Shown here: piece by piece, positions 1 to 64,000 of the stretch
How positions within the stretch are numbered: position 1 is the first letter of the stretch
Layout: each line of letters opens with the position of its first letter
Origin: Myxococcota bacterium
GTDB lineage: Bacteria; Myxococcota_A; UBA796; UBA2385
Direction of reading: 5' to 3'
Assembly: GCA_044344255.1 (NCBI GenBank)
Contig: JBIJDH010000005.1
Location: forward strand, 64,001 to 128,000
Length of the DNA: 64,000 nt
The notes under the pieces: generated by a model
What the model was told of the DNA's origin: nothing
Seen by the model: the letters and a program-made list of their open reading frames with translations, nothing else
The model's database searches: none
Translations under genes and position numbers: made by a program

Positions 1-317
1 GTGACGTCTTCGTCGACCGCGTTGTCGCAGTCATTGTCTACGCCGTCGCAGATCTCCACCCCGCCGGGGTTGGTCGAGGCGTCGGCGTCGTTGCAGTCCT
101 CCCCGGCGGGGAAGCCATCGCCGTCCAGGTCCGCGAGCGAGGTGTCTGTCCCACCCTCCCCCTCGGCGCCCTTGTCACCGCCTGCGCAGGACAGCAGGAG
201 GACCGACAGGCCGAGGCCGAGGCCGAGGCTGCGGGAGAGGCGGAGGAGCGCGGGGCGGAGGAGCGCGGGGCGGAGGAGCGCGGGGCGGAGGAGCGCGGGG
301 CGGGAGGTGGAGTTCAT
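1..317 (-). CDS. N-terminal part of a lipoprotein with a Cys/Asp putative metal-binding (MopE-related) repeat; runs off the window edge
   Basis: Manual translation from ATG 317 gives MNSTS(RPALL)4RLSRSLGLGLGLSVLLLSC...DLDGDGFPAGEDCNDADASTNPGGVEICDGVDNDCDNAVDEDV. It has a lipobox and the repeat motif. Not in the ORF track because there is no stop in the window. Confidence 0.85.
   Translation of the reverse strand, partial: MNSTSRPALLRPALLRPALLRPALLRLSRSLGLGLGLSVLLLSCAGGDKGAEGEGGTDTSLADLDGDGFPAGEDCNDADASTNPGGVEICDGVDNDCDNAVDEDV
241..300. repeat. Perfect 15-bp tandem repeat x4 (CGGAGGAGCGCGGGG), encoding RPALL x4 in a signal peptide
   Basis: Read directly from the sequence. Confidence 0.97.
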
Positions 318-344
318 CCGCCCATCTTGCCACGATCGGGGGGC

Positions 345-2543
345 CTATTGCGGGAAGAGGCGGGCCACCGTGGCCGCCCAGACCGGACCTTCGAGCGCCG
401 CCCAGGCGCGGGCCGCCTCGCCGACGAGGCCGCGGGCGTCTTTGCCGTAGGGGGCGATGGCGTTGTCGATCCAGCGGCCGAGCTCGGCGTCGGGGAGGCC
501 GGCCTGGAGGCCCTCGGCGACGCCGGGGATCACGACATCGGCGAAGTGGACCTTGTGCTCGACGGCCACGAGGTCGGAGACCCGGAGCGCCCAGGGGGGC
601 AGCGTGACGCCGACGAGGGCGAGCATCTGGAGGGTGAAGTCCTCGGCGAGGTCACGCACCTCGCGGTCCATCCGCCGCTGCTCGGCGGAGAGGGAGGCGC
701 CCTCGGCCAGGGGCGGGCTCGCGACCTCGACGTAGATCTTGTTCTTGGGCTCGGTGCCGCTCGGGCGGAGGATCACCCGGGCGTTGGTCCCGAGCTGCCA
801 CACGAGCACGTCGCGGCTGCCGCGGTCGGTCTCCGACAGGATGGGGCCGAAGGGGCCCGCCGGATCCTGTCGGTCAAAGAAGGCGGTGACCTTTCGGTTG
901 CCAATCGTGTGGAAGGGCCGCGCGCGGAGGGCCGACTGGATGTCCTGAATGGCCGCGCGGCCCTCGGCCCCGCGCATCACGGTGCTGACGAGCTCGTTTC
1001 GGACGTAGCCGACGCTGCGCCAGAGGTCCTCGAGGGTGTGGACGAGCGTGCGGCCGCGCTGCTTCTCGAGGCTGGCGAGCTCGGCGAGGAGCAGGGCGCC
1101 CCCGGCGGCGTCCTTGTCGCGGACCTCGGCCGTCACCAGCACCCCGTGCGACTCCTCGGCCCCCAGGACGAAGTCGGCCACGGTGCCCTGGACCTCGCCG
1201 AAGCGGCCGAGGCGGTCGAGCTGATCGATGGCGTCGCCGATATACTTGAAGCCGACCAGCAGGTCGCCCACCACCCGTGCGCCCTGTCGGCGGGCGACGC
1301 GGGCGACGAGGTCACTCGTGACCTCTGTCTTGAACACGATGGCCCGGCCGTCACCCTTGCGGTGGGAGAGGGCGTAGAACGCGATGAGGGCGGCGATCTC
1401 GTTGCCGCTGATGAAGCGCCAGGGGGCCGGATCGGAGGAGCCGGGGTCTGGGAGCTGCTCGCGGACCATCAGGCCGAGGCGGTCGGCGTCGGGGTCACAG
1501 GCGAGGACGATGTCGGCGCCGATGTGCTCGGCCTGCGCCACCGCGGCGGCCATGCTGCGCGGCACCTCGGGGTTCGGCACCCGAAAGGGGACGTTCGTGA
1601 AGGCGCCGTCGTACTCCGCCTGGGTGGGCTCGAGGGTGATGTCAAAGCCGGCCCGCTGGAGGAGGGCATAGACCGTGCGGCGGCCGGTGCCGTGCAGCGC
1701 CGTGAACACCACCCGGGCGTCGCGCGCCGAGGAGCGGCCGAGGGCGAGGTTCGCCTGGATGTAGGCCTCGTGCACCTCGGGGCCGATCTCACGCACCATC
1801 CCCGCGGCGCGGGCGCGGTCGAGCGGCATCCGGTCGACCCAGGTGACCGCCTCCACCTCGCGCGCCATCTGTTCGTCGCGGGGGGGCACCTCTTGCCCTC
1901 CCTTCACGTTGTAGAACTTGCCGCCGTTGTCGTCGGGCGGGTTGTGCGAGGCGCTGAGGTTGAGCCCGCCGTCGGCCCCGAGGAGGCGGATGGCGAAGGA
2001 GAGTTCGGGCGTGCTCATCGGCTGGTTGTCGGCCGGCAGATAGACGCTGATGTCGGCCGCCGCGTAGACCTCGGCCGCGATCTCGGCGAAGTCTCTCGAC
2101 GAGAGGCCCATCACGGGGGAGGCGACCCCGGGGATGAGCTGCCCGCGCAGGTCTTCGAAGCGACGCACGTCATTGGCGAGCACCACGGTGAGCGGCCCCG
2201 GCCCGCGGGTGTGGCGGAGGAAGGCCGCGTGGCCCTGAACGGAGGCGCCGAGCGTCCAGGGGTTGAAGCGGTTCGGCCCCACCCCGACCGTGCCGCGCCG
2301 GCCTGCGGTGCCGAAGGGCAGCACCTGATAGAAGCTGTCGACCAGCGTGGCCCAGCGCTCGGCCTGGATGAGGGCCTGGATCTGGGCGCGGTAGCTCGCG
2401 AAGGCGGGCTCGCTCAGCCAGCGCTCGAGGTTCTCCAGCGCGGCGTCCTGCACGGCGGGGGCGACGGTCAAGCGGGCGAAGCCGGCGCGGGCGGCAGCGC
2501 AGAGGACGTCGGTCGGGACGGGCTGGGACATCGGGGGCCTCAC
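345..2543 (-). CDS. Phosphoglucomutase/phosphomannomutase family protein
   Basis: Motifs FGTAGRRG, SASHNP (phosphoserine loop), DPDADR (metal loop), GAEESHG and RPSGTEPK. The start may be ATG 2531. Confidence 0.93.
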   Translation of the reverse strand: MRPPMSQPVPTDVLCAAARAGFARLTVAPAVQDAALENLERWLSEPAFASYRAQIQALIQAERWATLVDSFYQVLPFGTAGRRGTVGVGPNRFNPWTLGASVQGHAAFLRHTRGPGPLTVVLANDVRRFEDLRGQLIPGVASPVMGLSSRDFAEIAAEVYAAADISVYLPADNQPMSTPELSFAIRLLGADGGLNLSASHNPPDDNGGKFYNVKGGQEVPPRDEQMAREVEAVTWVDRMPLDRARAAGMVREIGPEVHEAYIQANLALGRSSARDARVVFTALHGTGRRTVYALLQRAGFDITLEPTQAEYDGAFTNVPFRVPNPEVPRSMAAAVAQAEHIGADIVLACDPDADRLGLMVREQLPDPGSSDPAPWRFISGNEIAALIAFYALSHRKGDGRAIVFKTEVTSDLVARVARRQGARVVGDLLVGFKYIGDAIDQLDRLGRFGEVQGTVADFVLGAEESHGVLVTAEVRDKDAAGGALLLAELASLEKQRGRTLVHTLEDLWRSVGYVRNELVSTVMRGAEGRAAIQDIQSALRARPFHTIGNRKVTAFFDRQDPAGPFGPILSETDRGSRDVLVWQLGTNARVILRPSGTEPKNKIYVEVASPPLAEGASLSAEQRRMDREVRDLAEDFTLQMLALVGVTLPPWALRVSDLVAVEHKVHFADVVIPGVAEGLQAGLPDAELGRWIDNAIAPYGKDARGLVGEAARAWAALEGPVWAATVARLFPQ

Positions 2544-2572
2544 GGGTGCCGGAGGCTATCACCCTGCGGGCC

Positions 2573-3517
2573 TCACCAGACGAGCAGCTCCGGCACCGCC
2601 CCGCGCCCGCCCGCGGCGGAGTTGATGGCGCGCGGCATCAGCACCACCCGGTGCTTGAACTCCGGGCCGTAGAGGGCGCGGGTGGTGCCGGTGTCGCTGT
2701 TGCTCACCACCACCGTGACACCGCGGGCCTTGAGCGTGAGGGCGACGTCGCGCACGCGGGCCTGATCGGCGGGGCCGAAGCCCTCGCGGGTGTAGGCGGT
2801 GAAGGAGGCCGTCTCGGAGACGGGGACGTAGGGGGGATCGAGGTAGACGAAGTCGCCGGCCTCCGCGCGGTCGAGCACGCGCTCGAAGGGGCTGTGCTCG
2901 ATGTCGACGCCCATCAGCACGCGGGCGCAGGCGCGCAGGTTCTCCTCGTCGCAGATGTTCGGGTTCTCGTACTTGCCCCAGGGCGTGTTGAAGCGCCCCT
3001 TGGAGTTTACGCGATAGAGCCCATTGTATGCGGTCTTGTTGAGGTAGATCATCCAGGCGGCGACGTCGGCGTCGTCTTCGACCTCATCGACCGACCAGCC
3101 GCGCATGTCGTTGAAGTGCTCGACCGAGTGGGCGAGGCTGTGCTCGCGGAGGCGGTCGATCACGGCCTGCACATCATCGCGGATGGCCCGCCAGGTGCGG
3201 ATCAGGCGCGGATTCATGTCGGTCAGCGTGGCCCAGGGCAGCGTGGCGCCGGCCTCGGGGGGCATCCCGGCGGCGATGCCGAAGAAGAGCGCCCCGCCGC
3301 CGAGGAAGGGCTCGTGGTAGGCCCGAAAGCCGCCCGGCACGTGGCGGAGGATCTCCTCGACGAGGCGCCGCTTCCCGCCGACCCACTTGAGGAAGGGCCG
3401 CGCAGGCGTCGAGGGCGGCGCGAGCCGGCCCACGGGCGCCGGCAGCGAGACCCCCTGCCGCTCGGGCGCGGGAGTGGACAGGACGGGCGCGGCGGCGAGG
3501 GCGGAGTTGGTTGACAT
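2573..3517 (-). CDS. dam: Dam-family N6-adenine DNA methyltransferase (orphan)
   Basis: Motifs FLKWVGGK, EPFLGGG (SAM binding), YNGLYRVN..G.FNTP (target recognition) and DPPY (catalytic). The start is 3517 or 3541. Confidence 0.9.
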   Translation of the reverse strand: MSTNSALAAAPVLSTPAPERQGVSLPAPVGRLAPPSTPARPFLKWVGGKRRLVEEILRHVPGGFRAYHEPFLGGGALFFGIAAGMPPEAGATLPWATLTDMNPRLIRTWRAIRDDVQAVIDRLREHSLAHSVEHFNDMRGWSVDEVEDDADVAAWMIYLNKTAYNGLYRVNSKGRFNTPWGKYENPNICDEENLRACARVLMGVDIEHSPFERVLDRAEAGDFVYLDPPYVPVSETASFTAYTREGFGPADQARVRDVALTLKARGVTVVVSNSDTGTTRALYGPEFKHRVVLMPRAINSAAGGRGAVPELLVW

Positions 3518-3666
3518 GGTTCCGAGATATACTCTTGCCATGTCAAGGGCACAAGGCCCGAGGCGCCACTTCTTCGCGCTCCGTCGAGGTGGATCCAGGC
3601 TCGGATCGGGCGACCCCCGCGTGGCCTCCCCTCGGAGGGGCCGGCCGCCTGCGCTATGCTGCCGCG

Positions 3667-4935
3667 ATGTCGCACCCGCCCTTCGCCTGCCTCTCCGCGC
3701 GCCTCGGTCTCTTTGTCTTGCTGGCGCTGCCCCTGTCGCTGTCTTCGCCGGCCCACGCGGCCAAGAAGGCCCCGCCGCCCCCGCCGGCCGGTCCGCTGGT
3801 CGAGCTCGGAGAGAGCTTCCCGGTCGAGACCAGCCTCGACGACCCCGCGGTGCGGGACGCGCAGGTGATCTGGCTGGAGATGATCGGCCGCGCCAAGGTG
3901 AGCGTGGACGTGGCCGAGTTCTACATCACCGCCACCCCGGGCTCACGGATGGAGCCCGTGGTGCAGGCCCTCCAGGCGGCTGGCAAGCGCGGCGTGAAGG
4001 TGAGGGTGCTCGCCGACGCGAAATTCGCCAAGACCTACCCCGAACAGCTCGACCTGCTCGGCAAGAGCACCGGCGTTGAGCTCCGCCGATACGACATGAA
4101 CCCGCTCACGGGTGGCGTGCTGCACGCCAAGTACTTCGTGGTCGACGGGGTGGAGGGCTGGGTGGGCAGCCAGAACATGGACTGGCGCTCGCTCACCCAC
4201 ATCGGCGAGCTGGGGCTGCGCTTCACGGAGCCTGGCGCCGTCTCGGCCCTGTCCCGTGTCTTCGAGCTCGACTGGCGCGTCGCCGGCGGGGAGGCGCCCC
4301 CCGCCCTCACCCCGGTCGACGACGGCGCCGCGGCGGACCCGCTCCCCATGGCGGCCGCCACCTTCAACGGCCAGCCCGTCACCGTCGCCCTCGCCGCCAG
4401 CCCCGGGGAGCTCTTGCCGGCCAGCGTGCCCTGGGATCTCCCGCCCCTGCTCGCGATCATCGACGGCGCCAAGACGAGCGTGAAGCTCGAATTCCTCACC
4501 TACTCCACGAGCGGCTACGACAAGGTCTATTGGGACGCGCTCGACCGCTCGCTCCGCCGGGCCGCCAACCGAGGCGTAAAGGTGGAGCTGCTCGTCGCCG
4601 ACTGGTCGAAGAAGTACCCCGAGGCCCTCCAGAGCCTCGAAGTGATGAAGAACATCGACGTGAAGTTCATGGTCATCCCGGTCTGGTCGGGGGGCTTCGT
4701 CGACTTCTCCCGGGTGATGCACAGCAAGTACCTCGTCGCCGACGGGGCCCGCGCCTGGTTGGGCACGAGCAACGCCAGCCGGGACTACTTCCACGGCAGC
4801 CGGAACGTGAGCCTCTTCGTCGACGGCGCGCCCTTCGCCCAGGCCCTCGAGCAGCACTTCGCCCTGTCTTGGGGCAGCCCCTACGCCGAGGCGGTCAACC
4901 CCGCCGCGGCCTATACGGCGCCGAAGACCAAATAG
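3667..4935 (+). CDS. Secreted phospholipase D superfamily protein (PLD3/PLD4/K4L-like)
   Basis: Signal peptide ending AHA. Two HKD motifs: HAKYFVVD..GSQNMDWRSL and HSKYLVAD..GTSN. Confidence 0.9.
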   Translation: MSHPPFACLSARLGLFVLLALPLSLSSPAHAAKKAPPPPPAGPLVELGESFPVETSLDDPAVRDAQVIWLEMIGRAKVSVDVAEFYITATPGSRMEPVVQALQAAGKRGVKVRVLADAKFAKTYPEQLDLLGKSTGVELRRYDMNPLTGGVLHAKYFVVDGVEGWVGSQNMDWRSLTHIGELGLRFTEPGAVSALSRVFELDWRVAGGEAPPALTPVDDGAAADPLPMAAATFNGQPVTVALAASPGELLPASVPWDLPPLLAIIDGAKTSVKLEFLTYSTSGYDKVYWDALDRSLRRAANRGVKVELLVADWSKKYPEALQSLEVMKNIDVKFMVIPVWSGGFVDFSRVMHSKYLVADGARAWLGTSNASRDYFHGSRNVSLFVDGAPFAQALEQHFALSWGSPYAEAVNPAAAYTAPKTK

Positions 4936-4950
4936 CCGAAGACCAAATAG
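4921..4950. repeat. 15-bp tandem duplication CCGAAGACCAAATAG x2 spanning the PLD stop codon
   Basis: Read directly from the sequence. Confidence 0.95.
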
Positions 4951-4968
4951 GGCGGCAGGGCCGAAGGG

Positions 4969-5451
4969 CTATCCCTGGTCGAGGTCCAGCCGGATGGTGC
5001 CGAGCACCCCGACGCCCCAGTCGACGCCGATGGCCTCGAGCTGGAACGTCCCGTCGTCCTGCTCCTCGACGGTGAAGTTGAGCGCCGTCTCTCCGCCGCC
5101 GTACGCGAGCCCCACCACCTGGGTGCCCTCGTCGAGGTCGACGGGGCCGCCGCCGTATTGGAGGGGGGCGTCGGTGAGCGTGATGAAGGCGCGCTCGTTG
5201 ACGCTCCAGATGCGGCTGATCACATAGACCGAGCCGCCCGGCCCGGTGGTGCCCTCTTCCCGAAACTCGATGAAGCCGGAGTCCTCGACCTCGACCGCCT
5301 CCTCGCCGTCCATCTCGACCGACTGGCGGACGATCGAGAAGTATCCGCCGAGCTCCGAGCGGCTGATGCAGCCGGGGAGGAGGGGGAGGGGGAGGGCCAG
5401 GAGCAGGCCGAGGGGGAGCGCGCTCCGATGCGGATCGTGGGCGAGGCGCAT
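4969..5451 (-). CDS. Hypothetical lipoprotein
   Basis: Hydrophobic signal with LLPGC lipobox. Its start overlaps the upstream stop (TGATG). Confidence 0.75.
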   Translation of the reverse strand: MRLAHDPHRSALPLGLLLALPLPLLPGCISRSELGGYFSIVRQSVEMDGEEAVEVEDSGFIEFREEGTTGPGGSVYVISRIWSVNERAFITLTDAPLQYGGGPVDLDEGTQVVGLAYGGGETALNFTVEEQDDGTFQLEAIGVDWGVGVLGTIRLDLDQG

Positions 5452-6761
5452 CAGAAGCCTCCCTTGATGAGGGCCTGCCAGGACACGGCGTTTCGGGCGA
5501 AAGGATAGAGCTGGAGCTGGTCCGGGTCATTGTAGAGCAGCGCGACCCGGGCCTCGAAGGGGGCGCTCCGCCCCTCACCCTGGGCAGCCAGCTCGAGGCG
5601 CCCCGAGGGGAGGCGGCCGGGGCCGTTCCCCTGCGACCAGGAGGCCGGCGGGCTCACGAAGCCCCCCTGGACCAGCGCGCCCACTCGGTCTTCGACCTCG
5701 CCGGTGCGGGGGCTGTGGAAGTCAGGGGTGTGCAGGCCGAGCGTGAGGTCCGACACCGCGGCCTGGGGTTCGAAGCGGTAGCGGGCCATGAGGTCGGCTA
5801 CCCGAAACAGGCTCCGCTGCTGGAGCTGCCCGGCGCGCAGGCGGGCCAGGGACTCGGCGAGGCTGGGGTCCTCTTCGGCCTCGGCGGGGGTGGCGGAGAG
5901 GCCGGCGCCGGTGAAGGGGAGGTCTTGATAGGCCACGCTGGAGAGGCCGATGAGGTCTGCGGCCTGGTCGCCGAGGAAGCCGAGCTGCGCCCGATCGACG
6001 CCCACCTGGAGGAGGTTTCCGGTGTAGGTGGTGCGCGCGCCGAAGGCATAGAAGCCGAAGCGGTCTTCGGCGACGCTCGCGTAACCGCCGCGAGAGCCCA
6101 TATAGGCGGCCGCCGCGTGGGCGCCGCGGCCGTTCCAGGTGGCCCCCGCCAGCCAGTCGAGGCCGAGGCCGGCGGAGGCGCCGTTGAATTGCGTGGGCCC
6201 TGGCACGACGAGGTCAAGGGGGGCCGCGGCGGCGGAGAAGGCGAGCATGTAGGTGAGGCCCACGAAGCCGGTGAGGAAGTGCCGCGTGAACTGGTCTCCG
6301 CCCACCACGCCGCCGTACGTGGCGCTGCCGGCGTAGATGAAGCCAAAGTTACCCTTGCGCCAGGTGAAGCCGAAGTTGGCTGCTTGGAGGTCGAGCGGGC
6401 GCATCGCGACGCGGTTCTCTGCGAAGCAGTCGTCGGGCCGGTCGAGCGAGGCCGGCTGCCAGACGGGAACCCGCGCCGCCGCGTAGGTGACGTTGATGTC
6501 ATAGACGACGAAGCCGCCGTCCTCGGGCGGGCGCATCAGGTGCCGGGCCGCGAAGGCCGCCGCCGAGTAGGTGTTGGCGTTGGTCTGGATGGCCTCGGCG
6601 GCGTTCCGGAGGCCCGAGGTGCCCATGATGGCGGAGGGGAGGCCGCAGTCGGTGCCCTCGGGGCTGAAGGTGGAGGTCTGCTGGGCCCAGGCAGCGCCGG
6701 AGGACAGGGTGAGCCAGATAGAGAGGGAGAAGGAGGAGAGGGAGAAGCGGGCGAGGGACAT
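5451..6761 (-). CDS. Hypothetical secreted or outer-membrane protein
   Basis: Signal peptide ending AWA, a beta-rich body and a C-terminal Phe. Tightly coupled to its neighbours. Confidence 0.75.
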   Translation of the reverse strand: MSLARFSLSSFSLSIWLTLSSGAAWAQQTSTFSPEGTDCGLPSAIMGTSGLRNAAEAIQTNANTYSAAAFAARHLMRPPEDGGFVVYDINVTYAAARVPVWQPASLDRPDDCFAENRVAMRPLDLQAANFGFTWRKGNFGFIYAGSATYGGVVGGDQFTRHFLTGFVGLTYMLAFSAAAAPLDLVVPGPTQFNGASAGLGLDWLAGATWNGRGAHAAAAYMGSRGGYASVAEDRFGFYAFGARTTYTGNLLQVGVDRAQLGFLGDQAADLIGLSSVAYQDLPFTGAGLSATPAEAEEDPSLAESLARLRAGQLQQRSLFRVADLMARYRFEPQAAVSDLTLGLHTPDFHSPRTGEVEDRVGALVQGGFVSPPASWSQGNGPGRLPSGRLELAAQGEGRSAPFEARVALLYNDPDQLQLYPFARNAVSWQALIKGGF

Positions 6762-6763
6762 GT

Positions 6764-7144
6764 TCAACCTCCCGCCTTCGGCTCGACCACGAGGGCGCAG
6801 CCCGGAGAGACCGACACATAGGCCGAGATGTCGTCTCCGTAGGACTCGACGAGGTCGCAGGGCAGCTCCTGGATGCGGAAGGCGCAGTCGAAGAGGTCTT
6901 CGGGGGCCACGGCACCCCCCTCGTCCACCTCGTGCTCGATGCAGGCGTACTGATCGACGAAGGCGTCGTGGCGGTCGTTGGCGAGGTCGGTGTCGCCGGT
7001 GCAGACCTCGGTGACCGCGGCGATGGCGTAGCCCACCTCCTGACAGTACTGGTCGGGGGGCATCGGCTTGAAGGCGACGCAGCCCGCCAGCAGCGGGACG
7101 GTCAGGGCGAAGACCGAGGGGGCGGGTGACCGAGCGGTCGTCAT
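6764..7144 (-). CDS. Hypothetical Cys-rich lipoprotein
   Basis: LLAGC lipobox plus six further Cys. Overlaps the upstream gene by 4 bp. Confidence 0.75.
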   Translation of the reverse strand: MTTARSPAPSVFALTVPLLAGCVAFKPMPPDQYCQEVGYAIAAVTEVCTGDTDLANDRHDAFVDQYACIEHEVDEGGAVAPEDLFDCAFRIQELPCDLVESYGDDISAYVSVSPGCALVVEPKAGG

Positions 7145-7641
7145 GGCACCACCGGGAGGGTGGGGTTGTCGTCCCCCAGCCGAAAGCCGAGGAGCGGCTC
7201 CAGGCTGAGGCTGTCGCGGACGATGAAGCCCTGTCCGAGCAGGCCCTCCGCGGCCGAGGTCGCCCCGGGGCCGAGGTCCATCGCCCAGGCCTCCATGCAG
7301 GCGGTGTCCACCGTGAGCAGCACCACGGTGCCGCCAGTCGAATTCACGAGGGTGTAGGTCTCCAGCTCGACGCTGGCGCTGGCGATGCAGTAGGGGGCCG
7401 GGTCACCGGGGTTGAGCGCCACCTGCTCGGTGGGGGCGGTGGAGCCGCTGTCGGTGCCGTCGGTGCCGTCGGTGCCGTCGGTGCCGTCCGTTCCGCTGGT
7501 GTCGTCGGCGGTGAGGCCCGCGCCGGCGTCGGGGTAGTGGAGGGGCCCGATCTGACAGCCGAGGAGCAGGAGCGCCGTGGAGGGGGATGTCCTCGTGGAC
7601 CTTGCGGAGCCTCGTTGAGCCGGGGGGTGAACCATTGGCAT
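7141..7641 (-). CDS. Hypothetical lipoprotein with a (GTD)n linker
   Basis: LLLGC lipobox. A 9-bp repeat x4 at 7450-7485 encodes GTD. Confidence 0.7.
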   Translation of the reverse strand: MPMVHPPAQRGSARSTRTSPSTALLLLGCQIGPLHYPDAGAGLTADDTSGTDGTDGTDGTDGTDSGSTAPTEQVALNPGDPAPYCIASASVELETYTLVNSTGGTVVLLTVDTACMEAWAMDLGPGATSAAEGLLGQGFIVRDSLSLEPLLGFRLGDDNPTLPVVP

Positions 7642-7819
7642 AGCCCACGGCGCCCCCCGTCTCGGCGAGGGTGTGGTTGTCGCCTGATCTGGGGCAGCCT
7701 GCGGGCGGTGACGAGGCCGTCGGCGGGTGCGCGGAGATCACCGCCGCGTCGGCTACGGCGCTGCGGCGGGACCTTCGGTCCGGGAGAGGGACGAACGGGG
7801 AGAGAGGCGCGCGGGCGCC

Positions 7820-8419
7820 TCAGTCACAGGCGCTCCAGAGGCCCTGACCCGCGTCGCGTGCGTCGCGCTCGTCCTCGTTGAAGAGATCCTCAAAGCTCGT
7901 GTTCGGCTCGATGGCCAGCGTGGAGGCCCAGCCGCCCTGCAGGAGCTCGCGCTCGTAGAAGTCGCCGTCGCCGTCGCCAGTGTGGATGTAGGCGAGGGTG
8001 CGGTCGTAGTAGTCCCTACACTCACCATCAAACGTGAGCCAGACGGTCTTTCCCTCGAGCGCGGAGCGGGTGAAGTCGGCGGCCTCGTCGCCGTAACAGT
8101 CGGCCGGGTTGCCCTCGTGGGCGATCTCCGGCGTGTCGACGCCGATGAAGCGGACGTCCTCCTCCCCCTCGTCGGTGGTGATGTAGGCGGTGTCGCCGTC
8201 GACCACGTAGGTCACCCGCCCGAGGACGGGGGGCCGGCAGGGGCTCGCGCCGGCGGGGAGGGTGGAGGGGTCGATGTCCTCCAGGGGGTCGTGCGGGCGG
8301 GTGCCGGTGTCGCCCCCACCGTCCGCGCCGTCGGTGCCGGAGCTGTCGGCGGTGTCGTCCGGCTTGCCGTCTTCTACGGTGCGGCCCGTCACGCAGGCGA
8401 CGAAGAGCCAGATGATCAC
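7820..8419 (-). CDS. Thermonuclease (SNase-like) lipoprotein
   Basis: Catalytic motifs VVDGDT, VRFIGVDTPE and RDYYDRTLAY. FVAC lipobox and GLW terminus. Confidence 0.92.
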   Translation of the reverse strand: MIIWLFVACVTGRTVEDGKPDDTADSSGTDGADGGGDTGTRPHDPLEDIDPSTLPAGASPCRPPVLGRVTYVVDGDTAYITTDEGEEDVRFIGVDTPEIAHEGNPADCYGDEAADFTRSALEGKTVWLTFDGECRDYYDRTLAYIHTGDGDGDFYERELLQGGWASTLAIEPNTSFEDLFNEDERDARDAGQGLWSACD

Positions 8420-8477
8420 GATGCCTCCAGTGCGGGCATCGTATCCCGGGCCGCCGCGCTCCGCTCCGCCGGCGGGC

Positions 8478-9296
8478 TCAGCGGCGCTGCATCAGCCGGC
8501 TGCGGCGACGCTCGAGGGCGGCGTCCCCGTCCCCTTCGTTGATGGCGTTGTCGACCACGGCGAGGGCGGCGTCGGGGCCGTCCAGGCGCTCGAGGGCGGT
8601 GGCCATGCCGAGGCGGGCGAGGGAGGCGGTGGCCTCGTCCCGGCCGGCGCTCTGGAGGGCGCGGTCGTAGGACTCGTAGGCGGTGGCGGGGTCCGCGCCG
8701 AGGTCGAGGCGGCCGAGCGCCAGCCAGGCGTCGGTGGCCAGGGAGGCGTCGGCGGTGGCAGCGCGGAGGTCGCGGTCGGCGGCCTCCGTGTCACCGAGCT
8801 CCACCCGGGCGAGGCCAGCGTCGAGGAGCCAGCGCGCGGCGCGGGGGCTCTCCGGCTCGAGGCCCGCGGCGGTCTCCCAGGCCTCGGCGGCGCGGGCGGG
8901 GTCGCCCAGGCGCTGGGCGTAGAGCCCGCCGAGCCGCTCCCAGGCCGCTGCGGCCTCGGCGGGGCTGGGCTCGAGGGAGAGGTAGGTCTGGAGGAGCTCG
9001 AGGGCGCGGTTGGGGGCGTCGAGCTCGACGGCGGCCACCTCGGACGCCCGCCAGATCGCCTCGGTGCGGGTGGAGCGGGTGGCCCAACCTTCGGCGAGGG
9101 CGGTGTAGGCCTCGACCGCCCCCTCCGGATCACCCGCCGCGGCGAGCTCGGCGGGGGCCTGGAGCGCGTGGGGAGACCAGGGGCTGTGCCACCAGCCGCC
9201 GATCAACAGCCCCGCGCCCATCACCCCGACCACGCCCCTCCCGAGGTACCGGACTTCAAGGGTCAGGTGCGGGCTGAGCTTCTTCCAGTCGATCAT
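8478..9296 (-). CDS. Membrane-anchored tetratricopeptide-repeat protein
   Basis: N-terminal TM segment followed by Ala-rich helical repeats (AWERLGGLY, AWLALGRL). Confidence 0.75.
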   Translation of the reverse strand: MIDWKKLSPHLTLEVRYLGRGVVGVMGAGLLIGGWWHSPWSPHALQAPAELAAAGDPEGAVEAYTALAEGWATRSTRTEAIWRASEVAAVELDAPNRALELLQTYLSLEPSPAEAAAAWERLGGLYAQRLGDPARAAEAWETAAGLEPESPRAARWLLDAGLARVELGDTEAADRDLRAATADASLATDAWLALGRLDLGADPATAYESYDRALQSAGRDEATASLARLGMATALERLDGPDAALAVVDNAINEGDGDAALERRRSRLMQRR

Positions 9297-9392
9297 GCCG
9301 GGTTCCGTCCTGGGAGGGTCGCACGAGGCGGGTCGAGGTGAGGTCGTTTGACCTCATACGATCAGCCTAACAGAAAACCCCAGGCGGGAGAT

Positions 9393-11984
9393 CTACTCCT
9401 CGCCGCTTTCTGCCTCTTCGGCGTCTTCGGCGGCCCCCTCCAGGTCCTCACCCTCGTCCGCCTCCTCGAGCGGTTCGGGTACAAGCTCCTCAATGCCGTC
9501 CGCGTCGTCGGGATCGACCACCCGCGCCACGCTCATGACCCGCTCGTTCTCCTCGATGCGCATGATCCGCACGCCCTTCGTGATGCGACCCGCCTCCCGC
9601 ACGGAGTCGGCGCTGCACTTGATCACCCTCCCGGTGTTGGTGATGATCATGATCTTGTCGCCCTCGCGCACCGGTACGGTCCCGGCGACGAGGCCGCGAT
9701 GCTCGTCGGTCTGGATCGCGATCACCCCTCGACCGCCACGCTTCTGGATGCGGTACTTCGCGATGGGAGTGCGTTTGCCATAGCCCCCCTCGGTGATCGT
9801 CAGCAGGCGCCAGTCGGCGTCCGCCTCGAGCACGATCAGGTCGACGATCTCGTCCCCCTCCTCGAGGGTGATGCCCTTCACGCCGCGGGCCACGCGGCCC
9901 ATGTGGCGGACCTGCAGCGCGCCGTCTTCGCCCTTGCCCGGGAAGCGGATACTCATGCCCTGGCGGGTGATGATGAGGGTGTGCTGCTCGGTGCGGCACT
10001 TCTCGACGGTGAGGAGCTCGTCGCCCTCGGCGCAGTCATAAGCCCGGAGGCCCTGGGCGCGCAGGTTCTTGAACTCCTCGAGCTTGGTGCGCTTGACGAG
10101 GCCCTTCTTCGAGCAGAAGAGGAGGTCGAGCTCGGTGTCGAAGTCGTCGATGCTGATGACCGCGGCGATGTTGTCCTCGGGCTCAAGCTGCACGAGGTTG
10201 ACGATGGGCGTGCCCCGCGCGTCCCGCGCCGCCTCGGGGAGCTGGTAGACCGGCACCTTGAAGACCTGCCCGTGCGTGGTGAAGACGAGCAGCACGCTGT
10301 GGGTGTTGGCGAGGAAGAGCTCGCGGACGGAGTCCTCGTTGCGGGTGCGCATCCCGCGCTTGCCGAAGCCGCCCCGGCGCTGCTCCTGGTACTCGGAGTG
10401 GCTGGTGCGCTTGATGTAGCCGTTCACCGACAGCGTGATCACCTGCTCTTCGGCGGCGATGAGGTCGTGGATCGCGATGTCGCCCGAGGCCTCGATGAAG
10501 CGGGTGCGGCGCGGGTCGGCGTACTTGGCGCGGAGCGTGAGGAGCTCGGTGCGGATGAGCTCCATGAGCTTCTCTTCGGAGGCCAGGATGCTCTCGAGCT
10601 CGGTGACGCGGGCGAGCAGGCCGTTGAACTCCTCCTGGATCTTGTCGCGCTCGAGGCCGGTGAGGCGCTGGAGCCGCATGTCGAGGATGGCCTGGGCCTG
10701 GATGACCGAGAAGTCAAAGGTGGAGACGAGGCCCTCACGGGCCTCCTCGGGGGTGGCGCTGGCGCGGATGAGGCGGATGACCTCGTCGAGGTGATCGAGC
10801 GCGCGGAGCAGGCCCTCCAAGATGTGGAGCCGGTCCTTGGCCTTTCGGAGCTCGTAGCGCAGGCGCCGCACCGTGACGTCGCGGCGGTGCTGGAGGTAGT
10901 GCGAGAGCATCTCCTTCAGCGTCAGCACCTCCGGGCGATTGTTCACGATGGCTAGGAGGATCACCCCGAAGGTGCCTTGGAGCTGCGTATGCTTGAAGAG
11001 CTGGTTGAGGATGACCTCCTTCGTGGCGTCGCGCTTCAGTTCGACCACGACGCGCATGCCCTGGCGGTCGGATTCGTCGCGCAGAGCGCTGATGCCCTCG
11101 ATGCGCTTCTCCTTGACGAGGCCGGCGATCTCCTCGAGGAGGCGGGCCTTGTTCGTCTGGTAGGGGAGCTCGTCGATGACGATGACGTCGCGGCTGCTGT
11201 CGGTCTCTTCGTAGTGGGTGGCGCCGCGCACGACGACGCGCCCGCGGCCCGTCTCGTAGGCCTCGCGCACCCCGGTGCGGCCGTAGATGGTGCCGGCCGT
11301 GGGGAAGTCGGGCCCGGGCACGATGCGCATGAGCTCGGAGACCGTGATCTCCGGGTTGTGGGAGAGCGCGATCACGGCGTCGATGATCTCGCCGATATTA
11401 TGCGGCGGGATCTTGGTGGCCATACCCACGGCGATGCCGTCGGAGCCGTTGACGAGCAGGTTCGGGAAGGCGGCCGGCATCACGACCGGCTCTTCGGTGG
11501 CGCCGTCAAAGTTGGGCGCGAAGTCGACCGTGTCCTGGTCGATCTCGTTCAGCAGCTCCTCGGCGAGCCGCGTCATGCGGCACTCGGTGTAGCGGTAGGC
11601 GGCGGCGGGGTCGCCGTCGACGCTGCCGAAGTTGCCCTGGCCGTCCACGAGCGGGTAGCGCATGTTCCAGGGCTGGGCGAGGCGCACGAGGGCGTCGTAG
11701 ACCGCGGAGTCACCGTGGGGGTGGTACTTCTTGAGCACCTCGCCCACGACGCCGGCGCACTTCGAGTAGCGGCGAGAGGCGAGGTGGCCCTCGCGGTACA
11801 TCGCGTACAGGATGCGGCGGTGGACGGGCTTCAGGCCGTCTCGGACATCGGGGAGCGCGCGACCGATGATGACCGACATCGAATAGTCGAGATACGAAGA
11901 CCGCATCTCCTGCTCGATGTCGATGTTGATCAGCGTGCGGGCGACGCCCCCGTGGGTGGGGTCGTCGGGGATGGGGGTGTCCAT
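9393..11984 (-). CDS. gyrA: DNA gyrase subunit A
   Basis: [32 protein letters not shown] (catalytic Tyr), GyrA-box-like QRRGGFG, beta-pinwheel repeats and an acidic tail. Confidence 0.97.
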
Positions 11985-12102
11985 GTCGGAGTCCGGGGAA
12001 GGACGCGCCCCATAACCCGGCGCCGCCCGAGAGGCTTACATCGGCTTCTCAGGCGGATTTTTGATGGGCGAGCCTCCGGATTCCGGCGGCCTTGGGCTGC
12101 GC

Positions 12103-12675
12103 TCAGCCGAAGAGCTTGCCGAGCCCGCCCAGGAGCGCGCCGGCGGAGGTGCCCTCGGGCTCTTCAGCCTGTGCGGCCTGGGCGGTGGGCGCCGCGCCCT
12201 TGCCGCCGGCGATGCTCGCGAGAAGCGGGGCGGCGGCGAGGATCTTGGAGAGGAGCGCGGGGTCGACGCGCTTCTTGAGGAAGTCGAGGATCAGGGGGGC
12301 CACGAGGCCGGCCTTGCCCGCGTCGACGCCGAAGCGGCCGAGCACGGTGACCACGCCGGCGATGTCCCGGGCCTGCTCACCGCCGAGGGCGCCGGCCGCC
12401 GCGCCGAGCAGGCCGCCCATCCCGCCGCCGCCGATCGCGCCCATCGCCGCGCCGAAGAGGCCGCCGCCCTCGCCCTCCTGGGGGGCCTCGGCCTTCGCGG
12501 CCTGCTTCTGCCAACCGGCGAGCTCGGGAACGGCGCTGTCGAGCTTGCCGGCGGCCTCTTCCCCGAAGCGCTCGGCGACCTCGCCCTTGACGAGCCCGAG
12601 GACGGAGCCGGCGATGCCCTGTGCGGCGGCGCCGTTGACGCCGAGCTGAGAGGAGAGGGAGGCGATGAGGTCCAT
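12103..12675 (-). CDS. Gly/Ala-rich hypothetical protein (DUF2780/VcgC-like)
   Basis: MDLIASLSSQLGV...AQGIAGSVLGLVK pattern with Gly-rich helices. The family call is from memory. Confidence 0.65.
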   Translation of the reverse strand: MDLIASLSSQLGVNGAAAQGIAGSVLGLVKGEVAERFGEEAAGKLDSAVPELAGWQKQAAKAEAPQEGEGGGLFGAAMGAIGGGGMGGLLGAAAGALGGEQARDIAGVVTVLGRFGVDAGKAGLVAPLILDFLKKRVDPALLSKILAAAPLLASIAGGKGAAPTAQAAQAEEPEGTSAGALLGGLGKLFG

Positions 12676-12780
12676 GCGGGCTCCGATGCGGGAGGGGGAC
12701 GGGTGGCTATTCGGTCGCGCGGCGCTGGGCCCGCGTCGGCGGTGGGCTCATCGCACATCCGTCCGCGGTAGGCTGCGGCG

Positions 12781-14130
12781 ATGGCCGATCGCGCCCCCCT
12801 CGCCCTGCCGCTCGGCTGTGTCCTCCTGGGCACCGCCGGGCTCGGCTATGTGAACTGTCGGAACGCCTGGGAGATGGCTCCGAACTGGGGGCAGGACCTC
12901 GCCTTCTTCACGCAGATCGTCCACCGGGCGGCGAGCGGGGGCCCCTGGGCCTCGCCCCTCCTCCTCGAGCCCGAGGGCATGTTCGAGATGGTGCACACGC
13001 ACCTCGTCTTGTTCGTGCTGGTGCCGATCTACGCCCTCCTCCCCCGTCAGGAGGTGCTGCTCGTCGCGCAGGCTGCCTTCGCTTGCCTCGCCCTCTGGCC
13101 CGCCTTCCGGCTGGGAGAGCAGGTGGGCGGGCGGCGCCTCGGCCTCTTCGCCGCCGCGGCCGCCCTCGCCTTCGGCCCCTTCCAGGCCGCGGCCACCTGT
13201 GACTTTCGGGCGAGCAGCCTCTTCATCCCCGGGATCCTGGGCGCGCTCACAGCGGCGCGGGAGCGGCGGGCGGGGGCGATGTTCGCCTGGGCCTGCGTCG
13301 CCCACCTCGGCCGGCAGGAGGCGGCCTACCTCGGGATGCTGGCCGGGGGCGCCCTGCTCGTGATCCCCTGGGGCGAACCCGTGGGGGGGGCGCCCGGCTG
13401 GCGGGCGCGGCTGCGGCTGCGGGAGGGCGCGCTCCTGCTGGGCTTCTCGATCCTCACCTTCGCCGCCTGGACCGCGCTGAAGCCGGAGATGTTCTACCAC
13501 TTCGACCCCCGCAGCCCCCTGGCCGAGCGCCCGCCCCTGGCGCCCGAGATCGCCGAGGCCCGACTTGGCTACGCGCTCCGCCTGCTGCGCTCGGGGGGCC
13601 TCCTCGCCCTGCTCGACCCCGCCGCCCTCCTCGCGGGCCTGCCGATGGGCCTCGCCCTCGCGGTCTCCCCCAAGGAGTGGGAGCCCCTCGTGGGCCCCTC
13701 CGCCCACTACACCGCCTTCTGGCTCCCCTTCTTGCTGGCGAGCTCGATCGCTGGCGCCGGCCGCTTGGGCCGTTGGGGCGGGCCGGCCCTCCTCCTCTTG
13801 AACGCGCTCTCCTTCCCCTGGGTGGGCCTGCGGGAGGGCCACGGCGCGCTGCGGGCCTTGGGCGACCTTGCCCGCCCCGAGGACCGTGTCGCCGCCGACT
13901 ACGACACCATCCACCTCTTCGGGCAACGGGAGGTGCTCTGGAACGTGGCGCAGCTCGAGCTCCCCGAGGCGGAGCGCCCCCGCGGCTGGGAGCGGCCCTG
14001 GCCCATCTCCCTCGACGCGGTGGACCTCCTCGTCGATCGTGCAGACGACCCGCTCGTCCTCCGCGCGGAGGCCGCAGGGTGGGTGGTCGTCGCGACCGTC
14101 GATGACCACGTCGCCCTGCGGCGGCCCTGA
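12781..14130 (+). CDS. DUF2079-family multi-pass membrane protein (GT-C-like)
   Basis: Motifs DLAFFTQ, HTHLVL..LVPIYALLP..LLVAQA, DF and HYTA, with many TM helices. Confidence 0.75.
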   Translation: MADRAPLALPLGCVLLGTAGLGYVNCRNAWEMAPNWGQDLAFFTQIVHRAASGGPWASPLLLEPEGMFEMVHTHLVLFVLVPIYALLPRQEVLLVAQAAFACLALWPAFRLGEQVGGRRLGLFAAAAALAFGPFQAAATCDFRASSLFIPGILGALTAARERRAGAMFAWACVAHLGRQEAAYLGMLAGGALLVIPWGEPVGGAPGWRARLRLREGALLLGFSILTFAAWTALKPEMFYHFDPRSPLAERPPLAPEIAEARLGYALRLLRSGGLLALLDPAALLAGLPMGLALAVSPKEWEPLVGPSAHYTAFWLPFLLASSIAGAGRLGRWGGPALLLLNALSFPWVGLREGHGALRALGDLARPEDRVAADYDTIHLFGQREVLWNVAQLELPEAERPRGWERPWPISLDAVDLLVDRADDPLVLRAEAAGWVVVATVDDHVALRRP

Positions 14131-14270
14131 GGGTCCTTCGCGGCCGTCGGGTCATCGGGATCGACATGCGGGGCGCGTAAACCGCCGGCTCGCCCGAGGG
14201 CCGGGGCTCCGCGGCGAAGCTCGCTCTTGCCGGTGGTCGACCGGGGCGGCGATCCGAAGTACCAGGGTCG

Positions 14271-15509
14271 ATGTCCGACGCTCCCCCAGCGGCCCCGAAG
14301 CGCTCCCGCATGACCCTCGCCATCCTCGGGGCCATGGCGCTCGGCCTCGTCGTGGGCCCGCTGCTGGGCGAGTCGGCGGCCCCCTTCGGGGAGCTCGGCA
14401 AGCTCGTCATCCAGCTCATCAAGGCGGTGGCCACCCCGCTGCTCTTCTTCGCGATCGTCAACGCCGTCGTCTCGACGCAGGTGGCGGCCCGATCGGGGCT
14501 CCGCATGCTCGGCTTCGCGATGGTGAACGCCACCTTGGCGCTGGGCGTGGGCCTCCTCGCCTCGAACCTCTTCGAGCCGGGGCGTCACCTCTCGATCGTC
14601 ATCGGCCCGGCTGACCCTGCGGCCCTCACCGCCTGGGCCGACAAGCGGGTGGACCTGCTCCAGACCTTCTCCAGCTATGTGCCCCAGAGCGTGGTCGCCC
14701 CCTTCGTGGACAACGCGGTCATCCCGGTGGTGCTGATGGCCCTGCTCACCGGCTTCGGCCTGCGCGCCGTGCGGCACCAGCAGCGCGCCGAGGGCGGAAG
14801 CGGCCACGCCGTGGTCGAGGCCGCGCTGCGCACGCTCCAGCAGCTCATGGAGGTGGTGCTCGGCTGGGCCGTGAAGCTCGTGCCCGTCGCGGTCTTCGGG
14901 GTGGTGTGCAAGACCGTGGGGCAGTATGGCTTCGCCCCCCTGAAGGGCCTCGCCGCCTACGTCGCGGTGGGCCTCCTCGGCTTCGCCTTCCATGCGCTCG
15001 TCACCTACCAGCTCTGGGTGGGCCTCTGGGCGCGGATCTCCCTCCGGCGCTTCTGGGCGGCGGCGCGGGAGCCGATGGTGACGGCGCTCGGAACGAACAG
15101 CAGCCTCGCCACCTTGCCGGTGACCCTCCAGGCCCTCGACCGTCTGGGGGTGTCGAAGGAGGCCTCGGCTCTCGGCGCCTGCGTGGGCACGAACCTCAAC
15201 AACGACGGCATCCTCCTCTACGAGGGCATGGCCGTGCTCTTCGTCGCCCAGGCCCTGGGCATCGAGATGACGGCCTCCCAGCAGGTGCTCGCCTGCCTCA
15301 CCTGCGTGGTGGCGGCGATGGGGGTGGCGGGGGTGCCCGAGGCGGGCTTCGTCTCCCTGGCGCTCGTGCTCAACACCGTGGGGCTGCCGATCGAGCTCCT
15401 CCCGCTCCTCCTCACGGTGGACTGGGTGCTGGCCCGCGGTAGGTCGGTGGTGAACGTGCTCTCCGACATGGTGCTCTCCATCCTCGTGGACGGTCGCCGT
15501 CATGCTTGA
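14271..15509 (+). CDS. Dicarboxylate/amino acid:cation symporter (DAACS)
   Basis: Motifs TNSSLATLP, GTNLNNDG, GVAGVP and VDW..ARGRSVVNVLSD. Confidence 0.93.
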   Translation: MSDAPPAAPKRSRMTLAILGAMALGLVVGPLLGESAAPFGELGKLVIQLIKAVATPLLFFAIVNAVVSTQVAARSGLRMLGFAMVNATLALGVGLLASNLFEPGRHLSIVIGPADPAALTAWADKRVDLLQTFSSYVPQSVVAPFVDNAVIPVVLMALLTGFGLRAVRHQQRAEGGSGHAVVEAALRTLQQLMEVVLGWAVKLVPVAVFGVVCKTVGQYGFAPLKGLAAYVAVGLLGFAFHALVTYQLWVGLWARISLRRFWAAAREPMVTALGTNSSLATLPVTLQALDRLGVSKEASALGACVGTNLNNDGILLYEGMAVLFVAQALGIEMTASQQVLACLTCVVAAMGVAGVPEAGFVSLALVLNTVGLPIELLPLLLTVDWVLARGRSVVNVLSDMVLSILVDGRRHA

Positions 15510-15942
15510 CCCTGCTACCCCTCCGCCAGCGGCCGCCGCGCCCAACCCGCCCCGGATCGTGCTCTTCGACGGCGTCTGCGCGATGTGCAGCGGTGCGGTT
15601 GACCTGCTGATCCGCCTCGACCGGGACCGGCTGTTCAAGTACGCGGCCCTCCAAGGGGAGACCGCCGCCGCGCTCCGGAAGGTCCACCCCGAGATCCCCG
15701 AGAACATCGACACCATGGCCATCGTGGACGAGGGGGTGGTCTACATCCGCATGAAGGGGGTCTGTCGGGCGGCGCGGTACCTGCCGTGGCCGTGGAAGGC
15801 CGGCTACGCCTTCTTCTTCCTCCCCGCCTGGCTCACGAACCCGCTCTACAACCTCGTCGCCGCGTGGCGCTACCGCCTGTTCGGGAAGAAGGAGTCGTGC
15901 CGGCTGCCGACGCCCGATGAGGTGGAGCTGATCCTCCCTTGA
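15502..15942 (+). CDS. DCC1-like thiol-disulfide oxidoreductase family protein
   Basis: N-terminal VLFDGVCAMC (DxxCxxC), YAALQ and a RYRLFGK..SC..P tail. Confidence 0.9.
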   Translation: MLDPATPPPAAAAPNPPRIVLFDGVCAMCSGAVDLLIRLDRDRLFKYAALQGETAAALRKVHPEIPENIDTMAIVDEGVVYIRMKGVCRAARYLPWPWKAGYAFFFLPAWLTNPLYNLVAAWRYRLFGKKESCRLPTPDEVELILP

Positions 15943-15968
15943 TCGCCCCGCCCGGGTAGGTGTCGGAC

Positions 15969-18017
15969 ATGCTGCTGTTCCTCCTCCTCGCTTGCGCTGA
16001 CCTTGACGGCAAGGACAAGGCCGCCGCCATCCCCGACTCGGGGGTGCTCGACACCGCCACGTCCGGGGACACGGGCGCTGAGGACTCGGCCTGCACGACC
16101 TACGCTGATACGGACGGCGACGGCTACGGCGACCCCGACGTGATCTCCTGCGCAGAAGGGGCGGTGGCAGACACAACAGACTGCGATGATGCCAATGCGG
16201 CCGTCCATCCCCTGGCCGATGAGCACTGCGATGGCGAGGACGAAGACTGCGACGGCGTCGCCGACGAGGAGGCGGTCGACATGGCCTCCTACTCGACAGA
16301 CGGCGACGGCGACGGCCACGGCGACGGGGTGCCGTCCGCGACGGGCTGCACCGCGCCGACGGGTACGAGCGCGCTCGGCGACGACTGCGACGACACCGAC
16401 GCCGCTGTCTACCCCGGGGCCCCCGAGCTGTGTGACGGTCGGGACAACGGCTGCGACGCCTGGGAGGCGGCCGATGAGGTCGGCACCGTCACCTTCTACC
16501 TTCCCTCCGGCGCCGCGCGCGACGAGACCGACGTGTGGACAGGGGGCACCTCACGGGTGCCGCTGGAGCTGGAGCTGGAGGAGGGCACCTACGCGGTCTG
16601 CCCCGATACGTGGTTCGTCAACCTCACCGCCACCGCTCCGGTGAGCCTCGTCGGGGTGTACGGCCAGGGGGTCACCACGCTCTACGGGGTGTCCGACCGT
16701 ATCCTCCGGGCCGAGGACGACCTCGAGGTCTCCGGGCTGACCTTCACCATCGGTAACGCCGATGAAGGCGACGGCGGCGCGATCCTTCACCTCGCGGGGA
16801 CGCTGACCATCACCGACAGCTCCTTCCTCGAGAACACCGCCATTCGCGGCGGAGCTGTGGCGATTGAGCACGACCCCTTCGACCCTGGCGAGGTGACGCT
16901 CACCGACGTCTCCTTCAAGAGCGGCTACGCCGAGCGGGGCGCGGGTCTCTACGCCGACCTGAACACCTGGCTCCGTGCAGACGGCGTGATGTTCGAAGAC
17001 AATGCCGCGACGGACGACGGCGGGGGGCTGTCGGTCGCCGAGGCGGCCAACTTGGTGCTCACCGACTGCACCTTCACCGGCAACACTGCCGCTGACCTTG
17101 GGGGTGGGCTCCACGCAGAGGTCTCCTGGCCCATCGTGCTCACCGACACCCGCTTCGTCGGGAACGAGGCCGGCGGGGAGGGCGCCGGCGCATGGTTGTC
17201 TGGCCCCGACAACATCGACCTCTCCGGCGTCGAGCTCGAAGCCAATAAGGCCGGGAACGGCGGCGGTGGGCTCGCCGTCTATGCCGACAGCCTCCGGTCG
17301 TCCTCGCTCACCCTGGTGGACAACGTCTCCGACGGAGATGGCGGCGGCCTCTACGTCTTCGCGAACGGGGTGAGCCTCGAGGGCTTTGAAGCGACGGGCA
17401 ACCGCGCGAGCGGCGCGGGGGGCGGCGCGGCGGTGCTGGTCAGCTCCTCGCTGATCCTCCGCGGCGGCCGCCTCTCCGAGAACCAGGCCACGGACGCCGG
17501 TGGGCTCTGGGTGACCGGCCAGAGCGACCCCTCGGTGACCGCGACGCTGGACGAGGTGGTCTTCACCTCCAACACGGCCAACGACGGTGGCGGAGCGCGG
17601 ATGGAGGTGGGCACGGTGGACCTCCTCGCGGTCGAGATCGCTGGCAACGTGGCCGGCGGCGATGGCGGCGGCCTGTGGGTCGACGGGGAGGTCCGCGCCG
17701 GGACCGACGTGTGGGTGGAGGGCAACGCGGCAGACCGGGGTGGCGGTCTCTACCTGTTCCGGGGGAGCTACTCGTGCACCGGCTCGAGCAGCACGGACGA
17801 GGGCTTTCGCGCCAACTCGGCCGATCGGGGCGGCGCGGTGGCGATCGGCACCGAAGAGGGGATTGAGTTGGAGGCGGATCAATGCGACTTCGGCGTAGAT
17901 GGGGAGGACAACACCGCGACCGACGCCGGGCCGGACCTGTTCCTCACCGGGCCAGAGTCAGTCTATGGTTACGGCGACGACGCCAGCTTCACGTGTGACG
18001 CCGAGGTGTGCGGGTAG
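15969..18017 (+). CDS. Lipoprotein with MopE-related Cys/Asp repeats and a Pmp-like right-handed beta-helix
   Basis: LLLAC lipobox, two DCDD..P..E.CDG repeats, and more than ten GG(A/G)(I/L/V)/FxxN repeats. Confidence 0.85.
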   Translation: MLLFLLLACADLDGKDKAAAIPDSGVLDTATSGDTGAEDSACTTYADTDGDGYGDPDVISCAEGAVADTTDCDDANAAVHPLADEHCDGEDEDCDGVADEEAVDMASYSTDGDGDGHGDGVPSATGCTAPTGTSALGDDCDDTDAAVYPGAPELCDGRDNGCDAWEAADEVGTVTFYLPSGAARDETDVWTGGTSRVPLELELEEGTYAVCPDTWFVNLTATAPVSLVGVYGQGVTTLYGVSDRILRAEDDLEVSGLTFTIGNADEGDGGAILHLAGTLTITDSSFLENTAIRGGAVAIEHDPFDPGEVTLTDVSFKSGYAERGAGLYADLNTWLRADGVMFEDNAATDDGGGLSVAEAANLVLTDCTFTGNTAADLGGGLHAEVSWPIVLTDTRFVGNEAGGEGAGAWLSGPDNIDLSGVELEANKAGNGGGGLAVYADSLRSSSLTLVDNVSDGDGGGLYVFANGVSLEGFEATGNRASGAGGGAAVLVSSSLILRGGRLSENQATDAGGLWVTGQSDPSVTATLDEVVFTSNTANDGGGARMEVGTVDLLAVEIAGNVAGGDGGGLWVDGEVRAGTDVWVEGNAADRGGGLYLFRGSYSCTGSSSTDEGFRANSADRGGAVAIGTEEGIELEADQCDFGVDGEDNTATDAGPDLFLTGPESVYGYGDDASFTCDAEVCG

Positions 18018-18020
18018 CCG

Positions 18021-18041
18021 GGGGCATCGGCAAGGTGCCCC
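18021..18041. terminator. Short GC hairpin between convergent genes
   Basis: GGGGCATC-GGCAA-GGTGCCCC, an 8-bp stem with one G-U pair and no U tract. Confidence 0.35.
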
Positions 18042-18099
18042 TCGATGGAGCACGAGCTGGGAACCGGAACGTCCGTCGGCGACGAACATTGCGCTGGTT

Positions 18100-18161
18100 T
18101 CAGCTCGAGGCGGAGCTGTAATGATGGAGCGCGAGGCTCCAGGTGGCCCGCCCGAGCAGCA
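18100..18161. repeat. Direct repeat copy 1 (att-like), duplicating the last 19-20 codons and stop of the permease
   Basis: TCAGCTCGAGGCGGAGCTGTAATGATGGAGCGCGAGGCTCCAGGTGGCCCGCCCGAGCAGCA. Confidence 0.95.
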
Positions 18162-18207
18162 TTCACCCGGTCGTCGCGAATTGCCCCGTCACCGGTCATC
18201 AAGCCGA

Positions 18208-19089
18208 TCAGTCGGCCAGGACCTCCTCCACGGAGCTGGCGGTCAGGGCGCGGTCCAGCCAAGCGAAGAGGACGGAGGTCTCCTCGGTGGACTCGATGCG
18301 GACCACCGCGGCGGCGTCTGGATGTAGGCCCCGCGATCGGAGGACCTTGATCAAGGCCTGGGCGAGCCCCTCGGCCTTGCCTTCGGCCTTACCCTTGGCC
18401 TCCCCCTCGGCCTTGCCCATGGCGATGTACTTCTTGGCGAAGTCGCTCTTGTACTCATAGTTTTGAAGCAAGGCGGCCTCCAGGGCGGCGCGGGCGGATT
18501 CGCCGAGCGCGTTCAAGATGAGGTCAGTGTAGGGGCGGGCCCGATCATCGTCAAGCTGAGCGACGACCCCGGCGGCGGCGGCGGCGATCGCAGCGCCGGC
18601 GGGCCCCGTGCCATGGACCAACGCGCTCAACACGAGGCGCTCCGGATGGGCGAGGGCCTCACTGGGGTCCGTAAGCAGCGGGATGTTGGCCGGCCCGATC
18701 ACGAGCGGCACGAGGACGGAGCCGGTGGGGCCGAGGGAGATGGGCTCCTTGGCCCAAACGGCGACCCTGGGGCTGAGCGTGAGCACGACGAGGACGACCT
18801 CGCGGCGCAGGCGATCCCGGGTGATCACGGTGTAGCTCGGCCAGGTCCAGAGCTTGTCGGGGTCGATGCGGAGCTGCACCTCGAGAATGAAGACGGGGCC
18901 TCGATCGGGGACCACGCCGAGGTCGGCCCTGCGCTCGATGGGCCTGGGGTCGGTGAGCGCGGTGTCGAGGGGCTGGAGGCCCCCGATGCCGCCTGCGACA
19001 GGGGCGAGGAAGGGCGCGGCGAGGTCTGCGACCAGCCGTAGATCGGCCCGGAAGAGGTCGATCAGCGTCTCGTGGAGGGAGGAGGGCAT
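18208..19089 (-). CDS. Rpn/YhgA-like PD-(D/E)XK nuclease family protein
   Basis: Starts MPSSLHETLIDLFR. ERRADL...ILEVQL gives a D..ExQ motif. The C-terminus has GKAEGEAKGKAEGKAEG repeats and a helical tail. Confidence 0.8.
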   Translation of the reverse strand: MPSSLHETLIDLFRADLRLVADLAAPFLAPVAGGIGGLQPLDTALTDPRPIERRADLGVVPDRGPVFILEVQLRIDPDKLWTWPSYTVITRDRLRREVVLVVLTLSPRVAVWAKEPISLGPTGSVLVPLVIGPANIPLLTDPSEALAHPERLVLSALVHGTGPAGAAIAAAAAGVVAQLDDDRARPYTDLILNALGESARAALEAALLQNYEYKSDFAKKYIAMGKAEGEAKGKAEGKAEGLAQALIKVLRSRGLHPDAAAVVRIESTEETSVLFAWLDRALTASSVEEVLAD

Positions 19090-19174
19090 GGGGTTCCTGG
19101 TGGGACCGGGGCGCGACAGGGGCGTTGTTCGCCGCTTAACCCGCACCAACGAGCAATATCGGCGGGCGTCTCCG

Positions 19175-19191
19175 TTGACTAATTGTGTCAA
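19175..19191. promoter_or_regulatory. Inverted repeat TTGAC-N7-GTCAA, candidate operator upstream of the Rpn-like gene
   Basis: Perfect 5-bp arms in an AT-rich patch; the minus strand reads TTGACA. Confidence 0.4.
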
Positions 19192-19249
19192 ACCTGAGCA
19201 AACAGGGGCGAGGGCTATGTGTTAATCGGGAGTACGGACCCCACGACCA

Positions 19250-19873
19250 TCATTCCCTTTTGCGACGAAAGGGTTGATCACCTTCCGCTATGTTGGTGGC
19301 TTCGTCTTCGATGGCCTGCAGACCGCGGATCAGGGCCAGCCGCAGAACGTCAGCGCGGGACAACTCTCCACCCACAGAGATCGTCGCCAGCGGCGAGCCC
19401 GTCTGGGTCAACAACCGTGCGAGCCTGTCAAGGCGGTCCACCAACTCAGGTTCACACACTTTACCAATGAGATGGTTCATCCTCGTGAGTCGCCCGGAAT
19501 TTGGTCGCCCCGTTGCGTTTCCTTTTGGCGAAGGTCGCTGCGTATCGTAGCATCTATCGAGGATGGCTGAAAAAGCTTGCATCTCATCAAAGCTGATGGT
19601 ATCCGCAGCAGGATTTTCAGGGAGCGTTGCTACCACTTTAACGGCGGATCCCCTCTTGTAACAAGCGCGAATGGTCGAGCAGAACTTGGCTCCGCCAAGC
19701 GGCGCTCCGTTCTGACCAAAATAAATATCGAGGGCGCGACCCAGGAGTGAAGAAAACCCGCCTTCTCTATCTGGCGGCGCGTTGTAGTCGTGATGCACGA
19801 CATTGCGAACATCCCATAATTCAATCTCGGTCTCGGAATCTGCATGGGCGTTGTTGCTTCCGCTGTGGGTCAT
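19250..19873 (-). CDS. Low-GC hypothetical protein with a C-terminal ribbon-helix-helix (CopG-like) domain
   Basis: ATG 19873 is preceded by AGAAGGA. The C-terminus reads ELVDRLDRLA...LSRADVLRLALIRGLQAIE. Confidence 0.65.
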   Translation of the reverse strand: MTHSGSNNAHADSETEIELWDVRNVVHHDYNAPPDREGGFSSLLGRALDIYFGQNGAPLGGAKFCSTIRACYKRGSAVKVVATLPENPAADTISFDEMQAFSAILDRCYDTQRPSPKGNATGRPNSGRLTRMNHLIGKVCEPELVDRLDRLARLLTQTGSPLATISVGGELSRADVLRLALIRGLQAIEDEATNIAEGDQPFRRKRE

Positions 19874-20281
19874 CGATCCTTCTATGCGGCCAGCAAGGCA
19901 CGACTGCATTGGGCATCCCCAGATAGGCAGCGGTGATTGCGGATGCTGTACGTTGAGAGGTGTTGAAGGGTGAGAACGGCACAGTGATGGAGCGGTGACT
20001 TGGCCCGGAGTTGACGGTAGTGGGATGGCTGATCTGTGATCTATGCGATGGGATCCAGCTCCTCGGGTGGCGTCCCGTTCGGCATCACCACGAGGATGTT
20101 CCCGTCGCTCTCCGGCCGCTCGCGCTGCTGTGCACGGCTGCCGACGCGCCAAACCGAGCGCAGGGCCAGTGCGGCGACGAGGGGGTCAGGGAGGGGCGGA
20201 GGATGGGGTCCACGGTCGGCACGGTACCACCCGGCCGCGGATTTTGTCCAGCGTGAGGGCTTCACGGTGTCACTGCTTCTC

Positions 20282-20376
20282 CGCGTCCCCTTGCGCGTCC
20301 CCTTGCGCGTCCCTGTCCGCGTCCCTGTCCGCGTCCCTGTCCGCGTCCCTTCCGCGTGCCTGTCCGCGTCCCCCTC
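20282..20376. repeat. About eight tandem 11-12-bp repeats, consensus CGCGTCCC(TGTC/CTTG)
   Basis: Read directly: two CGCGTCCCCTTG, three CGCGTCCCTGTC and three variants. Confidence 0.9.
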
Positions 20377-20395
20377 CGGCGCCGATGCGGCGCCA

Positions 20396-20418
20396 CCTCC
20401 CCCATAGGATGGGGGAGG
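20396..20418. other. Perfect hairpin CCTCCCCCAT-AGG-ATGGGGGAGG
   Basis: 10-bp stem with a 3-nt loop, about 20 bp from the repeat array. Confidence 0.8.
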
Positions 20419-20550
20419 CTGTTGGCCAGGGTAATCCGGCCATTGTCGCGGTGGCCTCGCGGCCGATGCTCCCCGGTAACAGAGGCGGTGGCGTTGTCTC
20501 CGTGTCCTCTGCACACGATCGAGGAAGGGGAGCGGATCCGACCCAGTGCC

Positions 20551-20612
20551 TCAGCTCGAGGCGGAGCTGTAATGACGGAGCGCGAGGCTCCAGGTGGCCC
20601 GCCCGAGCAGCA
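20551..20612. repeat. Direct repeat copy 2 (current 3' end of the ABC permease)
   Basis: Identical to 18100-18161 except C20576 versus T18125. Confidence 0.95.
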
Positions 20613-21348
20613 CGAAGCCGACCGCGACGCCGAGGCCGAGCGCGGCCTCCGCGGGGCCGAGCTGGCCGCGGAGCGCCATCGCCGGCCAGGTGGTCATGAT
20701 GCCCACCGGCAGCACGAAGGTGAGGAGCCAGCGCACGGCCCCCTTGTAGAAGGCGACGGGCCAGCGGCCGACCTCGAGGGCGCTCTGCAGCAGGTAGGAC
20801 AGGTTGTCGACCCGCACGAACCAGAAGGAGGTGGCGGCCACCATCGTGAAGATGGCGTGCAGGATGAGCAGCCCCCCGGTGAGGAGCAGGGCGCTCAGCG
20901 CGACGTCGGCGAGGCCGGGCGGCTCGGGCAGGCGCCGCGCGGCGTGGATGAGGAGGCCGAGCCCGACGAGGGCGTGGGGGAGCTTGATCGGGTTCGTGCG
21001 GTGCACGCTCACCTGGAGCTGGGCGTCCAGCGGCTTTAAGAGCACGAAGTCAAAGGTGCCGTCCCGCACCTGCTGCACGACCGCGCGGAGGTTCGGCTCG
21101 ATGAGGCAGTTCATCAGCCCCTCGAGCACGATGAAGGAGCCCATCACGAGCAGGGCCTCGTCCTCGGTCCAGCCCGAGAGCCCCGGCGTGTAGCGGAAGA
21201 CCACGAGGAGGGGGGCCAGCACCCAGGCGAGGTTGACCACGGCCATCACGGCCTCGCCCCAGAAGCTGGCGCGGTACTGGAGCACGGTCATCAGGGCCAC
21301 GCGGAGCTCGGCCAAGAGCGCGCGGCTCACGGGGCGGAGGCGGCTCAT
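20551..21348 (-). CDS. ABC-2 family transporter permease
   Basis: Motifs QYRASF, VRDGTFDFVLLKPLD and a YSSASS terminus. Overlaps the upstream permease by 4 bp. Confidence 0.9.
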   Translation of the reverse strand: MSRLRPVSRALLAELRVALMTVLQYRASFWGEAVMAVVNLAWVLAPLLVVFRYTPGLSGWTEDEALLVMGSFIVLEGLMNCLIEPNLRAVVQQVRDGTFDFVLLKPLDAQLQVSVHRTNPIKLPHALVGLGLLIHAARRLPEPPGLADVALSALLLTGGLLILHAIFTMVAATSFWFVRVDNLSYLLQSALEVGRWPVAFYKGAVRWLLTFVLPVGIMTTWPAMALRGQLGPAEAALGLGVAVGFVLLGRATWSLALRHYSSASS

Positions 21349-22163
21349 GCGCCGAAGGCCTCGTAGCGCCGGATGCCGCGCCGCCAGGTGAAGGTCGCGA
21401 GCAGCGCGAAGAAGGCCACCCAGCCCCACTGGACGAGGAGGCCCCCGAGCGCCTCCGAGCCCGACAGGCGCCCGCTCAGGAGCTCAGCGGAGAGGCCCAC
21501 CACCGCGCGGAAGGGCAGGAGCTCGACCACGGCGCGGAGGCCGGGGGGCAGCATCGCCAGCGGGAAGAGGTAGCCGCTGCAGAGCGCGAAGAGGCCGAAC
21601 CAGACGTTCCAGATGCCGAGCGACTGCTCGAGGAAGAAGGCGAGGCTCCCGAAGGTGACCTGACAGAAGAAGTTGACCAGCCAGCCGCCGGCCACCGCGA
21701 GCAGGGCCAGGGCGGCGGTGGCGGGGTCGAGGGCGACGAGCACGCCGGGCCGCCAGGCGACGATGAGGGCGAGGATCGGCAGCAGCACGACGAGGCGGAA
21801 GGGGAGAACCGCGAGGTTGTCGGCGGCGGCCACCACCATCGGGTTGATGGGCTTCAAGAGCTGCGGCGAGAGGGCGCCGGTGCGGATCGAATTGTTAAGG
21901 TCCCACACCACCCAGGCCCCCGTGAACTGCCGGGTGATGAGGCTGGCGGCGAAGTAGCGGGCGAGGTCGTCCTGGTTCATGCCCTCTACGGGGCCACCCT
22001 CGGCCACGCGGTCCCACACGAGCATCATGACGAGGGGCAGCGTGGCCGTGAGGATCCAGATCACGAGCTCGGCCCGGTAGGCCACCATCTCGGCGAGGCC
22101 CACGCGGAGGAGCGTCGGGAAGGCCTTGGCGGCGCGGCGGGCGTGGCCGAGACCCCCGCTCAT
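21345..22163 (-). CDS. ABC-2 family transporter permease
   Basis: Motifs AYRAEL, IRTGALSPQLLKP and SGYLFPL, with about six TM helices. Confidence 0.9.
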   Translation of the reverse strand: MSGGLGHARRAAKAFPTLLRVGLAEMVAYRAELVIWILTATLPLVMMLVWDRVAEGGPVEGMNQDDLARYFAASLITRQFTGAWVVWDLNNSIRTGALSPQLLKPINPMVVAAADNLAVLPFRLVVLLPILALIVAWRPGVLVALDPATAALALLAVAGGWLVNFFCQVTFGSLAFFLEQSLGIWNVWFGLFALCSGYLFPLAMLPPGLRAVVELLPFRAVVGLSAELLSGRLSGSEALGGLLVQWGWVAFFALLATFTWRRGIRRYEAFGA

Positions 22164-23134
22164 GGGGCCGCCGCCTCGCCGAAGAGGCGCCGCAGCACGT
22201 CGTCGAGGGGGGTCTCCTCGACGGTGAGGTCGCGGACGGGGAGCGTGCGCAGCGCGCGGTCGACGGTGGCCTTCACCTCGGGGATCGGCACGAGCGCGAC
22301 AAAATTGCCCTCGACCTCCGTGAAGGGGGCGGCGGCGGCGACCTCCTCGGGGGTGGGCGGGCGGAGCAGGCGCACCACCACCCGTCGGTCGGGGGCGTAC
22401 TGCTCGACGAGGGCGGGGAGGGAGCCGTCATAGCGGAGCTTGCCCCCGGCGATGACGATGACGCGGTCGCAGAGGGCCTCGATGTCGGCCATGTAGTGGC
22501 TGGTGAGCAGGACGGTGGCGCCCGTCTTCTTGTTCCAGGACTGGATGAACTGCCGCACCGCCACCTGCATCCGCACGTCGAGGCCGATGGTGGGCTCATC
22601 GAGGAAGAGGACGGAGGGCCGGTGCAGGAGCGCGGCCGCGAGCTCGCACTTCATCCGCTCGCCGAGGGAGAGGTTGCGCACGGGGCGGTCGAGCAGGGGG
22701 CCGAGCTCGAGGAGCGAGACGAGCTCGTCGCGGGTCTCGGTGAAGGCCGCGTCCCCGAGGTCAAACATGGCCCGGTTGAGCTCGAAGGTCTCGGTGGCGG
22801 GTAGATCCCAACGGAGCTGCTGCTTCTGGCCCATCACGAGGGTGATGCGGCGGAGGAAGTCGGGCTGCCGCTCGGCGGGCCGGTAGCCCTCCACCGTCAC
22901 CGTCCCGCTCGAGGGCACGAGCAGCCCGGAGAGCATCTTCAGGGTGGTGGTCTTGCCGGCGCCGTTCGGGCCGAGGAAGCCCACCCGCTCCCCTCGCTCG
23001 ATGCGGAAGGAGACCCCGTCGACGGCCCGCACCTCGGTGTACTCGCGGTGGAAGACGCCGCGCACCGAGCCCCAGAGGCCGGGCTGCTTCTTGGGGCTCT
23101 GGTAGAGCTTGCTGAGGTCTTCGACGTGGATCAC
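22160..23134 (-). CDS. ABC transporter ATP-binding protein
   Basis: Walker A GPNGAGKT, signature LSLGER, Walker B LFLDEPT and H-loop TSH. Confidence 0.95.
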   Translation of the reverse strand: MIHVEDLSKLYQSPKKQPGLWGSVRGVFHREYTEVRAVDGVSFRIERGERVGFLGPNGAGKTTTLKMLSGLLVPSSGTVTVEGYRPAERQPDFLRRITLVMGQKQQLRWDLPATETFELNRAMFDLGDAAFTETRDELVSLLELGPLLDRPVRNLSLGERMKCELAAALLHRPSVLFLDEPTIGLDVRMQVAVRQFIQSWNKKTGATVLLTSHYMADIEALCDRVIVIAGGKLRYDGSLPALVEQYAPDRRVVVRLLRPPTPEEVAAAAPFTEVEGNFVALVPIPEVKATVDRALRTLPVRDLTVEETPLDDVLRRLFGEAAAP

Positions 23135-23159
23135 GGCGCGAGCCTATCCCGCGCCTCGC

Positions 23160-24434
23160 TCAGAGCCCTCCGGTCACCTGGAGGAGCGCGAGGTTGGCGA
23201 CGTCGAGGTTCATCTGCTCGGAGAGCAGCGTGAGCCGGGCGGCGTTGAGGCCGAGGCGGGCGTCCTCGGCGTCGAGGAAGGAGATGGCCCCGGCGCTGAG
23301 GGAGACCTCGGCGAGGCGCAGGTTCTCGGTGGCGAGCTCCACCTCGCGCTCGGCGCTCTTCAGGGCGAGCCCGGCCCGCTCCCGCTCCTCCCAGGCGTTG
23401 CGCACCTCGGCCTTCACGCTGGCCTGCAGCTTCTCGACGGCCTCGGCGGCCTGGCGCTTGCGGCTGATCGCCTTGACCTGGTCGGTGGCGTGGGTGCCGC
23501 CGTCCCAGAGCGACCAGTTGGCGCTGACCACCACCATCCAGTTGGTGTTCTCCCCCGAGAAGCCCGTGTTCTCGGACCAGGCCTCCGTGAAGCGCCCGGA
23601 GACCATGGGCAGCCAGAGCAGCCCCACCGCCGAGTTGGCGAGGGAGGCCATGCGCTCCTGCTTCTCGGCGGCGATGAGCTCGGGCCGGGCGGCCTCGGCG
23701 CGGCCGAGGGCCTCCTCGTAAGAGCTGAAGGGCAGGGAGTGCGGGGCGCCGCCGGTGGGGACCGCGTCGCTGCGCTGGCCCATCACCTGGCTGAGCGCCT
23801 CCCTTGCTGCGGCCTTCCGCGCCCGGGCGCCTGCGAGGTCACGCTCGGCGCGGGAGACCGCGATCTGGGCCTGCAGATCGGCCTGTCGGGTGGCCATGCC
23901 GCTCTGGACGAGCTGCGCGACGGTCGCCTGGTGCTTGCCAGCGAGGGCGACCCCCTCCTCGGCGATCTTCTCGGCTTCGGTGGCCACTCGGAGGCCCCAC
24001 CAGGCCCGCGCCACGCCGAGCTTGACCTGGGAGCGCACCGCCCGCTCCTGCGCCCGCCCCGCCTCGGAGCCCGCCTTCGAGATCGCGAGGCCCGGGATGG
24101 CCGCGGCGCTGAAGAGGGGCTGGATGATGGTGAAGTTGGCGTCGAAGTAGGTCTTCTCCTGGATGACCAGGGGATCGCCGAGGTCCAGGCTCGCCGTCAT
24201 CGCCGGGGGGAGCAGCTTGGAGGGGTCAAAGGCCACCTCTCGCTGGTTGATCGTGTAGTTGCCGCCCACCGAGACCTTCGGGCCGACGTAGCCGATCGCC
24301 TGGATGCGGTCGGCGTCGGCCTGCACCGACTGTTCATGCACCATCGCGAGGTCGGGGTTGTTCTTCAGGGCGACCTCCCAGGCCTCGTCGAGGCTGAGGG
24401 CGGAGGCGGCCTGGCAGAGGAGGAGGAGCAGCAT
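23160..24434 (-). CDS. TolC-family outer-membrane efflux protein
   Basis: Signal peptide, LSLDEAWEVALKNNP, two OEP repeats (PLFS, SLWDGG) and a C-terminal LLQVTG. Confidence 0.9.
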   Translation of the reverse strand: MLLLLLCQAASALSLDEAWEVALKNNPDLAMVHEQSVQADADRIQAIGYVGPKVSVGGNYTINQREVAFDPSKLLPPAMTASLDLGDPLVIQEKTYFDANFTIIQPLFSAAAIPGLAISKAGSEAGRAQERAVRSQVKLGVARAWWGLRVATEAEKIAEEGVALAGKHQATVAQLVQSGMATRQADLQAQIAVSRAERDLAGARARKAAAREALSQVMGQRSDAVPTGGAPHSLPFSSYEEALGRAEAARPELIAAEKQERMASLANSAVGLLWLPMVSGRFTEAWSENTGFSGENTNWMVVVSANWSLWDGGTHATDQVKAISRKRQAAEAVEKLQASVKAEVRNAWEERERAGLALKSAEREVELATENLRLAEVSLSAGAISFLDAEDARLGLNAARLTLLSEQMNLDVANLALLQVTGGL

Positions 24435-27400
24435 CAGAGGCCCTCAACCGGGATGGCTTCGGATTCGGGTTCGAGGTCAAGCTCGGCCACCTCCTCGGAC
24501 ATGATGCCCACCCGCACGAGCAGCCGGCGGAGGAGGACCATCAGGTCATCGAGGAGCGAGTAGGCGACGGGCGTGGCGAGCAGCGTGAGCAGGAGGGAGA
24601 GCGTCTGCCCGCCCACCACGACGCCGGCGGTGGCCTTGTTGAAGCCGGAGCCGACGCCGTCGGAGAGCACGAGGGGCAGCATGCCGGCCACGAAGGCCAC
24701 GGTGGTCATGAGGATCGGCCGGAGGCGGTCCTTGTTGGCCTGGAGGATGGCCTCGAGGCGCGGCAGGCCGTGGGCGCGGAGCTGGTTCGTGTGATCGATC
24801 TGGAGGATCGAGTTCTTCTTCACGATGCCGAAGAGCACGAAGATGCCGAGCACGCTGAACATGTCGAGGGCCTGACCGGTGATGACGATCGAGAGCACCG
24901 CGAAGGGCAAGGTGAGGGGCAGCGAGAGGAGGATCGTGAAGGGGTGCAGCCAGCTCTCGAACTGGGCGGCGAGGATCAGGTACATGAAGATGAAGGCGAG
25001 GCCGAATCCGAAGAGCACGCTCTGCGCGGTCTCCATCATCAGCTTCGTCTGCCCGACCGGCTTGAGCGAGTAGCTCGAGGGCAGGTTCATCTCGGTCACG
25101 ATGCGCTGGAGCTCGTCGCCGATCACGCTGTCGCCGATCCCGGGGGCCGCGTTGGCGGTGATGAGCACGGTGCGCTGCCGGGCGAGGCGGTTGATGCTCG
25201 AGGGGCCGGTGCCGTCGGCGCTGTGTACGACGTCGAGCAGGTTGACCGAGCCCACCTTCGCCGAGGGCACCGAGAGCAGCCCGAGGGTGGCGGGGTCGTT
25301 GCGGTACTCGGAGGCCGAGCGCATGCGGATGTCGTACTGCTCGCCGTTCTCCTCGTAGGTGCCCACCTTCATGCCGCCGACCAGCATTCGGAGGGTCATG
25401 GCGATGTCGGTGACGCCGACGCCGAGCTCCGCCGCCTTGGCACGATCGATGTAGACGCCGAGCTCCGGCTTGCCGACGACGAGGGAGGAGTCGACGTCGA
25501 CGGCGCCCGGGAAGGTCGCGAGCTTCGCCACCACCTCGTTGGTGATCGTCGAGAGGCGCTCGAGGTCAGGGCCGGTGAGGTTGTACTGGATGCGCGCGGT
25601 GGACTGCCCGGAGCCGCCGAAGTCGGGCACGATCTGCACCTGGATGCGCAGCTCCTTCGGCTGGTGCGACACGATCTCCTTGCGCGTCTTCTCCATCAGG
25701 GCGTCCTGGGAGAGCTCGCGGGTGGTGGGATCGGTCAGCTTCACGAAGACGCGCGCCACGTTCTCGATGGCCTGATCATCGGCGGCGACGGTGGTGAGCG
25801 TCGCGGCGACCCCCTCGACGCGGCGCACCTCCTCGGCGAGGCGCTCCCCGTAGAGTTTGGTGGTCTCGATGCTGCTGCCTTCGGGGGCGCGTACCAGCAC
25901 CTCGAACTGGGCGCGGTCATCGACGGGGAGGAAGCCCTTCTTGGCCATGCCGCCGAAGATGGGCAGCGTCGCCATCGACAGGGCGCAAGCGAGCACCACC
26001 ACCCAGCGGTGCCGCATCGCGAAGCCGAGGGCGCGCATGTAGACCCGCTCAATCGGCCGGTAGAAGACCTCCACCACCTTCTCGAGGCCCTGCGGCCCCT
26101 CGTGCTCGCCCGCCACCTTGGCCCGCAGCCAGCGGCTCGCCAGCATCGGGGTGAGCGAGAAGGAGACGAAGAGCGAGACCGCGATGGCGATGCTCATCGT
26201 GATGCCGAAAGAGCGGAGGAAGCGCCCGGGGATGCCGGCGAGGAAGGCCACCGGCATGAAGACGGCGATGAGGGAGAGGGTGGTCGCCAGCACTGCGAGG
26301 CCGATCTCCTTCGTGCCCTCCACGGCGGCGCGCATCGGCGTGCGGCCCTTCTCTTCGACGAAGCGGAAGATGTTCTCGAGCACCACGATGGCGTCGTCAA
26401 TGACGATGCCCACCGACAGGGCGAGGGCGAGGAGCGTGATGGTGTTGAGCGTGTAGTCGAGGGCCGCCATCACCGCGAAGGTGCCGATGACCGAGGTGGG
26501 GATGGCCACGGCGGCGATGATGGTGGACCGCCAGTTGCCGAGGAAGGCGAGCACCACGAGGGCGGCGAGGAGGGCGCCCACGACGAGGTGCTCCTTCACG
26601 CTGTTGGTGCCGGTGCGGATGACGCCGGAGGCGTCGCGCGTGGTCTCGAGCTTGTAGCCGAGGGGGAGCTCGGCGCGGAGCTCGCCCAGGCGCTCGGCGA
26701 TGGCGTCGGCGACGGCGATGGTGTTGGCGCCCGACTGCTTGCGGATGGCCAGCATGACGGTGGGCTCGCCGTTCCAGAGGGCGGCGGAGGCGGTCTCCTC
26801 GCTGCCGTCCTCTACCCGGGCGACGTCTTCGACGCGGATGACGTGGTCGCCCGCGGTGCGCACGGCGATCTTGCCGATCTCGGCGGTGCTCTCGACCCGG
26901 CCGTGGACCCGGAGGGTGAGCTGCTCGCGGCCGGTGTCGATGCGACCGCCGGGGACGTTGACGTTCTCGGTGCCGATCGCGCGGGCGACCTCCCCCGGAG
27001 CGACGTTCAGGCTGCGCAGGCGGATGGGATCGAGCCAGACGTGCAGCGTGCGCTTGCTGCCGCCGACGATGCGGACCTGGCCGACGCCGGGCAGCACCTC
27101 GAGCGACTCGCGGACCTTCTGGTCTGCATACTCGGTGATCTCCCGGATCGAGCGGCCCTCGGCGGTGAGCGCCGCGTAGACGATGGGGGATGCGTCGGGG
27201 TCGAGCTTGGCGACGACCGGCTTCTCGACGTCGTCGGGCAGCTCGGCCATGATGCGGTCGATGCGGTCGCGCACGTCCTGCGCCGCGATGTTGACGTCCT
27301 GCTCGAGCTTGAACTGCACGATCACGAGAGACATGCTCTCGGTCGAGATGCTGCGCAGCTCTTCGATGTTGCCGATGGTGTTGACCGCCGACTCGATCTT

Positions 27401-27598
27401 GTCGGAGACGTCGGTCTCGATGTCCTGGGGCGAGGCGCCGGGGAGGATGGTGGTGATGGCGACGATGGGGAGGTCGACGTTGGGGAACTGATCGACGCCC
27501 AGGCGGGAGTAGCCGGCGATGCCGAGCACCACGATGAGGAGCGTGAGGACCGTCGCGAAGATCGGCCTGCGGACACAGATTTCAGCGAGCCATTGCAT
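24434..27598 (-). CDS. RND efflux permease (AcrB/AcrD/AcrF family)
   Basis: 1054 aa with motifs RRPIFA, GIVIDDAIVVLEN, GIVKKNSIL and RLRPILMTT. Confidence 0.96.
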   Translation of the reverse strand: MQWLAEICVRRPIFATVLTLLIVVLGIAGYSRLGVDQFPNVDLPIVAITTILPGASPQDIETDVSDKIESAVNTIGNIEELRSISTESMSLVIVQFKLEQDVNIAAQDVRDRIDRIMAELPDDVEKPVVAKLDPDASPIVYAALTAEGRSIREITEYADQKVRESLEVLPGVGQVRIVGGSKRTLHVWLDPIRLRSLNVAPGEVARAIGTENVNVPGGRIDTGREQLTLRVHGRVESTAEIGKIAVRTAGDHVIRVEDVARVEDGSEETASAALWNGEPTVMLAIRKQSGANTIAVADAIAERLGELRAELPLGYKLETTRDASGVIRTGTNSVKEHLVVGALLAALVVLAFLGNWRSTIIAAVAIPTSVIGTFAVMAALDYTLNTITLLALALSVGIVIDDAIVVLENIFRFVEEKGRTPMRAAVEGTKEIGLAVLATTLSLIAVFMPVAFLAGIPGRFLRSFGITMSIAIAVSLFVSFSLTPMLASRWLRAKVAGEHEGPQGLEKVVEVFYRPIERVYMRALGFAMRHRWVVVLACALSMATLPIFGGMAKKGFLPVDDRAQFEVLVRAPEGSSIETTKLYGERLAEEVRRVEGVAATLTTVAADDQAIENVARVFVKLTDPTTRELSQDALMEKTRKEIVSHQPKELRIQVQIVPDFGGSGQSTARIQYNLTGPDLERLSTITNEVVAKLATFPGAVDVDSSLVVGKPELGVYIDRAKAAELGVGVTDIAMTLRMLVGGMKVGTYEENGEQYDIRMRSASEYRNDPATLGLLSVPSAKVGSVNLLDVVHSADGTGPSSINRLARQRTVLITANAAPGIGDSVIGDELQRIVTEMNLPSSYSLKPVGQTKLMMETAQSVLFGFGLAFIFMYLILAAQFESWLHPFTILLSLPLTLPFAVLSIVITGQALDMFSVLGIFVLFGIVKKNSILQIDHTNQLRAHGLPRLEAILQANKDRLRPILMTTVAFVAGMLPLVLSDGVGSGFNKATAGVVVGGQTLSLLLTLLATPVAYSLLDDLMVLLRRLLVRVGIMSEEVAELDLEPESEAIPVEGL

Positions 27599-27601
27599 GG
27601 T

Positions 27602-28675
27602 TCACTCCACCCGCGTCCCGTCGCGGAGATCGACGGCAGGAGAGAGCACCACGGTGTCCCCGGCGCGGAGGTCGGTGAGGATGGTCACAAAGCCCTCCTT
27701 GCGAGAGCCGACACGGACGACGGTGGCGAAGGCCCGCCCCTCGCGCACGATGTAGACGGTGTTGACGGTGCCCTCGGTCTGGACGGCGGCCTCGGGCACC
27801 ACCACCTGATCGTTGGCGGCCACCACCAGCTCGACCTGGGCGAACATGCCGGGGCGGAGGAGGCGCTCGGGGTCTTCGATCACCGCCTCGACGATGAGGT
27901 CGCGGGTCATGTCACGCAGCGCCGGGCTCACGAAGCGGACGACGCCGGTGAAGTGTTTGCCCTCGTAGGCGGGCACGGTGATCGAGACCGGCGCCTCCAT
28001 CGCCACCAGGGAGACCTGGCGCTCGGGCACGGAGAAGCGGAGCCGGAGCGCCCCTTCGGCGTAGAGGGCGATCACGGGGCTCTGGGCGCCGACAAACTCG
28101 CCGACGTCGACAAAACGATCGCCGACCTGGCCGGCGAAGGGCGCGCGGATGCTGGTCTTGCTGGCCTGGGTGCTGGCGATGGCGGCGCCGGCCCGGGCCG
28201 CGGAGAGGGCCTCCTCTTGGGCCTTGCAGGCGGCCATCGTGCGGTCGTACTGGGCCTGGGCGATGGCCCCGCCCTGGAAGAGCGTCTCGGCGCGGGCGCA
28301 GTCGAGCTTGGCGGCCTCGAGCTGGGCGCTGGCGAGGCCGGCCTGGGCGGCGGAGGCGGTGGCGTTGAGGCGGGCGAGGGCGGTGTCGACCACCGCGATG
28401 ACCTGCCCCTTGGTGACGACATCGCCGCGCTCCACCCGCATCTCGACGATGCTGCCGTTGGCGTCGGCGGCGACCCGGACCTGACGCTCCGCGACGAGCG
28501 AGCCTGTGAAGAGCGCGGTGTCGGGCATCGGCTGGCGGGTGGCGGCGACGGTCTCGACCGAGACGGGGATGTCGGCGCCGGTGGCGTCGGCCGCGGAGCC
28601 GGCCTCCTCTCCACCCCCACACGCGAGGGCGGCGATCAGCAGGGTAGAGAGGGTGAGGACCAGGATTGGGCGCAT
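27602..28675 (-). CDS. RND periplasmic adaptor (MFP) lipoprotein
   Basis: ALAC lipobox and motifs VERGDVVTKGQ, IRAPFAG and LRPGMF. Confidence 0.94.
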   Translation of the reverse strand: MRPILVLTLSTLLIAALACGGGEEAGSAADATGADIPVSVETVAATRQPMPDTALFTGSLVAERQVRVAADANGSIVEMRVERGDVVTKGQVIAVVDTALARLNATASAAQAGLASAQLEAAKLDCARAETLFQGGAIAQAQYDRTMAACKAQEEALSAARAGAAIASTQASKTSIRAPFAGQVGDRFVDVGEFVGAQSPVIALYAEGALRLRFSVPERQVSLVAMEAPVSITVPAYEGKHFTGVVRFVSPALRDMTRDLIVEAVIEDPERLLRPGMFAQVELVVAANDQVVVPEAAVQTEGTVNTVYIVREGRAFATVVRVGSRKEGFVTILTDLRAGDTVVLSPAVDLRDGTRVE

Positions 28676-28697
28676 GTTTGCTCGGGAAGCGCTGGGT

Positions 28698-29285
28698 TCA
28701 GCGCGCTTCGATGCCAGTGAGGTAGATGTCGATGACGCCGTCGAGCCAGGCCTCCGGGGTCTCCTGGTGGACGTGGCCCATGCCGAGCCCCTCCAGGATG
28801 GCGAAGTCGCGGAGGAGGCCGCTGAAGGCGCGGGCGGCGAAGAGGGTGTCGATCGGGCGGAGCCGGCCGGCCGCGCGGTGAGCGTTGAGCAGCTCGACGA
28901 GGGGGTCCGAGGCGTGGGCCTCGCCGAACATCTCGATCGGGCAGCGCCCGAGCAGGTCGACGCCAGCGCCGAAGCCCATCACCAGCACGGGGGCAAAGGT
29001 GCGGTAGAGCGAGAGCAGCGCGAGGCCGAGGCTGCGGAGGCCGACCCGAGGGTCTGGCTCTTCGAGGAGGGCGGGCAGCAGGGGGGTGAGCGACTGCATC
29101 GTCGCCCGCACGATCACCGCGACGAAGAGGTGCTCCTTCGTCTCGAAGCGGAGGAAGACCGTGGCCGAGGAGACGCCGGCCCGGCGCGCGATCTCGCTGA
29201 CCGGGGCCTGATAGCCCTTCTCCAGGAAGACCGAGCGTGCGGCGTCGAGGAGGGACTCGTCGGAGATGGTTCGGGGCCGTGCCAT
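28698..29285 (-). CDS. TetR/AcrR family transcriptional regulator
   Basis: HTH region MARPR...LLDAARSVFLEKGY...IARRAGVSSATVFLRFETKE. Confidence 0.93.
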   Translation of the reverse strand: MARPRTISDESLLDAARSVFLEKGYQAPVSEIARRAGVSSATVFLRFETKEHLFVAVIVRATMQSLTPLLPALLEEPDPRVGLRSLGLALLSLYRTFAPVLVMGFGAGVDLLGRCPIEMFGEAHASDPLVELLNAHRAAGRLRPIDTLFAARAFSGLLRDFAILEGLGMGHVHQETPEAWLDGVIDIYLTGIEAR

Positions 29286-29288
29286 TCC

Positions 29289-29306
29289 TGACTGACTAAT
29301 CAGTTA
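29289..29306. promoter_or_regulatory. Candidate TetR operator, imperfect palindrome TGACTGA-CTAA-TCAGTTA
   Basis: AT-rich inverted repeat 3 bp upstream of the tetR ATG, with TTGCCA on the minus strand at 29320-29315. Confidence 0.6.
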
Positions 29307-29443
29307 CATCGGATTGGCAAGCAGGAGGCCTTGAGGCCACGCGCCTCCTGCCGACGGGAGACCCAAGGATCGGCTCATGCAGCGCCCCGGCGACGAATTT
29401 GCATCCGACGAATTAGGGGACGCGCGTTCAATGTGGAGCGCCG

Positions 29444-30565
29444 ATGGGCGGGGAAGGCAACGAGACCGCGGGTCGTGTGGGGTCCGAGGCGGCAGAGGGA
29501 GCCGAGCGGGTGCTCGTCGTGGGCTGTGGGGGCATCGGCGGCATCGTCGCAGCGGGCCTCCTCGAGCACGACCGAGAGCTCGTTCACCCGCCGCTGGTCT
29601 ACACCACCAACTTGCGGGTGGCGGAGGCGGTGCAAGACCGCGGCTTTCGCCTCACGGGGGTGGGAGGCGAGCGTGTGGTGGGCGGCCCCGTCTGCACCGA
29701 GCTCCCCGACAGCCCAGCTTCGTTCGACTGGATCTTGCTGGCCACACCGCCCACGGAGGTCGAGGTCGCCGCCTTGCTGAGCCGGCACCTCCTCTCGCCG
29801 CGGGGCGCCTTCGTCACCTTCCAGAACGGCCTCTGTGAAGAGCGGGTCGCCGCCCTGGCCGGGCCGGAGCGCGTGGTGGGCGGCATCGTCGTCTGGGGGG
29901 CGAGCATGCCCGAGCCCGGGCTCTTCGAGCGGACCAGCGCGGGCGGCTTCACGCTCGGCCGCCTCGACGGTACGATCGATCCGCGGCTGGAGCGGCTCGG
30001 CCTCTTGCTCGAGATCGTGGGGCCGACCACGATCACCCGCAACCTGCGCGGGGCGCGCTGGAGCAAGCTGGCGATCAACTGTGCGATCTCTACCCTCGGC
30101 ACCATCGGAGGGGACCGCCTCGGCGTGCTGCTGCGGATGCGCGCTGTGCGCCGCCTCGCCCTCGAGATCATGACCGAGGCGGTGCAGGTGGCCCGCGCGG
30201 AGGGGGTCACCCTCGAGAAGGTCGCGGGGGCGCTGGATCTCGACTGGCTGGCCCTCACCGAGGTCGACAAGTCCGCTGAGTCCGGCTCCGCCTCCCTCGT
30301 CGCCAAGCACGCCCTGCTGCTCGCGGTGGGCACCCGCTACCGGCGGATGCGATCGAGCATGCTGGCGGCGATCGAGCGGGGGCGGACGCCGCCCGTGGAC
30401 TACCTGAACGGTGAGGTGTCCTCCCGGGGGCGGATCCACGGGATCCCCACCCCGGTCAATGACGCCGCCGGGGCCCTCGTCCACCGCATCGCCCGAGGCG
30501 AGGCCCGATCGAGCCACGACAGCCTCCGCGAGCTGGCGCGGGAGGTCGGCGTCCTCGGGGCTTGA
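29444..30565 (+). CDS. panE: 2-dehydropantoate 2-reductase (ketopantoate reductase) family
   Basis: Motifs VVGCGGIGG, FQNGL, WSKLAIN and SSML...GR...DYLNG. Confidence 0.85.
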   Translation: MGGEGNETAGRVGSEAAEGAERVLVVGCGGIGGIVAAGLLEHDRELVHPPLVYTTNLRVAEAVQDRGFRLTGVGGERVVGGPVCTELPDSPASFDWILLATPPTEVEVAALLSRHLLSPRGAFVTFQNGLCEERVAALAGPERVVGGIVVWGASMPEPGLFERTSAGGFTLGRLDGTIDPRLERLGLLLEIVGPTTITRNLRGARWSKLAINCAISTLGTIGGDRLGVLLRMRAVRRLALEIMTEAVQVARAEGVTLEKVAGALDLDWLALTEVDKSAESGSASLVAKHALLLAVGTRYRRMRSSMLAAIERGRTPPVDYLNGEVSSRGRIHGIPTPVNDAAGALVHRIARGEARSSHDSLRELAREVGVLGA

Positions 30566-30608
30566 GGTGCGCTGGACAGCGTCGGCTCCCCGCGGGTAAG
30601 AGGACAGC

Positions 30609-31109
30609 ATGATGTCCTTCATCACCCTCCTCCTTGGCATGTCAACCTCTGCCTTCGCGGTCACGACCACGCCCTCCCCTGGGCTGGCGGGAGCGCCGGA
30701 TGGTTTCGGCCTCGGCGTCGTGCTCGGCGATCCGAGCGGCCTCTCCCTCGCCTGGCGGAGCGGCGATCGGGGCCTGATCCAGGGGGCGGTGGGCTGGAGC
30801 ACCATCACGGACCGGCTGGAGCTCAACGGCGACTACCTGCTCAACGCCGTGATCTTTGACTCCGAGGCCACGCCGCGGGTGCGATGGCCGCTCTATGTCG
30901 GGCTGGGCGGCCGGCTCCGCCTCGGGGACGCCGACAAGAGGGGGGATGACAGCGTGCTCGGCCTCGGGGCCCGAGTGCCGGTCGGCATCACCTGCCTGCC
31001 GCGCGACCTCCGCCTCGACGCTTTCCTCGAGCTGGTGCCGATCCTCGACCTCTACCCCGAGACCATCGTGCGCCTCGACGCCGGCATCGGCGGCCGCATC
31101 TACTTCTGA
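30609..31109 (+). CDS. Small outer-membrane beta-barrel-like protein
   Basis: Signal peptide ending AFA, GFGLGVVLGDPSGLS, LYVGLGG and a terminal GIGGRIYF beta-signal. Confidence 0.8.
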   Translation: MMSFITLLLGMSTSAFAVTTTPSPGLAGAPDGFGLGVVLGDPSGLSLAWRSGDRGLIQGAVGWSTITDRLELNGDYLLNAVIFDSEATPRVRWPLYVGLGGRLRLGDADKRGDDSVLGLGARVPVGITCLPRDLRLDAFLELVPILDLYPETIVRLDAGIGGRIYF

Positions 31110-31127
31110 ACCTTCTGGGGCGCGGGC

Positions 31128-32198
31128 TCAGCGCGCCTCGGGCAGGGGCTCGTCGCAGACCTCGACACCGAGCCCCGCTTCCAAGAAGGCGGTCACGCTG
31201 CGCTCCTGGCGGGCCACCTCGATGAGGGCGGCCCACCCCGCCTCCCCGCGGTCGAGGGGCGCGGGCAGGGGGCGTGTGGCGTAGCGCGGGTCGGGATCGG
31301 CGCAGATCACGGGCTGGTCGTCCCAGCCCATCTGGTCGCAGCCGACGGGGTTGGGCTCGCCGTGGTCATGCCAGGTGTGGGGCGTGAGCGGGGCCTGCCG
31401 CGTCTGGGCCCGCGCGGTGCCCCCCGCGACGAGGAGGGCGCCAGGGAGGAGCGGGTGGTTGCCAGCGGCGGTGCAGGGCGGGCTCGGGCAGGCGTGCTGG
31501 ACGAAGTCGGGGTCGGCCACCACCCAGTGGCTCATCACGGCGCCATACTCGTGCACCCCGGTCTCCTCGTTTCGGCAGCCGGGGTCGGCCCCGATGCGGG
31601 CCCCGTCGGGGCAACGGGCAGGGTCGGGGCGGTCTCCGTAAACAAAGCGCCGGTTGCCGCGGGGCCCCGCCACGGCGGCCTCGAGCTCGGAGTAGGTGCA
31701 GAGGCGGCGGCTGCCGTAACGACCGCTGGCCAGGAGCTCGGCGAGCTTCTGGGTGTCCCAGGCGGTCATACCGTCGAGCGTGTAATCCGCCCTCTCGCCG
31801 GGGAAGGGGTAGGCGTCGATGCAGTAGGGGGTGAGGCGGACCGGGTGGGGCGCCACGACGGGGTCGGTGAGGTTGGTCTGCACCCAGCAGGTCAGCGCGC
31901 CCGGGGTGCCGGCGATCGCCGCCCCGCAGCCCGCCTCTGGCGCGTCCACCACGGTGAGGTGCGCGGTCTCGACGATGCCGTAGGGCTGGCCCTGCATGCC
32001 CAGGGTGAAGGGCTCGGCGGGCGGCGAGATCAGCACCATCCCGGTCGGACAGGGCCCGGGGGCGAGGGAGGCCACGCCTGCGACGGGGTTCGCGGGGCTC
32101 GCGGGTGGAGACGGCTCCTGCCCGCAGGCGACCCCGAGGAGCAGGGCTGGGCCGGAGACCGAGCGGGGGAGATGGCGCGGGGCGGGCGTGACGCTCAC
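31128..32198 (-). CDS. Lipoprotein with a divergent FGE/SUMF1-like fold
   Basis: GTG 32198 overlaps the upstream TGA. GVAC lipobox and motifs CPTGMVLI, PYCID, RLCT.SE.EAA..G and GVHE.....SHWV. Confidence 0.65.
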   Translation of the reverse strand: MSVTPAPRHLPRSVSGPALLLGVACGQEPSPPASPANPVAGVASLAPGPCPTGMVLISPPAEPFTLGMQGQPYGIVETAHLTVVDAPEAGCGAAIAGTPGALTCWVQTNLTDPVVAPHPVRLTPYCIDAYPFPGERADYTLDGMTAWDTQKLAELLASGRYGSRRLCTYSELEAAVAGPRGNRRFVYGDRPDPARCPDGARIGADPGCRNEETGVHEYGAVMSHWVVADPDFVQHACPSPPCTAAGNHPLLPGALLVAGGTARAQTRQAPLTPHTWHDHGEPNPVGCDQMGWDDQPVICADPDPRYATRPLPAPLDRGEAGWAALIEVARQERSVTAFLEAGLGVEVCDEPLPEAR

Positions 32199-33004
32199 GG
32201 TCGATCGCCCCAGAGCGGGCCCTTCCAGGAGAGGCCGAGCCCGAGGTTGGGGGCGGCGGCGTTCGACTGGACGTAGATCCCGCCGCCCAGGCTGCCGACG
32301 AGGGAGAGCCGCTCGGTGCAAGCGTAGGCGAGGTCGATGTTGAGGCCGACGTAGCGGGTCTTGGCCCGCCCGGAGACCTCGATGACCTCGATCGGGCCGG
32401 GGGGCAGCCAGGCCGAGAAGGTGGAGGCGAGCATGAGCCGCTCCGTCGGGTGGCCGCCCACCTGGAGGTTGGCCATCACGGCCGGGTCGAGCTCGTTGCC
32501 CCAGAAGCCGGCGGTGCCCACGGTGCCCACCGCCCAGAGGCCGCCGAAGGAGCGCCCCACCTGCAGCTCGGCCTCGCCGCGGAGGCCGCGCAGCGCCGGT
32601 CGCCAGGTCCAGCTTCGGCCCTCGATCTCTCCAGCGGCCAGCTCCGGTGCTCCGGGGGTGCCCCCGCCGCGGAGCTCGACGGCCACGCGGGTGCGGCCGG
32701 TGGTGATGGCCTGCCGCAGCCCGATGAGCGAGGTGCCGGAGTAGAGCGCTCGCTCTCCTTCGAAGCTCGACCAGGCGACGGGGGCGCTGGAGACGACGGC
32801 GGTGAGGCGGTCGCCGAGGCCGAGCTCTCCGTAGACGTGGAGGGCGTGGTCCTGGTAGCGGCCGGGGAGCTCGACGATGTGCCCGTCTTCGAGGGTGGTG
32901 CGGGTGCCGACGAGGCTCTGATCCCAGACCTTCGTATAGGCCTCGCCCGCCGGCAGGGTCCAGGCGGCGGCGCCGACCGGAGCGGCGAGCAGGAGCAGGA
33001 GCAT
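32195..33004 (-). CDS. Hypothetical outer-membrane beta-barrel-like protein
   Basis: Signal peptide followed by AWT...GE.Y.K and YGELGLGDRLT, with alternating beta-strand patterns. Confidence 0.7.
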   Translation of the reverse strand: MLLLLLAAPVGAAAWTLPAGEAYTKVWDQSLVGTRTTLEDGHIVELPGRYQDHALHVYGELGLGDRLTAVVSSAPVAWSSFEGERALYSGTSLIGLRQAITTGRTRVAVELRGGGTPGAPELAAGEIEGRSWTWRPALRGLRGEAELQVGRSFGGLWAVGTVGTAGFWGNELDPAVMANLQVGGHPTERLMLASTFSAWLPPGPIEVIEVSGRAKTRYVGLNIDLAYACTERLSLVGSLGGGIYVQSNAAAPNLGLGLSWKGPLWGDRP

Positions 33005-33028
33005 CGGCACCTCGGGCCCGCTCCGGGT

Positions 33029-33481
33029 CTACTCGAGCACCACCGCGGGCTCGCCCATCATCACCCGGTTTGGCTCCGTGGCCACGTCGCCCATGATCTC
33101 GCGGACCGGCGCCGTCTCCTCGGAGAAGATGGCCGAGGGGAGGGCGCAGGGCGCCTCGGTGGCGCTGGCCGTGGCCACTGTCAGCGGCTCGTAGCCGGTG
33201 GCCTGCCGGAGGCCCGCGGCGGCGACCAGGGCCCCCGCCACCACGAAGCCAGCGAGCGCGGGCCGGAAGACGGGCTCGTCCCGCTCGTCGACCTCCACGC
33301 GCACACAGATCGGGGCCTTGTTCTCGCCGAGGAAGGCCTCGGCTTCGGCCCGAGACATGCTGGAGAGGTTCGTGACGTGCTTGTCGCAAGCCGCACAGTA
33401 TCGCTGCCGATCGTCACCGAGCAGCTTCTCCCAGCGGAGGGGACACTCAAAGGCGAGGCGGAAGGTGTGGTCGAGGCGCAT
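33029..33481 (-). CDS. Hypothetical membrane protein with an N-terminal 4-Cys domain
   Basis: CPLRWEKL.GDDRQRYCAACDKHVTNLS...ICVR followed by a TM helix. Confidence 0.75.
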   Translation of the reverse strand: MRLDHTFRLAFECPLRWEKLLGDDRQRYCAACDKHVTNLSSMSRAEAEAFLGENKAPICVRVEVDERDEPVFRPALAGFVVAGALVAAAGLRQATGYEPLTVATASATEAPCALPSAIFSEETAPVREIMGDVATEPNRVMMGEPAVVLE

Positions 33482-33610
33482 GTCCAGCTCCGGTGTCGCG
33501 CTGGAACGAGCGGAGGGGCTCGGCCTTACAGCGCGGCCGCGAGCGACGAGGGCGAGTGCCTTGACAAGCTCCTGGCAATGTGGGAGCAAGGCACACCGCA
33601 AGAGGTCTCG

Positions 33611-36600
33611 ATGCGTCGGTTTGATCGTCCTTCACCCGTCTGGTCGGTCGGGGCCCGCCGACTGTCTCCAGTCTTCCTCGCGCTCTGGACCGGCGCTTGC
33701 GCAGGGCCAGAGGCCATCGAGGGCGAGGTCGGCGCCGAGCTCGCGGTGGAGCCCGGGGCGGATCCCGCGGTTGAGCCCTCCGAGGCCGCGACCGCGCTCG
33801 GGGGCGCAGACTGGTGGGCGGAGGTCTCGGCGCGCATCGACGCCGGCTCGCGGGCCTTCCTGCCCGACGCGGAGGGCCGCTTCCGGTCCAGCCGCCCGGG
33901 CGCGACGGCGACCCTCGACGCGGAGGGGCTCCACGCCGCCACCGGCGCCGGCGGGGGGCTCCGGCTCGCCCTCTCGGGCCTCGGTCGTGGCGCGACCACC
34001 GGCGCGGCCCTGTCTGCCGCCTCTCCCGGAGAGGGGCCGGCCCTCGGGGCCTGCGCCGAGGCGGTCGACCCGAGCGGGGCGTGCGTCCGGCGGGTCGAGG
34101 TGGCACGGAAGCCCGGCGGTGTGGGCTTGACCGAGTGGTGGTTGGCCACCCGGGAGGGCTTCGAGCAGGGCTTCGTCGTCGACGCCTCCCCCTCGGGCTC
34201 GGGCCCGCTGCGCCTCGCGGTCGGCGTCGAGGGTGCCACCGCGGAGCTCGACGGTGAGGCGGTCGCCCTCGTCGAGGCGGGCGGCCCCACCTGGCGCTAC
34301 GAAGGCCTGCGCGCCTGGGACGCCGACGGTCGGGCGCTCCCCGCGTCCTTTGAGCTGGCGGAGGGCCAGATCCACATCGTGGTCGATGACCGGGGCGCGC
34401 GCTGGCCCGTGGAGATCGACCCCGTGCTGAGCTCGGGCACCACCCTCTCGGGGGCCACGGTGTCCGGCCTCGGGGCCTCGGTCGCCGGGGCGGGAGACGT
34501 CAACAACGACGGATACGACGACGTCATCGTCGGGGCGCCCGAGGACAACAGCGGCATCGGGCGGGCGTACATCTACCTCGGCGGCGCGACGGGCCCGGCG
34601 CGGGTGGCCTCCTCCACGCTCTCCGGCTCGAGCGCAGGGATGGCCTTCGGCACGGCCGTGGACGGGGCGGGGGATGTCAACGCCGACGGCTACGACGATG
34701 TCGTCGTCGGGGCGCCGCTGGCCAGCACCTCGAAGGGCCAGGTCTTCACCTTCCACGGCGGGTCGAGCGGCCTCTCGACCACCGCGGCCCGCACGCTCAC
34801 CGGCTCGGCGGCCACGGAGAAGTGCGGCAGCGCCGTCTCCTCGGCGGGGGACTACAACAACGACGGGTACGGCGACATCGTCTACGGCTGTCCGGGCTAC
34901 TCCACTGGCGCGGGCCGCGCCTACATGTTCAAGGGCTCTGCGTCGGGCATCGGGGCGTCGAGCGACTTCAGCGTGACCGGCTCGACCTCCTACTCCACCG
35001 GTCGGACCGTGTCCGGCGGGGGAGACCTCACCGGCGACGCCTACGATGATGTGCTGGTGGGCGCCTACGGGTATGCGACCTCGAAGGGGCGTGTGTACCT
35101 GTATCCGGGCTCGGCCGCCGGCCTCGCTGGGGCCACGCGCCTGACGCTCAGCGGCACCGTCAACAACGAGAAGTTCGGCTACTCCCTGGCCCACCTCGGA
35201 GACACGAACGGGGACACCTACGGTGACTTCGCGGTCGGCTCGCCCGGCGGGGGCTCCGGGGCGGGGAAGGTCTATATCTTCCATGGCGCGGTGGGCGGCA
35301 CAACCGCCACCGCCCCCTCGGGCGCCAACGTGACGGTCACGGGGTCGAGCGCGACGGACGCGATCGGCGACTCTGTGGTGGGCGTGGGGGACGTGAACGG
35401 AGACACCTACTCCGATCTGGTCTACACGAGCATCACGGCCGCGAGCGGCGCCGGCTTCGGCAAGCTCCACCTGGGCAGCAGCACGGGGATCTCCTCCACC
35501 GCAGCGCTCTCGGTCGCGGGTGCCGCGGCCTCGGATCAAGAGGGCTTCGCCGCGGCCGGGCTCGGTGACACCAACAACGATGGCTACGCCGATCTCGCGA
35601 TCAGCCGCTACCTGAGCAGCGCGCCGGGCAGCGCGCGGGTGCAGGTCTTCCTCGGCGCGGCCACCGGCCCCTCCTCGACCCCCAGCTTGAGCTGGAGCGG
35701 CGCTGCCGACAGCACCGGCACCTCGGTCGCCCTCATCGGCGACGCCGACAACGACGGCTTCGACGAGGTCGCGGTCGGCGCCCCCGCCTATGGGGACTCC
35801 ACAGGCCGGGTCTTCATCTTCGAGGGTAGCGGCGCCGGTCTGTCCACGACCGCCTCTGTCACCCTCGCGGGCCTCACTGTGGGTGAGTCGTTCGGCGCCG
35901 CGGTCTGTCGGGCCGGCGACATGAACAAGGATGGTTACGATGACATCTCGGTGGGCTCGCCGACCGCCTCGAGCTCGGCGGGGAAGGCCTATGTGTTCAC
36001 GGGCGCGTCGACCGGCCTCTCGGCGAGCCGATACCAGACCCTGAGCGGTGACACCGGCAGCACCTTCGGCGCCGCGCTCTCCGGCGGGGGGGATGTCAAC
36101 GGCGACGGCTTCGACGATCTCGTCGTCGGCGGGCCCACCTACAACAGCTCCGCCGGTCGGGCCTGGGTCTACCACGGGGTCAGCACGGGGGTCTCGGCCA
36201 CCGCCGCCCGCACCCTCGACGGCGCCACCGCCGGCGACCTGTACGGGACCGCCGTGGCCACCGGCGGCGACCCCAACAAGGACGGCTATGACGACGTCCT
36301 CGTCGGGGCCTATCGATATGGCGCCACCACCCGCGGGCGGGTCTACGCCTACCAGGGCAGCGGCTCCGGGATCGGCGCCTCGGCCAGTCAGACCCTCGAC
36401 GGCAGCACCTTCAGCCAGGGCTTCGGCAAGTCGCTCGCCCTCGTGGGCGACGTGAACGGTGACACCTACGACGACGTGCTGATTGGCTCTCCCACGCTCT
36501 CGACTCGAACGGGGAGGGTCACGCTCTACCTCGGAGGCCTCATCAGCCTCTCCGCTTCGACGTCGCTCAACGGCACGGCGATCAACACCTCCTTCGGGTC

Positions 36601-39600
36601 GGCCGTGTCGGGGGCGGGAGACCTCAACCAGGACGGCTACGCCGACGTCATCGTCGGGGCCCCCGGGGTGAGCGCGAGCGCGGGGGAGGTCACCGTCTAC
36701 CACGGCACCGCCTCCGGCCTCGACAGCACGGCGGCCACCACCCTCTCGGGCAGCGCCGCCTCGGACGCCCTCGGCACGAGCGTCGGTGGCGGCGGTGACC
36801 TGAACGGGGACACCTATGATGACGTGATCCTGGGCGCCCCCGGTGTCTCATCGTCCTCCGGGGCGGCCTACGTCCACCTCGGCTATGCCGAAGACTCCGA
36901 CAGTGACGGTTACCGGGTCGACGTGGACTGTGACGACCACGACGCGGCGATCCACCCCGGCGCCACCGAGGTCTGCGACGCCCTCGACACCGACGAGGAC
37001 TGCTCGGGCGCCGCCGACGACCTCGACAGCGGCACCTCCGTTGCCACCAAGACGGTGTGGTACTTCGACGGAGACGGTGACACCTACGGCGGGACCGTCT
37101 CGCTCACCCTCTGCAACCAGCCGCCGAGCTACCTCACCACCACCGGGGACTGTGACGACACGGTCGCGGCGGTCAACCCCGCCGCCGCCGAGGTCTGCGA
37201 CAGCGCCAACACCGACGAGGACTGCGACGGGCTCGCCGACAACGCGGACAGCTCCGCCGACAGCGCCGGCATGACGGCCTATTACACCGACGCCGACGGC
37301 GATGGGTACGGGAGCGCCACGGCCAGCCTCTATTGTGACCTCCCCGCCGGCCACGCCGCGGTGGGCACCGACTGTGACGACACCACGGCGGCCCGCAGCC
37401 CCGGCAACATCGAGGTCTGTGACGCCATGAACCTCGATGAGGACTGTGATCTCGTCGCGGACGACGCGGATAGCAGCGTGAGCGCCGCCACGCGGAGCAC
37501 CTGGTACCAGGACAGCGACGGGGACAGCTACGGCACCAGCGTCACCACCTCTACCTGCGATCTCCCTTCGGGCTACGCCGCCGCCACCGGCGACTGCGAC
37601 GACGGCGCGCCGGCCGTCCACCCGGGGGCCACCGAGGTTTGTGACGCCGCCGACACCGACGAAGACTGTGATGGGTCGGCCGACAACAGCGACAGCTCGG
37701 CCCTCTCTTCGACGAAGACCACCTGGTATCGGGACGTGGATGCCGATGGGTATGGCGACAGCGCCTCCACCACCACCACGTGCGACCGGCCGACCGGCTA
37801 CGCCGCGGTGGGCGCCGACTGTGATGACACGACGAGCGCGCGCAGCCCGGGTAACCCCGAGGTCTGTGACGCTGGGAACGTGGATGAGGACTGCGATGCC
37901 CTCGCCGACGACGCAGACAGCAGCGCCTCCACCGCCACCAAGTCTACCTATCACCTCGACAGTGACGGGGACGGCTACGGCGGGACGACCAGCGGGCTTT
38001 ATTGTGACCTTCCCATCGGCTATTCGGTCGTCGCGACAGACTGTGACGACAGCACTGCGGTGCGGAGCCCCGGCAACGCCGAGGTGTGTGACGCCGGCAA
38101 CGTCGATGAAGACTGCGACCTCGCGGCCGACGACGCCGACGCCAGCGCCAGCGTGGCGACGATGACCACCTTCTACGTCGACGGCGATGGGGACAGCTAC
38201 GGCACGTCGGTGACCGGTGTCTATTGTGATCGTCCGAGCGGCTACGCGGCCCTGTCTGGGGATTGCGCCGACACCGTCGCCGCCATCAACCCCGCCGCCA
38301 CCGAGGTCTGTGACGCCGCCGACACCGACGAGGACTGCGACGGGACCGCCGACAACGCCGACAGCTCGGCCTCCCTCGGCACCCGCACCACCTACACCGT
38401 GGACAGCGACGGCGACGGCTACGGCGGCAGCACCACCGCGGCCTGGTGTGACCTCCCGTCCGGCTACTCGGTCACGGGCGGGGACTGTGACGACGGCGCG
38501 GTCGCGGTCAACCCGGGCGCCACCGAGGTCTGTGACGCCGCCGACACCGATGAGGACTGCGACGGCGCGGCCGACAACGCCGACAGCTCGGCCAGCGGGG
38601 CGACGAAGTCGAGCTTCTACCTGGATGGTGACGGTGATGGGTATGGCGCGGGCGCGGCGGTGGCCTGGTGTGATCTCCCGGCTGGCTACGCTTCGCTGAG
38701 CGGGGACTGCGCGGACAGCGCCGCCGCGGTCCACCCCGGCGCCCAGGAGGTCTGCGACGCGACCGATACGGACGAGGACTGCGACGGCACCGCGGACAAC
38801 GCCGACAGCTCGGCCTCGGCCGCCACGAAGACCACCTACTACGCGGACGCGGACGGCGACGGCTACGGCAGCACGAGCGCGCTCGCCTTCTGTGACCTCC
38901 CCTCCGGCTACGCCGCGGTCAGCGGGGACTGCGCAGACAGCGCCGCCGCCATCAACCCGGCCGCCACTGAGGTCTGCGACGCCGGCGAGACCGACGAGGA
39001 CTGCGACGGCGTCGCCGACAACGCCGACAGCAGCGCCAGCGAGGCCACCAAGACGACCTACTACGTCGATTCGGACGGTGACACCTACGGCACAGCGGTC
39101 ACCGGGCGCGCCTGCGACCTCCCCTCTGGCTACGCCGCGGTGAGCGGAGACTGTGACGACACGACCTCCACGGTCAGCCCGGGGGTGGTCGAGCAGTGTG
39201 ACGTCGCCAATGTGGATGAAGACTGCGACGGGCTCGCGGACAACGCCGACACCTCGGCCAGCCTCGCCTCCAAGTCCAGCTACTACCGCGACGGCGACGG
39301 CGACAGCTTCGGCGGCAGCGCCCTCGCGCTCTTCTGTGACCTGCCCGTCGGCTATGCCGCCACCAGCACCGACTGTGAGGACGCAGACGCCGCCGTCTTC
39401 CCGGGGGCCGTCGAGGCCGCCGGCGACAGCGTGGACCAGGACTGCGACGGCCTCGAGCTCTGCTATGTGGACGCCGACGAAGACGGCTACCGGGTGGAGG
39501 ACACCGAGCTGTCCGTCGCCCTCGACTGCGCGGTGGCCGGCCTCGCCCTCGAGGCCCTCCCGGGCGGGGACTGCGACGACACCGACACCGCCTACAACCC

Positions 39601-41437
39601 CGGTGCGGTCGAGGCTGACTGCGCCGATCCCAGTGACTACAACTGTGATGGGTCGGTCGGCTACGCCGACGTGGACGGAGACGGTTGGGCCGCTTGTTCG
39701 GAGTGTGACGACACCGACGCCGCCGTGAACCCCGACGCCACAGAGCGCTGCGACGAGGCCGGGGTGGATGAGGACTGTGACACCCTCATCGACGACGCCG
39801 ACCCTTCGGTCGACACGACGACCTTCGGTACCTTCTACGCCGATGGGGACGGGGACGGCTTCTCCGGGCCGACCGCGGCCCTCTCCTGCGACGCGCCGGC
39901 CGGCTACGCGGCCGAGGTCACGGACTGCGACGACGCCGACCCTGCGGTGAACCCGGGCATGGTGGAGGTCTGCGATGGGGCCGAGCTCGACGAGGACTGC
40001 AGCGGCCTCGCCGATGACGCCGATCCCGCCGTCGACATCGCCACCTACTCAACCTTCTACGCCGACGCCGACGCCGACGGCTACGGCGGCCTCACCTCGG
40101 TCTACGCCTGCGACGCGCTCACCGGCTACGTGACCGGCTCGACCGACTGTGACGATCTCCGCGCCGACGTGAACCTGGGCGCCCTCGAGCGCTGCGACGC
40201 GGACGACACGGATGAGGACTGCGACGGGCTCGCCGACGACCTCGACGGCTCCGTCTCCGCCGCCACCTTCGGCACCTTCTACGCCGACGGCGACGCCGAT
40301 GGTTACGGCGACCCCTCAGTCCCCCTGCTCGCCTGCGACCCCAGCGAGGCCGCGGTGGACGACGACACCGACTGCGATGACCTCGATCCCGACGTCAACC
40401 CCGGCGCGGAGGACCTCGTCGGCGACGGCCTCGACACCGACTGCGACGGGGTGGAGAGCTGCTACGCCGACGTGGACGGGGACGGCTGGCGCACCGACGA
40501 GGCGGTCGACTCGCTCGACCTCGACTGCGGCGACGTGGGTGAGGCCCTCGAGGTGGCGCCGGGCGGCGACTGTCAGGACGACGACGCCGACTTCCATCCC
40601 GGCGCCCTCGAGGAGGACTGCCTCGATCCCGCCGACTACAACTGCGACGGATCGGTGGGCTACGCCGACCTGGACGGCGACGGCTTCGCGGCCTGCGAGG
40701 AGTGTGACGACGGCCTCTTCGACGTCAACCCGGACGCGGCGGAGGTCTGCGATGGGCTTGACAACAACTGTGATCTCTCCACCGACGGCGCCGACGCCGC
40801 GGGCGCGGTCGACTGGTACGCAGACCTCGATGAGGACGGCTTCTCGAGCGAGCTCGACGTCGTGACGGCCTGCGAGGCCCCCGAGGGCTACGGGCCCTCC
40901 TCTGACCTCGACGACTGCGACGATGAGGACGCGCTCGTCAACCCGGACGCGACCGAGGGAGTGGATGACGAGCTCGACCAGGACTGCGACGGCGAGGAGC
41001 TCTGCTATTTGGACCAGGACGGAGACGGCTACCGGCCCGACGCGGTTAGCACGGTCACCAGCGTGGACCTCCTCTGTGACGAGCCCGGCGAGGCCCAGGC
41101 CGAGGAGCCCACCGGCGACTGCGACGACGAAGACGCGAGCGCCTACCCGGGGGCCCCCGAGGTGGCGGGTGACGCCGTCGATCAGGACTGCGACGGCGAG
41201 GACCTCCCCGCGGACAGCGGTCAGAACGGCGAGGACTCCGGCGGCTCGGACGGCAGCGACGGCCTCAGCGATGGGGACGGTGGCGGCGACGGGGGCGACA
41301 ACGGGGAGGAGCCTGGGAAGGGCTGCGGCTGCGCCTCGGCACCTGCGGGCCGGTCGGCCGGAATGCTCCTCAGCCTCGCGCTGGGCGTCGCGCTCCTCCT
41401 TCGGCGGCGTCCGGCCCGGGGGGTCAAGGCGGCCTGA
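33611..41437 (+). CDS. Giant surface protein 1 (about 2608 aa): N-domain, 14 FG-GAP/integrin-alpha repeats, 21 Cys/Asp repeats, MYXO-CTERM
   Basis: GAGG precedes ATG 33611. Hand counts give 14 GDxNxDGYxD-type motifs and 21 (D/E)CxD..P..E units. The tail is GKGCGCAS-TM-RRR. Confidence 0.9.
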   Translation: MRRFDRPSPVWSVGARRLSPVFLALWTGACAGPEAIEGEVGAELAVEPGADPAVEPSEAATALGGADWWAEVSARIDAGSRAFLPDAEGRFRSSRPGATATLDAEGLHAATGAGGGLRLALSGLGRGATTGAALSAASPGEGPALGACAEAVDPSGACVRRVEVARKPGGVGLTEWWLATREGFEQGFVVDASPSGSGPLRLAVGVEGATAELDGEAVALVEAGGPTWRYEGLRAWDADGRALPASFELAEGQIHIVVDDRGARWPVEIDPVLSSGTTLSGATVSGLGASVAGAGDVNNDGYDDVIVGAPEDNSGIGRAYIYLGGATGPARVASSTLSGSSAGMAFGTAVDGAGDVNADGYDDVVVGAPLASTSKGQVFTFHGGSSGLSTTAARTLTGSAATEKCGSAVSSAGDYNNDGYGDIVYGCPGYSTGAGRAYMFKGSASGIGASSDFSVTGSTSYSTGRTVSGGGDLTGDAYDDVLVGAYGYATSKGRVYLYPGSAAGLAGATRLTLSGTVNNEKFGYSLAHLGDTNGDTYGDFAVGSPGGGSGAGKVYIFHGAVGGTTATAPSGANVTVTGSSATDAIGDSVVGVGDVNGDTYSDLVYTSITAASGAGFGKLHLGSSTGISSTAALSVAGAAASDQEGFAAAGLGDTNNDGYADLAISRYLSSAPGSARVQVFLGAATGPSSTPSLSWSGAADSTGTSVALIGDADNDGFDEVAVGAPAYGDSTGRVFIFEGSGAGLSTTASVTLAGLTVGESFGAAVCRAGDMNKDGYDDISVGSPTASSSAGKAYVFTGASTGLSASRYQTLSGDTGSTFGAALSGGGDVNGDGFDDLVVGGPTYNSSAGRAWVYHGVSTGVSATAARTLDGATAGDLYGTAVATGGDPNKDGYDDVLVGAYRYGATTRGRVYAYQGSGSGIGASASQTLDGSTFSQGFGKSLALVGDVNGDTYDDVLIGSPTLSTRTGRVTLYLGGLISLSASTSLNGTAINTSFGSAVSGAGDLNQDGYADVIVGAPGVSASAGEVTVYHGTASGLDSTAATTLSGSAASDALGTSVGGGGDLNGDTYDDVILGAPGVSSSSGAAYVHLGYAEDSDSDGYRVDVDCDDHDAAIHPGATEVCDALDTDEDCSGAADDLDSGTSVATKTVWYFDGDGDTYGGTVSLTLCNQPPSYLTTTGDCDDTVAAVNPAAAEVCDSANTDEDCDGLADNADSSADSAGMTAYYTDADGDGYGSATASLYCDLPAGHAAVGTDCDDTTAARSPGNIEVCDAMNLDEDCDLVADDADSSVSAATRSTWYQDSDGDSYGTSVTTSTCDLPSGYAAATGDCDDGAPAVHPGATEVCDAADTDEDCDGSADNSDSSALSSTKTTWYRDVDADGYGDSASTTTTCDRPTGYAAVGADCDDTTSARSPGNPEVCDAGNVDEDCDALADDADSSASTATKSTYHLDSDGDGYGGTTSGLYCDLPIGYSVVATDCDDSTAVRSPGNAEVCDAGNVDEDCDLAADDADASASVATMTTFYVDGDGDSYGTSVTGVYCDRPSGYAALSGDCADTVAAINPAATEVCDAADTDEDCDGTADNADSSASLGTRTTYTVDSDGDGYGGSTTAAWCDLPSGYSVTGGDCDDGAVAVNPGATEVCDAADTDEDCDGAADNADSSASGATKSSFYLDGDGDGYGAGAAVAWCDLPAGYASLSGDCADSAAAVHPGAQEVCDATDTDEDCDGTADNADSSASAATKTTYYADADGDGYGSTSALAFCDLPSGYAAVSGDCADSAAAINPAATEVCDAGETDEDCDGVADNADSSASEATKTTYYVDSDGDTYGTAVTGRACDLPSGYAAVSGDCDDTTSTVSPGVVEQCDVANVDEDCDGLADNADTSASLASKSSYYRDGDGDSFGGSALALFCDLPVGYAATSTDCEDADAAVFPGAVEAAGDSVDQDCDGLELCYVDADEDGYRVEDTELSVALDCAVAGLALEALPGGDCDDTDTAYNPGAVEADCADPSDYNCDGSVGYADVDGDGWAACSECDDTDAAVNPDATERCDEAGVDEDCDTLIDDADPSVDTTTFGTFYADGDGDGFSGPTAALSCDAPAGYAAEVTDCDDADPAVNPGMVEVCDGAELDEDCSGLADDADPAVDIATYSTFYADADADGYGGLTSVYACDALTGYVTGSTDCDDLRADVNLGALERCDADDTDEDCDGLADDLDGSVSAATFGTFYADGDADGYGDPSVPLLACDPSEAAVDDDTDCDDLDPDVNPGAEDLVGDGLDTDCDGVESCYADVDGDGWRTDEAVDSLDLDCGDVGEALEVAPGGDCQDDDADFHPGALEEDCLDPADYNCDGSVGYADLDGDGFAACEECDDGLFDVNPDAAEVCDGLDNNCDLSTDGADAAGAVDWYADLDEDGFSSELDVVTACEAPEGYGPSSDLDDCDDEDALVNPDATEGVDDELDQDCDGEELCYLDQDGDGYRPDAVSTVTSVDLLCDEPGEAQAEEPTGDCDDEDASAYPGAPEVAGDAVDQDCDGEDLPADSGQNGEDSGGSDGSDGLSDGDGGGDGGDNGEEPGKGCGCASAPAGRSAGMLLSLALGVALLLRRRPARGVKAA

Positions 41438-41560
41438 GGGCGGAGCAGATGGCGCGTGGAACGCCGCTCGGTGACCGTCGGGTGACGGGACTGTGCGCAC
41501 GGGCCCTGCCTTGCCGGGCTGCGGTTCCACGGGTAGGCTGGGCGCTCCCCGGGAGCCCCC

Positions 41561-44500
41561 ATGCGCCTCAGCCCTATCCGCCGGCCCTCTGGCGTTCACC
41601 TCGTCGCCTCCGGGCTCTTGTCCGGGCTCTTCGGTGCCCTGGCCGGGTGCGGGGGCCCCGCTGAGCGGGAAGTAGAGGGGAGCCGCTCGGCGGGAGACAC
41701 GGACGGCGCCGCTGCGATCGCCGTGGACACCGCCGCGGCTGGGTCGGCGCGCGACGGCGGCTGGGGTGCGACTGTCTCTCGTCGACTGGAGGCAGGGCGG
41801 CGGGCCTTCCGAGCGGAGGGGGCCGGATTCCGGGCGACCCACGGCCAGGCGGGTCTGGAGATCCACCTGGACGACCAGGGGGCCGTACTCGACGGCCCCG
41901 AGGGCACCCTCACGATGCGCTTCCTCGCCTGGGGGCGCGGCGGGGCCTTGGTGGAGGCGGAGCCCGCTCGGGCCGAGCTCGGCGACTGTACCGAGGAGAT
42001 CGACGTCACCGGGGACTGCCTGCGTCGGGTGGAACTCTCTCGCGGACCGGTGATCGAGTGGTGGGCCAGCCGCGAAGAGGGTCTCCAGCAGGCCTGGGAG
42101 CTGTCGGAGCGCCCCGCCGGCGAGGGCGAGCTGCGTCTCGTCGTGGGCGTGACGGGCGCGATCCCGTCGCTCGATGACGGGGAGGTCGTCTGGGTGGGCC
42201 ACGATGGCGGCCTGTGGCGAACCGCCTCGCTGGAGGCCTGGGACGCGACCGGGCGCCCCCTCGACGCCCGCTTCGAGCTGGGGGCGGGCTCTGTGGAGGG
42301 TGCGGAGCTGCACGTCGTCGTCGACGACGCGCAGGCCACCTGGCCCATCTTCATTGACCCCATCACGAGCACCGCCGCCTCCACCTGGACCGGCGGCACC
42401 GCGGGTGACCTCTTCGGCGTGGTGGGCGGTGGTGGGGACATCAACGGCGACGGGTATGACGACTTCGTCGTCGGCGCGCCCGGCTACAGCTCGAACACGG
42501 GCGTCGCTTATGTGTTCTACGGCTCCGCCGCCGGCCCGGCCGCGACCGCCGACGTCACCCTCTCATCGCCCTCCACGGGGGCCTACTTCGGCGCCGCCGT
42601 AGACATTGCCGGGGACGTCAACGACGACGGCTACGACGACGTCATCGTGGGCGCGCCCTATGAGTCCACCGCCGCGGCGCTCGCAGGGCGGGCCTATGTG
42701 TACCACGGCACTTCGGCCGGGCTCTCGACCACGGTCGGCTCCACCTTGACCGGCTCGGCCACCGCCGCTGGCTACTTCGGCAACGCCGTCTCTTCGTCGG
42801 GGGACGTCAACGGGGACGGATTCGCCGACGTCATCGTCGGTGAGTACGGCTACTCGAGCTCGAAGGGGCGCGCCTGGGTCTACGCGGGGAGCAGCGCTGG
42901 CGCCTCGTCAACGACCTCCCAGGTCTTCCTCGGCACGTCCTCGGGCGACCGCTTCGGGTGGGCGGTCTCCGGAGGCGGCGACACCACCGTGGACGGCTTC
43001 GATGACATCGCGGTGGGTGCGCCGCTGACGGGGACTGGCGACGCTGGATCGGCCCGGGTCTACAAAGGGGCGAGCAACTTCTTCACCACGGCCCCCTCTG
43101 TCGCCCATTCCTACACCTCATTCACCAACGGATACAACGTCGGCACCGCCGTCAACATCCAAGGTGACTACAACAACGACGGGTACTCCGACCTCGTGCT
43201 CGGCGCGCCCTATGGCCCCGGCTCGGGCTTTGGGCGGGTGTACTTCTACCGCTCCAACACCACCGCCCCCCCCGCCGTCGGCCTCCCGACGGGCAACAGC
43301 GCCACTTTTGACGGGCCGAGCGCCGCCTCGGCCTTCGGGAGCCGCATCGACTGGGTGGGGGACTCCAACGGAGACGGGCGGCAAGACCTCGTCGTGGGCG
43401 GGCCCTATGCGGTCTCCAACGCGGGCTACGCGGGCCTCTACGAGGGGGTCGCCTCGGGCCTCGCGGGGTCGGCGAAGTCCACCTTCTTCTCGGGTTCCGG
43501 CTCGGACCTGCTCGGGCTGTCGGTGGCGGGCGCCGGCGACGTGAACAATGATGGCTATGATGATGTGCTGCTCGGCGCCCCCGGCGCCAGCGGGACCAAG
43601 GGCGAGGTCCGGCTCCACTACGGCGGCGTGGACGCAGACGGGGACACCTACCTGTCGAACGGCAGCAGCTACCAGGTGGACTGCGACGACTCCAACAGCG
43701 CGGTGAACCCGGCCGCCACGGAGCTCTGTGACGAGTTGAACGTCGATGAGGACTGTGACGGGCAGGCCGACGACCTCGACAGCGCCGCCACCGGAGAGAG
43801 CGCCTGGTACGCCGACGACGACGAGGACGGCTACGGAGACGCCGCAGACAGCATCACCGCCTGCGACGCCCCGGCCGGGTATGTCGCCACGAGCGGGGAC
43901 TGCGATGACACCACCGCCGCGCGCAGCCCTGGCAACATGGAGATCTGCGACGGCGCGGACCTCGACGAGGACTGCGACGGCCTCGCTGATGACGCGGACC
44001 CCTCGGCGGACGGCGCTGGCAAGTCCGACGCCTACGTGGACGGTGACGCCGACAGCTACGGCAGCGGAGCCGCGGTGGCGTACTGTGATCTCCCCTCCGG
44101 CTACGCGGCCCAGGACGGGGACTGTGACGACGCCTCGGCCGACGTGAACCCGGGCGCCACCGAGGTCTGTGACGCCGCTGACCTCGACGAGGACTGCGAC
44201 GGCCTCTCCGATGACGCAGACAGCTCGGCCCTCACGGCCTCGAAGAGCAGCTTCCACCCCGACGCCGACGGGGACAGCTACGGCACCACCGCCTCAGCCT
44301 TGTTCTGTGACCTCCCCTCCGGCTACGCCACGAGCACGACGGACTGCGACGACGGCGACGCCGCCATCCACCCGGGCGCCACGGAGCTCTGTGACGCGGC
44401 CGACACCGACGAAGACTGCGACGGCTTGGCCGACAACGCCGACAGCAGCGCCAGTGTGGCCACGAAGTCGAGCTACTACCTCGACGCGGACGGAGACGCG

Positions 44501-47500
44501 TTCGGGGCCGGCAGCGCGGTGAAGTACTGCGATCTCCCCTCCGGCTACTCGCTGGTCGACACCGACTGCGATGACGGCGCAGCGAGCGTGAACCCGGGTG
44601 CGACCGAGCTCTGCGACGCGGCGAACACCGACGAAGACTGCGACGGCCAGGCCGACAACGCCGACAGCAGCGCCAGCGTGGCCACGAAGTCGAGCTACTA
44701 CAGCGACGGCGACAGCGACGGCTACGGGGCCGGCAGCGCGGTGAAGTTCTGCGACCTGCCCACAGGCTACGCCGCCACGAGCACAGACTGCGACGACGGG
44801 GTGGCCGCGGTGAACCCCGGTGCCACCGAGCTCTGCGATGGCGCGGACACCGACGAGGACTGCGATGGGTTGGCCGACAACGCCGACAGCTCGGCCAGCA
44901 CGGCGACCAAGTCGAGCTACTACCTCGACGGGGACGGCGACAGCTACGGCGGCCCGACCACCGCGAAGTTCTGCGACCTGCCCGCGGGCTACACCGTCAC
45001 TTCGACCGACTGCGACGACGCGGTCGCGGCGATCCACCCCGGTGCCACCGAGGTCTGCGATGTGTCCGACACCGACGAGGACTGTGATGGCCTCGCGGAT
45101 GACGATGACAGCTCCGCCTCGGCCGGCACCAAGGGCGACTTCTACGCCGATGGTGACGGCGACGGCTACGGCGCGGGCTCCGCGACCGCCTACTGTGACG
45201 CCCCCACCAGCTATGTCTCGCTCGGCGAGGACTGTGATGACGGCGCGACCGGCGTGAACCCCGGCGCCACCGAGCTCTGCGACGCCACGAACACCGACGA
45301 AGACTGCGATGGGCTCGCCGACAACGCCGACAGCTCGGCCAGCGCCGCCACGAAGGGCAGCTACTACCTGGACGGCGACACCGACGGATACGGCACCGGC
45401 AGCGCGGTGAAGTTCTGCGACCTCCCCACGGGCTACGCGGTCGCGGACACGGACTGCGATGACGCGGTCACCGCCGTGAACCCGGGGGCCACCGAGGTCT
45501 GTGACGCGGCGAACACCGATGAGGACTGTGACGGCCTCGCCGACAACGCCGACACCTCGGCCTCCGTGGCGACGAAGAGCAGCTACTACCGAGACAGTGA
45601 CACGGACGGCTACGGCAGCACCACGACCGCCAAGTTCTGTGATCTGCCGAGCGGCTACTCCACCTCCTCCACGGACTGCGACGACACCTCCACCGCCGTG
45701 AACCCCGGGGCCACCGAGGTCTGCGACGCCGCAGACACCGACGAGGACTGCGACGGGACCGCGGACGATGATGACAGCTCTGTCTCCGCGGCGACCCAGT
45801 CCACGGGCTACCTCGACGGCGACAGCGACGGCTACGGCGGCGCGACGACGGCCCTGTTCTGCGATCTGCCGAGCGGCTACCTCTCGAGCGGCACCGACTG
45901 TGACGACGCCGCCGCCGCCGTGAACCCCGGGGCCACCGAGGTCTGTGACGCCGGTGACACCGATGAGGACTGCGACGGCCTCGCCGATGACGCCGACAGC
46001 TCGGCCTCCGCGGCGACCAAGACCCGCTACTACACCGACAGCGACGGGGACAGCTACGGCACCAGCAGCTCAGCCGACTTCTGTGACCTGCCCTCCGGCT
46101 ACGCCGTCGCCTCCGGGGACTGCGACGACGGCCGCGCCGCCGTCAACCCCGGGGCCACCGAGGTCTGTGACCCGGTGAACCGCGATGAGGACTGCGACGG
46201 CACCGCCGACAACGCCGACAGCTCTGCTTCGGCGATCACCAAGAGCAGCTACTACCAGGACGGCGACGGCGACGGGTATGGCTCGGCCACCACCGGGGCC
46301 TTCTGTGACCTCCCCTCCGGCTACACCGCCGTCGGCGCGGACTGCGACGACGGGGACGCGCTGATCAACCCGGCGGCCGCCGAGGTCTGCGACCCGGCCA
46401 ACGTCGACGAGGACTGTGATGGGCTGGCCGACGACGCCGACTCGAGCACGCTCGCCTCGGGCAAGGTGACCTCCTACCGGGACGTCGATGGAGACAGCTA
46501 CGGCAGCGCCACCACCGCGCTGAGCTGCGACCTCGCCACCGGCTACGTCAGCGTCGGCGGGGACTGTGACGACGGCGCCCCGGCCACCCACCCCGGAGCG
46601 ACGGAGGTCTGTGACGCCTCCGACGCCGATGAGGACTGTGACGGCCTGTCCGACGACAGCGACGGCTCGGTGTCGGCCGCGACCAAGACGACCTACTACC
46701 GCGACACCGACGGCGACGGCTACGCCGGCGCGACGACCGGCGCCTTCTGCTCGGCCCCGAGCGGCTACTACGCGAGCGCCACGGACTGCAAGGACTCCGA
46801 CGACAGCGTCCACCCCGGTGCCACCGAGCTCGTGGCGGACGGTGTGGACCAGACCTGTGACGGACAGGAGCTCTGCTACGTGGACGCCGACGGGGACGGC
46901 TACCGGGTCGAGGACACCATCCTCAGCGCCAGCGTGACCTGCGGCGCGACCGGCCTCGCCCTGGCCAGCGAGCCGGGGGATGACTGCGACGACACCGACG
47001 CCGCCTACAACCCCGGCGCGGTCGAGGCGGACTGCACCGACCCCGCCGACTACAACTGCGACGGCTCGACCGGCTACGCCGACGAGGACAGCGACGGCTA
47101 CGCCGCCTGCGAGGAGTGCGACGACCAGGACGCCGCGATCAACCCGGCCGCCCAGGAGCGCTGTGACGCGCTCGACGTCGATGAGGACTGCGACGGGCTG
47201 ATCGACGACGACGACAGCTCGGTGGACGCCAGCACCAAGACCAGCTTCTACGCTGATGGTGACGGCGACGGCTACGCGGGCTCGACCACGGCCGACTTCT
47301 GTGACCTGCCGACCGGCTTTGGCACCGCCGCCACGGACTGCGATGACGGGGCGGTGGGCGTCAACCCGGGGGCCGCTGAGCTCTGCGATGGCGCTGACGT
47401 GGACGAAGACTGCGATGGGCTCGCCGATGACGCCGATCTGAGCGTCGACCCCGCCTCCTGGTCGGTCAGCTACCAGGACGGTGACGGCGACGGCTACGGG

Positions 47501-48823
47501 GCGACCGCGGCCTCCGTCTCCTGTGATCTGCTCCCCGGCTACGTCGCCGTGGACGGAGACTGCGACGACGCGGCGGAGGTTGTCAACCCCGGCGCCGCGG
47601 AGGTCTGCGACCTCCTCGACACCGACGAAGACTGTGATGGCCTCGCCGACGACCTCGACAGCTCGGTGGACGCCACCAGCTACAGCGCCTTCTACGCCGA
47701 CGTGGACGAGGACGGCTTCGGCGACCCCGACGCGGTGGTCTCGGCCTGTGACGAGTCGGCCGTCGCGGTGGCAGATGACAGCGACTGCGACGACGAGGAC
47801 GCCCTCGTCAACCCAGACGCCATCGAGATCGTGGGCGATGGGATTGACCAGGACTGTGACCTCGGCGAGCTCTGCTACGTGGACGCGGACGGGGACGGTT
47901 GGCGGACCGACGCTGAGGTGGCCTCCTCCACCCTCGACTGCAGCGGCGTCGGCGAGGGCCTCGCCTCCGACCCCACCGACGACTGCAACGACGCCGATCC
48001 CGCCTTCCACCCTGGCGCCACCGAGGACGACTGCAGCGATCCGAGCGACTACAACTGCGACGGCTCGGTCGGCTACGCGGACGCGGACGGCGACGGCTAC
48101 GCGGCCTGCGAGGAGTGTGATGACGGGGCGGTGGGCGTCAACCCCGACGCCACCGAGGTCTGCGACGGCGTGGACAATGACTGCGACACCGTGGCCGACG
48201 GCGCCGACGCCATGGACGCCCTCACCTGGTACGGCGACCTCGACGCCGACGGCTACACCAACCCCGACGACAGCGCGGTCGCCTGCGATGCGCCCGATGG
48301 CTACGCCGCCGCCTCCGCCGAGGCCGACTGCGACGACCTCGATGAGGGCGTGAACCCCGCCGCCCTCGAGGGCGTGGACGACGCGCTCGATCAGGACTGC
48401 GACGGGCTCGAGCTCTGCTACGTAGACGCCGACGACGACGGCTTCCGCCCCGACGAGACCAGCACGGCGGAGAGCGCGGACCTGCTCTGCGACGGCGCGG
48501 GCGAGGCCACGGCCGAGGACGCCGCGGGAGACTGCGACGACGACAACCCCGACGCCTACCCCGGCGCCGAGGAGGTCGCGGGGGACGCGGTCGATCAGGA
48601 CTGCGACGGCGCCGACCTCCCGGGCGACACGGGTCCGGAAGACACCGGCCCGACTGACGGAGACACCGGCGGCTCGGCGGACGGCGGCGACGGCGGCGAC
48701 GGCGGCTTCACCGGCGGTGGTAAGGGCTGCGGCTGCTCGGCCGGCGCGGGGGCCTCTGCGGGCTGGCTGGGCCTCCTGCTCGGCGTCGCGGCCCTCGGCG
48801 CCCGTCGCCGTCGGGTGGCCTGA
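41561..48823 (+). CDS. Giant surface protein 2 (2420 aa): N-domain, 7 FG-GAP repeats, 24 Cys/Asp repeats, MYXO-CTERM
   Basis: GGAG precedes the ATG, LAGC lipobox. Hand counts give 7 FG-GAP and 24 Cys/Asp units. The tail is GKGCGCS-TM-RRRR. Paralogous to the upstream gene. Confidence 0.92.
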   Translation: MRLSPIRRPSGVHLVASGLLSGLFGALAGCGGPAEREVEGSRSAGDTDGAAAIAVDTAAAGSARDGGWGATVSRRLEAGRRAFRAEGAGFRATHGQAGLEIHLDDQGAVLDGPEGTLTMRFLAWGRGGALVEAEPARAELGDCTEEIDVTGDCLRRVELSRGPVIEWWASREEGLQQAWELSERPAGEGELRLVVGVTGAIPSLDDGEVVWVGHDGGLWRTASLEAWDATGRPLDARFELGAGSVEGAELHVVVDDAQATWPIFIDPITSTAASTWTGGTAGDLFGVVGGGGDINGDGYDDFVVGAPGYSSNTGVAYVFYGSAAGPAATADVTLSSPSTGAYFGAAVDIAGDVNDDGYDDVIVGAPYESTAAALAGRAYVYHGTSAGLSTTVGSTLTGSATAAGYFGNAVSSSGDVNGDGFADVIVGEYGYSSSKGRAWVYAGSSAGASSTTSQVFLGTSSGDRFGWAVSGGGDTTVDGFDDIAVGAPLTGTGDAGSARVYKGASNFFTTAPSVAHSYTSFTNGYNVGTAVNIQGDYNNDGYSDLVLGAPYGPGSGFGRVYFYRSNTTAPPAVGLPTGNSATFDGPSAASAFGSRIDWVGDSNGDGRQDLVVGGPYAVSNAGYAGLYEGVASGLAGSAKSTFFSGSGSDLLGLSVAGAGDVNNDGYDDVLLGAPGASGTKGEVRLHYGGVDADGDTYLSNGSSYQVDCDDSNSAVNPAATELCDELNVDEDCDGQADDLDSAATGESAWYADDDEDGYGDAADSITACDAPAGYVATSGDCDDTTAARSPGNMEICDGADLDEDCDGLADDADPSADGAGKSDAYVDGDADSYGSGAAVAYCDLPSGYAAQDGDCDDASADVNPGATEVCDAADLDEDCDGLSDDADSSALTASKSSFHPDADGDSYGTTASALFCDLPSGYATSTTDCDDGDAAIHPGATELCDAADTDEDCDGLADNADSSASVATKSSYYLDADGDAFGAGSAVKYCDLPSGYSLVDTDCDDGAASVNPGATELCDAANTDEDCDGQADNADSSASVATKSSYYSDGDSDGYGAGSAVKFCDLPTGYAATSTDCDDGVAAVNPGATELCDGADTDEDCDGLADNADSSASTATKSSYYLDGDGDSYGGPTTAKFCDLPAGYTVTSTDCDDAVAAIHPGATEVCDVSDTDEDCDGLADDDDSSASAGTKGDFYADGDGDGYGAGSATAYCDAPTSYVSLGEDCDDGATGVNPGATELCDATNTDEDCDGLADNADSSASAATKGSYYLDGDTDGYGTGSAVKFCDLPTGYAVADTDCDDAVTAVNPGATEVCDAANTDEDCDGLADNADTSASVATKSSYYRDSDTDGYGSTTTAKFCDLPSGYSTSSTDCDDTSTAVNPGATEVCDAADTDEDCDGTADDDDSSVSAATQSTGYLDGDSDGYGGATTALFCDLPSGYLSSGTDCDDAAAAVNPGATEVCDAGDTDEDCDGLADDADSSASAATKTRYYTDSDGDSYGTSSSADFCDLPSGYAVASGDCDDGRAAVNPGATEVCDPVNRDEDCDGTADNADSSASAITKSSYYQDGDGDGYGSATTGAFCDLPSGYTAVGADCDDGDALINPAAAEVCDPANVDEDCDGLADDADSSTLASGKVTSYRDVDGDSYGSATTALSCDLATGYVSVGGDCDDGAPATHPGATEVCDASDADEDCDGLSDDSDGSVSAATKTTYYRDTDGDGYAGATTGAFCSAPSGYYASATDCKDSDDSVHPGATELVADGVDQTCDGQELCYVDADGDGYRVEDTILSASVTCGATGLALASEPGDDCDDTDAAYNPGAVEADCTDPADYNCDGSTGYADEDSDGYAACEECDDQDAAINPAAQERCDALDVDEDCDGLIDDDDSSVDASTKTSFYADGDGDGYAGSTTADFCDLPTGFGTAATDCDDGAVGVNPGAAELCDGADVDEDCDGLADDADLSVDPASWSVSYQDGDGDGYGATAASVSCDLLPGYVAVDGDCDDAAEVVNPGAAEVCDLLDTDEDCDGLADDLDSSVDATSYSAFYADVDEDGFGDPDAVVSACDESAVAVADDSDCDDEDALVNPDAIEIVGDGIDQDCDLGELCYVDADGDGWRTDAEVASSTLDCSGVGEGLASDPTDDCNDADPAFHPGATEDDCSDPSDYNCDGSVGYADADGDGYAACEECDDGAVGVNPDATEVCDGVDNDCDTVADGADAMDALTWYGDLDADGYTNPDDSAVACDAPDGYAAASAEADCDDLDEGVNPAALEGVDDALDQDCDGLELCYVDADDDGFRPDETSTAESADLLCDGAGEATAEDAAGDCDDDNPDAYPGAEEVAGDAVDQDCDGADLPGDTGPEDTGPTDGDTGGSADGGDGGDGGFTGGGKGCGCSAGAGASAGWLGLLLGVAALGARRRRVA

Positions 48824-48860
48824 CCCCCACGGGGACAACCTGAGCCCGACAGAGATGCTC

Positions 48861-48891
48861 GGATCGGCCTGTCGGCGGGACAGGCCGATCC
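48861..48891. terminator. 13-bp perfect hairpin after giant protein 2
   Basis: GGATCGGCCTGTC-GGCGG-GACAGGCCGATCC. There is no U tract, so it may be a terminator or an RNA-stabilising stem. Confidence 0.6.
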
Positions 48892-49026
48892 GCCCCTCCG
48901 ACCGGGACGGCATCGTGGTGCTGCGACAGCGGGCGGATGTCGAAGGGGGCTCCTCGGGTGTAACCGCCGGTCGTGCCCCGCCATACCGCCACTGCCACGG
49001 CGCTCTGCCCGCCGACCGAGGCCGCC

Positions 49027-49995
49027 ATGGACGACGCCACCCCCGCGACCCTCTCGACGGCCGCACCGCGGTCGGCGTGCCGTCGTGGGGCTCGGACGGC
49101 GCTCCGGGTCGCCGTGCTCGGGGTCCTGGTCGGGCTCGTCCTCCAACGGCTCGACCTCGCGGCCGTCTCGGCCGCCTGGCGCGGCGTGACCCCCGGAGGA
49201 GCTTTGGGTGTGATCGCCTGCTTCGGGGCGGCGATGACCGTCCGTGTGGGGAAGTGGGCCTGGCAGGTCCACCGGCTTGACCTCCCCTTTGACCTCCTCC
49301 CGCTGACCCGCGCCTTCCTCACCGGCATCGTGCTCGGGGCCGTGACGCCGCTTCGGGCCGGGGAGGTCTATCGACTGTCGGGGTTACGGCTCGACCCCGC
49401 CCGGCGCGCCGAGCAGGTCGCCCTGACCGGCGCGAGCCTCCTCCTCGAGAAGGTCTACGAGCTGTTGATCCTGGTCACCATCGCCTCCGCCGGCCTCGTC
49501 CGCCTCCGCCCCGGGCTCGGCCTCGGCTTGCTGAGCGGCGTCGGGGTCGCCGCCGTGATCAGCCTCAGCGGGGCGCGGCCCCCCGCAGGCTGGCTGCGGG
49601 CCCTCCCCGCCCGTCTCCGCCGCCTCACCATCGATCCGCTCCTCCAAGCCCGAGACGGCCTCGGCCTCGGCGGGCGGCTCGGCCTCGTCTCGCTCACCGC
49701 GGCGGCCCACGGCCTCAACACCCTCGGCGCGCTCGGCGTGTACCGGGCCTTTGGGCCGATGTCGGCCGACACGCTCTTCTTCCGGATGCCGCTCGTCACG
49801 CTCACCAACGCCCTGCCGCTCTCGATCGGCGGCATCGGGGTGAGAGAGCTCGCGGCCATGTACATCTTCGGGGGCGCCACCTTCCCCGCGTCGAGCGCCG
49901 CGCTCGCCGCCTCGGTGGTCTTCGTCGGCGCCAACCTGTTGCCCGCGTTGGTCCTCCCCCTCCTCGCCCTCGTCCCCGAGAGACGCTCCCCCTGA
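49027..49995 (+). CDS. UPF0104/LPG-synthase-TM family flippase-like membrane protein
   Basis: Motifs R..KW, TPLRAGEVYR, LLEKVYE and PLSIGGIGVRE. The stop overlaps the next start (TGATG). Confidence 0.85.
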   Translation: MDDATPATLSTAAPRSACRRGARTALRVAVLGVLVGLVLQRLDLAAVSAAWRGVTPGGALGVIACFGAAMTVRVGKWAWQVHRLDLPFDLLPLTRAFLTGIVLGAVTPLRAGEVYRLSGLRLDPARRAEQVALTGASLLLEKVYELLILVTIASAGLVRLRPGLGLGLLSGVGVAAVISLSGARPPAGWLRALPARLRRLTIDPLLQARDGLGLGGRLGLVSLTAAAHGLNTLGALGVYRAFGPMSADTLFFRMPLVTLTNALPLSIGGIGVRELAAMYIFGGATFPASSAALAASVVFVGANLLPALVLPLLALVPERRSP

Positions 49996-51176
49996 TGAAG
50001 ACCGCCCCCGCTCGAATTCTCGTCCTCGGGGGCGACGGCTATGTCGGCTGGCCCCTCGCGCTGAAGCTCGCGCTCAGCCACCCCCAGGCCAGGGTGTTGC
50101 TGGCGGACAACCTCTCGCGACGGCGGCTCGTCGCCGAGGTCGGTGGCGACAGCGTCACGCCGATCGCGGCGCCCGCGGAGCGCATCCGCGCCTTTCGAGA
50201 CACCTTCGAGCAGGACAACCTGAGCTTCGTGGGTGTTGATGCGGCGAGCCCCGCCCTCGACGCCCTCGTCGAGGCCGAGCAGCCCACCCACATCTTTCAC
50301 CTCGCCCAGCAGGCGAGCGCGCCCTACTCGATGATGGACCCCGAGCGGGCGGTCTACACGGCGACCAACAACGAGGTGGGCAACCTGCGGGTGCTGTGGG
50401 CCATCCGGCGCCACGTCCCGACCGCGCACCTCATCAAGCTCGGGAGCTTCGGGGAGTACGCCCGACCCGGCTTCGACGTCGCCGAGGGCTACTTCCGGCC
50501 CACCTACAAGGGGGTGGAGGCGTCGGTCGACACACCCTTTCCGCGGGCCGCAGACGACATTTATCATGTCACCAAGATCAACGATACGAATTTCATCTCG
50601 ATGGCCTGTCGGAAGTGGGGCCTCCGCGTCACCGATGTCATGCAGTCCACCCTCTTCGGCGTCTTCACGGCCGAGACGAGGCTGCACCCCGCCCTCTACA
50701 CCCGCTTCGACTACGACGCCGTGTTCGGCACCGTGCTCAATCGGTTCCTGACCCAGGCGGTGATGGGCTGCCCCTTGACCGTCTATGGCACGGGCTGGCA
50801 GCGCACGGGCCTGATGGCGCTCGAGGACGCCACGGGCTCCCTCGCCGCGCTGGTCGACCACCCACCCGCCGTGGGCGAGCACCGTGTCATCAACCACGTC
50901 ACCGAGCGCGACTTCTGCATCAACGAGCTCGCGGAGCGCGTGCAGGCGGTCGCGTCCAGCCGCGGCGCGACCATCCCCATCGAGCGCACCTTCGACCCCC
51001 GCAATGAGCAGGATCTCTGCAAGGCGACCTACACCGTCGAGGCGGGCCACGTAGATGAGCACGTCCGCCCGACCCCGCTCGATCAGGTGCTGGGCCCGGT
51101 CTTCGACATCGTCGCCCTTAACGCAGCACGCATCGATCCCCGCCGCTTCGCGCCCACGGTGCGCTGGTGCGGTTGA
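49995..51176 (+). CDS. sqdB: UDP-sulfoquinovose synthase-like SDR (SqdB/SQD1/Agl3 family, divergent)
   Basis: Motifs GGDGYVGWP, DNLSRR, SAPYSM, HLIKLG..GEY, YHxxK, WGLRVTD, RFDYDAVFGTVLNRF and PLTVYG are characteristic of SQD1/SqdB. Confidence 0.85.
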   Translation: MKTAPARILVLGGDGYVGWPLALKLALSHPQARVLLADNLSRRRLVAEVGGDSVTPIAAPAERIRAFRDTFEQDNLSFVGVDAASPALDALVEAEQPTHIFHLAQQASAPYSMMDPERAVYTATNNEVGNLRVLWAIRRHVPTAHLIKLGSFGEYARPGFDVAEGYFRPTYKGVEASVDTPFPRAADDIYHVTKINDTNFISMACRKWGLRVTDVMQSTLFGVFTAETRLHPALYTRFDYDAVFGTVLNRFLTQAVMGCPLTVYGTGWQRTGLMALEDATGSLAALVDHPPAVGEHRVINHVTERDFCINELAERVQAVASSRGATIPIERTFDPRNEQDLCKATYTVEAGHVDEHVRPTPLDQVLGPVFDIVALNAARIDPRRFAPTVRWCG

Positions 51177-51185
51177 GCGTCGCGC

Positions 51186-52349
51186 ATGAGTGACGAAGCG
51201 CGTGAGGCCGACGAGGCGCCCTGGGAGGCGCTCCGGCTCGAACACTTCTCGGGGGAGCGGCTCAACCTCAACCCGGGCACGCTGGGCACCCCCTCCGCCG
51301 ACGTGCGGCGGGCGATGACCGCCTTTCGGGAGGAGGACGGAGAGGCCTATCCGCTCGGGCGATACACACGGGGACGCGCCGCGCTCCGACGGGCTCGGGC
51401 GCTCGCCGAGTCGCTGTGGGGGGAGGCCCCTGCGATCTGCGGGAGCGCCTCTCACACCATGAACCTCATCGCCTGGTCCCTCGCGCGCTCCTGCGGGGAG
51501 CCCGTGCCCGTCCTCGCCACGACCCATGAGCACCATGGGGCGGTCGCGGTCTTCGAGCGGGACGCGGCCTTCCTCCTCACCACGCTCCCTCCGGCGCAGC
51601 TCGCCTGGGAGGAGGCGCTGCGCCAGCACCTGCGCCGGTCGCCCCCGCGGGTGGCCCTCTTCTCCCAGCGCACCTGGACCGAGGGGAGGCGCCTTCCGGT
51701 GGAGGCGTGGTGCCGGGCGCTCTCGGAGGAGGCGCCGGGCTGCCTCCGCATCGTCGACGCCGCTCAGGTGGTCGGCCTCGGACCCCCCGCGCTCCAGGAC
51801 GCCGACGTCGTGGTGGCGAGCGCCCACAAGTGGCTCTTCGGGCCGGCGGGGCTGGGCTTCGCCTGGGTCTCCGATCGAGCCCGGGTCACCCTCGGCGAGC
51901 TCTGGCGCACCGGCGAGCCCCTCGACCCGGGCGCCCGCCTCGCCGGCTGGGAGGCCGCGGGTGGTCAGGACTTCGCCCTCTACGCCGGCCTCGAGGCGGC
52001 GCTCGCCCTCTATGCCCGCATCGGCCCCGCGCGGGTCCGGGCGCGCAGCCGGGCCCTCGCCGATTGGCTCGCCGCCGCACTCGGTCCGCTCCTCCCCGAC
52101 GCCCGGGTCGAGGCGGAGGACGGCGTGGTGCGCGCGTGCTTCGCGGGCGGCGATCCCTATCCGCTCTATGTCTCGCTCAACGTCATCGGGATCCACTGCA
52201 AGTGTATCAAGTCTGAGCTGGCGGACGGCGAGCGCCTGGCTGTCCTCCGCTTCGGACTCCCCTGGTACGAGACCCGCGCTCGCCTCGGTCGCCTCCTCGA
52301 GGCGGTCCAAGCGGCCGATCCGCGGGCCCGGGAGCCGGGCCGTGAGTGA
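51186..52349 (+). CDS. Class-V PLP-dependent enzyme (C-S lyase, desulfinase or isopenicillin epimerase-like)
   Basis: Motifs LNPGTLG, THEHH, VDAAQ and SAHKWLFGPAGLG (PLP Lys). Confidence 0.88.
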   Translation: MSDEAREADEAPWEALRLEHFSGERLNLNPGTLGTPSADVRRAMTAFREEDGEAYPLGRYTRGRAALRRARALAESLWGEAPAICGSASHTMNLIAWSLARSCGEPVPVLATTHEHHGAVAVFERDAAFLLTTLPPAQLAWEEALRQHLRRSPPRVALFSQRTWTEGRRLPVEAWCRALSEEAPGCLRIVDAAQVVGLGPPALQDADVVVASAHKWLFGPAGLGFAWVSDRARVTLGELWRTGEPLDPGARLAGWEAAGGQDFALYAGLEAALALYARIGPARVRARSRALADWLAAALGPLLPDARVEAEDGVVRACFAGGDPYPLYVSLNVIGIHCKCIKSELADGERLAVLRFGLPWYETRARLGRLLEAVQAADPRAREPGRE

Positions 52350-53976
52350 CACCCCCACCGAGAGACAGGGCGCCCTCGTCCAGTTCGCGCTGATCGCAGG
52401 CCTCGTCGCGCTCAAGGTGCAGGTCAACGCGGGGATGACCAGCTTCGGCACCGACGGGAGCCTGTACCTGGAGGTGGCGAGGAACGTCCGAGACGGCCGC
52501 GGGCTCGTGAGCTTCATCTCGCTCATGAACGCAGGGGTGGAGTCATTTCCCTATCCGACGCCGCTCTATCCGATCTGGCCGCTGCTCCTCGGCGTCGTGG
52601 GCCGAGTGGTCCCCATCGAGGTGGCCGCGATCTGGCTTCCGACCCTCTTCTACTTCGGGGCGGTGGTCCAGGCCGCGCGCCTCGCCCGCACCTTGTGGCC
52701 AGGGCCCCTCTTCCCGGACGGCTGGCGGCCCCTCGACGCCGGCCACGTCGCGATCCTGCTGCTCGGCTACAACAGCCTGTTCTTCGAGTACACCTCGGTG
52801 CCCTACACGGAGGGCCTGGCCTGGTGTGGGCTGTTCTTCCTCCTGTTACGCGCGCGGGCCTTCTTTGGCCAGCCCTCCGCGTTGCGGGCGGCGGAGGTGG
52901 GCCTTTATACGGGTCTGTTGATCCTGGTGCGCTCCCAGATGTTCCTCGCCTCCCTGGCGCTCGGGGGCACCTTCGCCTGGGCGCTGCTCACCACCCGAGA
53001 GCGGGGGCGCTGGGCGGGCTACGCGGCGGCTGCAGCGGCCGGCTGGGGGCTGGCGCTCGCCCCGCAGCTCCTCTATCTCTCCACCTTCTATCACCCGCTC
53101 GGCCTCAACGCCTTGCTTCGTTTTGACGACTTCAGAGCCTCAAACCTTCTTACCCCGCTCCAGACCCTTCGGCCGGCCGGGGGCGCCTTCGCCTGGCTCC
53201 TCGATCGCGCGGAGGGCTTCGACGTCGCCTACACCGTCGGGGGTCGCTATGCCTACGTCCAGAACTTCGGGGTCCTGCACTGGGCGCCGCCCCTCGCGGT
53301 CCTGTTCGGGCTCCGCCGGTGGCGCGACCCGACCCGGGCTGCCTGGGCGCGCCTGCGAGAGCCCTCCGCCGCCTTCACGACCTACCTCGTGCTGCTGGCG
53401 CTCGGCGGCTTCGCCTCGATCCACACCCTCCACAAGGACTTCGGCGCTGAGTGGAATTTCGCCACCCGGCACGCACTGACCGTCCTCTTCCTCTTCGGAT
53501 GGGGCGTGGTCTCCCTGGCCGCGCGCGGGGGGGCTGGCCGCACGGCGGCGGTGGCCATCCTCAGCATTACCGGCTGGCTGCAGGCGATGGACTTGAAGGC
53601 CCTCTACAAGGACACCGAGGCCAGCGCGAGCTCGGGGATCCAGCGCCGCGCCGGCCTCGTCTGGTGGATCCAGCAGGCGCGGCGGGCCGATCCCGCCTTG
53701 CTCATCGTCACCGACGAGCCCCAGCGCCTGGCCGTGCTGGTCCCCGACCTCCCGGTCCACTCGGTCTGGCTCCGCAGCAGCTACGATGACCTCTGGACCC
53801 TGTTCGACTACTTCGGCGCCGACTACCTCATCATCAATGACCGCATCGAGAAGTACGACTTCGCCAACGACCCCCGGTGGACGGAGGGCTTCGAGCTCGT
53901 GGCTCCCGACATCAGCGGCGAGGCGGTTTATCGGCGGCGTGACCTCGCCTCCTCCGAGACCGAGCCCGTCCCCTGA
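52342..53976 (+). CDS. GT-C fold (ArnT/PMT-like) membrane glycosyltransferase
   Basis: GGAG precedes GTG 52342, which overlaps the upstream stop. TM1 is followed by the loop TDGSLY...A.N...G.G, then P.YP.LL, YTE and R.Q. About 10 TM helices and a C-terminal GADYLII domain. Confidence 0.75.
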   Translation: MSDTPTERQGALVQFALIAGLVALKVQVNAGMTSFGTDGSLYLEVARNVRDGRGLVSFISLMNAGVESFPYPTPLYPIWPLLLGVVGRVVPIEVAAIWLPTLFYFGAVVQAARLARTLWPGPLFPDGWRPLDAGHVAILLLGYNSLFFEYTSVPYTEGLAWCGLFFLLLRARAFFGQPSALRAAEVGLYTGLLILVRSQMFLASLALGGTFAWALLTTRERGRWAGYAAAAAAGWGLALAPQLLYLSTFYHPLGLNALLRFDDFRASNLLTPLQTLRPAGGAFAWLLDRAEGFDVAYTVGGRYAYVQNFGVLHWAPPLAVLFGLRRWRDPTRAAWARLREPSAAFTTYLVLLALGGFASIHTLHKDFGAEWNFATRHALTVLFLFGWGVVSLAARGGAGRTAAVAILSITGWLQAMDLKALYKDTEASASSGIQRRAGLVWWIQQARRADPALLIVTDEPQRLAVLVPDLPVHSVWLRSSYDDLWTLFDYFGADYLIINDRIEKYDFANDPRWTEGFELVAPDISGEAVYRRRDLASSETEPVP

Positions 53977-54010
53977 TGGATCCCCTCACCCACATCGGTT
54001 ACACGATCAG

Positions 54011-54790
54011 ATGACCTTCTCGGCCCTCCTCCTGTCGTCGAAGGTGTTGGCCAGCCCGGCCGCGGTGGGCGCCGCCTTGAAGGTCCAGGCTGCCTCGTCC
54101 AGTCACCCCGTCCCCACGCTCAGCGTCGGCGACCTACAACGCCTCGACGCCGGCGAGGTAGTCCGGCTGCGGACCCCCAGCGCGGAGGGCACAGCGATCG
54201 GCGCCCTGGGCCTGGTGATCACCGACCTGTCTCCCAAGGACCTGTGGATGGGCACCCTCGACCCGCACGGCCGCCTGCCCAGCGACATTCGGATGCACGC
54301 CCTCCCGGGTGTCGCGGACGAGCTGTACCGCTGGTACGGCTTCGTCGACCTGCCCGCGCCCCTAAAAGACCGCCACTTCCTGGTGCGCACCACCATCGAC
54401 ACACCCATGGCGGCCCGGAGCCAAGGTTCGATCTGGGAGCGGAGCTGGGGACTGGAAGTAGGCTGGCCGCAGGCGATGCGTCCCCTGATAGACCGCGGTC
54501 AGATCGCCGACATGGATGTCGAACACTTCGATGACGCGATCCCGACGCCGGTGAACCAAGGCACCTGGACGGTGCTGGATCTCCGGGACGGCCGCAGCCT
54601 ACTCGCTTACCAGGTCGCAACGGCGCTCGGGGGGGACCTCCCGGATGGTCCCCTCAACCGCTACCTCTATTGGACCCTCAACGACGTCCTGACCGGCGTG
54701 GTCAACACCGCTCGCACCATGTCACAACATTATGTGACCGGTCACGACCCGCTCATCGGCGGTGACGGAAAGGCCATCGCGACCTATTGA
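54011..54790 (+). CDS. START/SRPBCC-like ligand-binding protein, possibly exported
   Basis: YGFVDLPAPLKDRHF, NQGTW and YQV...LGGDLP resemble START-domain motifs. The N-terminus is short and hydrophobic. Confidence 0.55.
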   Translation: MTFSALLLSSKVLASPAAVGAALKVQAASSSHPVPTLSVGDLQRLDAGEVVRLRTPSAEGTAIGALGLVITDLSPKDLWMGTLDPHGRLPSDIRMHALPGVADELYRWYGFVDLPAPLKDRHFLVRTTIDTPMAARSQGSIWERSWGLEVGWPQAMRPLIDRGQIADMDVEHFDDAIPTPVNQGTWTVLDLRDGRSLLAYQVATALGGDLPDGPLNRYLYWTLNDVLTGVVNTARTMSQHYVTGHDPLIGGDGKAIATY

Positions 54791-54886
54791 GGGCACGGGA
54801 TGGGTGAGTGACGGTGCGCCAAGGCCCGGGCGCCCCACGGACTATGGTTGCCACGACCTCGCCTCCTCGGAGGCCGGAGCCGCCCC

Positions 54887-55432
54887 ATGATCGATCCCCT
54901 GCTCCGCGCCCTGGCCCCCCTGGCCCCTGCGGTCCACGACATGCAGGGTGTCGCCGCGTTGGTCCGGGCCATCTCACCGCTCGTGGGCACCCTCCGGGTG
55001 CGCGACGGCGACCTCCCCTGGGGCCGCTACCTCCTCCACCTCGCTCCGGACGCCTCCTGGAACCTCCAGCTTGACGTCTTCTCCGAGGGCTACGAGGGCG
55101 GAGTCCACGCGCACGGGACCTGGGGCGCCTTCTGGGTGCTCCGCGGGGCGCTGTGGACCGAGCAGCTCACGATGGGGCCCAACGGGGCCCGCCTGTCGGG
55201 GGCCGGCTTCGTGACCCCCGGCGGCTGTGGCGCCTTCTGCCCCCCGGAGAGCGACTGGCACCGGGTGGGTAGCCCCGCGCAGGGCGAGCAGACCGTGAGC
55301 CTGCACCTCTACGGCCGCGGCTTCGATCTCGACGTGGGCGAGGGGATCGGACCGGATGGCCTTCCCCGTCGTTATGCGCGCAGCCCCTGGGGCGCGCCGA
55401 GCCGGGTCCTGGGCGCGGTGGTGGCTCGGTGA
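54887..55432 (+). CDS. Cysteine dioxygenase-family (thiol dioxygenase) cupin
   Basis: WGRYLL (Arg-type site), HAH plus HRV (3-His iron ligands) and SLHLY (Ser-His-Tyr triad). Confidence 0.82.
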   Translation: MIDPLLRALAPLAPAVHDMQGVAALVRAISPLVGTLRVRDGDLPWGRYLLHLAPDASWNLQLDVFSEGYEGGVHAHGTWGAFWVLRGALWTEQLTMGPNGARLSGAGFVTPGGCGAFCPPESDWHRVGSPAQGEQTVSLHLYGRGFDLDVGEGIGPDGLPRRYARSPWGAPSRVLGAVVAR

Positions 55433-56475
55433 GCGCCCCCGGGCCGACGGCGGGGTGGGTGATCTCCGCTGCAGCCGTCGCCGCCCTCCCGGCGATGCTC
55501 TGGCTTCGCAGGGGGCGCTACGGCCGACGGGAGCTTCGTTTCGCCCTCGCCGCCCTCACCCTCGCCGCCCTCGCGCCGCTGCCCGGCCTCGGCCCCTGGA
55601 TGGTGGCCCTGCCCGAGCGCCTCTGCGGCGCCACGCCGGCCCAAGCGGCCCTCGCCGCCCTGGCGTTGGCGCTGGCGTCCTGGGCCCGCCGCGCGGAGCG
55701 CAGGGCCCGGTCGGCCGAAGAGGGCCTCTTCGCGCTCGGCCGGGCCCTCGCCGTCGACGCTGCCCTCGCCATCCCGAGGGAGGGCCTCGCTCCCGAGATC
55801 GTCGTGATCATGCCGGCGCTCGACGAGGCGGAGAGCCTGCCGGGGGTGCTGTCGGGCGCGCCGTCGGAGGTCCTCGGCCGCAGCCTCCGTGTCCTCGTGG
55901 TCGACGACGGCTCGGCCGACGATACGGCGGCCGTCGCGGCACGCCACGGCGCGATCAGCGTGCGCAGCGCAGTCAACGGGGGGGGCGGGCACGCGCTGCT
56001 GATCGGCTTCGCCGCCGCACGACGGCTGGGCGCCCGGTGGGCTGTGACGATGGACGCCGATGGTCAGCACCGCTTCGAGGACCTCCCCGCCCTCCTCGCC
56101 CCCCTGCTGGCTGGGGAGGCCGACGTCGTGGTGGGCAGCCGGCGGCTCGGGGCCTCGATCGGCCACGAGGCGCTGCGAGCGGTGGGGCTCCGCGTCTTCA
56201 ACCTCGCACTCAGCCTGATCACGGCGCGGCGGGTGACCGACTGCTCGAGCGGCCTCCGGGCCTTCGACCTGCACGCCACGCGGGGCCTCCGCCTCCGCCA
56301 GCGCCGCCACCACACCGCTGAGCTGCTCATCGAGGCCAGCCGGAGGGGCATGCGCATCGTCGAGGTGCCGATCACCATCCTGCCCCGCGCCCACGGCGAG
56401 ACGAAGAAGGGCCCGAACTGGCTCTACGGAGCGCGCTTCGCGGGGACCGTCACCAGCACGCTCTGGGAGGCCTGA
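55429..56475 (+). CDS. DUF2304-like membrane domain fused to a GT2 polyprenyl-phosphate glycosyltransferase
   Basis: Motifs MPALDE, VVDDGS.D, MDADGQH, GSR and TD..SG.RA. The N-terminus has three hydrophobic helices. GTGA overlap with the dioxygenase gene. Confidence 0.88.
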   Translation: MSAPGPTAGWVISAAAVAALPAMLWLRRGRYGRRELRFALAALTLAALAPLPGLGPWMVALPERLCGATPAQAALAALALALASWARRAERRARSAEEGLFALGRALAVDAALAIPREGLAPEIVVIMPALDEAESLPGVLSGAPSEVLGRSLRVLVVDDGSADDTAAVAARHGAISVRSAVNGGGGHALLIGFAAARRLGARWAVTMDADGQHRFEDLPALLAPLLAGEADVVVGSRRLGASIGHEALRAVGLRVFNLALSLITARRVTDCSSGLRAFDLHATRGLRLRQRRHHTAELLIEASRRGMRIVEVPITILPRAHGETKKGPNWLYGARFAGTVTSTLWEA

Positions 56476-56544
56476 GCCCGGTCGCGCCCCGCCGCCGCCT
56501 CGGCCCCGCCCTCCGAGGCCCAGCGCGGCTCAGAACACAGCGGC

Positions 56545-57477
56545 TCAGAAAACATAGGCCACTGAGGCGTCAAAGCGGTAGAGCAGGGGGATGCGGTCGT
56601 AGGTCGCGATCTCGTCCGGCAGGTAGGCGAAGGTGCCGCCGACGAGGCCGTGGAGATGCTCGGTGGGCAGCAGGTTCGCGCCGAGGGAGAGGTCGGGGAG
56701 CACGCCCTGGAGGCGCCAGGTAGACACATCGACCTGGACGAAGAAGTCGTTGGAGATCGTCTCGGCGCCGAGCTTGACGTAGGGCTGAACGACCTCGGAG
56801 GCCTTCCAGGTGCCGACGAGGCGCAGGCCCCCCTCCCGCAGCGAGAGGACGTCGACGCAGCCGTATTCCTGGGGCGCGCAGACGGCGTCGTACCGCGCCG
56901 CGTCGGTGTTCGCTTCGAGCTCGCCCGACTCCTTCTGGTCTGTGGAGGCGGCCACCGGGGCGCCCGCACGGCCCACGGTGACGTCCAGCTCTGCGCCCAC
57001 CCGCCACCGCTCTCCGAGGTCGAGCCCGGTTGAGCCCGAGAGCCCCGCGACCAGCGCCGAGGCCCCCTGGACCGGCACCGGTGGGGTGAGGGACATGCCG
57101 ATCCCCCAGCCCACCCGCCCCCGCCGCTCCGTCCAGGCCACCATCAGCCGCGGCATCACCGGGCTGAACTGAGTGTTCTCCTCCTTCCCGACGAGGTTCT
57201 TCTGCGGCTTGCTGAAGGGGAAGGTGTCGAGCCCGCCCCCGAGCTGAAGGCCGGTGGGCCCATACATCGCCGCCGAGCCCTGGGTGGACTGGTGCCGCAG
57301 CGTAAAGGACTGCTCGGCGATGCCGTTACCGAGGAAGGCGAAGAACTCCTGTGCGCCCTCCGTGCGCTGGTTCAGCTTCACGACCCAGCCCGGGTCTTGC
57401 ACGCCGGGGTCAACCATCTCGATGTGGACCTGGGCCTGCGCGGGAGGGGAGGTCAGGAAGAACAGCGTCACCAGCAT
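56545..57477 (-). CDS. Hypothetical outer-membrane beta-barrel-like protein
   Basis: Signal peptide ending AQA, beta-strand patterns and a terminal AYVF. Confidence 0.7.
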   Translation of the reverse strand: MLVTLFFLTSPPAQAQVHIEMVDPGVQDPGWVVKLNQRTEGAQEFFAFLGNGIAEQSFTLRHQSTQGSAAMYGPTGLQLGGGLDTFPFSKPQKNLVGKEENTQFSPVMPRLMVAWTERRGRVGWGIGMSLTPPVPVQGASALVAGLSGSTGLDLGERWRVGAELDVTVGRAGAPVAASTDQKESGELEANTDAARYDAVCAPQEYGCVDVLSLREGGLRLVGTWKASEVVQPYVKLGAETISNDFFVQVDVSTWRLQGVLPDLSLGANLLPTEHLHGLVGGTFAYLPDEIATYDRIPLLYRFDASVAYVF

Positions 57478-57653
57478 TCAATCCCCTCGATGTCCAGCGC
57501 CGCGCCGACTCCGCGCCGGCCAGCCAAACAGGCGGGCTTGGACAGCCTGCTCGCGGACGCGTGATCCCCAACGGTATGCTGCTCCAGTCGGATGGTTACA
57601 GCCCCGAGCGCATGGGCAGCGGCGCGCTCGGGTGTCCGCCGGGGTGCTCCGCC

Positions 57654-58442
57654 TCAGCCGAGGACCGCGAGCACCCCGTGGTGGTCGCTCGCCTCGCTCA
57701 TGTCCACCACCTCGGCCTGAGCGGGCCACCGCGCGAGGGCTGGCGAGGCGAGGATGTAGTCGGTCCGCCAGTCGATGTGGACGCCGCCGCGGTCGCGGGG
57801 GGCGGTCACCCAGGGGCTACCGGCGGGGCGGTGGGCGAGGAGGTCTATCCAACCGTCGGCGAGGAGGGCCTTCATCACGTCGAAACGAGGCGGGTGCCCG
57901 TACTTGTCGACTCCGGCCCGGAGGACCCGCTGGGCGAGGTCGTCGGGATAGGGATCGTGTGGGCTGATGGCGTTGAGATCGCCGGCCAGCACGATCTCTC
58001 CGCGGAGGTCGCCGAGGTGTCGGCGCAGCGCTTCGACCTCGCGGAGGCGGGCCTCCTCGTTGTGGCTGTCGAAGTGGGTCACGAGCATTCGCAGCGGCGC
58101 CCCGGGGCGCGCCACCCGAGCCTCGAGGAGGGCGTGCCCCTGCCATGCCGGGTCGGCCAGCACCGCCACCTGGGAGAGGGGCCAGCGCGACAGGAGTCCG
58201 ACATGGTAGCGGGCGCCGCTGCCCCTCGGGCGGGCCGCCCCGAGGGCGCTGTGGGGCAAGCCCAAGGCGGCGCCGAGCTCGGCGAGGTCAGCCGGAGACC
58301 AACCCAGGCACTCCTGGAGGGCGAGCAGGTCGGGTCGACAGGCCTGGATGCGGAGGCGGAGCAGAGGCAGGCGGCCCTCCCCACCCTGAAGGATGTTCTG
58401 GCTGAGGACGCGGAGGGGAGGCGGGCGGAGGGGGCGTGGCAC
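57654..58442 (-). CDS. Endonuclease/exonuclease/phosphatase (EEP) family protein
   Basis: Motifs LSQNI, LQE, THF, GDLN, RTDYI and SDH. Confidence 0.9.
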   Translation of the reverse strand: MPRPLRPPPLRVLSQNILQGGEGRLPLLRLRIQACRPDLLALQECLGWSPADLAELGAALGLPHSALGAARPRGSGARYHVGLLSRWPLSQVAVLADPAWQGHALLEARVARPGAPLRMLVTHFDSHNEEARLREVEALRRHLGDLRGEIVLAGDLNAISPHDPYPDDLAQRVLRAGVDKYGHPPRFDVMKALLADGWIDLLAHRPAGSPWVTAPRDRGGVHIDWRTDYILASPALARWPAQAEVVDMSEASDHHGVLAVLG

Positions 58443-58551
58443 GGGGCGGCCTCAGCGGCGGAGTCGACCTCGGCTCTATCTTCGCGACGCCACGGCGCCT
58501 GTCCGCTGCATCCCCGTCGCGAGGGGGTAGGATGGGGGTGCAGGAGCCGCC

Positions 58552-59553
58552 GTGTCGCGTCCACCCAGGGTCCCTCCGATCTCCGCCGCCGTCGTCCTCG
58601 CGCTCCTCGGCGCGTGCAGCGAGTACGAGATCAACAAGGCCGCGGAGGTCGAGCCCCCGGTCGAGACGGCGCAGCCCGAGGACACCGCCCCCGACAGCCC
58701 GCCGCCTGACCCCGTCGTGGTCGAGGATGTCTGGGTGCTCGAGCCGAGCGATGGGGTCGACATCATCATCTTCGGCGACACCAGCGGCTCGATGGCGGAA
58801 GAGCTCGTGACCATGGGCGACAAGGTCACCGAATTCGTGGATGGGCTCAACGCCTACACCACGGAGTGGCGGCTGATGGCGATCACTGGCCCGACGGGCT
58901 GCGCGGTCGACACCATCTTCGACAACACCACGGCAGACTATGCGGCGCGGTTCGCGGTCGCGATCCAGACGCTCCCCGGCGTCGACCAGGAGGACGAGTG
59001 GGGCCTCTACAACGTGGCCACCGCCCTCGACAACACCGACGCTGGCGAGTGTAACGAGGGCTTCCTGCGCGAGGCGGCGCCGCTCCACGCCATCTTCCTC
59101 TCCGACGAGGACGACAACTCCCCCGGCTGGGATGACACCACGATCCCCGAGTACTGGCGCACCTACCTCGACCAGATCGTCGCGCACAAGAGCGATCCGA
59201 GCCTCGTCCGCCTCTCGGCCATCACCGGCCCCGTGCCGTCGGGCTGCGCCGGGGCGGAGGCCGGCTGGGGCTACACCGAGGCCGTGGGGGAGGTGGACGG
59301 TCAGCTCCTCTCCATCTGCGCGGCCTGGTACGATCAGATCGACATGCTGGTCGATATGAGCGTCCAGCGCAGCACCTACGCCCTCTCCCAGGTGCCTGAC
59401 CCTGACTCTCTCCTGGTGACCGTCAACAGCAACACCCGCAGCTCCGGTTGGGCCTACGACGAGGCCGCGAACGCCGTGGTCTTCAGCACCGACATCCCGA
59501 GCACCGGCGATCAGGTCGGGGTGCGCTACGTGGTGGCCACCGACGGGGGCTGA
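58552..59553 (+). CDS. vWA-domain lipoprotein
   Basis: LGAC lipobox, MIDAS DTSGSM, and motifs GFLR..A.L, FLSDEDD and SIC...W. Confidence 0.85.
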   Translation: MSRPPRVPPISAAVVLALLGACSEYEINKAAEVEPPVETAQPEDTAPDSPPPDPVVVEDVWVLEPSDGVDIIIFGDTSGSMAEELVTMGDKVTEFVDGLNAYTTEWRLMAITGPTGCAVDTIFDNTTADYAARFAVAIQTLPGVDQEDEWGLYNVATALDNTDAGECNEGFLREAAPLHAIFLSDEDDNSPGWDDTTIPEYWRTYLDQIVAHKSDPSLVRLSAITGPVPSGCAGAEAGWGYTEAVGEVDGQLLSICAAWYDQIDMLVDMSVQRSTYALSQVPDPDSLLVTVNSNTRSSGWAYDEAANAVVFSTDIPSTGDQVGVRYVVATDGG

Positions 59554-59612
59554 GGGGGGCTGAGGGGAGCTGAGGCGGCCCGAGCCCGGCGCCCGCCCGG
59601 CGTACGGTTGGG

Positions 59613-60962
59613 TCAGAGCCCCCAGCGGGTCTCGACCAGCACGTTGCGGGTGAGCAGCCACTGGCTGAGCAGGGCCCGGCTGGTGCTGATCGCCTCGTCG
59701 GTGCACTCGGTGCGGGGATCGGCCACGGCGAGGTCGGCGGTGAGCGCGGCCTGGGCCTCGAGGGTGGCGGTGAGGGCGGCGAGGTCGAGGCTGTCGAGGA
59801 AGGCCTCGGTGGCGTCGCGCTGATCGTAGGCGCAGTTCCCGTCTTGCAGGCAACCCAGGCCGAGGCGGCCCACGGGGCCCGTCCACTGGACGCCCCAGGC
59901 GCCGTCGAGGTTGAAGCTGTTGTCGAGACCCGCAGGCGCCAGCTCGGCGCCGCCAGTGGTGGGGTCAAAGTAGACGAAGTACTGGTCATGATCGAGGAAG
60001 TAGCCGTCTACCTGACCGATCCACTCTTCGACCGCCCACATGCGGTGCACCGCCTCCCAGTGGACCACGGCGCTCGTGGTGCCGTCGTACTCGGGGGTGC
60101 CGAGCGTGGACTCGATCGCGGCGGTCACGGCGAGGACGTCGGCCAGCGCGACGTCCTCGCCGGCGAGCAGGCGGAAGCCGCCGTCGAGCCCGGTCTGGAA
60201 GTCGACCGCGCTCTGGCTGCCATCTTCGGCGACGAGGTTCTGCCCGTCGTAGAGGTTGCCCGTCCCGTTGGCCCAGCCGCGGCGCGCGAAGGCGGAGTCT
60301 GCGGCCTCGACGACCACGTAGAGACCGAAGTCTTCACCGTTGAGGGTGAGCGAGCCGTAGCCCGTACGCTGCGCCGGAACGCCGCCCTGTCGGAACAGCG
60401 CGCTGCCGATGGAGCGCTTGAGGCCGGAGCAGTCCTCGAGCGCGTTGTCGAGCACGAGGGCGGACATGCCCGTGAGGCGAGCGTCGGGGTCGTAGGCGTC
60501 GAACTGCAGGCGCAGCTCCGGCTTGCCTGCGAGCGAGCGGAAGGTGGGCCCGGCGCCACCGAGGCGGAGGCCGACGGGCTCGATCTCCTCGCCGTCGAGG
60601 GTGAAGCGGGCCTCGACCATCGCGGTGGGGTCGGCCTCGAGCGCGGCGACCGCTTCGGGCTCGACGCGGAGGCTCATGGTGTGGATGACGGTGGGGTCGA
60701 AGACCCAGTCGTCGTCGGGCAGGGTGTAGGAGCCGACGTCTTCGACGATCCAGTCGGGGCCGGTGTCGGGGTCTCGAACGGGGGCGGTGACGCCGGGGAC
60801 GGGGTCGCGCAGGCCATCGGCGCCCGGCAGGGGGGAGCAGCCGGCGAGGGTGAGCGCGCCGAGGGTGAGCGCGCCCTGGCCGATCGCGATCCAGCCGGGG
60901 CAAGGCGCATGAGCGCCCCGCGGAGAGCGACGCCACGGGCGCCGCTCAGGGAGCGGCTTCAT
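59613..60962 (-). CDS. CotH-kinase family lipoprotein with degenerate motifs
   Basis: LAGC lipobox and motifs VGLRLGG...FR, L.LDN..ED, LNGEDFGLYVVVE, GNLY and DGY. Confidence 0.8.
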   Translation of the reverse strand: MKPLPERRPWRRSPRGAHAPCPGWIAIGQGALTLGALTLAGCSPLPGADGLRDPVPGVTAPVRDPDTGPDWIVEDVGSYTLPDDDWVFDPTVIHTMSLRVEPEAVAALEADPTAMVEARFTLDGEEIEPVGLRLGGAGPTFRSLAGKPELRLQFDAYDPDARLTGMSALVLDNALEDCSGLKRSIGSALFRQGGVPAQRTGYGSLTLNGEDFGLYVVVEAADSAFARRGWANGTGNLYDGQNLVAEDGSQSAVDFQTGLDGGFRLLAGEDVALADVLAVTAAIESTLGTPEYDGTTSAVVHWEAVHRMWAVEEWIGQVDGYFLDHDQYFVYFDPTTGGAELAPAGLDNSFNLDGAWGVQWTGPVGRLGLGCLQDGNCAYDQRDATEAFLDSLDLAALTATLEAQAALTADLAVADPRTECTDEAISTSRALLSQWLLTRNVLVETRWGL

Positions 60963-61491
60963 TCGATGCTCCCGGGCTGCCCCGGTAGGTGAAGGTGAAG
61001 CAGCCGGCGCTCTCGCAGCAGTCGGTGACCCGCGCGATGCTGGTGTCGCTCTCCATCTCGCCGTACTGGAGCAGCACCGCGTGTCCGTTCGGGTCACGGA
61101 GCCCGACGCTGCCGCCCACGCCGTCGAGGGCGAAGCGGAGGTGGGTGGCGCCGAGCTCGGGGTGGGCGTCGGCCCAGAGCAGGAGGAAGCCGCCCGCAGC
61201 GACGCTGAGGCCGTCGAGGGACTGCAGATCGGGCTTGTCGGGGTCGTTCGTGAGGGTCCAGCCGTCGAGCGCCACGTCGAAGCCGGTCGGGTTGTGGAGC
61301 TCGAGCCAGTCGGGCTTTCGCCCGAGCTCATCGACCACGCTGCCGAGGTTGACCGGCATGAGCTCGTTCAGGCAGAGGGCGGGCCTGCGCGGGGCGGCGG
61401 GCGCCCCGCCCGTGTCGTCGGCGGACGTGTCGCCTCGCGCGGCGGCGGGCGCGTTCTCGGGGGTACAGGCGAGGATCAGGGCGAGCCACAC
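60946..61491 (-). CDS. Lamin-tail-domain (LTD) lipoprotein
   Basis: ILAC lipobox and motifs LNELM..N, DWLELHN, L.GW.L.D and SPG..N. Confidence 0.85.
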   Translation of the reverse strand: MWLALILACTPENAPAAARGDTSADDTGGAPAAPRRPALCLNELMPVNLGSVVDELGRKPDWLELHNPTGFDVALDGWTLTNDPDKPDLQSLDGLSVAAGGFLLLWADAHPELGATHLRFALDGVGGSVGLRDPNGHAVLLQYGEMESDTSIARVTDCCESAGCFTFTYRGSPGASNEAAP

Positions 61492-61607
61492 GCGGGCAGT
61501 CTACCATCGCCGGCGCGGGTCGGCCCCCGCCGCCCTCCGCCCGGGTGGAGGCGGCGCACGCACCCCGTGGGGAGCGCCGGTTATGGCGGGGAGGAGGGTC
61601 GTGCCCG

Positions 61608-62864
61608 ATGGACAGCCACAGCACCTTCATCCATGAGGAGTCGCCGGCGCCGGCGGTGACCGCCCCCGTCGGGCAGCTCCCGATGGAGATGGAGCGGGCG
61701 CTCGATCGGGGCCCCGGGGAGTCGGAGGGCCGCTACCACAACCTCGGCCCGATCGGTCGGGGTGGCACGAGCGTCGTTCTGGCCGTCGAGGATCGGCTCC
61801 TGCAGCGGGTCATCGCGGTCAAGCGCCTGCTCCCCGAGCACAGGGCGCGCCTCGGCCCGAGCTTCCTCCGGGAGGCGCGGGTGACGGCCTCGCTCTGCCA
61901 CGCGGGCGTGATCCCGGTCTACGACTTTGGGGAGGACAGCCAGGGCTGCCCCTACATGACCCTCCAGCGCATCCAGGGGGAAGACCTCGCCGCCCGAGCT
62001 CGCCGCGAGGGGCCGCTCGGCCCGGGCCCGCGGCTCGACGGCGCGCTCTCCAACCTGATCGCCGCGACCCACACCGTGGAGTTCGCGCACCAGCAGGGCT
62101 GGATCCATCGAGACCTCAAGCCGGCGAACCTCCTCGCCGGGCCCCACGGTCAGCTCTGGGTGGCGGACTGGGGCATCTCTCTGCACCGCAGCCGCTGGGA
62201 GAGCCCGTCCTCCCAGATCGCGGGCACCCTGAACTACATGAGCCCCGAGCAGGCCGCCGGCGGGCCCTGTGACCCCCGCACCGACATCTATGGTCTCGGG
62301 GCGTGTTTGTTCACGCTGCTCACGGGTCGAGCTCCGCACGGGGGGGATCGTGAGCACGTGCTCCGGCGGCTCCGCAGCGGTGATCCGGTCTCCCCCCCAG
62401 CCTTCCTCGGTGACATCCCGCACAGCCTGATGGAGCTCGCGCTCCTGTGTCTGCACCCCTCCCCCGAAGGGCGCCCGCCGTCGGTCGCCGCCCTCCGCGT
62501 CGCCCTCGAGCGGGCCCGGTCGGGCGACTGGATGCTGCCCCAGATCGACTATGCGGAGGGGGCCGTGATCGTGCGCGAGGGGGAGCCGGGTGACAGCGCC
62601 TTCCTCATCGTCTCGGGGGAGGTGACCGTGGAGAAGGAGGGGCGGATCATCCGGGTGATGCACGCCGACGAGGTCTTCGGTGAGATCGCCCCCCTGCTGG
62701 CCGGCAACCGCACGAGCACGGTCCGCGCGCGGACGGCGGTGCGCCTCGCGGTGCTCACCCGCGAGCGCCTCGAGGCGGAGCTGGCCCTCGGCAGCCTCGG
62801 GGGGCGCTTCGTGCGGGCCCTGGCCTCCCGCCTCGCGAGCGCGCAGGCGCCCGGCGTCGTCTGA
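61608..62864 (+). CDS. Hanks-type Ser/Thr kinase with a C-terminal cyclic-nucleotide-binding domain
   Basis: Kinase motifs GRGG, AVK, HRDLKPAN, DWG and SPEQ. cNMP motifs EGEPGD...I.SG.V and FGE.A....RT..VRA. Confidence 0.92.
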   Translation: MDSHSTFIHEESPAPAVTAPVGQLPMEMERALDRGPGESEGRYHNLGPIGRGGTSVVLAVEDRLLQRVIAVKRLLPEHRARLGPSFLREARVTASLCHAGVIPVYDFGEDSQGCPYMTLQRIQGEDLAARARREGPLGPGPRLDGALSNLIAATHTVEFAHQQGWIHRDLKPANLLAGPHGQLWVADWGISLHRSRWESPSSQIAGTLNYMSPEQAAGGPCDPRTDIYGLGACLFTLLTGRAPHGGDREHVLRRLRSGDPVSPPAFLGDIPHSLMELALLCLHPSPEGRPPSVAALRVALERARSGDWMLPQIDYAEGAVIVREGEPGDSAFLIVSGEVTVEKEGRIIRVMHADEVFGEIAPLLAGNRTSTVRARTAVRLAVLTRERLEAELALGSLGGRFVRALASRLASAQAPGVV

Positions 62865-62921
62865 CCTCGCGGCGCGGCGCCTCGGGGGTGCTATCCTCCA
62901 CGGTGGAGGCGCTGAAGCTTC

Positions 62922-63827
62922 ATGGCCGCTCGATCCTCGTCGCTCGCCGCGCTCCTGTCCCTCTCGGCGCTCGCCTGTGGAGGGGAGGGTGTTGCCCGCG
63001 GCGACGCTGCGGGGGAGGCTGCCGGGCGCTGTGAGGGCGGGGAGCCGCTCATCTTCCTGGTGCGGACGCTGGCCTTCGCCCGGGTCGACGAGGCGGGCGT
63101 CTCCTCGGGCTTTGACCTCGACGGGGCGGTGAGCGACGGGAGCGACGCCCAGGGCTGCGGCGTCACCGACTTTGTCAGCCCGGAGGGGGCGGCCGGCGTC
63201 GACAACGGCTGGGCCGGCGTCCAGCCCGCGCTCGACCTCACCGAGGCGGTGGCGATCGAGAGCCTCGTGCAGAGCAGCATCGAGGCGGGCAACCTCCTGA
63301 TCCTGGCCGAGATCACCGGAATCGATGATCTCGAGGACGACGACTGCGTGAACCTGCGCATCCTCCGAGCCTCTGGCACACCGATGCTCGGCACCGACGG
63401 CCTCATCTTGTCGGGGCAGACCTTCGACGTCGAGGAGGGCATCCCCGCCGTCACCGTGGCCGGGGCGCGCATCGAGGGCGGAGCGGTGCTCGCCGGCCCG
63501 CTCGACCTCGCGATCCCGATCACCGTCTTCGATGTCTCCCTCGACTTCCTGTTCACGCGCGGGGGGTTTCGTCTCGACCTCGAAGACCGCGAGCACGGGA
63601 GCGGCGTGATGGGCGGCGGCACGAGCACCGCCGACCTCGTCACCGTCGCCGAGGCCAACGACGCAGAGGGCCTGCTCGGCGGCATCATGAAGTCCCTCCT
63701 CGATCAGAACGCCGACCTCTGGCCCGACGATCAGGGCGTCTGTCAGGACATCTCGGTCAACTTCGAGCTCGACGCCGTCTCGGCCTTCCTCTACGACAGC
63801 GCCGCCGCGAGGGCCCCTCGCAGGTGA
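62922..63827 (+). CDS. Hypothetical lipoprotein
   Basis: ALAC lipobox, GFDLDG...GCG..DF...GVDN motif and host-like codon usage. Confidence 0.75.
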   Translation: MAARSSSLAALLSLSALACGGEGVARGDAAGEAAGRCEGGEPLIFLVRTLAFARVDEAGVSSGFDLDGAVSDGSDAQGCGVTDFVSPEGAAGVDNGWAGVQPALDLTEAVAIESLVQSSIEAGNLLILAEITGIDDLEDDDCVNLRILRASGTPMLGTDGLILSGQTFDVEEGIPAVTVAGARIEGGAVLAGPLDLAIPITVFDVSLDFLFTRGGFRLDLEDREHGSGVMGGGTSTADLVTVAEANDAEGLLGGIMKSLLDQNADLWPDDQGVCQDISVNFELDAVSAFLYDSAAARAPRR

Positions 63828-63940
63828 CAGCTTGGCAAGAATCGGCGGGCGCCGGGGCGGCTTCGGTCGCTCGGGATACCGCGTTGGCCCCGGCCGTGGC
63901 AGGCTGGGTTGTCGCTTGATCGCTCCCTCGCGAGGTCTCG

Positions 63941-64000
63941 ATGTCCCGCTTGCCCCTGCTCCTCCTCCCCTGCGCGCTGTTCTCCGCTTGCAAGAAGGAG
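63941..64000 (+). CDS. Start of a lipoprotein, truncated by the window end
   Basis: GAGG precedes the ATG; translation is MSRLPLLLLPCALFSACKKE. Confidence 0.6.
   Translation, partial: MSRLPLLLLPCALFSACKKE

Follow-up and report, generated by a model that had tools for sequence, protein, structure and literature searches.

A divergent SqdB-like enzyme travels with a class-V PLP enzyme and a thiol dioxygenase: a candidate cysteine-fed route to a sulfur-containing surface sugar

Results

A three-gene core in a seven-gene locus

What would a relative of UDP-sulfoquinovose synthase make when its gene is followed by those of a PLP enzyme and a thiol dioxygenase and surrounded by those of a lipid-carrier glycosylation route? 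We addressed this question for a locus in a 64,000-nucleotide stretch of a Myxococcota genome (hereafter, the window). An initial annotation had described seven co-oriented genes here, and seven plus-strand open reading frames do lie across positions 49027–56475:

Gene A, 49027..49995, + strand: LPG_synthase_TM (flippase-like) membrane protein, PF03706; accessory
Gene B, 49995..51176, + strand: divergent UDP-sulfoquinovose-synthase-like NAD-dependent SDR of the "DDxYH clade", matching SQD1; core
Gene C, 51186..52349, + strand: class-V PLP enzyme lacking the cysteine motif of desulfurases, PF00266; core
Gene D, 52342..53976, + strand: membrane glycosyltransferase of GT-C fold, from a structure model; usual partner
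Gene E, 54011..54790, + strand: START/SRPBCC-like protein with a hydrophobic N-terminus, an Atlas lead; local insertion
Gene F, 54887..55432, + strand: cupin-fold thiol dioxygenase, Arg-type and in a clade of its own, from its residue signature; core
Gene G, 55429..56475, + strand: GT2 of the polyprenyl-phosphate type, PF00535, with an N-terminal membrane (DUF2304-like) domain; usual partner

Genes A and B overlap by 1 base, C and D by 8 and F and G by 4, with gaps of 9 bases between B and C, 34 between D and E and 96 between E and F. The earlier family assignments mostly hold, namely those of A, B (an SQD1 match, below cut-off for the equivalog), C, D (by fold), F and the GT2 domain of G; the weaker ones are the START-like call for E and the DUF2304 domain of G, which was undetected in the window copy and detected in five of seven orthologues tested, one of them above cut-off.

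The core unit is B, C and F, usually accompanied by the GT2 (G) and the GT-C enzyme (D). That these genes form one system had been proposed from the window alone, and the order B-C-(D)-F-G is found again in other families and phyla, so the association goes beyond chance. C adjoins B or is fused to it in 13 of the 14 other loci of the B clade, and C and F occur at none of the 115 other SqdB loci (0/115); C is a companion of this B clade alone. Of 401 genomes of the phylum, B, C and F each match four, and the four are identical in all three cases. Fusions of B and C are full length in five cases (L051, P0198, P0203, P0205 and P0220) and partial in two (P0201 and P0243), and one carrier of such a fusion is the cultured jakobid protist Andalucia godoyi (protein ANDGO_01679). 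The bacterial carriers belong to several phyla; no B-clade member was found among plasmids, and a scan of viral sequences was empty.

Carriers differ in their sulfur assimilation genes. Four small Leptospiria/Spirochaetota genomes, which are kin and do not count as independent cases, keep B, C, F and G alongside ATP sulfurylase (Sat), CysH and sulfite reductase. Five tested carriers resembling the window's phylum (G000, G048, G393, G324 and G065) lack sulfite reductase and any clear CysH; a PF01507 match in the window's own genome was rejected as CysH, being CysD adjoining CysN. The trio at another locus (L050) stands beside an ordinary polysaccharide cluster. The operon is split in some genomes, possibly by a contig break in G586, and the cohesion of F with G on such a split, seen in the related genomes G061 and G062, is weak as proof of reaction order.

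Gene B is not a canonical SqdB

Gene B matches SQD1 at 1.6e-78 and shares with SQD1 (PDB 1qrr, 1i24), SqdB and Agl3 the fold, the Rossmann motif and the equivalents of His95, Thr/Ser145, Glu147, Tyr148, Tyr182, His183 and Lys186. Its own His102, Ser151, Glu154, Tyr155, Tyr190 and Lys194 are retained, so that the SDR catalytic residues and the His95/Glu147/Tyr148 set are both in place. It differs from these enzymes in its score against the NCBIfam equivalog model NF041015 (332.2 bits, below the cut-off of 575), in its position on a separate long branch of the tree (support 0.95), in its obligate and often fused partner C, and in three replacements: Ala107 for Arg101, Phe152 for Met (Met145) and Asp188 for Ser180. 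Among the 120 best homologues of B, Arg101 is absent in 104, and acidic residues have been gained at Glu127 (119/120), Asp187 (115/120) and Asp188 (120/120), none of which is present in the 36 other SqdB sequences of the tree alignment. Because the score falls below the NF041015 cut-off, Arg101 is lost and three acidic residues are gained, we regard B, judged by its sequence, as belonging to a rewired clade and not as a canonical SqdB.

Characterised enzymes of the family add sulfite to give UDP-sulfoquinovose, according to PMC13436972 and PMC4388408; the latter also reports for Agl3 that Arg101 and Met145 are essential, that changing Arg101 to Ala inactivates the enzyme and that loss of Ser180 impairs it. 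The acidic residues of B, taken with the loss of Arg101, would suit an amino-acid nucleophile better than the sulfite dianion. We rejected the loss of Arg101 as sufficient proof against sulfite, since other SqdB groups also lack this residue, among them many actinobacterial, haloarchaeal and other uncharacterised SqdB-like proteins. One Arg-less SqdB (L152) directly precedes a CysH gene, which suggests sulfite use without Arg101. A subgroup inside the DD clade, to which WP_140452291.1 belongs, keeps Arg101 (16 of the 120 matches, Amaricoccus included), and Asp188 might do no more than cap a helix.

Gene C has S-conjugate lyases among its best matches

The best PDB sequence match of C is C-DES, which also comes first in the sequence profile ranking (87 versus 73 bits); its best NCBIfam model is EgtE, at 33.7 bits against a cut-off of 400, and EgtE (8irk) is the top Foldseek match. 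In the fold comparison, VIA Z scores were 35.7 for PvdN, 35.5 for C-DES, 34.7 for EgtE and 34.6 for SufS, which places SufS within about 1 Z unit of the top matches. The nearest enzymes are C-DES, EgtE and PvdN, SufS tying with them in fold, and C appears to be closer in kind to an S-conjugate lyase than to a desulfinase.

The RxGHHCA and SSGSACTS motifs that carry the cysteine of cysteine desulfurases (PMC8300815) are absent from C, which instead has H-x-K-C-I-K and a short loop with no Cys at the catalytic position. His116, Asp191, Gln194, His214-Lys215 and Arg355 are near-invariant and make up a class-V PLP site without a persulfide cysteine. Cys340 is present in 82 of 92 homologues and is Phe, Tyr or Ala in nine, including the fusion protein P0220, a variability that makes it an unlikely persulfide carrier.

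A precedent for dividing addition and cleavage between two enzymes is the thioguanine system (PMC12494993), where cysteine is joined to the substrate by YcfA and the adduct is then cut by YcfC, a C-DES-like enzyme. By analogy with this pair, and with EgtE/Egt2 and C-DES, B and C would add cysteine to an activated nucleotide substrate and cut the product with a C-DES-like class-V lyase that lacks the persulfide cysteine. The systems differ in that here a sugar enone would be the substrate and an NAD-dependent SDR the adding enzyme, and in that the unit includes a dioxygenase.

Gene F carries a thiol-dioxygenase signature with a cysteine-type Arg

No Pfam family, PF05995 included, matched the window's F protein, and PF05995 weakly matches 7 of 42 members of its family (best E 7e-4). 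F is a cupin of the thiol-dioxygenase fold whose best PDB matches are 3-mercaptopropionate dioxygenases, followed by cysteine dioxygenase (CDO). The three-His iron site (His74/His76/His125) is present in 42 of 42 members and the Ser138-His140-Tyr142 triad in 42, 41 and 42 of them, respectively. Arg47, likewise in 42 of 42, aligns to Gln63 of Av3MDO and to the Arg60 position of CDO, where an arginine marks cysteine-type dioxygenases (PMC8050391); F also has Trp or Tyr at the CDO Tyr58 position. The iron site, the triad, the Gly at the Cys93 position and the Arg at the Arg60 position are thus shared with the dioxygenases of 3-mercaptopropionate (6xb9, 3uss), cysteine and mercaptosuccinate (8vni), whereas F forms a clade of its own below PF05995 detection, with Asp63 replacing the hydrophobic Leu75/Phe79 and with conserved Gln61, Tyr69, Gly71 and Arg165. 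F could be placed in 11 other cases, and in 10 of them G follows it directly.

The glycosylation partners are the ordinary part of the locus

Three-component polyprenyl-phosphate glycosylation is exemplified by ArnC/EF/T, GtrABC and archaeal Agl types, and the window locus holds a GT2, a flippase-like protein and a GT-C together. G has PpgS and AglJ as best NCBIfam models, both below their cut-offs. D has no Pfam match; its model (pTM 0.78) matches the GT-C folds of AglB, AftA, PglB and ArnT, an invariant Asp38 follows the first helix, and the gene is also found in eight other genomes or loci. A matches PF03706 at 64.1 bits (cut-off 33.4) and is optional, immediately preceding B at 3 of the 14 other clade loci (L020, L021 and L147); no PF03706 flippase was found in G062 or G064. 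The locus differs from known three-component systems in its unusual putative donor sugar and in a flippase that is not always linked. Other groups also commonly have SqdB-like genes next to GT2, GT-C or flippase genes, so coupling to a lipid carrier is unremarkable, and what is new at this locus is the B-C-F trio.

The earlier reading had sent the sugar to a polyprenyl-phosphate route and not to an adjacent sulfolipid synthase, and this part of it is supported. Sulfolobus Agl3 likewise supplies a non-lipid glycan. A search of the genome (95% complete) with a single query, the glycosyltransferase downstream of Sinorhizobium sqdB (L160), found no SqdD-type gene.

Gene E, which the initial annotation counted as a member, does not belong to the system: none of the 7 other D-F junctions has it, nor does any of the 14 other loci of the clade, and we rejected it as the lipid carrier on the same count. 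It has no Pfam match, its START and polyketide-cyclase assignment comes from Atlas feature matches of 0.92–0.94, and two paralogues lie elsewhere in the genome. Two giant upstream proteins with FG-GAP/MopE repeats are not supported as acceptors, because proteins with such repeats are common (89 ORFs in the genome) and adjoin only 1 of the 10 other loci examined.

Discussion

We propose that the trio builds a nucleotide sugar carrying cysteine-derived sulfur at C6 by way of an amino-acid S-adduct, with no free sulfite, a reading that we consider somewhat better than an even bet. B would oxidise and dehydrate UDP-glucose to the 4-keto-5,6-ene, a step established for the family in SQD1 and Agl3, and would then add an amino-acid sulfur, in place of sulfite, at C6. 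C, given its kinship with C-DES and EgtE, would β-eliminate the adduct to pyruvate and ammonia, leaving the sulfur on the sugar, and F would supply two oxygens before or after C. The nucleophile may be L-cysteine, in which case B would act first, then C, then F, or it may be cysteine sulfinate that F has produced beforehand, giving the order F, B, C; both orders would end at UDP-6-deoxy-6-sulfino-glucose (UDP-6-sulfino-quinovose), which may oxidise further to sulfoquinovose. The order B, C, F is weakened by the cysteine-type Arg that F keeps and by the fact that we know of no thiol dioxygenase acting on a nucleotide sugar. By the standard route, G would load the sugar onto polyprenyl phosphate, A or another flippase would export it and D would transfer it to a putative surface acceptor; at L050 the trio would instead feed the polysaccharide cluster. 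A 6-thio UDP-sugar can serve as a transferase donor (PMC12308420). In the full scheme an SqdB-fold enzyme would take sulfur from cysteine or cysteine sulfinate, a fused or adjacent C-S lyase would cut the adduct back, and a dedicated thiol dioxygenase would determine how oxidised the sulfur ends up on a lipid-carried surface sugar, whether sulfinate (6-deoxy-6-sulfino-glucose) or thiol; we put this scheme at an even chance. The initial interpretation is supported in part: gene co-occurrence and the lipid-carrier route stand, a cysteine origin of the sulfur is plausible, and the START gene falls away.

The reading closest to the initial annotation is a private sulfite supply, in which F is a true CDO, C desulfinates cysteine sulfinate and G, A and D receive ordinary UDP-sulfoquinovose from B. 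Each of its steps is known chemistry. Sulfite release from cysteine sulfinate by desulfurase/CsdA enzymes is not known to need the catalytic cysteine. The fold of C ties with that of SufS, and both the Arg60-type arginine and the Trp/Tyr of F would fit a CDO; hand-over of sulfite to B would account for the B-C fusion, and the Arg-less SqdB beside CysH is a further point in its favour. The absence of sulfite reductase and of a clear CysH from the five carriers described above fits a sulfite-supply role equally well. Against it, sulfite from a general-purpose source should be of use to every SqdB, yet all the other SqdB loci are without C and F; the new acidic residues of B would be superfluous, and the best named matches of C are S-conjugate lyases. 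Cysteine sulfinate already yields sulfite through housekeeping aspartate aminotransferase and SufS/CsdA, which would leave a dedicated, fused C with nothing to add. Nor does sulfite shortage alone explain the trio, since the four Leptospiria/Spirochaetota genomes keep it despite Sat, CysH and sulfite reductase. Desulfination of cysteine sulfinate is documented for CsdA-type class-V enzymes (PMC8300815). We rate this private supply as unlikely, though the strongest of the alternatives.

Two further readings seem much less probable than either. C might act on cyst(e)ine as C-DES does, liberating sulfide or cysteine persulfide, with B making UDP-6-thio-glucose and F oxidising it to the sulfinate: C-DES yields sulfide or persulfide (PMC8300815), a B-C fusion would channel a reactive species and Cys340 is fairly conserved, but that residue's replacement even in a fusion protein, and acidic residues in B that this chemistry leaves unexplained, make it highly improbable. 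It is also very unlikely that the end product is something other than a sugar with a sulfur oxyacid at C6, as when B adds a nitrogen nucleophile, C acts like PvdN or by transamination, or F serves an unrelated thiol. PvdN does tie for the top fold match of C and the acidic residues of B would also suit an amine; against this, all three families handle sulfur, and F bears the full thiol-dioxygenase signature and strictly co-occurs with B and C.

We found no description of the B-C-F trio in searches of the main texts of mostly open-access papers. A B clade with a putative C-S lyase and a thiol dioxygenase as constant partners implies either new sulfur-insertion chemistry for this fold and a new natural sugar, or at least a new built-in sulfite supply. 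The S-adduct route, if true, would provide a sulfite-free way to a redox-active surface sugar in several bacterial phyla and a jakobid protist, and its chemistry is directly testable, the three enzymes being soluble and a cultured eukaryote offering a natural fusion of B and C. Some of these proteins, even stand-alone C proteins, are labelled "UDP-sulfoquinovose synthase" by sources, and because of this label estimates of sulfoquinovose producers may wrongly count them.

A widely conserved operon around a divergent SqdB-like gene

Seven open reading frames, all in the same orientation, span positions 49027-56475 of the window, overlapping by 1 base (A-B), 8 bases (C-D) and 4 bases (F-G) and separated by 9 (B-C), 34 (D-E) and 96 bases (E-F), which bears out the co-oriented, overlapping or near-adjacent arrangement described in the initial annotation.

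A, flippase-like protein, matching PF03706 (Pfam)
B, SqdB-like protein, an epimerase-family SDR (Pfam)
C, class-V PLP enzyme, matching PF00266 (Pfam)
D, GT-C protein, no Pfam match; its predicted model (pTM 0.78) resembles oligosaccharyl-, arabinosyl- and ArnT-type GT-C structures
E, START/polyketide-cyclase-like protein, no Pfam match; its resemblance to such clusters is an Atlas lead
F, putative thiol dioxygenase, no Pfam match; alignable with thiol dioxygenases
G, GT2 protein, matching PF00535 (Pfam)

The window's genome, probably that of a Myxococcota member, carries one copy each of B, C, D and F, and the operon is a real feature that is widely conserved. We compared it with 14 other loci (L017, L018-L023, L048-L051, L147, L148 and L177) carrying members of B's clade, the divergent UDP-sulfoquinovose-synthase-like proteins that we call the DDxYH clade. 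C adjoins or is fused to B in 13 of them; the sole locus in which C was not seen, L048, has only 83 bases of sequence downstream. F lies within the locus in eight and elsewhere in the same genome in three more, the remaining three being metagenome contigs, and G directly follows F in 10 of the 11 cases with F located. The exception, L050, has B-C-F (11130-13661) within a polysaccharide cluster that lacks G and D and includes NeuB, cytidylyltransferase, ABC-transporter and GT4/GT2 genes. The co-occurrence of SqdB-like, dioxygenase, class-V PLP and GT-C genes that the initial annotation proposed as a check recurs for B, C and F, and for D in eight cases; A is present at three of the 14 loci and E at none.

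Neither C nor F was found at any of 115 loci of other SqdB-like genes, of which 86 have at least 1.5 kb downstream and many are kin. The B, C and F searches of the phylum each covered 401 genomes, apparently an identical sample. Clade-B, C and strong F matches coincided in four of these, and another nine, which carry other SqdB-like genes, had neither C nor F. Those four genomes contributed to the C profile, which makes the absences of C the informative part. Further carriers were assigned to Leptospiria, Spirochaetota and proteobacteria.

Predicted functions of B, C and F

Judged by its sequence, B is different from canonical SqdB. It matches SQD1 (1.6e-78) but scores 332 on the NF041015 model, whose cut-off is 575, and in a FastTree phylogeny the clade sits on a long branch (support 0.95). 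The residues required for 4-keto-5,6-ene formation are retained, but Ala and Phe occupy the positions of Arg101 and Met145, at either of which Ala inactivates Agl3 (PMC4388408). Among the best 120 homologues of B, Arg101 is missing in 104, whereas Glu127 (119), Asp187 (115) and Asp188 (120) are nearly constant and occur in none of the 36 other SqdB sequences aligned. The loss of Arg101 must not be over-read, since the residue is also missing in other SqdB groups, as at L152:7374-9273, where an SqdB-like gene of this kind, in an exopolysaccharide cluster, has a CysH-type reductase gene immediately after it. Within the DDxYH clade, a 16-member subgroup (P0095-P0120, e.g. WP_140452291.1 of Amaricoccus solimangrovi) keeps Arg101 and has Ala for Glu147. 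Arg101 is likewise absent from numerous SqdB-like proteins of actinobacteria, haloarchaea and other sources, putative sulfoquinovose makers whose genes, at L024-L047, L052-L127 and L151-L162, have DUF2304-GT2, GT-C, AglB-like or flippase neighbours.

C looks like an S-conjugate lyase. The class-V PLP residues are present, neither of the desulfurase motifs defined in PMC8300815 was found, and the top matches were C-DES (sequence profiles) and EgtE (NCBIfam, and Foldseek on a model with pLDDT 93), although a VIA structure comparison in which PvdN, C-DES, EgtE and SufS tied is a caveat to this reading. The invariant Lys339 and Arg355 may, from position rather than alignment, be counterparts of Arg337 and Arg348, given as carboxylate-binding residues of EgtE in PMC10805701.

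B and C share one reading frame at L051, and a profile search with C gave four full and two partial B-C fusions among nine long matches examined. One full fusion is eukaryotic, ANDGO_01679 (P0198) of Andalucia godoyi (56% identity to B, 34% to C); it may have been acquired from bacteria, and it offers a cultured organism in which the fusion can be tested. Three C proteins without B (P0166, P0175 and P0186) are labelled 'UDP-sulfoquinovose synthase' at source, which suggests annotation spread from the fusions.

F is predicted to be a dedicated Arg-type thiol dioxygenase, with three His, a Ser-His-Tyr triad and Arg47 essentially invariant in 42 homologues. Overall it is nearest 3-mercaptopropionate dioxygenases, but these have Gln at that position (PMC8050391). 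The Arg favours cysteine as the substrate; F also has Asp63 at the position taken by Leu75 or Phe79 in CDO and MDO, and such a polar pocket would be compatible with another substrate.

A proposed route and its alternatives

On balance, we favour a route in which B, C and F build a 6-sulfur nucleotide sugar via an amino-acid adduct. B would attach to the enone either cysteine or the cysteine sulfinate that F produces, C would cleave the adduct, and F would supply the oxygens before or after these steps, with UDP-6-deoxy-6-sulfino-glucose as the predicted end point of both orders. Sulfinates add well to enones, and the order F, B, C is compatible with the cysteine-type Arg of F and needs no new dioxygenase substrate. 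G, a flippase and D would carry the sugar to a surface acceptor; 6-thio UDP-sugars can act as donors (PMC12308420). YcfA-YcfC, in which cysteine addition is followed by cleavage by a C-DES-like lyase (PMC12494993), is a worked precedent for the logic proposed for B and C.

It is rather unlikely that the trio would instead be a private sulfite supply giving ordinary UDP-sulfoquinovose. Sulfite reductase was not found in the window's genome (G000) or in G048, G393, G324 and G065 (~89-98% complete where stated), which fits any cysteine-fed route, sulfite supply included. CysD/CysN are present and CysH was not found in G000; G048, G393 and G065 gave no PF01507 match and G324 two weak ones. Against mere sulfite supply, G061-G064, which are kin and not independent cases, keep B, C, F and G despite having ATP sulfurylase, CysH and sulfite reductase. 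The chance that other chemistry operates is small, and that of C providing sulfide or persulfide slighter still.

The lipid-carrier half of the initial annotation's cysteine-fed synthesis coupled to extracytoplasmic glycosylation is ordinary, since SqdB-like genes commonly adjoin GT2, GT-C and flippase genes. At L154:2-1741 and L142, moreover, a clear D homologue (33% identity) neighbours an SqdB-like gene from another clade, and neither C nor F is present. The initial annotation knew of no description of its combination, and we found none of B-C-F in the literature covered, to which subscription papers and supplements did not belong; sulfite is the only donor in the passages covered of two reviews (PMC13436972, PMC8987622). 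The feature varies SqdB-based glycan modification in a new way that is apparently undescribed, and the chance that it involves a novel chemistry of sulfur insertion and a novel sugar is about even.

Other features of the window

Directly upstream of the operon lie two tandem giant FG-GAP and MopE-repeat proteins, both Ser/Thr-rich with a C-terminal GCGC-hydrophobic-RRR tail; the genome has 89 such repeat ORFs. GC falls to ~64% at 18-21 kb.

12781-14127, DUF2079 membrane protein (PF09852), unlinked to the operon, a possible second membrane glycosyltransferase
18211-20500, region of lowered GC around ORF 18211-19191 (minus strand), which has no Pfam match
32450-41437 and 41561-48823, the giant repeat proteins
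59990-61331, gene for a CotH-family kinase (PF08757), surrounded by genes for secreted proteins
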